Assembly: GCA_016699205.1 (NCBI GenBank)
Contig: CP064964.1
Coordinates: 390,001 to 422,000 of the forward strand
Length of the DNA stretch: 32,000 bases
Source of the DNA: Candidatus Saccharimonadota bacterium
GTDB lineage: Bacteria; Patescibacteriota; Patescibacteriia; 2-12-FULL-60-25
Reading direction: 5' to 3'
In this document: positions 1 to 32,000 of the stretch, in pieces
How the letters are laid out: every line of letters starts with the position of its first letter
Position numbering within the stretch: position 1 is the first letter of the stretch
Position numbers and translations under genes: made by a program
The notes under the pieces: generated by a model
The model's input: only the letters and a program-made list of their open reading frames with translations
Databases searched by the model: none
What the model was told of the DNA's origin: nothing

Positions 1-529
1 CATCGCCCACATCGCCCTTATGGAAAGAGATGGCTGCAGCGAGCACACGATAACCATTGCCTCCGGCGACCACCTTCCAATCCCCACTTAATTCATCCTG
101 TACAAGCGAGCCAACGAGACGCTGACGCTCGATCGGACCTTTTTGCTTAAAGAGGAAGCGGCCGTTCTCGCTGATGGTCAGACGGAGAAGATCGCCTTCT
201 ACGAGTTTGGATTTAGAAGCGTAGTTTGGTGGAACAGAATACTGGCGGCCGTCTTCACCAACCATGTGCTCGCCGTCGAATACGCCCTCGATGGAACGGC
301 CTTCAAAAGAACCAAAGGAGGTGTCATCAACCGAGGACATGATGTAGGCCTCAGGGTCGGCTGTTTCCGAGCGGCTTTCAAGCAAACGCTCCAGGTTATC
401 CAAACGAGACTTTAAATCTCGAACGACGCGCAAAGCGAGCGCAAGCTTGGTCTCGGCCCCCGATAATGCGGGAGCCTCCCCTTCTTCTATAACAGCCTCT
501 TCATCGAGGATGTCATTTTGTTCGTCCAT
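1..529 (-). CDS. hypothetical protein, N-terminal part only (ORF runs off the left edge)
   Basis: ATG at 529..527 opens a stop-free minus-strand frame to position 1 by my hand translation (MDEQNDILDEEAVIEEGEAP...LVEGDLLRLTISENGRFLFKQKG...ISFHKGDVGD). It is absent from the ORF track because no stop lies in the window. Same orientation as the ATPase gene just upstream. No family recognised. Confidence 0.55.
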   Translation of the reverse strand, partial: MDEQNDILDEEAVIEEGEAPALSGAETKLALALRVVRDLKSRLDNLERLLESRSETADPEAYIMSSVDDTSFGSFEGRSIEGVFDGEHMVGEDGRQYSVPPNYASKSKLVEGDLLRLTISENGRFLFKQKGPIERQRLVGSLVQDELSGDWKVVAGGNGYRVLAAAISFHKGDVGD

Positions 530-582
530 AGATTGTTTTTTTGTTTTTTATCGCCCACCTGTATCACCTATAGGATACCACA

Positions 583-3153
583 TTATATTTTAAAGTCATC
601 CACATCCGAGACTTCTGCCATGGCATCGCGGCGCTCAAGAATTTCTGCCTCGACCAATTCACGTTTGCGGCCAAATTTGTAACGCGAAAGTTCTTTGATC
701 ATGCGCGAGAGCTCCTTGTCTTGCGGGCGCTTAGGCATGACCGGCTTCATGTTGAAGGGGCGTGAAGCCGTGTTGTCGATCAACATCTTAATATTGCAGG
801 TGAATGCCTCGACGTTCACGAGATCGTACTCGCTGAAGACCGGTGCAAATTCTTTCGCGAGGAATTCTGCGTCTTCTACACCGATACGGAAGGCGACCAT
901 GGTACCGACGTTTCCAAAGATGGCGTCGCGGATAACGGTGTCCCCTCCTTTGCCTTCCAATTGACCAATAAACTGGTGCGCGATGATGAGGTTTAGACCG
1001 TATTTACGGGCTTCGGACAAAATGGCGGAAATGGAATCAGTGAGGAAGTTTTGGAATTCGTCGATGTAGAGATAGAAATCTTTACGCTCGGAAGCTTCCA
1101 TGTCGCCGCGAGCGAGTGCAGCCATCAAGATTTTACCGACAAGCACCATACCGATGAGGTAGGCATTAAGATCTCCAATTTTTCCCTTGGACAACTTGAG
1201 CAAAAGAATTTTTCTGCCATCCATCACATCACGCAGATTGAAGGCGCTCTTTTGTTGGCCGATAATCGGCCGCATGTAGTCGTTATAGATGAAGTGCGTC
1301 AGCTTGGAAGTAATGTACGGAACCATGTTGGCGAGCGAGGCTTCACCGCCGGCTTTGAGCGCTTCTTTTTGCCAGAAATCTTTTACGTCTTGCGACTTAC
1401 ACTTGCTCAATTTGTAGTTGCGATACTCTTCATCGGCCAGAACTTTTGGAATTTCCATCAAAGTCGATCCGGACTCGACATCTTCCATGAGCAGCAAGAT
1501 GGCGTTGCGCATGTAGAGCTCAAACATCGGGCCGCCCGTGGATTTGAGATCGTAGAGCTTGTCGAATATCTTGAGCATCTCGTTGATGACGAAGGTTTTT
1601 TGCTGCGGTTGCGTCTCATCAAACTCGAGCATGTTCAAACCCATCGGACGGGTGTAGTCGGCGGGGTCAAAGAAGATGACGTCGTCGGCGCGTTCTTTTG
1701 GAACGTATTCGAGAACTTCATCGCACAAATCTCCGTGCGGATCGATAACACAGACGCCGTGACCAGCCTCGATATCCTGCTTGATCAAAGAAGCCTGATA
1801 GACCGATTTACCGGAACCGGATTTACCAATCACATACATGTGACGGCGGCGATCCGGCTGCTTCATGCGGATCTGATAGGAATGACCGCGATACTCGGAG
1901 ACGCCAAGCTGAATACCTTCACTTGGAAGATTGGATGGCGGGAGCGCGCGGCGAGACAAGAGCCAGTTGATTTTTGGTGTTTCCGTTGATGGGAGCGGAA
2001 AATGATAGACCGTCGCCATTTCCTGCGAGTTCAAGACGACGCGCTGATTCTCGTCAAAATGGCGGTAGATGAACGACTCGACGATTTTTGCCTGCTTGCG
2101 CGGCATCTCGCTCTTGAAGCTGTTGCCGTATTCGTAAATATTGAATTGGCCGTAGGCATTCAAAATATCGTTCAGGTAGCGCTGGGCGCGTTCCGGAATC
2201 TTTCCGCAGACGACGACGCGAATGTTTACGTCCAAACCAGCATACGAGGCTTTTTCTTCCAAACCCTTTACCATCTCTTCTTCCAAAGGCGACAAACGAT
2301 AGCCTTCGTCGGGCTTTTTATCTTTGGACTTGGTTGAGCCGAGACTCGTGAGCTCCTTAGAGATCTGCTTGCCAAATGATTTTCGCTCGACATCCTTTAG
2401 CTTCTTTCCCTGCTGCATCGCGCGAGCAATACGGAGACCTTCTTGGCGCCATTCTTTTTTAGCGCTTCTCACAACGTATTGAATCGCGACTCCATCCCCT
2501 GCCTCAATCTTGGACAAGGCGTTGGTAATGGAATTCATCGAGTCGGCTTCCAGCTTGGTGTAGAGCTTGATCGGGAAATAGCTTGGGCGGCGCATCTTGA
2601 GATAGCTGCCCATGATAACGCCGTTGGGCGAGAAAATATTGTAGTCAGGAACCTCGTCGATTTGTGCATTCGGATATTGCGCGAGAATCTGCTGCTCCAT
2701 GAAATCGCGGAGCTTTTCTGGAACGGTTACAAAGAAACTGATTTTGTCGCGATGGCAGACGATTTCAAATGTGAAAAGATCGCTGCGTCCGGAGAACCAG
2801 GAACCAAAGCCGCGCTGGGCTTTCAAGGCGCCAACGGTTGAGAATACCGTTTCCATTGCGCCGATTAATTCTTGGATCTGCTGCTGCGATTTGTCTTTGC
2901 CGGCTTCATCGCCGCTTAATTCTTTTGGAACGCGGACCATCAAGACTTTTAATCCAAAGGCGACTTTAGCGCGATTGCGGCGGACATTAACGGCACGCAG
3001 GATCTGGATCAAAAGATACAAGCCAAAACAGAGACCAATGATGGCGTAGATTCCGTATGCCAAGGGGCTGGTCAGAAGAACAACAGGATCGAGCAAATCC
3101 GGCGCCTGGGCAATTGGCGTCGTGAGATCGAGCTGGAGAAGGAACAGGGGCAT
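583..3153 (-). CDS. membrane-anchored P-loop ATPase of the T4SS coupling-protein / VirB4-HerA type (TraG/VirD4-like C-terminal half)
   Basis: 856-aa ORF with an ATG start. N-terminal TM helix (LTSPLAYGIYAIIGLCFGLYLLIQIL), Walker A YVIGKSGSGKS, Walker B-like LYIDEFQNF. The RKYGLNLIIAHQFIGQL motif resembles the TraG/TraD R-x-G...Q-x-x-QL signature. Confidence 0.75.
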   Translation of the reverse strand: MPLFLLQLDLTTPIAQAPDLLDPVVLLTSPLAYGIYAIIGLCFGLYLLIQILRAVNVRRNRAKVAFGLKVLMVRVPKELSGDEAGKDKSQQQIQELIGAMETVFSTVGALKAQRGFGSWFSGRSDLFTFEIVCHRDKISFFVTVPEKLRDFMEQQILAQYPNAQIDEVPDYNIFSPNGVIMGSYLKMRRPSYFPIKLYTKLEADSMNSITNALSKIEAGDGVAIQYVVRSAKKEWRQEGLRIARAMQQGKKLKDVERKSFGKQISKELTSLGSTKSKDKKPDEGYRLSPLEEEMVKGLEEKASYAGLDVNIRVVVCGKIPERAQRYLNDILNAYGQFNIYEYGNSFKSEMPRKQAKIVESFIYRHFDENQRVVLNSQEMATVYHFPLPSTETPKINWLLSRRALPPSNLPSEGIQLGVSEYRGHSYQIRMKQPDRRRHMYVIGKSGSGKSVYQASLIKQDIEAGHGVCVIDPHGDLCDEVLEYVPKERADDVIFFDPADYTRPMGLNMLEFDETQPQQKTFVINEMLKIFDKLYDLKSTGGPMFELYMRNAILLLMEDVESGSTLMEIPKVLADEEYRNYKLSKCKSQDVKDFWQKEALKAGGEASLANMVPYITSKLTHFIYNDYMRPIIGQQKSAFNLRDVMDGRKILLLKLSKGKIGDLNAYLIGMVLVGKILMAALARGDMEASERKDFYLYIDEFQNFLTDSISAILSEARKYGLNLIIAHQFIGQLEGKGGDTVIRDAIFGNVGTMVAFRIGVEDAEFLAKEFAPVFSEYDLVNVEAFTCNIKMLIDNTASRPFNMKPVMPKRPQDKELSRMIKELSRYKFGRKRELVEAEILERRDAMAEVSDVDDFKI

Positions 3154-3162
3154 GTGTTTGTT

Positions 3163-3717
3163 TTAAACTTGGCGCTCGGCGTCTTCTTTACGGACGCGAG
3201 CCAGGGCGATGATGCGGTCGGTTTTGATTTTGGCTTCTTGTTCCAAGAAATAACGATTGATTCCAGGGATCGTGAGCAGCCAATCACGAATCAAGGAGAC
3301 AACGCGCCGCAGCTCGACTTTGAGCCCGCGCACCATGATGGTGATCTGGGTTGAAACCTCGTGGCCTTTGGAGAGAAAACGCTGGCGCGCTTCTTCTGGC
3401 ATCGTCTCAACATAATCACCGAGACCGTCTTCCAGAATTTTCTCAACCTCGACCATGACTTCATCGACAGGAGCGGCGGGTTCAGGTTCAGCCGGCGCAG
3501 CAGAGCCTGGGTCTGCCGCAACTTGGGTGGTTGGGGCGTCTTCTGCAGGCGCTTCCAAGAACTCGTCTTTGCGCTCGACGGATTGTTCAAAGGCGGCGCG
3601 GTCAGCGGCAAGCGGCGCATCTTCAAGCGCTTCTCCGGACTCGATGACGGGAGCTTCAACTGGCTCTGGCGTTATTTCCGGAGCTGTTTCATTACCCTGT
3701 AAAAACCCGTCAGACAT
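3163..3717 (-). CDS. hypothetical acidic Pro/Ala/Glu-rich protein
   Basis: 184-aa ORF with ATG at 3717. It ends 9 nt before the ATPase start. The N-terminal two thirds are low complexity (PEITPEPVEAPVIESGEALEDAP...); the C-terminal about 60 aa are basic and helical. No family recognised. Confidence 0.55.
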   Translation of the reverse strand: MSDGFLQGNETAPEITPEPVEAPVIESGEALEDAPLAADRAAFEQSVERKDEFLEAPAEDAPTTQVAADPGSAAPAEPEPAAPVDEVMVEVEKILEDGLGDYVETMPEEARQRFLSKGHEVSTQITIMVRGLKVELRRVVSLIRDWLLTIPGINRYFLEQEAKIKTDRIIALARVRKEDAERQV

Positions 3718-3757
3718 GTCAGAATTATAGCAGGTTTCAGGTTTTAGGTGTTAGGTT

Positions 3758-5143
3758 TCAGCTAGGAAGCAGATCGTATCCGCCGTCTTTGCCGTCCTCC
3801 ACAATCCAGCCTTTTACCTTGATGGCGTCGCGCAATTCATCGGACTTGCTCCAGTCTTTGGATTGGCGGGCGAGCTGGCGCTCTTCTGCGATCGCTACGA
3901 TATTTGCCGGAGCTTTTACCGGTTTTCCGATGATGTCGGCGAGACCGAGACCGAGGACTTCATCCATCGCCAAGAGGTTGGAAGCTTTTTCCTTGTCATC
4001 AGCTTTGGATTTCAACATTTCCCAGACAACGGCGAGAGCTTCTGACGTGTTCAGATCATCCGACAATGCTTTGGTAAATTTTTCTAGCCATTCGCCTTTG
4101 GTCGCCGCTTTGGCGGAAGGCAGGCGGCGGGTTTCTGCCTGTAATTTTCTCAATGCGTTCTGCGCACCTTCCATTCCCTCCCAAGTGAAATTCAATTTGG
4201 AGCGATAATGGGCGCCCAAGCAGTAGAAACGATACGCGAGCGGATCAAATCCCTTGGTAATCAGGTCGTCGAGGAGATAGGCATTGCCTTCTGACTTACC
4301 CATGCGGCCGCCATCGACCAAAAGAAATTCTCCGTGCATCCAATAATTGGCGAGCGGTTTTCCATAAGCGGCTTCCGATTGCGCGATTTCATTTTCATGA
4401 TGAACAGCGATGTGATCGACGCCGCCGCAGTGAATGTCAAAGGGTTGACCGAGTAAATCCTCGGCCATCGCGGAACACTCGATATGCCAGCCCGGGAAAC
4501 CACGGCCCCAAGGGGAATTCCATTCCATTTGGCGGACGGAATCGGCGGGAGAAAATTTCCAGAGAGCAAAATCTGTCGGGTGTTTTTTCTCGCGATTGAG
4601 CTCGATGCGTACGCCGGACTGTTTATCGCCGATTCTTTGGCCGGAAAGCTTGCCGTAGCCGTCGAATTTGGTGGTATCAAAATAAATACCGTCGCTAATG
4701 CGATAGGTGTAGCCTTTGTCTTCCAATTTTTCTACGAGCGCGATTTGTTCCTTAATGTAATCCGTTGCATGCGGGCGATCTTTGCCTGTAGGAGCCATGA
4801 CGTTCAAGCGAGACAAGTCTTTGTCGAATAGCTTCTCGTATTGCTTGGCGATTTCCCATGCGTCTCTCCCCTGCTTGGCTGCTTCTTTCTCGACTTTATC
4901 GTCTCCGGTGTCGCCATCACCAACCAAATGGCCGACATCGGTGATGTTCATGACGTGATGAACTTTGTAGCCAAGCAGAATCAAGGTGCGCTTCAAGATG
5001 TCCTCAAATACATAGGTACGGAGGTTGCCGATGGTCGCTGGGTTGTAGACAGTTGGGCCACAAGTATAGAGGCCGACGTTCTTGCCCTTGATAGGTTTGA
5101 ACTCTTCCAAAGCCCGATGCAGCGTATTCCAGAGCGTGAGCAT
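3758..5143 (-). CDS. cysS: cysteine--tRNA ligase
   Basis: Class I aaRS features: CGPTVYNPATIGNLRTY (HIGH region), KMGKSEGN (KMSKS), and the WGRGFPGWHIECSAM cysteinyl signature. The track ORF begins at TTG 5149; ATG at 5143 (MLTLWNTL...) is the more likely start. Confidence 0.95.
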   Translation of the reverse strand: MLTLWNTLHRALEEFKPIKGKNVGLYTCGPTVYNPATIGNLRTYVFEDILKRTLILLGYKVHHVMNITDVGHLVGDGDTGDDKVEKEAAKQGRDAWEIAKQYEKLFDKDLSRLNVMAPTGKDRPHATDYIKEQIALVEKLEDKGYTYRISDGIYFDTTKFDGYGKLSGQRIGDKQSGVRIELNREKKHPTDFALWKFSPADSVRQMEWNSPWGRGFPGWHIECSAMAEDLLGQPFDIHCGGVDHIAVHHENEIAQSEAAYGKPLANYWMHGEFLLVDGGRMGKSEGNAYLLDDLITKGFDPLAYRFYCLGAHYRSKLNFTWEGMEGAQNALRKLQAETRRLPSAKAATKGEWLEKFTKALSDDLNTSEALAVVWEMLKSKADDKEKASNLLAMDEVLGLGLADIIGKPVKAPANIVAIAEERQLARQSKDWSKSDELRDAIKVKGWIVEDGKDGGYDLLPS

Positions 5144-5178
5144 GCCCAAAAGAGTAGCGGAAACAGGCTATTTTGTCA

Positions 5179-5898
5179 CTAACGGACAATAAGTTCGCCA
5201 ACATGAGGACGGAACTGTTTAGCCAACATCTCTAAATGCGACGGATCTGGAGCCGCATACTCGCCAAAGAGCGGATCTAACGTAATCGCCGGCCGATAGG
5301 CTTGTAATACATAGCGCCGAGAACCACGAACTAATTCAAGGATTCCAGCTATTTCTTTTTTGCCGTGAATTTTTGGAATGATCGTCGTCCTGAATTCATA
5401 TTCAGGTGCATATGTCTTTATCAGAGCGATACTCTCCTTGATTGCTTCCGTTCTCACGCAAGCGCTCACTAATTCAGGGTAACGTTCGAGCGAGGTCTTT
5501 ACATCCATCGCAACATAGTCCAGCAAACCATCGCGAAGCAGCGGACCAAGAACTTCCGGAAGACTCCCGTTGGTATCCAGCTTCACCTGAAAGCCCCTAT
5601 CACGAATATCTTGAATAAAGTCTGGCAACCCTGCATGCAGGGTCGGTTCGCCGCCGGAGATGACGACACCGTCCAGCAATCCGCGCCGTTGATCGAGAAA
5701 TGAAAGAAAGACCTCTCCTTCAATCCAACTATCCGCCGTTTTTACCAATCGCTCCGTCAAAACAAATTCCGGATTATGACAGAATCCACATCGAAAATTA
5801 CACCCAGGAAAAAAAGCGATGCACGCTAATCGGCCCGGAAAATCGAGCTGGGTAAACGGCTGAACGCCGCTAAGCCGTATTTGCTTGTTGTTTTGCAT
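5179..5898 (-). CDS. nrdG: anaerobic ribonucleoside-triphosphate reductase activating protein (radical SAM)
   Basis: CNFRCGFCHNPE is a CxxxCxxC radical-SAM cluster motif, and GGEPTL is a SAM-binding motif. It lies directly downstream of nrdD. The track ORF extends to 6030, but that extension overlaps the nrdD glycyl-radical ORF, so ATG 5898 (MQNNKQIRLSG...) is preferred. Confidence 0.85.
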   Translation of the reverse strand: MQNNKQIRLSGVQPFTQLDFPGRLACIAFFPGCNFRCGFCHNPEFVLTERLVKTADSWIEGEVFLSFLDQRRGLLDGVVISGGEPTLHAGLPDFIQDIRDRGFQVKLDTNGSLPEVLGPLLRDGLLDYVAMDVKTSLERYPELVSACVRTEAIKESIALIKTYAPEYEFRTTIIPKIHGKKEIAGILELVRGSRRYVLQAYRPAITLDPLFGEYAAPDPSHLEMLAKQFRPHVGELIVR

Positions 5899-6067
5899 AG
5901 GCGTCTCGGAAATGGTGATTTGCCGCCACGCACTCTGTGAAGTGTTTGCGCGAGTAATGCTCGCTCTTTTTTCCCGTATTAAATTGGGAAACGGGTCGGT
6001 GATAGCCCATGACGCGGGTCCAGACTTCACAAGGGGTACGCTGTGCTTGCAAATCGGTATTGTTCAT
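5870..6067 (-). CDS. nrdD: glycyl-radical domain of class III RNR, encoded as a separate 65-aa ORF after an in-frame TAA
   Basis: TPCEVWTRVMGYHRPVSQFNTGKKSEHYSRKHF matches the conserved NrdD C-terminal glycyl-radical motif (CEV-x-x-R-x-x-GY-x-RPV...N-x-GK). It is in the same reading frame as the 720-aa ORF, 4 codons after that ORF's last sense codon (TAA plus three sense codons). Confidence 0.7.
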   Translation of the reverse strand: MNNTDLQAQRTPCEVWTRVMGYHRPVSQFNTGKKSEHYSRKHFTECVAANHHFRDAYAKQQANTA

Positions 6068-6076
6068 ATATTTTTG

Positions 6077-8191
6077 TTATTTTGTTGGTTGAATTGATTC
6101 ATACTTGCGACGCACCTCCTCGTTGAAGCGCGGTGCCTCGATGCCGAGTGCTTGATCGCAAGTCGGGCAGTAGTCCCACTCGCCTTGGAGATAACCGTGT
6201 TTGGGGCAGATAGAAAACGTTGGCGTGAGCGTGACGTACGGCATGCGATAGCGCATCAGGATGCGACGCAAGAGTTCACGGCAAGCTTCCGGGGAACTGA
6301 TGCGCTCCGAGAGATACGCATGCAGGACGGTACCGCCGGTGTATCGAGTTTGGAGATCGTCTTGAAGGTCCATTGCCTCAAATACGTCATCGGTGTAGCC
6401 GACCGGGAGCTGGGTGGAGTTGGTGTAGTACGGCGCTTCAGGCGTGCCTGCTTGGAGAATTTCGGGGAATCGTTTCTGGTCTTCTTTTGCGAATCGGTAT
6501 GTCGCCCCTTCCGCCGGCGAGGCTTCTAAGTTGTAGAGATGTCCGGTTTCTTCCTGATATTGTTTCAGTCGCGTGCGCATAAACTCGAGGACTTCTCCCG
6601 CAAACGCGAGGCCGTGCGGAGTCGCGATGTTGTCACGGTCGTCGGTCAGGTTGCGTATCGCTTCATTCACTCCGTTGATGCCGATGGTGGAGAAATGATT
6701 GCGTAACGTACCCAGGAAATGTTTGGTGTATGGGAATAATCCCCGATCCATCCACTTTTGAATTTCTTTTCGTTTGATTTCCAATGAGGTGCGGGACAAG
6801 TCCATCAGATGACCAAGTCTTTCAAAAAACTGTTCGCGATTTCCGCGTGCGAGATAGCCGAGACGTGCGGCATTGATCGTCACAACGCCGATAGAACCCG
6901 TCATCTCTGCGGACCCAAACAGACCCCCGCCTCGCTTTCGCAACTCATTCAGGTCGAGCTGGAGCCGGCAGCACATCGAGCGGACATCGCCCGGCTTCAA
7001 ATCGGAATTGATGAAGTTCTGGAAATACGGCGTACCGTATTTTGCCGTCATCTCGAACAAGGGAAGTGTTTTTGGATCGTTCCAGTCAAAATCTTTGCCA
7101 ACATTGTAGGTTGGAATCGGAAAGGTGAAGGCACGACCATGCGCATCGCCATCGGTCATCACCTCGATGAAGGCGCGGTTCAAGATGTCCATCTCGTTCT
7201 GAAGCTCGCCGTAGGTGAATTGATACGGCGTACCGCCGAGGAGGAGGCGCTTTTCTTTTAAGTCATCGGGGCAAACCCAGTCGAGGGTGATATTGGTGAA
7301 TGGCGTCTGCGTTCCCCAGCGCGAAGGCGTGTTCAAATTGAACACGAATGATTGGATATTCTGTTTCACGTACTTGGCGACGCGATCCCTCACGTATTTT
7401 TCACGCGACTCATGATCGGGAAACGAGGCGCTGCCTGCTTCAAGCTCGGCTCGCGTTTCCAACTCGTATTTTTTTACGAACGGGGCAAGAAACGTATCAA
7501 AACTTGAGAACGCCTGCGCTCCGGCCCACTCGTTCTGCAATGTACCGAGAAAGTTCACCATTTGAGCTACCGCGGAGTTCAAATGCCTTGGCGGAGCCGA
7601 TTCCGTTTTGCCTGGTACGCCGTTAAACCCCTGCTCGAGGAGCATGCGGAGACTCCAGCCGGCGCAGTAGCCGGAGAACATGTCGAGGTCGTGGATATGG
7701 ACATCGCCATTGCGATGCGCCTCTCCTGCCTCACGCGGCAGAACATGGGAAAGCCAGTAGTTGGCCGTGACTTTTCCGGCCGTATTCAAAATCAAACCGC
7801 CGAGCGAGAAGCCTTGGTTGGAGTTGGCATGTACGCGCCAGTCGCTTTTCTCCAAGTATTCGTCGATGGTTTTTCCTACTTCTACAACGACATCGCGCGT
7901 CTCACGGGACTCGCGGCGTTTTTCCCTGTAGAGAATGTAAGCTTTGGCGATATCGGCGTAGTCGTAGCGGATGAGGACACGCTCGACGACGTCTTGCGTC
8001 TGCTCGACGGATGGGATGGCGCCTCCATACGCTTCCTCGAGTTCAAACGCTACTTCTTTTGCCACCAAGGCGGATAAGCCCTCTTGCTCAGTACCGACAG
8101 CGGCCGCCGCTTTGCTGATGGCGAGGCGGATTTTCTCTGGTTCAAAATCGACGATAGCGCCGTTGCGTTTTTGTATTTTGTAAATCGGCAT
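6077..8191 (-). CDS. nrdD: anaerobic ribonucleoside-triphosphate reductase (class III), lacking its glycyl-radical tail
   Basis: ATP-cone-like N-terminus (IYKIQKRNGAIVDFEPEKI), a large catalytic core, and a C-terminal Zn-site region ICPKHGYLQGEWDYCPTCD. The track start is TTG 8239; ATG 8191 (MPIYKIQ) is preferred. It ends at TAA 6077-6079. Confidence 0.9.
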   Translation of the reverse strand: MPIYKIQKRNGAIVDFEPEKIRLAISKAAAAVGTEQEGLSALVAKEVAFELEEAYGGAIPSVEQTQDVVERVLIRYDYADIAKAYILYREKRRESRETRDVVVEVGKTIDEYLEKSDWRVHANSNQGFSLGGLILNTAGKVTANYWLSHVLPREAGEAHRNGDVHIHDLDMFSGYCAGWSLRMLLEQGFNGVPGKTESAPPRHLNSAVAQMVNFLGTLQNEWAGAQAFSSFDTFLAPFVKKYELETRAELEAGSASFPDHESREKYVRDRVAKYVKQNIQSFVFNLNTPSRWGTQTPFTNITLDWVCPDDLKEKRLLLGGTPYQFTYGELQNEMDILNRAFIEVMTDGDAHGRAFTFPIPTYNVGKDFDWNDPKTLPLFEMTAKYGTPYFQNFINSDLKPGDVRSMCCRLQLDLNELRKRGGGLFGSAEMTGSIGVVTINAARLGYLARGNREQFFERLGHLMDLSRTSLEIKRKEIQKWMDRGLFPYTKHFLGTLRNHFSTIGINGVNEAIRNLTDDRDNIATPHGLAFAGEVLEFMRTRLKQYQEETGHLYNLEASPAEGATYRFAKEDQKRFPEILQAGTPEAPYYTNSTQLPVGYTDDVFEAMDLQDDLQTRYTGGTVLHAYLSERISSPEACRELLRRILMRYRMPYVTLTPTFSICPKHGYLQGEWDYCPTCDQALGIEAPRFNEEVRRKYESIQPTK

Positions 8192-8193
8192 AA

Positions 8194-8215
8194 GGTACGG
8201 ATGAGGCTCCGTACC
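8194..8215 (-). promoter_or_regulatory. 8-bp perfect inverted repeat (GGTACGGA-N6-TCCGTACC) abutting the nrdD start codon
   Basis: Read directly from the sequence at 8194-8201 and 8208-8215. It sits 2 nt upstream of ATG 8191 and 20 nt downstream of the sigma-gene stop. It could act as a terminator or attenuator, or occlude the RBS. Confidence 0.3.
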
Positions 8216-8235
8216 AGTACAAACACCGCAGACCG

Positions 8236-9240
8236 TCAAAAGGTGTCACGCAAGCGCTTGCGGCTTCTTGAGAGGACGAGTTTCACGGCATTCTCCGATT
8301 TACCGACGCGTTCCGCGATCTCGGCGACAGGCCGGTCCTCAACATAAAACGCTCGCAGAATCTCCTGCTCCCCTGCCCCGAGGCCTGCGACGGCGCGCTC
8401 CAAAGCGTCGCGGTCTTCCATGCGGTCGATCCTGGATGCGGGGCGGAATTGCTCGGTGAATCGGCGCTCGGCCGCCTTGGATCGATAGCGATTCAAGAGC
8501 TCATGATGCGCGATGCGGAGGAGATAGGTTTTGTAGGAGGCGTTGCGAGGCTGGAATCGGGAGAGGCCATTCATCGCCTTGATAAAAACGTCTTGCGCGA
8601 GATCCTCGGCTTCCAACACGTCATCTATACGGCGACGCAAATAGCCCAAGATCGCAGGATGATAGCGTGAGAAAATTTCCGCGTACCGCCTGACATCGAG
8701 CTTAGCGGCGGCAATAGCCGCCTGATCGGTTTCTCGATCGAGGAAACGCTCGCGCGTAGGATGCAAGAAGGCGCGCTCGATGAATGCCGCCACTGATTCA
8801 TGGGGAGATGCCTCTTCTTTTGTACCGATCCAGTGGTCGATCCATGCGGCGAGCGCTCGCGGATCGCGGGAGAGACGCGGCCACTCGCGAGCAAAGGCGG
8901 CTTCAAAGGCGCCCCATGCTTCCGGAGCGGGCTGCATCGCAAAAAAATATTTTGCCGCCCCGCTTTCCATTACCGGAAACACCGTGAGTAATGATGGAAG
9001 CTCTTTTCCGCTTTTGGACCGATTGCCAAGACGCGAGGAGAAGGATTTTTTCTCAACGGCGATGGTCTTCCACATCGATTCATAGAACGAACGGTCCATG
9101 TTTCCGCCCCAGAGCGCCCCTGGTTTGGCGCCGACTGCCTCGGCTACGGAAAATCCCGACCAGTTCTCTACGGATCGGGATGCATGGACCACTTGGCCGA
9201 CAGGATCGGTCACGATCAAGACGCCGCGTTCCTCCATCAT
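8236..9240 (-). CDS. PAS-domain-containing sigma-70/ECF-type RNA polymerase sigma factor
   Basis: The N-terminal about 100 aa are PAS-like (VLIVTDPVGQVVHASRSVENWSGFSVAEAVGAKPGALWGG...). The C-terminal part has sigma region 2 (DLAQDVFIKAMNGLSRFQPRNASYKTYLLRIAHHELLNRYR) and a region 4 HTH (PVAEIAERVGKSENAVKLVLSRSRKRLR). Confidence 0.8.
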   Translation of the reverse strand: MMEERGVLIVTDPVGQVVHASRSVENWSGFSVAEAVGAKPGALWGGNMDRSFYESMWKTIAVEKKSFSSRLGNRSKSGKELPSLLTVFPVMESGAAKYFFAMQPAPEAWGAFEAAFAREWPRLSRDPRALAAWIDHWIGTKEEASPHESVAAFIERAFLHPTRERFLDRETDQAAIAAAKLDVRRYAEIFSRYHPAILGYLRRRIDDVLEAEDLAQDVFIKAMNGLSRFQPRNASYKTYLLRIAHHELLNRYRSKAAERRFTEQFRPASRIDRMEDRDALERAVAGLGAGEQEILRAFYVEDRPVAEIAERVGKSENAVKLVLSRSRKRLRDTF

Positions 9241-9279
9241 GGCGCTATCTAAGCACTTGGGAAGTGACTCGACAAACCG

Positions 9280-9819
9280 CTATTCATCCTCGTCATCCTC
9301 AAAGACTTCTCTGCCGATCACGTAAAGGAGCGGGATTGGGGCAATCAACCAAAAGGAGCGGCCGATCTCGCCGAGAAATGCCTGCTGGAAAAATGGCGAG
9401 AGATTTTGAGTCGCTTCTGGAGGCAAGAGAAAAAGCGCGATGGAAACGAGCAGGCCGACTTGGGTAATACTGAACAATGCCGTCTCCCACCAGACTCCCC
9501 GCTCTTGCGCGAGATTCTTGAGGAGATGGCTGCGCCAGAGCAATCCAAAAATCAGGAAAAATAATCCGAGAAACCAGACAAGTTGAAAGGCGGAACTTTT
9601 ACCGGCATTCAACGCTTGCGACAAGCGCGAGAGAATCGGTGCGTTGGTGACGACGGCAAGAGCGAGATAGGTCGAAAGGAGAACCGTAACAGCTCGATCG
9701 CGGCCGACGGCAAAGCCATAGCCGAGTCCGGCGAGAGCGAGCATGCAAAAAACAATGATGTCCCAGGTAAAAGACATCCCGCCGACAACAAACCCGGCCT
9801 CGGGAGGCATAAAGAGCAT
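9280..9819 (-). CDS. polytopic membrane protein, CvpA-like
   Basis: 179-aa ORF with 4-5 hydrophobic helices. The N-terminal pattern FTWDIIVFCMLALAGLGYGF resembles CvpA-family proteins, and the tail is acidic. Either ATG 9819 or ATG 9777 could be the start. Confidence 0.5.
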   Translation of the reverse strand: MLFMPPEAGFVVGGMSFTWDIIVFCMLALAGLGYGFAVGRDRAVTVLLSTYLALAVVTNAPILSRLSQALNAGKSSAFQLVWFLGLFFLIFGLLWRSHLLKNLAQERGVWWETALFSITQVGLLVSIALFLLPPEATQNLSPFFQQAFLGEIGRSFWLIAPIPLLYVIGREVFEDDEDE

Positions 9820-9872
9820 AATAACACGTGCTTTTGTATTTTCCTCAGACGTGGAATAATTGTGTAAATATT

Positions 9873-10919
9873 ATGACGAAGAAAGAACTAGTTGGAACAA
9901 GCTCCCCCGAACAAGCTGTCGCCAAGGCACCGACTAAACCGGTCACCGCGGATAGCGCCTTGCGCAAGTATCGATTAACCCAAGAACGTATTGATTTTCT
10001 CAATAGAGGCATCTCTTATTTAAAAAGTCCGCCTGGCGCATATTCGGACAAGGATGAGCACGAACTTAGTGAAGAGTATGGCCAGTATGAAGATGTAGAC
10101 GACATCAAAAAAGAACTTGCGGAAGTCCAACGAGAAGCCGCGTCCCAAAGGGAGGAGCTGTTGAAAGCCTCGAAAGAATACCTTGCCCAAAATAACAACG
10201 TAACAACAGAACGTTTTGCAACTGCTGAATCGAAATATAATGATCTAAAGAATAAAGCAAAGGAAGCACAATCTGAGCTTGAGACAAGCAGGAACCATGC
10301 CAAGGATTACCCTTCCTCAGTGGGTCTTGATTATATTTTCTCAGTAGGTATTAAAGACAAACAGCTGAGTCCAGAGCAAATTACCCAGTCCTTAGAACAA
10401 GCGGTCGAGAGCGCCGTGCGTACTATTGAGATGAGAAAAGGGGAACTCAAAAACGTGAATACTCTCTTTAAGGAGCTGAAAGAGCTTAAGGGAGGATTTC
10501 TTTCACGCATGATGAACCGGCAAAAAATTTCAGAGCTACAGAATGATCATGACACTATTGCCTACAGCTTTGGCAGCAAAGAAACAGATGAGGACTGTCT
10601 TGCTCGTTTGAGCGGGTGGGTAGAGAGTTCTAAGGCTGACCTTGTGATGGCACAGGAAAGGTTAGCCGAGCACAAAGAACGTATAGCAAATGGAAAATTT
10701 GCCGGCATAAACGAACAACACATCGCCCAACAGACCGCCTTAACAAAGCAAGTTGAAGAGCTTTCCGCGCAAGCCGCTGAATTCAAAAAAGAATTTGACC
10801 GACTAAAAGATTTCAAAAATCTTATAAAGAAGATTTCTACCGAATTAGACCTCCCGCTTACCGAGGATTTGGATGAACAAAAACGACTTCTTGAAGCAGA
10901 GGTATCGTCAGAACAATAA
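9873..10919 (+). CDS. hypothetical coiled-coil protein
   Basis: ATG at 9873 (MTKKELVG...); the track ORF starts upstream at 9828. Long heptad-like, E/K/Q-rich sequence, AT-rich codon usage, no TM segment. One of only two plus-strand genes in the window. Confidence 0.6.
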   Translation: MTKKELVGTSSPEQAVAKAPTKPVTADSALRKYRLTQERIDFLNRGISYLKSPPGAYSDKDEHELSEEYGQYEDVDDIKKELAEVQREAASQREELLKASKEYLAQNNNVTTERFATAESKYNDLKNKAKEAQSELETSRNHAKDYPSSVGLDYIFSVGIKDKQLSPEQITQSLEQAVESAVRTIEMRKGELKNVNTLFKELKELKGGFLSRMMNRQKISELQNDHDTIAYSFGSKETDEDCLARLSGWVESSKADLVMAQERLAEHKERIANGKFAGINEQHIAQQTALTKQVEELSAQAAEFKKEFDRLKDFKNLIKKISTELDLPLTEDLDEQKRLLEAEVSSEQ

Positions 10920-10924
10920 AGAAT

Positions 10925-10951
10925 AATAACACGGGCCTAGAGGCCCGTGTT
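10925..10951. terminator. copy 1 of a 27-nt repeat containing a 20-nt perfect palindrome (ACACGGGCCT/AGGCCCGTGT); bidirectional terminator
   Basis: The GC-rich stem is followed by TTTTATTT on the plus strand. It lies between convergent genes that end at 10919 and 10952. Exact 27/27 match to 11872-11898. Confidence 0.7.
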
Positions 10952-11842
10952 TTATTTACCTGTAAGCATGACCGTTTCAAACCATGCATCGGATGATTCT
11001 TTAAATGTTTTCTCATTAAGTTTCATCGAACCATCCGATTGCTTTTCCATATGTTGGGCAGGATTTGGGTGCTTAGGCATGGATCGGCCGGGTGCCATTG
11101 TCCATGCTGTTTTTTGTCCCGGACGTTTTTCGTCAGGACCAAACACCATGAAGAGCTTGGTCGTTGGCTGTTTGGGCGCATTTACGATCGGAAGCACAAC
11201 AACATCGCGTAATACTTGAAATTGGATTTTACTGTCTGGGTATGACGCTTTGAACGATTCCACAAATACTTTCTTCTCGTCTACCGATCCGGACATATTG
11301 AGTTGTGCGACCTCCGAACGCGCCGAGAGCGCGGCCTTGATATCCTCGTCTCCAATAAAACCTTGCTGCTTGAGTTCATCAAAGGAAGAAATACCTTCCT
11401 TACCCATGCCACGCTTCATATCCACGGAAAAGGCTGATGGACCGGGACCTTCTAGCATTTCCGGTTTAAGCTTATGTGAAACATCTTCCATCAGAGCATC
11501 TATGCTTTGGTAATCAAAATGGCTACCGGGTTCCATACCTTTGATGTGCAGGCTATCGATATGACCGGCTGCGGCTGCAGAAACGGTTGTATTTATTTTT
11601 CCGTCTGCAGATCGAAGCGTGAAAAACGGAGTGGCCGCATCCAGGCCTTCTTTTTTTGAACCATCTTGCAGGGTGACTGCGACCTCAACCGGTGGCTTCC
11701 AGGGCTTGGTGTCATCTACCTTTGTGACTTCGACTTTCTGGAAGCCGATGAATGCCGGATCTGACTCAAGACTGAACGCCTGTTTTTCCTGCTCGACCGT
11801 TGTGCCCACAGCTGGCTGTTTTGCCTGTTTTTCAATAGACAT
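10952..11842 (-). CDS. hypothetical protein (296 aa)
   Basis: The track ORF starts at TTG 11869; ATG 11842 (MSIEKQAKQ...) is preferred. No TM segment and no recognisable motif. It is bracketed by the two identical 27-nt palindromic repeats. Confidence 0.6.
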   Translation of the reverse strand: MSIEKQAKQPAVGTTVEQEKQAFSLESDPAFIGFQKVEVTKVDDTKPWKPPVEVAVTLQDGSKKEGLDAATPFFTLRSADGKINTTVSAAAAGHIDSLHIKGMEPGSHFDYQSIDALMEDVSHKLKPEMLEGPGPSAFSVDMKRGMGKEGISSFDELKQQGFIGDEDIKAALSARSEVAQLNMSGSVDEKKVFVESFKASYPDSKIQFQVLRDVVVLPIVNAPKQPTTKLFMVFGPDEKRPGQKTAWTMAPGRSMPKHPNPAQHMEKQSDGSMKLNEKTFKESSDAWFETVMLTGK

Positions 11843-11871
11843 AAATAGGTTTTTGAAAGCATAGCTCAAAA

Positions 11872-11898
11872 AATAACACGGGCCTAGAGGCCCGTGTT
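11872..11898. repeat. copy 2 of the 27-nt palindromic repeat, overlapping the dnaJ stop
   Basis: Identical to 10925-10951. The last dnaJ codons and stop (AAC ACG GGC CTC TAG = N T G L *) are encoded by the hairpin itself. Confidence 0.8.
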
Positions 11899-12981
11899 AC
11901 GTAGCTGCTCGAGCAGCTCTTTTTGTTCTTTGGATAGCTTGCGGGGAATGTCGGCGATGAGGCGGACGACGTGATTGCCGCGGGTGCCGGATCGGCTATA
12001 GGGAATGCCTTTGCCGCGGATGGTGACGAGCGTACCGTCTTGCGTACCTTCTGCGATGCGGACAGATTCATCGCCGTCGATGGTTGGGACGTGGATGGTG
12101 CCGCCGAGGGCCAGAATTGAGAACGGAATCGCCATCTCGGACACAATGTCGTTGCCGTCGCGCTCAAATGTCGGATGCTTTTCTACATGGATGCGGACAA
12201 AGAGATCTCCCGAACGGCCGCCGCCGGCAGGCGCCTCCCCTTCTCCAGAGACTTGGAGCATCGCTCCGTTGTCGACGCCGGCAGGAATGCGGATGGAAAG
12301 ATTTTGCTCTCGTCGATGGACGCCGTGACCGGCACAGACCGTACATTCTTTTTCCGGCTTCTTGCCGCGGCCGCGACAATCCTTACATTCCGCGAGCGTC
12401 TGCATCGTTCCAAACATCGTGCGCGTTGCTTGGCTGACTTGTCCTTTTCCTCCACAGGTTTTGCACTCGTTTACTTTGGTTCCGGGCTCTGCTCCTTCAC
12501 CTTTACAGCGCTCACAAGCAAGCTGACGATAGAGCTTGAGCGTTTTGTCGACGCCAAAGACGGAATCGCGAAAGGAAAGCTCGACATCGACTTCAATATT
12601 TTGTCCGCGCTTCTCGCGACGACCGCCGCGGCCTCCGCCAAAGCCGAACATTTCTCCGAGGACGTCGTTTAAATCGCCAAAGTCTTGGCCTTGGAAATTG
12701 AAATCGAATCCGCCGCCAGGGAAACCGCCAAAGCCTCCACCGAAACCGCCTTGGCCTGCGCCGCCGTTCTCGAATGCAGCCGAGCCGTATTGGTCGTAGG
12801 TCGCGCGCTTCTGTTTATCGCCCAAAATTTGGTACGCCTCGTTGATGTCTTTGAATTTAGAAGCATCACCGCCTTTGTCGGGGTGATGTTCATGCGCAAG
12901 ACGACGAAATGATTTCTTGATTTCGTCGTCGGATGCGCTCTTTGAGACGCCGAGAATGGCGTAATAATCTTTCCCGATCAT
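11884..12981 (-). CDS. dnaJ: molecular chaperone DnaJ
   Basis: J domain (DYYAILGV...HHPDK), a G/F-rich linker, and four CxxCxGxG zinc-finger repeats (CERCKGEG, CKTCGGKG, CKDCRGRG, CTVCAGHG). Confidence 0.95.
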   Translation of the reverse strand: MIGKDYYAILGVSKSASDDEIKKSFRRLAHEHHPDKGGDASKFKDINEAYQILGDKQKRATYDQYGSAAFENGGAGQGGFGGGFGGFPGGGFDFNFQGQDFGDLNDVLGEMFGFGGGRGGRREKRGQNIEVDVELSFRDSVFGVDKTLKLYRQLACERCKGEGAEPGTKVNECKTCGGKGQVSQATRTMFGTMQTLAECKDCRGRGKKPEKECTVCAGHGVHRREQNLSIRIPAGVDNGAMLQVSGEGEAPAGGGRSGDLFVRIHVEKHPTFERDGNDIVSEMAIPFSILALGGTIHVPTIDGDESVRIAEGTQDGTLVTIRGKGIPYSRSGTRGNHVVRLIADIPRKLSKEQKELLEQLRNTGL

Positions 12982-13227
12982 CTAAAACAATATAACTAGA
13001 ACCACGATGACAATTAAACCCACGATAAACGGTAGCCACCACACACCCTTTTCGAAACCTAATTGACCCACTACATCATCAAGTCCTTTATCCAACTCCT
13101 CATCACTCATCTCTTTTAGCATGCTCCAATCATCATCAATCGGGTTCTTCCAGCGTCGCTGGAGTTCATTCATCTTAAGAATGTAAAGTGCTTCTTTTTC
13201 AGGTCTAGTAAGATTCTTTGGTGTCAT
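12982..13227 (-). CDS. small membrane protein (C-terminal TM anchor)
   Basis: 81-aa ORF whose stop TAG directly abuts the dnaJ ATG. C-terminal helix WWLPFIVGLIVIVVLVILF. No family recognised. Confidence 0.5.
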   Translation of the reverse strand: MTPKNLTRPEKEALYILKMNELQRRWKNPIDDDWSMLKEMSDEELDKGLDDVVGQLGFEKGVWWLPFIVGLIVIVVLVILF

Positions 13228-13230
13228 ATT

Positions 13231-13446
13231 TTATTTCTTTGGTACCTCGTAGCGTAGCTTCTCGTATTCCGTAAGCGTCTTTTGAATTACCTCAGCTAAT
13301 TCCTTTGCCGTGAAGTGATTCAGGAAGATGCGGGAAACCAACTGTGCCTGCTGTTGATCTCCAACACGCGTATGCGCGAGGAAGTCGATAACAACGTCAC
13401 GCTCTTGGCTCGTAACGGCTACGATATTTGCGTAATGGCCCTTCAT
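13231..13446 (-). CDS. DUF3467-like small protein
   Basis: AGGAGG lies 4 nt upstream of ATG 13446 ([22 protein letters not shown]...[25 protein letters not shown]). The pattern resembles DUF3467 from my memory of that family; it has not been searched. Confidence 0.55.
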
Positions 13447-13636
13447 GTCCTCCTGGCATGGCATTCACCTTCAGGCGGGGTTGGGAGAGCCAAAGTTGAG
13501 CGAAACAAGAAACTTTGGGAGAGCATCCCACCACAGAAAGGCGAACCCCCGAAGAATCAGGTTGAACAAACACAACCACAAACACCCGAGACAAAACCCA
13601 TATTCTTCAAAGAATTCACCTGATTGGACAAGCCTC

Positions 13637-13972
13637 CTAGGTGTTTTTGGGCGAAAGGTAGGACACGCGTTCATAATGATCGGATTGGTATTTATTAGGT
13701 ATATTCGGTTTTGGCTCTTCTGGCTTTGGCTCTTCCGACGGTGCGGCTGTCGCTTCTGTCTCTGGACGCGTCTGATAAAGCGCGGCGCCGACTTTTTGTG
13801 CCTCGGTGGCGAGTTCGTCAGCGGCTTTCTTGATGGCTTCGATGTCTTCTCCGTCTTTGACGGCCTTGAGCGCTTCCATCTTGGCTTCGACAGCTGTCTT
13901 GTCTTCCGCCTTCACTTTCTCGGCGTTTTCTTTGAGCATCTTTTCCGTGGTGTAGAGCATGGTATCAGCCAT
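13637..13972 (-). CDS. dnaK: DnaK C-terminal lid segment, frame-shifted relative to the main ORF
   Basis: [19 protein letters not shown]... is the helical lid region that normally follows EIEIRN in DnaK. It can be joined to the 557-aa ORF only by adding 1 nt near 13974-13975. Confidence 0.8.
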
Positions 13973-15585
13973 GTTCTTATCTCGATAGACTCGCGGCGCT
14001 TTTTATCGACCTCGGCGTTGGCCTCGGCGTCCTTTTTCATGCGCTCGATCTCTTCCTTGGAAAGATTGGTTGAGGCGGTGATGGTGATGGTCTGCTCTTT
14101 GCCGGAAGCTTTGTCTTTAGCCTTCACGTTCAGGATGCCGTTGGCGTCGATGTCGAAGGAGACCTCGATCTGAGGGACGCCGCGCGGGGCTGGAGGAATT
14201 CCGGAGAGGGTGAAGCGGCCAAGCGACTTGTTATCGGCAGCCATTTCACGCTCGCCTTGAAGCACATGCACTTCCACGGAAGGCTGGCTGTCGGCGGCGG
14301 TGGAGAAGGTTTGCGACTTGCTTGTCGGGATCGTGGTGTTGCGGTCGATGACCTTGGTCATGACACCGCCGAGCGTCTCGATACCGAAAGACAATGGCGT
14401 GACATCGAGGAGCAAAAGCTCGCCCTTGATATCGCCCTGTAAGTTACCAGCCTGAATCGCGGCGCCGATGGCGACCACTTCATCCGGATTTACGGAAGCA
14501 TTTGGCTTCTTGCCGAAGAACTTTTCAACAGTCGCGATGACGAGCGGCATGCGCGTCATGCCACCGACGAGAATCACTTCCTGAATATCGCTGGTCGAGA
14601 GCTTGGCGTCTGCCAAAGCCTTCTTACACGGCTCGAGAGATTTCTCGATGAGATCGCCAACAAGCTGTTCAAGCTTGGCGCGCGTGAGCTTCAAAAGAAG
14701 ATGCTTGGGACCGCTCGCATCGCTCGTGATGAATGGCTGGTTGATTTCCGTTTCCATCGCGGAAGACAACTCGATCTTGGCTTTTTCTGCTGCATCCTTG
14801 ATGCGCTGGAGGGCGAGATTATCCTTGGACAAGTCGACGCCTTCTGCCTTTTTAAATTCATCGACAATCCAGCTGATGATGCGCTGGTCAAAGTCGTCAC
14901 CGCCGAGGTGCGTGTCGCCGTTGGTGGCGCGAACCTCAATGGTGTTCTGCGAGGTTGTGGCGTCGTAAGCGACTTCAAGGACGGAGACGTCAAAGGTTCC
15001 GCCGCCCAAGTCGTAGACGACGATCTTTTCATCCTTCTTGTTGTCGAAACCGTAGGCCAAAGCGGCCGCGGTTGGCTCGTTGATCACGCGGCGGACATTG
15101 AGTCCTGCGATTTCACCGGCCGTCTTGGTGGCTTGGCGCTGGGCGTCGTCAAAATAGGCCGGAACCGTGATGACGGCTTCGGTAATCTTCTCGCCGATCT
15201 TTGCTTCAGCATCGGTTTTGATCTTTTGGAGAATCATCGCGGAGATTTCTTCCGGCGAGTATTCCTTGCCGCCCATGATTACTCGAATAGCATCGCCATT
15301 TGGGACGACTTTGTACGGGAGCCACTTAATATCGCGCTGAACTTCCGCGTCAGAAGCGCGGCGACCAATGAGACGCTTTACCGAGAACAAGGTGTTCTCT
15401 GGGTTTACAACGCCTTGGCGTTTGGCGATTTGGCCAGCGAGACGTTCGCCGGATTTGGTAACAGCAACAACGGAAGGCGTTGTGCGTGCACCTTCTGCGT
15501 TTTCCAACACTTTTGGCTGACCACCTTCTACGACGGCAAAGCAGGAGTTGGTGGTTCCAAGATCGATTCCAAGAATTTTAGGCAT
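13912..15585 (-). CDS. dnaK: molecular chaperone DnaK, N-terminal 540 aa in frame followed by an out-of-frame tail
   Basis: Hsp70 signatures are present ([27 protein letters not shown]). After ...[10 protein letters not shown] the frame drifts into nonsense ([12 protein letters not shown]...). Confidence 0.9.
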
Positions 15586-15596
15586 AAAATTTATTG

Positions 15597-16088
15597 TTAT
15601 GAGGTGATGATGACTCGGGCGGGGCGGAGAACTTTTCCATGAAGCGACCAGCCATCCTGTACAACGCGGACAATGGAACCAGGCTCTTTGCCTTCAACGG
15701 CTTCCGTGCCGGCGGCGTCGTGGAGCTGCGGGTCAAAGGCTCCATCGACAGAGATGCGGGAGAGGCCGGCGTTCTGTGCTGCTTGATCCCAAAGCGATTT
15801 CACCGCCTTGATTCCGACCAGCCAGTTGTCCCATTTCTTTTTGTCATCCGGCGACATGGTTGCCGTGTCTGGTATGAATGCGAGCGCGAGAGCAAATTGG
15901 TCGATCGCGGGTAAAAGATCGGAGAGCAGACGCTCGTTGGCAAATTTGGCAAACTCGGCTTTCTCGCGTTCCGATTCTTTCTTTAAATTTTGGTAGTCGG
16001 CTTGAGCGCGCTTCCAGCCGGCGAGATACTCATCAGCTTTCAGTTGCCAGTTTTCAGGTTTCAGCTCTTCATTGATTTGTTCTTCCAT
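15597..16088 (-). CDS. grpE: nucleotide exchange factor GrpE
   Basis: The sequence [45 protein letters not shown] is typical of GrpE. The gene sits between hrcA and dnaK. Confidence 0.9.
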
Positions 16089-16092
16089 AATT

Positions 16093-16767
16093 TTATGTGT
16101 TGAGTACTTCCAGAGCGGAGATAAGATGCGACATGGCTTGCTGATAGTCCATACGGACAGGTCCGAGAACGCCGATCATTGTGTTACCGGGTCCTTTCGC
16201 GACGATGGCTCCGCAGGCGGGGCCAAAGGGACAGTCCTCGCCGAGGAGAACGATGGGTTCGTCGAATGAGATGCGTTTTAATCCGGCGAGCGTGTCATCC
16301 AAGTGCTCAAGCAGCGCTGTCAGATGAATCGCGTTTTCCCAATTGCGGAATTCCGGTTGAGCGAGAAGCTGAGACAGTCCGGTGAAATAGGTATCGGTTC
16401 CATCCGCGGCGACGATCGAGGCGAGACCGGTGAGCGAGGCGAGCTCGCGGGCAATCGCCTTGATCTTGTGCTCCTCACCTTCTCGTAGCGCGGCTTCCAG
16501 ACGTTCTCTGGCGCGCTTAGGAGCGGGTTTAACCGACATCTCGTCGACCAACTGCTTGAACGCCGCTTCTGTTGGGATACGTCCGCCGGATGTGTGAGGC
16601 TGTTCCAGGAAGCCGAGCTTGTCGAGTTCTGCGAACCAGTTGCGGACGGTCGCAGGACTGACTTCCAGCGTGTAACGGTCGACAAGGTACTGCGAGCCGA
16701 CCGGCTCAGCCGAGGCCACATATTCCTGCAGAACGAGGCGTAAAAGTTGTTGGAGACGTGGGTCCAT
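16093..16767 (-). CDS. hrcA: heat-inducible transcription repressor HrcA (short form, 224 aa)
   Basis: N-terminal winged HTH (LLRLVLQEYVASAEPVGSQYLV...VSPATVRNWFAELDKLGFLEQPHTSGGRIPT). A CIRCE element lies immediately upstream. It is the first gene of the hrcA-grpE-dnaK operon. Confidence 0.85.
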   Translation of the reverse strand: MDPRLQQLLRLVLQEYVASAEPVGSQYLVDRYTLEVSPATVRNWFAELDKLGFLEQPHTSGGRIPTEAAFKQLVDEMSVKPAPKRARERLEAALREGEEHKIKAIARELASLTGLASIVAADGTDTYFTGLSQLLAQPEFRNWENAIHLTALLEHLDDTLAGLKRISFDEPIVLLGEDCPFGPACGAIVAKGPGNTMIGVLGPVRMDYQQAMSHLISALEVLNT

Positions 16768-16772
16768 GTAAT

Positions 16773-16799
16773 TTAGCAGTCAAACTGTCTAAGTGCTAA
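16773..16799 (-). promoter_or_regulatory. CIRCE operator (HrcA binding site)
   Basis: The minus strand reads TTAGCACTT-N9-GACTGCTAA, against the consensus TTAGCACTC-N9-GAGTGCTAA. It lies 5 nt upstream of the hrcA ATG. Confidence 0.85.
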
Positions 16800-16826
16800 T
16801 TTAAGACGCCCTCGACTTATCGTCAA
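16798..16826 (-). promoter_or_regulatory. putative hrcA promoter (TTGACG-17 nt-TAAATT)
   Basis: The -35 TTGACG (16821-16826) lies inside the hairpin downstream of the Nudix gene. The -10 TAAATT (16798-16803) overlaps the first bases of CIRCE. Confidence 0.5.
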
Positions 16827-16833
16827 GGGCGTC
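16805..16833 (-). terminator. hairpin after the Nudix gene
   Basis: GACGCCCTCGAC / GTCAAGGGCGTC forms a 12-bp stem with one mismatch and a 5-nt loop. The downstream U-tract is weak (TTAAATT). Confidence 0.45.
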
Positions 16834-16841
16834 CAGAATTG

Positions 16842-17309
16842 TTAGAGATGATGCTTCAGAAAGAACCGCACATCTTCCGGCATGTCGTACTTGCGGAGCT
16901 CGGTCTTGTCGATCCAGACGGCCTCGATCCCCTCCTTCACGGGAAGCGGCTCCGGGATGTAGATCAGGTAGCCCATGTCGATCATGTAGTGCTCGGGGTC
17001 GCCCGGGTTGGGCTTGCCGGCAGGAATCTTGATCGAGGTCAGATGTGCGGGCAGCCGCAGCACATCGACGTTACCGAAGGTTGAGAGTGGACGCAGATAC
17101 GGCTCGACGTCGATGCCGACCTCGACTTCGCACTCCTCGATCAATGCCATGATCGGGTCCTGGTCGCTCTCAACGTGACCGCCGGGCTGTAGCCAACAAC
17201 CGAGCTTGGCATGCTTGAGGAGAAGGGCGCGGGGCCGGGGAACTTCCTTGGTGATCAGGAAGGCGGAGACGGTGAGGACACGGTCGCCCTCGCGGAGCTC
17301 TCGTCGCAT
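16842..17309 (-). CDS. Nudix-fold protein with a degenerate Nudix box
   Basis: GGAGG lies 5 nt upstream of ATG 17309. GGHVESDQDPIMALIEECEVEVGI aligns to GGx5Ex7REUxEExGU but with E->Q, R->E and E->V substitutions. Codons are strongly G/C-ending. Confidence 0.6.
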   Translation of the reverse strand: MRRELREGDRVLTVSAFLITKEVPRPRALLLKHAKLGCWLQPGGHVESDQDPIMALIEECEVEVGIDVEPYLRPLSTFGNVDVLRLPAHLTSIKIPAGKPNPGDPEHYMIDMGYLIYIPEPLPVKEGIEAVWIDKTELRKYDMPEDVRFFLKHHL

Positions 17310-17342
17310 GACTACCTCCAAAAATGACCTTACGATGGAATC

Positions 17343-17387
17343 GATAAAACGAGAAGACCCCGAGGCATCAAGCCGTCGGGGTCTCGT
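17343..17387 (-). terminator. rho-independent terminator after ORF 17391..17870
   Basis: AGACCCCGA / TCGGGGTCT stem with a 12-nt loop, followed on the minus strand by GTTTTATC. Confidence 0.6.
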
Positions 17388-17390
17388 TAG

Positions 17391-17870
17391 TTAGCGGCTC
17401 ATGAAGCCGTACAGCATCATTTGGCAGGCTTTGCCAAAGCAGATGTTCGCCGTGTAGTCACTCATGGCGTAGCGGTGGCCCTCGATCGCAAGATCCATGC
17501 TCTTGCAGAGGCGGTGCATTTCATTGGTCGACGAGCTCAGGTGAAACTGCTGAGCTCGCCAGTCAGCCGTATTTGAGCGGCGCAGAACCCGGACAAGCGG
17601 CGAACGGAAACCGAGACCTGTCTGGATGAGTGTAAAGCCCGTCTCCGTATTTGATGAGCGCATACGCATCTCAAGACGAAGGACGTAACCGCAACCAGCC
17701 TCAAGGCCGACGACGACGCGATGTTCGCTATTCATGTCGTGCTCATGTACGAGCTCGTCGCAGTGATCGTAGTGATCATGGACAGCGCAGTACATATCCA
17801 TGAAGCGGCGCACAGCAAGTAAACGCGGGTCGTCGAGATTCGACGACATATCTGGCAGTCCAAATAGCAT
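17391..17870 (-). CDS. hypothetical protein (159 aa, His/Cys/Asp-rich N-terminal patch)
   Basis: AGGAGG (17876-17881) lies 5 nt upstream of ATG 17870. Contains CAVHDHYDHCDELVHEHD. No family recognised. Confidence 0.6.
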   Translation of the reverse strand: MLFGLPDMSSNLDDPRLLAVRRFMDMYCAVHDHYDHCDELVHEHDMNSEHRVVVGLEAGCGYVLRLEMRMRSSNTETGFTLIQTGLGFRSPLVRVLRRSNTADWRAQQFHLSSSTNEMHRLCKSMDLAIEGHRYAMSDYTANICFGKACQMMLYGFMSR

Positions 17871-17895
17871 GCCGTCCTCCTTTTTGGACTATTCA

Positions 17896-17924
17896 GCGAT
17901 ATCAAATTATAAGCTTTGCGTCAA
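17896..17924 (-). promoter_or_regulatory. putative promoter TTGACG-17 nt-(TGa)TATCGC
   Basis: The -35 is at 17919-17924. An extended -10-like TGATATCGC ends at 17896. It sits between the upstream terminator and the RBS. Confidence 0.45.
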
Positions 17925-17934
17925 GATATGAAGA

Positions 17935-17964
17935 GGCCCCCGTACCAAGCTTGGTACGGGGGCC
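17935..17964 (-). terminator. 30-nt perfect palindrome GGCCCCCGTACC-AAGCTT-GGTACGGGGGCC
   Basis: 12-bp GC-rich arms 7 nt after the stop at 17972-17974, followed on the minus strand by TCTTCATATCTT. Confidence 0.7.
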
Positions 17965-17971
17965 GTGTCAG

Positions 17972-18292
17972 TCAGCACTTGCGGCGGAGACCGTTGGAAG
18001 CGCGCAGGTCCGCGAGGTACTTCGCCGTGTCCGTCGTGCTGTCGAACGGCACGGGCGCCGGGTAGCGGCCGGCGTTCTCGGGAAGACCAGAGTCCATGTC
18101 CAGCCCCACGCACTGCGCGTAGGGCGGATGCGGCGTTGGATCCTTGAAGTCCTCGGGGACACTCGGACGGAGCACCATTGGGATGCTGGCATCTTCGTCG
18201 ATGCAGTTCTGGCAGGGCTGGCCCGGTTGCTTGTCGCAGCCCCGATCGACGCAGATCTCGTCCGCCTGGCAGCGCTTCTCCGGGGAACGCAT
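17972..18292 (-). CDS. hypothetical Cys-rich small protein (106 aa)
   Basis: Its ATG 18292 overlaps the upstream stop (TGATG). The frame was chosen from several overlapping GC-rich ORFs because nearly every codon ends in G/C and because of this coupling. Contains C-x5-C-x4-C-x7-C-x2-C (RCQADEICVDRGCDKQPGQPCQNC). Confidence 0.55.
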   Translation of the reverse strand: MRSPEKRCQADEICVDRGCDKQPGQPCQNCIDEDASIPMVLRPSVPEDFKDPTPHPPYAQCVGLDMDSGLPENAGRYPAPVPFDSTTDTAKYLADLRASNGLRRKC

Positions 18293-18567
18293 CAGAAGCC
18301 TCCGGAACGGCTGCCGTTGTCGGAGGCGCTGAATGCACGCCTCACGACCTCGCCGAAGTTGGTCTTGGGGGAGGGCGGCGGCGGGTTGGAGTACCGATGT
18401 TCGAAGTAGGGCTCGTCCTCGTCCATCCTCTCGCACATCGCGCGCACCTCGTCGGTGGTTGACGGTTCGGCTGGAGGAACGCTGCCGCGCCCGATCTCCA
18501 CGATCACGCCGTCGGCGACCTCGACCTCATTCAGATTGACTCCCTGCGGCACGGGCTTTCTCGCCAT
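18292..18567 (-). CDS. hypothetical small protein (91 aa)
   Basis: ATG 18567 (MARKPVPQGVNLNEVEVADG...) with GAGGAG 15 nt upstream. The track ORF starts at TTG 18639, inside the promoter. The exact start is uncertain. Confidence 0.5.
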   Translation of the reverse strand: MARKPVPQGVNLNEVEVADGVIVEIGRGSVPPAEPSTTDEVRAMCERMDEDEPYFEHRYSNPPPPSPKTNFGEVVRRAFSASDNGSRSGGF

Positions 18568-18603
18568 CTGTGAACTCACTTTCTCCTCAAAAGAGGTTCG
18601 CGC

Positions 18604-18632
18604 AGGATAGCGGAATTTTGGCCTTATGTCAA
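18604..18632 (-). promoter_or_regulatory. putative promoter TTGACA-17 nt-TATCCT
   Basis: -35 at 18627-18632 and -10 at 18604-18609, immediately downstream of the terminator at 18647-18680. Confidence 0.5.
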
Positions 18633-18646
18633 GGCTCAAGGAATCA

Positions 18647-18680
18647 GAAAAGCCCGCCGATCCAGAACAGATCGGCGGGC
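18647..18680 (-). terminator. rho-independent terminator
   Basis: GCCCGCCGAT / ATCGGCGGGC forms a 10-bp perfect stem with a 9-nt loop, followed on the minus strand by TTTTC. Confidence 0.7.
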
Positions 18681-18684
18681 CTTG

Positions 18685-19191
18685 TCAGTCTTCCGTGTGG
18701 CGCTCTTGGCGCTTGTGGAAGTATTCGATGAGGTCTCGTTTGACGAGGATGTAGCGATCCTTTTTGAGGAGGATGCTGCCTTCTCCGCCCTCGATGCCAT
18801 GCGTCTCGAGCAGCTTGATGAGCTTGCCGCTCTCGGTGACCGAGGCACGCAGCCACCACTTGTTGTTCTCGAGATCGTGCATGAGAGCGACCATGTCCCT
18901 GTGGCGCTCGAGCAAGAGCGAAGACCCGAGCGAGATCCCATGCTTCTTGTACTCGAAGACGAAACCCCAACTGAGTTTGAGCTCACCCTTGGAAGTACTG
19001 GTCTTGGCGCGGTATGTGACCGCGCAGATCGCGTGATCTGAACCGCTTCCCGACTGGCAGATGCGTTCGTACTCGACCCCGTAGACGTCCGCGAAGCGGC
19101 AGAGGGACGCGATATCTTGGTTCGCGTCCTCGGCCTGATCGAGCAGGGGGTCTCGATACTCGCGCAGTTCTTTCTTGGAAAGCGACTTCAT
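18685..19191 (-). CDS. hypothetical protein (168 aa)
   Basis: Its ATG 19191 overlaps the upstream stop (ATGA). Codons are G/C-ending. No family recognised. Confidence 0.65.
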   Translation of the reverse strand: MKSLSKKELREYRDPLLDQAEDANQDIASLCRFADVYGVEYERICQSGSGSDHAICAVTYRAKTSTSKGELKLSWGFVFEYKKHGISLGSSLLLERHRDMVALMHDLENNKWWLRASVTESGKLIKLLETHGIEGGEGSILLKKDRYILVKRDLIEYFHKRQERHTED

Positions 19192-19655
19192 CGGGGGCCT
19201 TTCGCGATCAGGAACGCTTGCGCGTGGAACTCGACGATGTCAGCAAGACGGTCTTCCTTGACCGGGTACTCGATACCGACGGCGTAGTCGGTTGCAAGGA
19301 GCATGTTGATGGCGTGCAGAAACTGCACCCCACGCTCACAGATACGCCGCTCGTCCTCCAATCCCATCATCGAGTAGTTCCAACTCTTGCCCGAGACCCA
19401 GGTCAGACGGCTGAACGACTTACCGTCGATGCCGGCTTCCAGTACGGCACGAGGCGTCTGGTCGACCAAGTCATAGAACCACAGCAGCTCGAGGCCGCCA
19501 GCCTTGGGAATGATGAAATAGTTGGTGTTGTCGATGAATTGGTGCTGACCGATGAGGCCGTGCTTGGCGAGGGGCATATCGAATGTCTCGTGCGCGAGCT
19601 TCTCGACATGCCTGAGCCTTGCCGGGACCAGGGAACGAACATTGTTCCTACCCAC
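19188..19655 (-). CDS. hypothetical protein (155 aa)
   Basis: GTG 19655 is preceded by AAGGAGG (19661-19667) with a 5-nt spacer. The track ORF begins at TTG 19730, which is itself the TTGACA -35 box. Confidence 0.6.
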   Translation of the reverse strand: MGRNNVRSLVPARLRHVEKLAHETFDMPLAKHGLIGQHQFIDNTNYFIIPKAGGLELLWFYDLVDQTPRAVLEAGIDGKSFSRLTWVSGKSWNYSMMGLEDERRICERGVQFLHAINMLLATDYAVGIEYPVKEDRLADIVEFHAQAFLIAKGPR

Positions 19656-19701
19656 AAAAACCTCCTTTACAAGGTGCCTGCACTCGCATGAATGCGGCCG
19701 G

Positions 19702-19730
19702 AACATATCAAAATATTGCCGGCTTGTCAA
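19702..19730 (-). promoter_or_regulatory. putative promoter TTGACA-17 nt-(TGa)TATGTT
   Basis: -35 at 19725-19730 and an extended -10 TGATATGTT ending at 19702. Confidence 0.55.
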
Positions 19731-19743
19731 TCGTCGTCGGAAT

Positions 19744-19776
19744 GCAAAACGCCGACCCGAGTGAACGGATCGGCGT
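19744..19776 (-). terminator. rho-independent terminator
   Basis: ACGCCGACCCG / CGGATCGGCGT stem with one mismatch and a 6-nt loop, followed on the minus strand by TTTTGC. Confidence 0.6.
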
Positions 19777-19780
19777 AGAA

Positions 19781-20254
19781 TTACTCTCCATTCAGGAGAA
19801 TCACAAAGTGCTGGAGCGTGAGATTGATGAGGTCATCATTCTCGAGTCTGATCTCCGGCTCATTGCGCGGAAACCATTCCCGGATTAGATGATCGATCTG
19901 CTGATCCGGAATCATGCCTACGCTCCATGAGCGCAGCCACATCCGCTCGGCTTCCCGAAAGTGCAGGCGGATGATGGATGACGAATCGTGATGTTCGTCG
20001 ACTGCTTGGATGGCGATCCATGAGGTGTGGCCGCGGAACGGTTCCCGCGATACGCCCATGGAGAGCGTGTAGGCGCTCCGACCCATGTACTGCACGCGCG
20101 GAAAATGCTCGTCCCCCTTGGACCGCCACTTGCGCGTGACCATGGGGATGCCGATCACCTCGAGTGTTGCCGCAATGCGAGCGAGTCCTTTGTGAGGAAT
20201 GCTCGGGTCGCGCTCGAACACGGTGAGTACGTTGATATCGATTTCCTCGTCCAT
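19781..20254 (-). CDS. hypothetical protein (157 aa)
   Basis: Its ATG 20254 lies 1 nt after the upstream TGA (TGAcATG). Codons are G/C-ending. No family recognised. Confidence 0.65.
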   Translation of the reverse strand: MDEEIDINVLTVFERDPSIPHKGLARIAATLEVIGIPMVTRKWRSKGDEHFPRVQYMGRSAYTLSMGVSREPFRGHTSWIAIQAVDEHHDSSSIIRLHFREAERMWLRSWSVGMIPDQQIDHLIREWFPRNEPEIRLENDDLINLTLQHFVILLNGE

Positions 20255-20255
20255 G

Positions 20256-20843
20256 TCAGCTCCCTACGTAGAGATCAGCATACTGCTGACGCGTTGGCGC
20301 GTGCTTGCAGGCGATTTCGAGCATCGCAGCGATACCTTCCATCGCCCTCCCGGCGCTCATGCCCTCGGCGAGCTCTCCGAGCTGGTCGAGCTTGGCTTCC
20401 TCGAGCAGCTTGGTCCACGCTTCCGGACGCTTGTACGGCGTGTGCTTGTCCTCGCCGTGGCGGATTCTGGCCGTCCCCCTCCAGCGATTGGAGACCGCTT
20501 CGAGGAAGATTGTTACCGGAAAGCCAAACTCCATGTGCGTGTGGTCGAGGCGATACGCGACGATGATCATCCCCGGACCGGTGTCGTCCTCGCCCTCAAA
20601 GCCGAGGTCGTAGTCAAAGAAGATGTGCGAGTCGCAGAGGAGGAAGACGTCACGGGTGAAGATGATGCGCATCGGCTGATCCGAGCGCCTGCGCGGCACG
20701 ATCTCGTCCGAGTAGCCCCAACGGAATCCGCCGTCGCCATCACCTTTGGACGAGGCGACCTGCAGACGAAGTTCCTTGGCGAGCGCGTCGGTGCGGAGAC
20801 ATTCCGCGTGAATCTTGTCCAGACTTTTCAGAACCGGATGCAT
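20256..20843 (-). CDS. hypothetical protein (195 aa)
   Basis: AAGGAG (20849-20854) lies 5 nt upstream of ATG 20843. Codons are G/C-ending. No family recognised. Confidence 0.65.
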   Translation of the reverse strand: MHPVLKSLDKIHAECLRTDALAKELRLQVASSKGDGDGGFRWGYSDEIVPRRRSDQPMRIIFTRDVFLLCDSHIFFDYDLGFEGEDDTGPGMIIVAYRLDHTHMEFGFPVTIFLEAVSNRWRGTARIRHGEDKHTPYKRPEAWTKLLEEAKLDQLGELAEGMSAGRAMEGIAAMLEIACKHAPTRQQYADLYVGS

Positions 20844-20870
20844 GCTTACTCCTTGTGAATGAGCGCCTCA

Positions 20871-20899
20871 GGTGTAATAGAAAAACGCGATTTTGTCAA
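20871..20899 (-). promoter_or_regulatory. TTGACA box overlapping the methyltransferase stop; -10 unclear
   Basis: TTGACA at 20894-20899 contains the TGA that ends the methyltransferase C-terminal frame. The best -10 candidates (TACACC, TATTAC) are weak. Confidence 0.35.
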
Positions 20900-21394
20900 C
20901 GCTCGTAGCGCATCGCAATCCCCTTTTCCTCGACGGACTTCCAGCCCGGGATCGCAAAGGCAAAGGAGATGATTTTTGTGCCGGGACGACATTCTTCTCT
21001 TAGCTTTTTCGCGATCAGCGGCATGATCGAGGTAATACCGAATATATAAATGACGGTGGCTTGCGAAAGGTCGGCGGATTAAGCAAGTTTTGCTGATATA
21101 CTTTGCACGTTCTCCAAAGACCGATAATTTGCGGCGCGACCACCAAACGAGAAATGGATTTAGTTCGTAACCGATGACCGTTGCTCCCCTTTTGGCGGCT
21201 TCGACAAGAATGCGGCCGTCGCCGGAGCCGAGATCGATGACGGTATCTTTCGAGTTGATATCGACCAAAGAGAATCCGTCGGGAATATCGCGGCGGCGGA
21301 GCGGGAGCCAAGGCGCGCCGATGCCGACGCCGAGGAAGTAGCGAGCAAAAAATACGAGGACTGCGATGAGTAGAAGGAGAAGAAAAAAATCCAT
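20896..21394 (-). pseudogene. class I SAM-dependent methyltransferase with N-terminal TM helix, frame-shifted
   Basis: MDFFLLLLLIAVLVFFARYFLGVGIGAPW...VIDLGSGDGRILVEAAKRGATVIGYELNP (motif I) is in one frame. The expected C-terminus ADLSQATVIYIFGITSIMPLIAKKLREECRPGTKIISFAFAIPGWKSVEEKGIAMRYER* is in another. The switch lies near 21075-21105. Codon usage is mixed, like the native genes. Confidence 0.65.
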
Positions 21395-21431
21395 AGAAAA
21401 CAAACGCCGCTGGGAGTATACCAGCGGCGTT
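21395..21431 (-). terminator. rho-independent terminator (repeat-module copy A)
   Basis: AACGCCGCTGG / CCAGCGGCGTT forms an 11-bp stem with a 7-nt loop, followed on the minus strand by TGTTTTCT. That tract runs straight into the methyltransferase ATG. Confidence 0.65.
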
Positions 21432-21441
21432 GAGCGACGTG

Positions 21442-21930
21442 TCAGCCGAGGATGAGCTTCTCGACTTCCTTCCAACTCTCGACGCGCTTTACGCGTGGGA
21501 GATGGTGGCGGAACTTGCTCACCTCGTCCTCACCTGCTCGGAAGAGAAAGAGGTGCTCGACGTGCGGGATGAGATATCCCAGCACCTCCAGACGATCATC
21601 GATGAAGTGCGTGATGTCGAGCTCCTTGCAGATCCCGGCCTTCTCCTCCCGCTTGCGGCAGAAGTGCACTCGCTCGGGCTTGAGCCCCGTCCGCTCGTAG
21701 AAGCGGTGATGCTCGAGCCAGCGCAGCGTCTTGTCTTGGATCTTCTTCCCGCACTTGGAGACGATGTACGCGTGCTCGCCGAACTTGAGATCGATGAGCC
21801 GCTTCACGGTCTCGACGGTGTCGGGCGTCGAGGTGGTGTTGAGGAAGTTCTCTGTGAAGAACGAGGTGTCCGTATCGTCGTTGACGCGATCCATGATCAC
21901 GCCCCCGACATCGATACCGATGGTGTCCAA
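21442..21930 (-). CDS. HAD-fold-like protein (5'-nucleotidase-like), atypical motif I
   Basis: TTG start at 21930. Motif I-like IGIDVGGVI (D-x-G instead of D-x-D), motif II-like YIVSKCG, motif IV-like HFIDDR. Codons are G/C-ending. Confidence 0.5.
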   Translation of the reverse strand: MDTIGIDVGGVIMDRVNDDTDTSFFTENFLNTTSTPDTVETVKRLIDLKFGEHAYIVSKCGKKIQDKTLRWLEHHRFYERTGLKPERVHFCRKREEKAGICKELDITHFIDDRLEVLGYLIPHVEHLFLFRAGEDEVSKFRHHLPRVKRVESWKEVEKLILG

Positions 21931-21962
21931 CTCAACCTACCTTTCTGTATTTGTTTGTTTGG

Positions 21963-21991
21963 AAACTAGATTAATTTTACCTTTTTGTCAA
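21963..21991 (-). promoter_or_regulatory. putative promoter TTGACA-17 nt-TAGTTT
   Basis: -35 at 21986-21991 and -10 at 21963-21968. Confidence 0.5.
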
Positions 21992-22018
21992 CCCCCGCGG
22001 GTGCGATGAATCGCGCCT

Positions 22019-22129
22019 CTACTCGTATCGCAACGCCTCAATCGGCGAGAGCTTAGAGGCTCGGCGCGCTGGTGCAAAACCAAAGCCGATACCGAGAAAG
22101 TAGCGCGTAAAAAGGACGAGGATGGCAAT
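22019..22129 (-). pseudogene. chimeric gene remnant: methyltransferase-like TM segment fused to a copy of the ftsX 3' end
   Basis: The minus strand reads ...IAILVLFTRYFLGIG|FGFAPARRASKLSPIEALRYE*. The 3' part includes a 54-nt exact match (22032-22085 = 24149-24202). The 5' part matches the methyltransferase N-terminus (IAVLVFFARYFLGVG) at 34/45 nt. No start codon. Confidence 0.65.
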
Positions 22130-22169
22130 AGAAATGCGAACGCCGTCCCGTAGAGCGCGGGACGGCGTT
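22130..22169 (-). terminator. rho-independent terminator (repeat-module copy B)
   Basis: AACGCCGTCCCG / CGGGACGGCGTT forms a 12-bp stem with a 7-nt loop. Its flanks are near-identical to those of the terminator at 21395-21431. Confidence 0.65.
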
Positions 22170-22179
22170 GAGCGATGTG

Positions 22180-22749
22180 TCAGACCCCGGTCGAACGGGG
22201 TACGTTGCCGAGGTCGTCGAAGAGCGTGTCAGAGAGGAAGCGCGCGAAGCGCTGATCGTCCTGCGGGCTGCAGGCGCCGTTGTACAGATACTCGCGATAC
22301 TCGGCGTTGGTGATTGCCCATGCCGCCGCGTGAGCGAAGGCATCGAGCAGGGTTCGCCACTTGTGCACGAACTGCATGAACTCGGGGCTGAACTCCGTGT
22401 GCAGGTCGACTTTGCGCTTGAAGATGAAGTGGCGGAGGCCGAGCTCCAGCTGATCGATGAGTGCCATACGCCCATCGGTCTGCTTGAAGGTGACCGTGAA
22501 GTCGTGCTGTGCACGCGGCTCGTCCGCGTTCCAGTCGATGTTCACCATCCAGCCAAAGTTGATCCAGCCGAGGAGCTGGTCCTTGTTCTTCAGCTCGATG
22601 TCGGCGACGTGAAGGAACGAGTGCGCCTTGTGCTTCTGACCTTGCGGCTCCTGCACGCGCCAGTTGGGCAGACGACCGCCCCAGAGCTTCTCCTCCATGA
22701 AGCGAATGTGCTCGATCGCTTCCGCAATGTCCTCGATATGCTTGTACAT
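22180..22749 (-). CDS. hypothetical protein (189 aa)
   Basis: GGAGG (22755-22759) lies 5 nt upstream of ATG 22749. Codons are G/C-ending. No family recognised. Confidence 0.65.
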   Translation of the reverse strand: MYKHIEDIAEAIEHIRFMEEKLWGGRLPNWRVQEPQGQKHKAHSFLHVADIELKNKDQLLGWINFGWMVNIDWNADEPRAQHDFTVTFKQTDGRMALIDQLELGLRHFIFKRKVDLHTEFSPEFMQFVHKWRTLLDAFAHAAAWAITNAEYREYLYNGACSPQDDQRFARFLSDTLFDDLGNVPRSTGV

Positions 22750-22788
22750 CTGCGCCTCCGGCGATACTTGATCGCAGATTTAATAAAT

Positions 22789-22794
22789 TGTCAA
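22789..22794 (-). promoter_or_regulatory. TTGACA -35-like box upstream of ORF 22180..22749
   Basis: Perfect TTGACA, but no convincing -10 at 16-18 nt. TATCGC lies 22 nt away. Confidence 0.3.
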
Positions 22795-22855
22795 TCCCTC
22801 GGAAATACAAAACCCTAGCGCAACCAAAAGCGCATTCCAGTGTTGTTGGTGTTTG

Positions 22856-24061
22856 TTATTTCTTTTCCGCGGCCTTAAGCGCTGGCGTGATGAAGCGCAT
22901 TTTTGGGCCGTACTGCTTCCCGATTTCAGCTAGATTGCCGGACCGCATCAATTCAATAATACGTTCTTTATCTTCAATCCCGATCTGCCCCGAGCTCACG
23001 ACATCTTGTAGCGCTTCGGACAACGCTTCGAGATTATATTCCGTTTTTTTGCATTCCTTTTTTATGCTTTCCAAAAGTTGCGCAGAATCCTTCTCAGGAA
23101 ACGCGCGGTCCGCTTTGCGCAATTCTGCCATTTTCTTTTCGAGCTTCCCCTTGTCCAAGCCTGCCACGTCAGGGAGACCCGCCTCCACGGCGAGCAACAA
23201 TTCGTCGTTTCTCTTTGAAGCGGTAAGCGCGAGGAAGTTTGAAATATCCGGTTCACCCGTTATTCCGATTGAAGCCGTCGTGTCGATGAAACTTGCCGTA
23301 AGAGCCATGGCCTTTTCTTCTTCGGACATAGTCCCGAAGTATTCGCGATACGTTTTTGCGCTCGGTTTCGAGAACGAATATGCAACCTCGTGGTTTTCGA
23401 TGGCGACAAGGACGGACGGGTCCACCTCAACCTCGAGTCTGCGAGCTTCTTCCGCTCCTGCATCGCCATGTTTCTTTCCTACATTTGTCTTGTCGGACGG
23501 ATGATAATACGAAATACCCTCGATACCCGAGTTTTTCAACCATGCGCGCATAGCAACCGGATCGCCCTGCGCTTCTGCGGGAATGCGGGCCTGCCAGTCT
23601 TCCCACGCCACCTTCTCGCTCACCGCTTTTCCATCCGGACCCTTTGATTTGATCAACAGGGTATCCATCTTAGAAATGTCGTGGAGAAAAACATATTTTT
23701 CCAAAACATCCTCCTTTGCAATGGACGTTTCTTGCATGGTCGAGCGAACCTCGGCTGGAACCGATTCCGACATCTCGCCGGAACGCACTTCGCCCAAGCG
23801 CTGCAGAATCAAATCCAAATGCGTGTCCATGAACAAACCTTCGTTATGATACTCGCCCCATTGCGGAACATTGAACGAAGCTTTGATCTTGGCACGAACG
23901 GCTTCCGCCTTCTCACCGGGAAACAGTCGATCTACTGTGGCATTCAAGCGAGCAAGACGCTCCGGACGAGAATCGCGTTCTTTGATTGCACGCGCATCCC
24001 ATTCCGTATCAGGGATGGGTGGTTTTTGTGAAGGGCGTTCAGAAGGCCGTTCAGAGATCAT
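22856..24061 (-). CDS. HD-domain-like protein (putative metal-dependent phosphohydrolase)
   Basis: 401-aa ORF. H...HD pattern (FMDTHLDLIL ... YVFLHDISKMD). Mixed, native-type codon usage. N-terminal tandem SERP-SERP. Assignment is by motif only. Confidence 0.5.
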   Translation of the reverse strand: MISERPSERPSQKPPIPDTEWDARAIKERDSRPERLARLNATVDRLFPGEKAEAVRAKIKASFNVPQWGEYHNEGLFMDTHLDLILQRLGEVRSGEMSESVPAEVRSTMQETSIAKEDVLEKYVFLHDISKMDTLLIKSKGPDGKAVSEKVAWEDWQARIPAEAQGDPVAMRAWLKNSGIEGISYYHPSDKTNVGKKHGDAGAEEARRLEVEVDPSVLVAIENHEVAYSFSKPSAKTYREYFGTMSEEEKAMALTASFIDTTASIGITGEPDISNFLALTASKRNDELLLAVEAGLPDVAGLDKGKLEKKMAELRKADRAFPEKDSAQLLESIKKECKKTEYNLEALSEALQDVVSSGQIGIEDKERIIELMRSGNLAEIGKQYGPKMRFITPALKAAEKK

Positions 24062-24135
24062 ATTCTGTTACCTATTTTAACATTTTTTTGACTCTCCGTA
24101 AAATTTCGCTCATGTGAGCGCATTACCATGCGCCC

Positions 24136-24906
24136 CTACTCGTACCTTAACGCCTCAATCGGCGAGAGCTTAGAGGCTCGGCGCGCTGGTGCAAAACCAA
24201 AGACAATACCGATCACGGCGGAGACACTGAAAGCTAGGACAATGGAGTCGATAGAAAGCATGAATGTCCATCCGGGCTGGAATTGGTTCAGGATTTGGAT
24301 TGTTAGCCAGGACATCGCAATACCAAAAATAATCCCGATGATGCCACCTACCGATGTTACCGCGACGGCCTCAGCCATGAATTGACCGAGCACATCTACG
24401 CTTTTAGCGCCGAGCGCTTTGCGCAATCCGATTTCTGAAGTGCGCTCGGTTACCGTCACATACATAATGTTCATGATACCGATGCCACCAACGACAAGAG
24501 AGATGGCTGCAATCGAACCAAGCAAGATCGATAATACTTGGCCGATGGTGCCGGCATTTTTCTGCGCGTCTTCTTGGGTACCGACACGGAAATCGTCTTT
24601 GGAGAGCTCTGCGTTTGGATTATCCAGCTTATGCGTTTCGCGAAGCAGATACCGTACTTCTTCTTTCGCTTCATCCGGCGACATATCACGAGGCTTGATA
24701 CTCAAAAAATTGAGGCGATCCTTGTTGAACAAGTCCATCGCCGAGGTCAGCGGGATATAGATAAGATCATCCAGCTTCGTAAAGAAGCGCGTGCCGGCTT
24801 TTTCCATAACACCGACGACGCGATAGTTCACGCGGCGGATTTTGATGAGCTTCCCAACCGCCGATTCGTCGCCAAATAATTCACGCGCCACATTGCTCCC
24901 AATCAC
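24136..24906 (-). CDS. ABC-transporter permease (MacB/FtsX family), C-terminal two thirds of a frame-shifted gene
   Basis: IGSNVARELFGDESAVGKLIKIRRVNYRVVGVMEKAGTRFF... parallels residues 150-405 of the adjacent paralog. FtsX TM helices are present, ending FGFAPARRASKLSPIEALRYE*. Confidence 0.8.
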   Translation of the reverse strand: MIGSNVARELFGDESAVGKLIKIRRVNYRVVGVMEKAGTRFFTKLDDLIYIPLTSAMDLFNKDRLNFLSIKPRDMSPDEAKEEVRYLLRETHKLDNPNAELSKDDFRVGTQEDAQKNAGTIGQVLSILLGSIAAISLVVGGIGIMNIMYVTVTERTSEIGLRKALGAKSVDVLGQFMAEAVAVTSVGGIIGIIFGIAMSWLTIQILNQFQPGWTFMLSIDSIVLAFSVSAVIGIVFGFAPARRASKLSPIEALRYE

Positions 24907-25367
24907 GGCGACCTTGGCGCGGCCATCGATGTCATCGTCGAGGAGAAAGCGCCTTCGGCGAGATCGGCGGGGTAGATTTCAATTTCTCCGGGCGTAGATC
25001 CCCAGAGTGAAACGTTCATATTCTCCGGACCATCGGACGCTACGGCCGTACTCACGATCGTCCCAAGTACCGACTCGACCCAGGACTGACGCTTGAGTTC
25101 TCGATAATCCTTGTAGGTGAGCGTCAACTTTTGAAGCGGGCTTGGTCCCCCGCCGCTTTGGTCGCCGGAGCCGTTAGAGATAATAACGACATCCGGTCCA
25201 AACGATGCGACGTTGGCGAGGAGAAAATTTTCGGCAGCTTTTCCAACCGAGAGCATCAAAATCACGGATCCGATACCGATCACGATTCCGAGCATCGTTA
25301 AAACCGCACGCGCCTTGTTGCGGATAAGGCTCTTGAAGGAGATGGAGACGAGATCGCGTACGTGCAT
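24903..25367 (-). CDS. ABC-transporter permease (MacB/FtsX family), N-terminal third of the same frame-shifted gene
   Basis: ATG 25367 lies 1 nt after the upstream TAA (MHVRDLVSISFKSLIRNKARAVLTMLGIVIGIGSVILMLS...). The frame is lost after ...YPADLAEG; the expected RFLLDDDIDGRAKVAVIGSN is read after adding 1 nt near 24949-24953. Confidence 0.8.
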   Translation of the reverse strand: MHVRDLVSISFKSLIRNKARAVLTMLGIVIGIGSVILMLSVGKAAENFLLANVASFGPDVVIISNGSGDQSGGGPSPLQKLTLTYKDYRELKRQSWVESVLGTIVSTAVASDGPENMNVSLWGSTPGEIEIYPADLAEGAFSSTMTSMAAPRSP

Positions 25368-25368
25368 A

Positions 25369-26586
25369 TTAGTCTTTGCGGAGCGCCTCGATCGGATTAA
25401 GTAGCGACGCCTTACGCGCAGGAGCAAAACCAAAGATCACGCCGATGGTTGTTGAAACAAAAAATCCCAGCGCCATACCAGTCGTCGAGACGGCAAAAGA
25501 CCAGCCGGATTGGAAGGACGAGATCGCGAGAATAGCGATATACGATAATCCGATACCCAAGAGAATCCCAATGATGCCTCCGACGCCCGTCAGGACAATC
25601 GCCTCGATCAAGAACTGCGACAAGACATCCCGGCTACGCGCGCCAAGCGACTTACGCAGACCGATTTCACGGGTGCGCTCCGTAACCGAGACGTACATGA
25701 TGTTCATGATGCCTATGCCGCCTACAAGCAGCGAGATAGCGGCGATGGCCGTCAGCAAGATCCCGAGAATATCGGTAATCTGGGTCGCGGTCTTTACAAG
25801 CTCTTCTTGTGAGAGCACGTTAAAATCATCCTCTTCCCCGAGATCAATATTGTGGCGGTCGCGAAGGACATCCTGGATACGTCGCATGCCGTCGGTGATG
25901 GAGAGCAGGTTGGTACGGAGGACAAATGCCTGAACGTACTTCTTATTATAGAGATCGAGTCCTGCTGTTACGGGTATATAGATATTCCGATCCACATTAT
26001 CAAAGCCGCGCGTGCCGACTTTTTCCATCACGCCAACGACGCGGAAGTTTTGCCGGCTCACACGCACGGTTTTTCCCACGGCACTTTCATCGCCAAATAA
26101 TTCTCGGGCTATTTCCGCTCCAAGAACCGTAACGCGCGCACGGGAGTCGATGTCATCTTCCGTGAGAAAGAGTCCTTGTGCGGGCTTGATATCGTAAAAC
26201 TTGATTTCATCCGGCATCGTGGCCGTGACTTTTCCCTCGCGCTCGACGCCATTGGCAATGATTTTGTCATTCTGTTCAACACTCGCAATAGCCAAATCAA
26301 TCCAGGACTTTTGCTTGATCGCTTTCAAGTCGTCGAATGTCAAAACCTCTTCTGCAAAGGCGTTGGTAAAACTACCGGAGCTTGGCGGACCATTAGCGAC
26401 AATGATGAGCCCCGAGCCAAATGAGTTGACCGTGCTTACGATATAACGCTCGGCCGCTTCTGCTATCGATAAAACCAGAATCACGGAAGTGATTCCAATA
26501 ATGATACCGAGCATGGTCAGCGCTGTGCGCCCCTTGGTGCGCCCTAGGCTGTCGAATGCCGATTTGATCAGGTCGCGGATATGCAT
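25369..26586 (-). CDS. ABC-transporter permease (MacB-like periplasmic domain + FtsX domain)
   Basis: 405 aa. N-terminal TM, a periplasmic core, and three C-terminal TM helices with the FGFAPARKASLLNPIEALR signature. Confidence 0.85.
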   Translation of the reverse strand: MHIRDLIKSAFDSLGRTKGRTALTMLGIIIGITSVILVLSIAEAAERYIVSTVNSFGSGLIIVANGPPSSGSFTNAFAEEVLTFDDLKAIKQKSWIDLAIASVEQNDKIIANGVEREGKVTATMPDEIKFYDIKPAQGLFLTEDDIDSRARVTVLGAEIARELFGDESAVGKTVRVSRQNFRVVGVMEKVGTRGFDNVDRNIYIPVTAGLDLYNKKYVQAFVLRTNLLSITDGMRRIQDVLRDRHNIDLGEEDDFNVLSQEELVKTATQITDILGILLTAIAAISLLVGGIGIMNIMYVSVTERTREIGLRKSLGARSRDVLSQFLIEAIVLTGVGGIIGILLGIGLSYIAILAISSFQSGWSFAVSTTGMALGFFVSTTIGVIFGFAPARKASLLNPIEALRKD

Positions 26587-26617
26587 GGGGCAGTGGTTAG
26601 TTTTCAGTGGTCAGGGA

Positions 26618-27355
26618 TTACTTCTTCAACTCGCGCTCGCCGAGTTTGTGGCGCTCGCCGTCTAGACGACGGTCACTTACGAGGAGGCCATCACGCAAGG
26701 TGAGAATGCGCTCGGCGTAAGCAGCGGTGTCGGTCTCGTGGGTGACAAGAATGATGGTGTGACCTTTCTTCAGGTTGAGCTCTAACAATGTATCCATGAC
26801 AGCTTGGCCGTTTTTGGAATCGAGGTTTCCCGTCGGTTCATCGGCGAAGATCACCGAAGGTTTGCGAACAAGGGCGCGGGCGATCGCGACACGCTGACGC
26901 TCACCGCCAGAGAGCTGGTTAGAAAGGTTCTTCACACGATGACGGAGACCGACAATATCGATGGCTTCCATAGCAAGTTTTTCCCGGTCTCTCAGCGGCA
27001 CGTCCGAGTACAGAAGCGGGAGCATGACGTTCTCGAGCACGGTGGTCTTTGGAAGCAAGTTGAAGGACTGAAAAATGAAACCGACCTTCTCTCCGCGCAT
27101 GGCGGCGAGTTCATCGTCTTCCATTTTTGAGACGTCGCGACCTTCAAACAAATATTTTCCACCCGTGAGCGTGTCGAGGAAGCCGAGAATCTGCATCAAG
27201 GTCGACTTGCCGGAGCCGGACGGGCCCATGATGGCCACGAATTCTCCTTTGGGAATTTCAAAGTCAATGCCATGCAGGACATGCGTCGGCACTCCGTCGT
27301 TGTAGTAGGCTTTTTTCAAGCCCTCAACGCGGATGACAGCCGGATTCTTAGACAT
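26618..27355 (-). CDS. ABC-transporter ATP-binding protein (MacB/LolD type)
   Basis: Walker A GPSGSGKST, ABC signature LSGGERQRVAIARAL, Walker B VIFADEPTGNLD. Confidence 0.9.
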   Translation of the reverse strand: MSKNPAVIRVEGLKKAYYNDGVPTHVLHGIDFEIPKGEFVAIMGPSGSGKSTLMQILGFLDTLTGGKYLFEGRDVSKMEDDELAAMRGEKVGFIFQSFNLLPKTTVLENVMLPLLYSDVPLRDREKLAMEAIDIVGLRHRVKNLSNQLSGGERQRVAIARALVRKPSVIFADEPTGNLDSKNGQAVMDTLLELNLKKGHTIILVTHETDTAAYAERILTLRDGLLVSDRRLDGERHKLGERELKK

Positions 27356-27358
27356 AAT

Positions 27359-29227
27359 TTAGTTTCCTACTTTGGCTTCAGCCTCCAATTTACCGAATTC
27401 GTCAGCAGAGACCTCGCTAATGACAACGATCTGCTCCTCACTCAAACCTTTCACGACTTCCGCGCGGCCTTCATCACCGCGGAGACCGAGTTCAATGTCC
27501 GCATCTTTCACGCTTCCACCCGCAATGACACGTACATAGCGCTGGCCATCGCGCTCGCGGATCGAACGAGTCGGAATGACGAGAACATTCTCACGATTGC
27601 CGGTTTTCACGGTGAGGTTGGCGGTCATACCAGGCTTGATGTCGCGGCCGGCGGCGTCGATAGCGACGTAGACCTTGTAGTAGATAGCGTCCGAGACTTT
27701 TGTTTGGTCGGGGTTTTCCGAAATGACTTTGCCGACAAATTTTACATCGTCTCCAAAAGCGTCGAGCGTGATCTCAACGGTTTGGTCTGGTGAAACTTTG
27801 ACGATGTCTGCTTCCGGAACAAGTGCTTCCACAGAATAACCCTCCGTCGAGACCATTTTCACAGCTGTGACATTAGCGCCGACTTGCTCGCCAATGCTCG
27901 GGATGATGTCGGTGACGACGCCGTCGACCGGAGCAATGATTTGTACGTCCGCAAGGCGTTCGCGGGCTTGCTGATAGGCGGTTTGTGCATCGAGGACTTG
28001 GGCGCGGAGACCGGCGACATCGACAGAGCGCGGGGCGGCTTGGCGCAAGTCGAGCGTTGCTTGCTGGATCGCAAGATTTGTTTCTGCCGTTTTGACCTTC
28101 GTCACCAAATTTTTCTGCGCGATATCGTAATTTGCCTTGGCGGTGTCATACGCGATCTGCAAGGTTTCTTTGGAACCGCTTTGCGAGATGGAGCTTGAGC
28201 GCGCCGTCTCGATGTAGTTGGTGATGCTCGTGAGATTTGTGCTCACGCTTGCACGATCTGCATCGATGCCGGCTTTTTTGGAAGCAAGCGACGTCTCGCT
28301 CAAGTTGATATTGGTAATAGAACCGGCGAGCACCTTCTGAACTTCATCGAGGTAGAGCTGGGTTTTTCGGAGCGCATCCTGCATCTGCTCGCCTACCGCG
28401 AGAACGGTTTCATTTGGTGTCGAGGATGTGAGGTTGCGCGCCGCTGTGTCGACGGCATTCACGGCATTCTTGGCGATCGGGTACGCCTGCTTGGCACGCT
28501 CAAATGCGTCGCGCGCGTAAATACCGAGCACGCCTTCATACAAGTCATTGGCCGAGGTGTTGTCGACGCCGATTTCCGCGTCGCCATCGATAAGACCGGA
28601 ACGCATCGGGCCGAGTGCGCCTTGGAGTGCCGAGCGGAGATTGGCGTAGGAGGCGGAGACGGTCTGCTCGGAGGTGTTGCCACTTGTTTCAAAATCGACG
28701 CGTGCTTTTTCCAAGGCAAGTTCAGAAACGCGTAACTCATTTTGGACGTTCAAGCGCGTGGCCTCGAGATCGGCCTTAGCTTGGTCGACTTGGGCTTGGG
28801 CGATCGCAATTGTCTCTTTTGTTTCTCCGGCGAGACGCGCATCCAAGTTGGCTTGCGCGATGGCGAGCGCGGCACGGGCGCGCTCTGAGGCAAAACGGAG
28901 ATCGCGGCTCTGGAGCTCAGCGATCACATCACCTCGTTTTACGATCGAACCAACCTTTTTATAAATACTTTCGAATGGGGCTGTACTGGAAAAAGCGAGG
29001 TTCAACCGTGCATCCGGCTTAATTTCGCCGGTGACTTCTACTGTTTGGACAACATTCCCCTTCTCCACTTTGCGGGTTTCATAAAATGGGCCTTCATTGC
29101 CGCCGCGACCAAATGCAAACCAGGCGCCACCGAGGACGATGATGGAGATAATCCAAAACCACTTGTTCTTTAAAAATCGGAAGCGAGACTTCTTGGGTAC
29201 CATTGTCTGTTCTTGGGTGTTTTCCAT
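27359..29227 (-). CDS. HlyD/MacA-family periplasmic adaptor with a very long coiled-coil hairpin
   Basis: 622 aa. N-terminal TM (WFWIISIIVLGGAWFAF), a lipoyl-like motif (VKRGDVIAELQSRDL...VDGVVTDI), and extended Ala/Gln-rich coiled coils. It is the first gene of the efflux operon. Confidence 0.8.
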   Translation of the reverse strand: MENTQEQTMVPKKSRFRFLKNKWFWIISIIVLGGAWFAFGRGGNEGPFYETRKVEKGNVVQTVEVTGEIKPDARLNLAFSSTAPFESIYKKVGSIVKRGDVIAELQSRDLRFASERARAALAIAQANLDARLAGETKETIAIAQAQVDQAKADLEATRLNVQNELRVSELALEKARVDFETSGNTSEQTVSASYANLRSALQGALGPMRSGLIDGDAEIGVDNTSANDLYEGVLGIYARDAFERAKQAYPIAKNAVNAVDTAARNLTSSTPNETVLAVGEQMQDALRKTQLYLDEVQKVLAGSITNINLSETSLASKKAGIDADRASVSTNLTSITNYIETARSSSISQSGSKETLQIAYDTAKANYDIAQKNLVTKVKTAETNLAIQQATLDLRQAAPRSVDVAGLRAQVLDAQTAYQQARERLADVQIIAPVDGVVTDIIPSIGEQVGANVTAVKMVSTEGYSVEALVPEADIVKVSPDQTVEITLDAFGDDVKFVGKVISENPDQTKVSDAIYYKVYVAIDAAGRDIKPGMTANLTVKTGNRENVLVIPTRSIRERDGQRYVRVIAGGSVKDADIELGLRGDEGRAEVVKGLSEEQIVVISEVSADEFGKLEAEAKVGN

Positions 29228-29271
29228 AAATAGTCGGCTTCCTCCAAAACCGGATTGTTAGTAATGATGGC

Positions 29272-29502
29272 TTATTTACCTAGAACCGAATTAATCTTAT
29301 CGTACATACCTTTAACAAATTCCTTCATTTCATCGGCCTTGATGAGACAGATGGGGCCGTCGCCATGCTGCATGACAACGAGACGAGCTCCTGCTTCAAG
29401 GCCCATTTTATCACGAAACTCCTTAGGAACGACTACTTGGCCGCGTTCACCCATGACGGTGGAGCCGAGGAGATGGTCGTCGGGATTGAAGCTAGATTTC
29501 AT
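29272..29502 (-). CDS. AbrB/MazE/SpoVT-family DNA-binding protein
   Basis: 76 aa. MGERGQVVVPKEFRDKMGLEAGARLVV is a typical SpoVT-AbrB swapped-hairpin motif. Confidence 0.75.
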   Translation of the reverse strand: MKSSFNPDDHLLGSTVMGERGQVVVPKEFRDKMGLEAGARLVVMQHGDGPICLIKADEMKEFVKGMYDKINSVLGK

Positions 29503-29595
29503 AGGATATGAACGGTATGAATAGTATGAAATTGAACGACAAAAGTCAAGGTTGGGGCTAGACAGGAAGCGAAAAATTAGCTATACCTAGCGCCA

Positions 29596-30633
29596 ATGGA
29601 AACTTCCCTGTTTGACTATCCCCTCCCGCCTGAGCGGATTGCACAGAAATCAATGGAACCGCGTGAAGCGGCAAAGCTTTTGGTTTTGGATCGAAAGACA
29701 GGAATGGTTCAGGATAAGCATGTACGCGACTTGCCCGGACTTTTGCGCAAAGGCGATCTTTTGATTTTTAATGATTCCAAAGTTTTTAAGGCGAGACTCA
29801 AGGCGGTGATCTACGGAAAGAATACGCGCGAGGCGGGAAAGGAAGTTGAGATTTTCTTACTTCGTCCGGATGGTGACATGTGGATCGCTCTTGCTCGACC
29901 GGGAAAAAAACTGCATTCAGGATGCCGCGTCATGTTTGAGGATGGAAGCAAAGCGCGCGTGATGGGGAAACGCGAAGACGGGACGGTCGACATTGATTTT
30001 GGAATTCATCCGGATCAAGTATTTGAACTTGCCGATCAATATGGCGAGGTTCCGGTTCCGCCGTATGTGGAGGCGACAAAGGAAAATACTTCCGCGTATC
30101 AGACCGCGTATGCCAAGCACGTCGGATCGGTTGCGGCTCCGACGGCAGGGTTTCATTTTACGAATGCGTTGCTCGACGAGTTGAAAAATAAAGGAATAGA
30201 GACGGCGTTCGTCACCCTACACGTCGGCATCGGAACATTTCGTCCTATGAAGAGTGAGACGCTTGGCGAGCATGTGATGCACGAGGAGTGGGCGCACGTC
30301 TCAAAAGAGACAATTTCAATGGTTCAAAAAGCGAAACAAGAAGGAAGACGCGTGATTGTTGTTGGTACGACGGCGATGCGCGCTCTTGAAAGTTGGGCCG
30401 TAAAATCGGAAAAACGCGAGGAATGGAGCGGGTTCACGGATTTGTTCATTACTCCGGGTTTTGATTTCAAGATTGCTGACGGATTGATGACGAATTTCCA
30501 TCTTCCAAAGTCGACGCTGATCGTGCTTGTTTCCTCTTTTGCCGGACGCGAGAACGTGATGAGCGCGTACAAACACGCGATCGACAATCATTACCGCTTC
30601 TATTCTTTTGGCGATGCAATGCTGATTATTTAA
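29596..30633 (+). CDS. queA: tRNA preQ1(34) S-adenosylmethionine ribosyltransferase-isomerase
   Basis: Full-length family-typical motifs: FDYPLPPERIAQ, PVPPYV, TAGFHFT, HVGIGTFRP, VGTTAMRALES, SFGDAMLI. Confidence 0.95.
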   Translation: METSLFDYPLPPERIAQKSMEPREAAKLLVLDRKTGMVQDKHVRDLPGLLRKGDLLIFNDSKVFKARLKAVIYGKNTREAGKEVEIFLLRPDGDMWIALARPGKKLHSGCRVMFEDGSKARVMGKREDGTVDIDFGIHPDQVFELADQYGEVPVPPYVEATKENTSAYQTAYAKHVGSVAAPTAGFHFTNALLDELKNKGIETAFVTLHVGIGTFRPMKSETLGEHVMHEEWAHVSKETISMVQKAKQEGRRVIVVGTTAMRALESWAVKSEKREEWSGFTDLFITPGFDFKIADGLMTNFHLPKSTLIVLVSSFAGRENVMSAYKHAIDNHYRFYSFGDAMLII

Positions 30634-32000
30634 TTACTGAACGATTCCTTTTCCGTTGGCGCGCACATCTTCTGGAAGCGAGGCGTCCAATCCACCCGAG
30701 AGGGATTCTAGTTTGATTCCGGAAACAACTTCTACTGCTTCACCCGAAATCGACTGGATAAGCACCGGTATTGTTCCGCGCATGTTCTCCGTTGGCGTCA
30801 GAGCGATTTCAAATCGGACGGTAGCGCCCTCGCTGTTGGCAGCAAGATATGGGAGCGTCCAGATCACATCGCCTTCTGCTTCTGACAGACCACCGCCAGA
30901 AGGAAGTGCGTCGCGGCCGGTGAGCATGACGCCGGCGGGTAATCGCATACGCAGAACGATATTGGAGAGATCCTTGGTTGTTGCGCCGACCATCGCCTGG
31001 AACCAGTAACGTGTTTCCTCGCCGACACGAGGCGGGAGAGGCCCGATACCTATTTGATCGCCGGTTGTGGCGTAGTAGCGAATGGCGGATGTGACATTAA
31101 AAGGCGTGGTTACGCGCGATTCTGCGATAGGACCGTATCCTTTTGGCGTTGAAGCGACGGCGTACCAAGCCGCATCATCGGCCGGACGGTCGAGCGGAAT
31201 ATTGAGCGATGTATTTCCGGCAGGAACATCAAATGTTTTGGTATGCGGATGCGCGAGACCCGGGTGATAGACCTCGACTTTGCCAACAGAAGGCATGCTG
31301 ACATCGAGGCGTGCCGTGTCCCCCGTTGATGGACGGAGCGTGACAATGGCCGTTGGATCCGAGAGGCCGGCAACGAACTCACGCTCAACAAGAGGGAAAG
31401 CACGCATGAGCGCGGAAGCGTGACCCGGCTCTGCAAAAATAATTTCATCCTGATCCGGTTCAAGCGTCTCGATGAATGATTGATCAAAACCAACAAGCGT
31501 TATGTCGTCGAGACGCCTGTTGCTGCGATTGGATATTCGGGTCGGGATACGGCCATCGATCAGTGTTGCGCCGTTAAACAACGGCTCGAGCAATAGGGCA
31601 GAACTTTCTATCGTTCTATTTTCATAACCCGTCAGAATGCGCTGTCCATCGTTTACTTGAAAACCAAAACGCAATGCTCCGGGAGGCGCAAAGAAACGTA
31701 CGACGAGACGAGAGATCGCGTTTTCACCTGATTTTATTGAGCCTAAGCTTGCTTCTCCGAGAGCGTTAAGCGGCGGATCTGCCTCGATAATTTCCGTGCC
31801 AGCGGGCAAGCTCCATCGCAACGTGACGAGGCCTTTTGAATCGGAACCGCGAGCATCGACCTCTGCAATCAAGGCTTGAGGTGCGGCGCTTTTAAGCGGG
31901 GCGGTTGTAAAAATAAGACCGAGTGAAGGAGTCGGAGCCGGAACAGCCATGTAAATAACGATGTTGATCGCGACAAGCGTGGCGGCGATACCAAAGATCG
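30634..32000 (-). CDS. large hypothetical membrane-anchored protein, N-terminus outside the window
   Basis: The 438-aa track ORF starts at ATG 31950, but the frame stays open to the right edge and encodes a TM-like IFGIAATLVAINIVIY upstream. Its stop directly abuts the queA stop (convergent, no spacer). No family recognised. Confidence 0.6.
   Translation of the reverse strand, partial: IFGIAATLVAINIVIYMAVPAPTPSLGLIFTTAPLKSAAPQALIAEVDARGSDSKGLVTLRWSLPAGTEIIEADPPLNALGEASLGSIKSGENAISRLVVRFFAPPGALRFGFQVNDGQRILTGYENRTIESSALLLEPLFNGATLIDGRIPTRISNRSNRRLDDITLVGFDQSFIETLEPDQDEIIFAEPGHASALMRAFPLVEREFVAGLSDPTAIVTLRPSTGDTARLDVSMPSVGKVEVYHPGLAHPHTKTFDVPAGNTSLNIPLDRPADDAAWYAVASTPKGYGPIAESRVTTPFNVTSAIRYYATTGDQIGIGPLPPRVGEETRYWFQAMVGATTKDLSNIVLRMRLPAGVMLTGRDALPSGGGLSEAEGDVIWTLPYLAANSEGATVRFEIALTPTENMRGTIPVLIQSISGEAVEVVSGIKLESLSGGLDASLPEDVRANGKGIVQ

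Follow-up and report, generated by a model that had tools for sequence, protein, structure and literature searches.

A position-fixed, hypervariable locus of small orphan proteins in Candidatus Uhrbacteria

Our analysis of a 32,000-nucleotide stretch of a Candidatus Uhrbacteria (Patescibacteria) genome (the window) revealed a variable minus-strand locus, flanked by a MacB/FtsX ABC-exporter operon (adaptor-ATPase-2x FtsX) and the hrcA-grpE-dnaK operon, whose pattern of variation suggests an arms-race locus and not a recently imported island. Its best reading is a replacement-type flexible locus of predicted cytoplasmic orphan proteins that is kept up by recombination. On balance we think it somewhat probable that the locus is hypervariable, fixed in position and specific to one clade of Candidatus Uhrbacteria, that its alleles and cassettes are exchanged by recombination and that its products may serve in intracellular conflict.

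The locus holds ten ORFs (g1-g10) of 91-195 aa, all on the minus strand and co-oriented as the initial annotation had described, and an eleventh gene (MT) that it had not counted. The exact proteins of all ten ORFs are in a public protein collection (QQR61216-QQR61226, from a closed, 1,082,254-bp Candidatus Uhrbacteria MAG), and the ORFs have a codon-position GC signature consistent with real protein-coding genes. They form seven promoter-ORF(s)-terminator units: g10, g9, g8-g7, g6-g5, g4-g3, g2 and g1 (Table 1). A search of the minus strand from 16760 to 24200 found seven TTGACR hexamers, each upstream of g10, g9, g8, g6, g4, g2 or hrcA, so that six of the seven island units carry one; g1 has a strong SD but not this box. 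A consensus promoter scan gave 7 sites, against 2.9 +/- 1.8 in shuffles. Terminator hairpins (dG -21 to -30 kcal/mol, z <= -3.2) lie 3' of g10, g9, g7, g5, g3, g2 and g1, and the same scan found none 3' of MT, g8, g6 or g4, which gives exactly seven units. Within two of the pairs the genes overlap, the end of g6 with the start of g5 (ATGA) and the start of g3 with the stop of g4 (TGATG). The promoters are conserved across species. The 5'UTR of g4 is strongly conserved across the window and the relatives' loci L008, L017, L004 and L002, and in 9 of 10 comparisons the upstream 70 nt of g4, g2 or g6 are 8-28 points more identical than the coding sequence.

Promoter, terminator and family searches thus agree with the initial picture of self-contained cassettes encoding orphan proteins, with a TTGACA or TTGACG -35 box in six of seven units, a hairpin closing each unit and the CIRCE/hrcA promoter at one edge. 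The other edge, placed at 22800, should be moved out as far as about 24129, since the HD gene is part of a repeat-bracketed inserted module.

Table 1. Features of the locus, in window coordinates.
Feature	Position	Strand	Remarks
Second MacB/FtsX permease 3' end, repeat copy A	24130..24212	-	left locus edge
HD-like gene, 401 aa	22856..24061	-	GC3 0.55; weak Pfam HD match, E 0.075
g10 -35 TTGACA	22794	-	
g10, 189-aa orphan, single-gene unit	22180..22749	-	GC3 0.85
g10 terminator	about 22139-22168	-	
ftsX 3'-end displaced relic, repeat copy B	22013..22095	-	93% identity to copy A
g9 promoter	21991	-	
g9, 162-aa HAD/NT5C-like, single-gene unit	21442..21930	-	GC3 0.85; DxG motif
g9 terminator	21403-21431	-	
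MT, small class-I SAM methyltransferase, N-terminal TM helix	about 20897..21394	-	GC3 ordinary
g8-g7 unit -35	20899	-	
g8, 195-aa orphan, first gene of g8-g7 unit	20256..20843	-	
g7, 157-aa orphan, second gene of g8-g7 unit	19781..20254	-	
g7 terminator	19749-19776	-	
g6-g5 unit extended -10 promoter	19702-19730	-	
g6, 155 aa, first gene of g6-g5 unit	19188..19655	-	172 aa from alternative start 19706
g5, 168-aa orphan, second gene of g6-g5 unit	18685..19191	-	
g5 terminator	about 18652-18680	-	
g4-g3 unit promoter	18604-18632	-	
g4, 91 aa, acidic, proline-rich, first gene of g4-g3 unit	18292..18567	-	
g3, 106 aa, second gene of g4-g3 unit	17972..18292	-	Cys-rich putative zinc-ribbon motif
g3 terminator	17935-17964	-	
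g2 -35 TTGACG	17924	-	
g2, 159-aa His/Asp-rich orphan, single-gene unit	17391..17870	-	
g2 terminator	about 17354-17385	-	
g1, 155-aa Nudix-fold protein, single-gene unit	16842..17309	-	Pfam NUDIX E 3.8e-6
g1 terminator	about 16805-16834	-	overlaps hrcA -35
CIRCE-like operator upstream of hrcA	16774..16800	-	right locus edge

The interval between ftsX and hrcA is occupied in every relative recovered, from 1.25 kb in L003, where g7 and g3 alone are retained, to 7.4 kb in the window. The gene order common to the relatives is MT-g8-g7-g6-g5-g4-g3-g2-Nudix, and the same ordered genes are found in L002, L004, L008, L017, L020, L021/22 and L023. Even in L020, where the flanking proteins are 46-67% identical to those of the window, the synteny of MT, g8, g7, g6, g4, g3, g2 and g1 is kept. 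On the left side, FtsX/MacB_PCD Pfam matches were obtained on the genes orthologous to the second permease gene. g7 is the locus gene found in the largest number of relatives, and since it occurs in L003 and L023 without g8, the g8-g7 pair is not obligate.

The third codon positions set the locus apart. GC3 of the ten island genes is 0.66-0.85 (mean 0.77), against 0.42-0.66 (mean 0.58) for 21 flanking genes (Mann-Whitney p = 5e-6), and bulk G+C is 0.579 in the island against 0.519 elsewhere. All five spot G+C counts of the initial annotation (44/60, 39/60, 32/60, 18/60 and 38/60) were exact and the third-position bias it reported is real, although "nearly every codon" was an overstatement for the three genes it named, where the share is 75-85%. 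The same shift is found in four of the four relatives measured (L002, L003, L004 and L008), where GC3 is higher at the locus than in the flanks by about 0.1-0.2. Given that the interval is never empty, that the order is shared and that GC3 is raised in four relatives, the backbone is not a recent foreign acquisition. Recombination has been linked to gene GC content in bacteria (PMC4450053), and the raised GC3 may stem from a GC bias that accompanies recombination, or from an old common origin, rather than from recent import.

Allele divergence at the locus becomes apparent when comparing the window to L017. The flanking proteins of these two are 96-100% identical (dS 0.05-0.32), whereas g8, g7 and g6 are 51-58% identical (dS 1.07-1.57), with g8 and g7 at 51-52% and g8 one of the two genes that diverge most between close relatives; g4, g3 and g2 have dS 0.67-0.74. 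The allele depth in the island (dS above 1) is thus far above any flank value. The alleles are deeply diverged and their relationships are decoupled from the genome background. For g7, L020 is 59% identical to the window, and the allele identity matrix is star-like, with 42-64% between distinct alleles. At g1, L002 shares 79% identity with the window allele and the closer relative L004 51%. Between the window and L008, g5-g2 have dS 0.014-0.028, with ftsX and grpE at 0.6-0.9. Identity profiles across the locus show sharp mosaic blocks, as in g6, where a 300-bp patch at 67-78% identity to L008 has surroundings at 98-100%. The flanking housekeeping genes are also mosaic (dS 0.05-0.9 between the same genomes), and recombination is therefore widespread. 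dN/dS between the window and L017 is 0.22-0.50 in the island and 0.00-0.11 in the flanks; selection on the island proteins is purifying but relaxed (dN/dS 0.2-0.5). Because dN/dS is below 1 everywhere, these values do not demonstrate positive selection. The allele patterns fit diversifying or frequency-dependent selection at the locus.

At the ftsX-proximal end whole cassettes are gained and lost. HD, g10, g9 and g5 vary in presence among close relatives, in line with the accessory-like character first ascribed to the region. HD and g10 form a 2117-bp inserted module that lies between two direct 83-nt copies of the ftsX 3' end. Copy B is followed by a hairpin and a TTGACA promoter, and the same pair lies directly 3' of ftsX in L017. 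The HD gene is present solely in the window, L007 and L008, with dS 0.015 between the window and L008 and dS 0.73-0.90 for the adjacent ftsX genes. g10 is missing from L008 and every more distant relative; g9 is 98% identical in L017 and missing from L008; g5 is limited to the window, L007, L008, L009 and L017/L018. A single Campbell-type crossover with a circular intermediate would have brought the module in, and no recombinase that could explain the repeat-bracketed insertions is present. A terminator duplication of the same style occurs at a second site.

The island proteins are real and come from families with hardly any members elsewhere. Eight of the ten have no Pfam, NCBIfam, PHROG or PADLOC match, in agreement with the initial annotation. 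For g8 there are 3 true representative clusters among 1.84e9 proteins (7 clusters at 90%), and its AF2 model (pLDDT 78.5) has no PDB fold match. For g7 there are 14 clusters among 5.8e9 proteins; its AF2 model is confident (pLDDT 92.2, pTM 0.87) and has no Foldseek match at E <= 0.001 in PDB or BFVD (viral structures). g10 has no family, PDB or phage match. The proteins keep invariant motifs, and g3 has a conserved PENAGRxxAP motif. The other two proteins have the recognisable Nudix and HAD-like folds. The Nudix box of g1 is degenerate in the window allele, and comparison among alleles places the decay in one allele class. g9 matches phrog_420 (E 4e-11) and is 35% identical to Arthrobacter phage Atuin gp107 'phosphatase'; its DxG in place of DxD is a family trait common to this phage homologue. 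By hydropathy the island proteins are soluble, with no TM-like hydrophobic segment outside MT. The defence or anti-defence reading of the cassettes found no support in these searches: PADLOC gave no convincing match, just the g1 Nudix box (PDC-S07, E 4e-5) and MT, whose mad2 match covers the generic SAM-binding domain alone, PHROG gave no phage anti-defence family, and no known toxin or antitoxin family was found among the locus proteins.

From the evolutionary pattern and the layout we infer a conflict role, against phage or of a toxin-immunity type. Alleles and cassettes would be swapped between lineages by homologous recombination, and negative frequency-dependent selection may hold the diversity. 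DNA uptake is a plausible route of exchange in CPR bacteria. An intracellular role appears most likely given the predicted cytoplasmic products and the three translationally coupled gene pairs, and would probably be phage resistance, counter-resistance or a toxin-immunity-like pairing.

Several other explanations were weighed. It is unlikely that the whole 6-kb block is a recent foreign island from a higher-GC donor with defence or anti-defence cassettes, as was initially proposed. The GC3 contrast, the orphan proteins and the patchy HD, g10 and g9, with HD and g10 between repeats, would fit such an origin, but relatives keep eight of the genes in synteny at this site, L020 included, GC3 is raised in all relatives measured, there were no defence-family matches, and no tRNA, integrase or transposase is found at the locus. 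The foreign-island reading is largely refuted for the backbone and holds for the ftsX-proximal sub-block only. Quite unlikely too is a remnant or domesticated prophage or mobile element built as a series of moron-like units. In anatomy and in deviating composition the units match morons (PMC4378225) and g9 has its phage homologue, but integrase, capsid, tail, terminase and repressor genes are all absent from the locus, IMG/VR scans with g10, g9 and HD were empty, as was a tblastn search of 50,697 phage genomes with HD and g10, and diverged species have the locus at one and the same chromosomal position. As for a chimeric join importing higher-GC DNA, the window assembly is not error-free, given single-base frameshifts in dnaK, ftsX and MT (the last intact at 165 aa in relatives and frameshifted here at about 21105 and 21077). 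Independent JGI, NCBI, Logan and ENA assemblies nevertheless have identical junctions and gene order, with 92-98% identity or identical proteins, which excludes the mis-join the initial annotation wished to check; an assembly artefact is rejected, its probability being practically negligible.

Relaxed constraint and a recombination hot spot, with no selection for diversity, could give much of the same pattern as a conflict locus. That these are low-importance lineage-specific genes under frequent population-wide recombination, with no conflict function, is doubtful, yet it deserves to be taken seriously. The mosaic flanks, the dN/dS values, the reduction of L003 to two genes and the Nudix decay would all be expected, but -35 boxes close to consensus, strong SDs and terminators are retained from species to species, in most comparisons better than the ORFs, the proteins keep invariant motifs, g7 has a confidently predicted compact fold, and alleles are far deeper than in the flanks. 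Additionally, useless genes are expected to disappear from small CPR genomes of about 1 Mb. It also seems improbable that the products are effectors which this presumed episymbiont sends to its host cell through the adjacent MacB-type ABC exporter and adaptor, with host-symbiont co-evolution driving diversity. The exporter operon adjoins each recovered locus that reaches the left flank, hypervariability fits host interaction, and the substrates that ABC/MFP systems export lack N-terminal signal peptides. However, the adjacency may be plain synteny, the units have their own promoters and terminators outside the exporter operon, and the island proteins have no signal peptides, TM segments or recognisable C-terminal secretion signals.

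Returning to the preferred reading of a recombining conflict locus, comparison with known systems helps to place it. Like integron arrays, it is a co-oriented row of short cassettes beside a fixed site, gaining and losing members at one end, but no integrase was found, no attC-like repeat family was noticed in passing, and its cassettes have their own promoters and terminators, elements usually missing from integron cassettes. With defence islands (PADLOC models) it shares clustered, variable, self-expressed genes and nucleotide-enzyme folds (Nudix, HAD-like, HD-like, SAM methyltransferase); it differs in that no system model matches, the Nudix motif is degenerate and the DxG motif atypical, and variation is mainly allelic divergence of the same genes, not different systems. 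The three two-gene operons of small proteins (g8-g7, g6-g5, g4-g3), with overlapping or abutting stop-start codons and variable between strains, resemble type II toxin-antitoxin or toxin-immunity pairs, although the proteins have no sequence similarity to a known toxin, antitoxin or immunity family. Phage morons, which are single coding regions with their own promoter and terminator, deviating composition and an unclear insertion mechanism, share the unit anatomy and a composition unlike that of the neighbours (PMC4378225), but the locus is outside any prophage, with no phage genes around and a position conserved across species. Replacement flexible genomic islands (Lopez-Perez, Martin-Cuadrado & Rodriguez-Valera 2014, PMC4033161) likewise have a fixed chromosomal position with versions of very different content, which move between clonal backgrounds through homologous recombination and have sharp boundaries; a connection with phage pressure has been proposed for them. 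While known ones typically encode exposed cell structures, the products here are small, predicted-cytoplasmic orphans; the locus swaps homologous alleles of 45-60% identity, one gene or one unit at a time, and the promoter and terminator that every unit carries are conserved.

The interval between the second MacB/FtsX permease gene (ftsX) and hrcA is, in evolutionary terms, very probably a position-fixed locus of self-expressed cassettes that encode predicted-cytoplasmic orphan proteins, with deep recombining alleles and with cassette turnover at one end. Its ten small proteins (g1 to g10) are residue for residue those of the public entries QQR61216-QQR61226, locus tags IPH19_02020 to 02070, from a one-contig MAG of 1,082,254 bp in the Patescibacteria/Parcubacteria group that is labelled Candidatus Uhrbacteria bacterium. 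The genes of the locus are all encoded on the minus strand. In the order of transcription, a membrane-fusion adaptor, an ABC ATPase and two MacB/FtsX permeases are followed by an HD-like gene (HD), g10, g9, a methyltransferase gene (MT), g8, g7, g6, g5, g4, g3, g2 and the Nudix gene g1, and these by hrcA, grpE, dnaK and dnaJ. The initial annotation had counted ten genes, and its ten ORFs stand, but MT is an eleventh. Its product is a SAM methyltransferase of 165 aa that has a membrane helix at the N-terminus, and the gene is intact in relatives and frameshifted at two places in the window assembly.

Folding of the 58-nt stretches that begin at each stop codon gave strong hairpins after g10, g9, g7, g5, g3, g2 and g1 (dG -21 to -30 kcal/mol, z -3.2 to -6.6) and no terminator hairpin behind MT, g8, g6 or g4, and the locus thus divides into seven units, [g10], [g9], [g8-g7], [g6-g5], [g4-g3], [g2] and [g1]. 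The minus strand of 16760-24200 has seven TTGACR hexamers, each a short way upstream of hrcA or of a unit, and a consensus scan found 7 promoter-like sites as compared to 2.9 +/- 1.8 in shuffles. These positions bear out the TTGACA or TTGACG -35 box that had been claimed for six of the seven units, and the same is true of the strong Shine-Dalgarno (SD) sequences claimed for most genes, where GGAGG-like sequences precede most starts, and of the GC-rich hairpin said to close each unit, which is found in 7/7. Three of the units are coupled pairs, in which g6/g5 share ATGA, g4/g3 share TGATG and g8/g7 are 2 nt apart.

Coordinates of the features discussed; positions are in the window unless a relative's contig (L number) is named
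Feature	Position	Strand	Detail
CIRCE-like operator	16774-16800		
g1, window allele	16842-17309	minus	degenerate box, IEECEVEVGI
g1, L004 allele	L004:9427-9891		canonical box, IREFKEEVGI
g1, L023 allele	L023:4336-4803		canonical box, IREFKEEVGI
g4 5'UTR	18568-18604		GAACCTCTTTTGAGGAGAAAGTGAG
g6	19188-19655	minus	
MT indels	~21105, ~21077	minus	165 aa in relatives
MT orthologue, intact	L008:6463-6960		
dnaK indel	~13979	minus	557 aa in window vs 632 aa
Second ftsX/macB permease indel	~24952	minus	176 + 256 aa vs 410 aa
Direct repeat, true ftsX 3' end	24130-24212		83 nt
Direct repeat, between g10 and g9	22013-22095		93% identical to the other copy
Segment missing from L008	21435-22843		g10, displaced ftsX relic, g9
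dnaJ terminator, two copies	10922-10951, 11869-11898		around 305-aa gene
dnaJ terminator, partial third copy	9815-9831		
Strain-variable segment	9832-11868		363-aa coiled-coil gene (plus strand, GC 0.43) and 305-aa gene
DUF3467-type gene region	13231-13473		between dnaK and dnaJ
Mosaic flanks	24136-29227, 15597-16088		
MazE-antitoxin-like gene	L017:2317-2547, L018:1094-1324, L020:901-1125		74-76 aa

Relatives were gathered by an hrcA scan of one genome per GTDB species, from contigs with an identical g2 and from contigs with g7 homologues, and beyond the version in the window this yielded nine distinct ones. All eight of those that reach the ftsX flank start right after the second ftsX, and all that reach the right flank end at hrcA. 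The distance from the ftsX stop to the hrcA start is 7.4 kb in the window and goes down to 1.25 kb in L003, while only HD, g10, g9 and g5 vary in presence. An empty ftsX-hrcA site was not found, as homologous genes fill the interval in every relative recovered. A metagenome scan with the g7 alignment found one locus (L016), with the same island and flank matches as L002. This shared gene order at a fixed site, together with raised GC3 in the four relatives measured, goes against the initial reading of an acquired accessory array. Judged by these comparisons, the backbone of the locus is a conserved feature of the clade and not a block acquired by the window genome. In three contigs a MazE-antitoxin-like gene lies just upstream of the ABC-exporter operon.

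Gene order, in the direction of transcription, in the versions of the locus
Version	Genes between ftsX and hrcA
Window, L007	HD, g10, g9, MT, g8, g7, g6, g5, g4, g3, g2, g1
L008	HD, MT, g8, g7, g6, g5, g4, g3, g2, g1
L017	unrelated 152-aa gene, g9, MT, g8 to g1
L004	MT, g8, g7, g4-like, g3, g2, g1
L002, L021, L022	98-114-aa gene, MT, g8, g7, g6, g4-like, g3-like, g2, g1
L020	g8, g7, g6, g4, g3, g2, g1
L023	g7, g3, g1
L003	g7, g3
L001 (contig ends upstream of g2)	g2 directly upstream of hrcA

Old alleles are evident in the comparison with L017, which is nearly the same organism, with flank proteins that are 96-100% identical (hrcA 99%, dnaK 99%, first permease 100%). Between the two, g9 and g1 are 98% and 97% identical, and the other island proteins range from 51% (g8), 52% (g7), 58% (g6), 59% (g4) and 60% (g3) to 74% (g2) and 85% (g5). 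The dS values are 1.07-1.57 for g8, g7 and g6 and 0.67-0.74 for g4, g3 and g2, as compared to 0.05-0.32 in the flanks, so these six are old alleles and not merely fast-changing proteins. With dN/dS of 0.22-0.50 in the locus and 0.00-0.11 in the flanks, selection on the locus genes is, on these rates, purifying but relaxed. The identity matrices of g8 and g7 are star-like, with distinct alleles at 42-64% whatever the identity of the flanks; in L020 g7 is 59% identical although the flanks are at 46-67%. The allele classes of g1 contradict the flanks as well, since the window is at 79% to L002 and at 51% to the closer L004, and L004 is at 76% to L023.

The alleles appear to move in pieces. Where g8 starts, sliding identity to L017 drops from 96-99% to 54-79%; it is back at 92-95% over the g5-g4 spacer and the 3' half of g5, is lower across g4-g3, regains 93% in the g3-g2 spacer and is lower again in g2. 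In the comparison with L008, a 300-bp patch of 67-78% within g6 has 98-100% on either side, and g5 to g2 and HD are almost identical (dS 0.014-0.028) where the ftsX genes and grpE have dS 0.6-0.9. Sharp blocks of this type are, as read from the alignments, the marks of homologous recombination importing divergent alleles. The flanks are mosaic too, with dS to L008 of 0.10 for the ABC ATPase and 0.73-0.90 for the two permeases, and of 0.12 for hrcA and 0.61 for grpE, and recombination seems to be frequent across this neighbourhood in the population. The two permeases are about 48-55% identical to each other, and their genes are paralogues in tandem. A small divergent patch is also found in the DUF3467-type gene region, which is ~80% identical to L007, L008 and L017 where its neighbours are at 91-99%.

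The regulatory linkers behave differently from the genes they serve. In 9/10 comparisons for g4, g2 and g6, identity over the 70 nt before the start is 8-28 percentage points higher than in the coding sequence, the exception being g6 against the most distant relative, L020. The aligned linkers keep TTGACR, a 17-nt spacer, a TATnnT-like -10 and the SD, and for g6 and g2 the spacer ends in an extended-10 TG. The g4 5'UTR is identical in the window, L008, L017, L004 and L002 and differs in L020, despite the fact that the g4 proteins of L004 and L002 are beyond BLAST recognition, and the terminator of g3 has a compensatory change in L004. Conservation of the linkers indicates that the units are kept expressed, and the linkers could also supply homology for exchange. 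In the g4 leader, CCUC-UUUU-GAGG could fold into a small hairpin over the SD; it has no Rfam match, and no Rfam family was found in the window. It is possible that this leader is a translational control element, perhaps temperature-sensitive given its heat-shock neighbourhood.

Turnover of whole cassettes is seen at the ftsX end. An 83-nt direct repeat has one copy at the true 3' end of ftsX and the other between g10 and g9, and the latter leads straight into a hairpin and a TTGACA promoter, the two elements found immediately after ftsX in L017. This second copy is therefore the displaced original ftsX 3' end. The 2117 bp between the copies contain the replacement ftsX 3' end, HD and g10, a structure that a single crossover of circular DNA at the ftsX 3' end would leave. 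Direct repeats bracket only this HD-g10 sub-module. The window has no tRNA, and we found no integrase or transposase domains and no recombinase gene. At the 3' ends of both g10 and g9 there is a 21-nt repeat, and in L008 the segment with g10, the ftsX relic and g9 is missing, with a 12-nt filler at the junction. The dnaJ terminator is duplicated at a second variable site 3' of dnaJ, which by its layout has the same style of duplicated-terminator insertion as the island; a partial third copy of this terminator is also found. The segment at this site is missing from L008 and L017, and L007 has ~0.9 kb in its place.

GC3 of the ten island genes is 0.66-0.85 (mean 0.77 +/- 0.06) as compared to 0.42-0.66 (mean 0.58 +/- 0.07) for 21 flanking genes (Mann-Whitney p = 5e-6; the reference is the 32 kb plus the flanks of relatives), and the called frames have the expected coding signature, GC1 > GC2 < GC3. 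The five spot G+C counts of the initial annotation were all exact and its G/C-rich third positions are real, but where it had "nearly every codon" the figure is 75-85%. GC3 of the locus is above that of the flanks in all four relatives measured, among them L002 (0.64-0.80 vs 0.46-0.51), L003 (0.58-0.60 vs 0.38-0.51) and L004 (0.64-0.86 vs 0.54-0.69). Recombination and gene GC content are positively linked in bacteria (PMC4450053), and frequent recombination at the locus may be the best explanation of its raised GC3, the alternative being an old shared origin. This is a caution that locally raised GC3 need not equal recent foreign origin. A mis-join, a doubt that had been raised at the outset, is excluded by identical junctions in independent JGI, NCBI, Logan and ENA assemblies. 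The single-base or 2-nt indels in dnaK, the second permease and MT are probably uncorrected sequencing or assembly errors and not pseudogenes; the genes are unbroken in all relatives.

The claim that eight of the ten proteins have no recognised family holds, as the eight had no match in Pfam, NCBIfam, PHROGs or PADLOC. The other two had been read as degenerate enzymes. g1 has a Nudix fold (PF00293, E 3.8e-6, above the gathering score) and the window allele, which reads GHVESDQDPIMALIEECEVEVGI at the Nudix box (GX5EX7REUXEEXGU), has the E, R and one E position changed; it is degenerate as claimed, but in L004 and L023 the box of the allele is canonical, and a KPNPGDP.H motif is invariant across all g1 alleles. 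g9 matches phrog_420 (E 4e-11) and is 35% identical to the gp107 'phosphatase' of Arthrobacter phage Atuin, whose gene adjoins a ribonucleotide reductase gene. It lacks the DxD nucleophile and acid/base pair of HAD motif I, but the phage homologue has DxG as well (IGIDVGGVI in g9, IGIDIGNVI in Atuin), so this is a trait of the subfamily rather than decay. The only PADLOC matches were PDC-S07, to the Nudix box of g1 (E 4e-5), and mad2, to the SAM-binding domain of MT (E 1e-12, partial); the intact MT orthologue of L008 resembles mad2 of the MADS defence system in its SAM-binding domain only, positions 284-379 of 492. Except for MT, the island proteins have no membrane-like or signal-like hydrophobic segments, and no glycosyltransferase or surface domains were found.

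The families of g7 and g8 are, by these searches, extremely narrow. A g7 profile found 14 clusters among 5.8 billion proteins, and for g8 an exhaustive phmmer search of 1.84 billion representatives found three true relatives and a word-indexed search seven clusters; two further g8 'hits' (P0082, P0083) were spurious, being translated repeats. The predicted structure of g7 (15 sequences) is confident, with pLDDT 92.2 and pTM 0.87, and that of g8 (7 sequences) is fair, with 78.5 and 0.82. Foldseek of these models against the PDB gave nothing at E <= 0.001 (best E 0.18 and 0.14, TM <= 0.33), and the g7 model had no match in BFVD. All-vs-all BLASTP found no paralogy among the island proteins. g7 and g8 have a similar alpha-beta6-alpha order and weak p32-like Foldseek hits (TM <= 0.33), which we do not count as kinship; hhalign gives their relationship a probability of 5%. 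PDB sequence and profile searches gave nothing significant for g2, g5, g6, g7, g8, g10 and HD. No record was found for the exact HD protein. A homologue profile of g6 had a weak PDB-sequence match at residues 36-77, centred on IDN[ST], to the USP4/USP15 DUSP domain (E 0.0099), which is treated as probably chance.

Negative frequency-dependent selection would produce allelic depth of this type, shared across species boundaries under purifying selection. Of the locus genes, only HD, g10 and g9 fit the idea of a recent foreign island. A neutral hot spot is plausible in part, given that the flanks are mosaic as well, but it leaves unexplained the conserved consensus-like promoter elements, the invariant protein motifs and the retention of the locus in 1-Mb genomes. 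A prophage or moron array, which the anatomy of the units would fit (PMC4378225), is rejected, because phage genes are absent from the window and viral matches are lacking; IMG/VR scans for g10, g9 and HD gave nothing, and tblastn of phage genomes gave nothing for HD and g10 and one match for g9. For the suggestion that the products are effectors exported by the adjoining ABC system, adjacency is the only argument.

Within our reading of a fixed locus with old alleles, a role in intracellular conflict, such as phage resistance, counter-resistance or toxin-immunity-like pairs, is favoured by the predicted intracellular products, the three tightly coupled pairs and the nucleotide-enzyme folds (Nudix, HAD-like, HD-like and methyltransferase), but we hold it as tentative, somewhat short of an even chance. 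We consider it rather unlikely that the locus is a new kind of chromosomal cassette array in Patescibacteria, with linkers as recombination handles that swap deep orphan alleles, Campbell-type insertion over 21-83 nt without a dedicated recombinase, an intracellular immunity or conflict function and at least one fold unlike those in PDB and BFVD.

Candidate-phyla bacteria have tiny genomes that are rich in unannotated genes, and little is known of how they handle phages and hosts. Here a small set of orphan families has strong promoters, stays at a single site in different species and is exchanged in the form of ancient alleles, a pattern that usually marks arms-race genes. As short, soluble proteins the products lend themselves to structure determination and to phage-challenge and toxicity assays, with g7 and g8 the first to take up. 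The locus may also serve as a model of a flexible compartment that is maintained in a reduced genome lacking mobile-element machinery.

The locus has the deviating composition of a classic, horizontally acquired genomic island (GC3 0.77 vs 0.58) but not the empty site in close relatives, the tRNA target or the integrase or transposase, and its direct repeats are at HD and g10 only. Phage morons are units of promoter, ORF and terminator with deviating composition, as here (PMC4378225), but they are inserted between (pro)phage genes, and the window has no phage genes and HD and g10 no viral match. The eight orphans match no defence-protein model of the known anti-phage systems, and the pairs g6/g5, g4/g3 and g8/g7 have the two small coupled genes of type II toxin-antitoxin systems but not the toxin or antitoxin family homology (Pfam, NCBIfam, PADLOC). 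Two further candidates were discarded. A diversity-generating retroelement target does not fit, as there is no RT domain, no long repeat was seen other than the ftsX 3' end and the divergence spans whole ORFs, and nor does an integron cassette array, as there is no integrase, the cassettes have their own promoters and terminators, and there was no attC-like family among the repeats found (without a dedicated attC model). As far as the literature we searched goes, three features are undescribed: the content of orphan cytoplasmic proteins, one of them with a confidently predicted fold and no structural neighbour, the build of cassettes joined by conserved linkers, and recombinase-free short-repeat insertions in a Patescibacterium. 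The kind of locus itself is already known. Replacement flexible genomic islands are swapped by homologous recombination and have been tied to phage pressure (PMC4033161). They typically encode exposed or surface structures, unlike the products here, but the present locus shares with them one site in all strains with divergent content (alleles 42-64% irrespective of flanks) and exchange by homologous recombination, as seen in the sliding identity, the dS contrasts and the incongruent g1 and g7 matrices.
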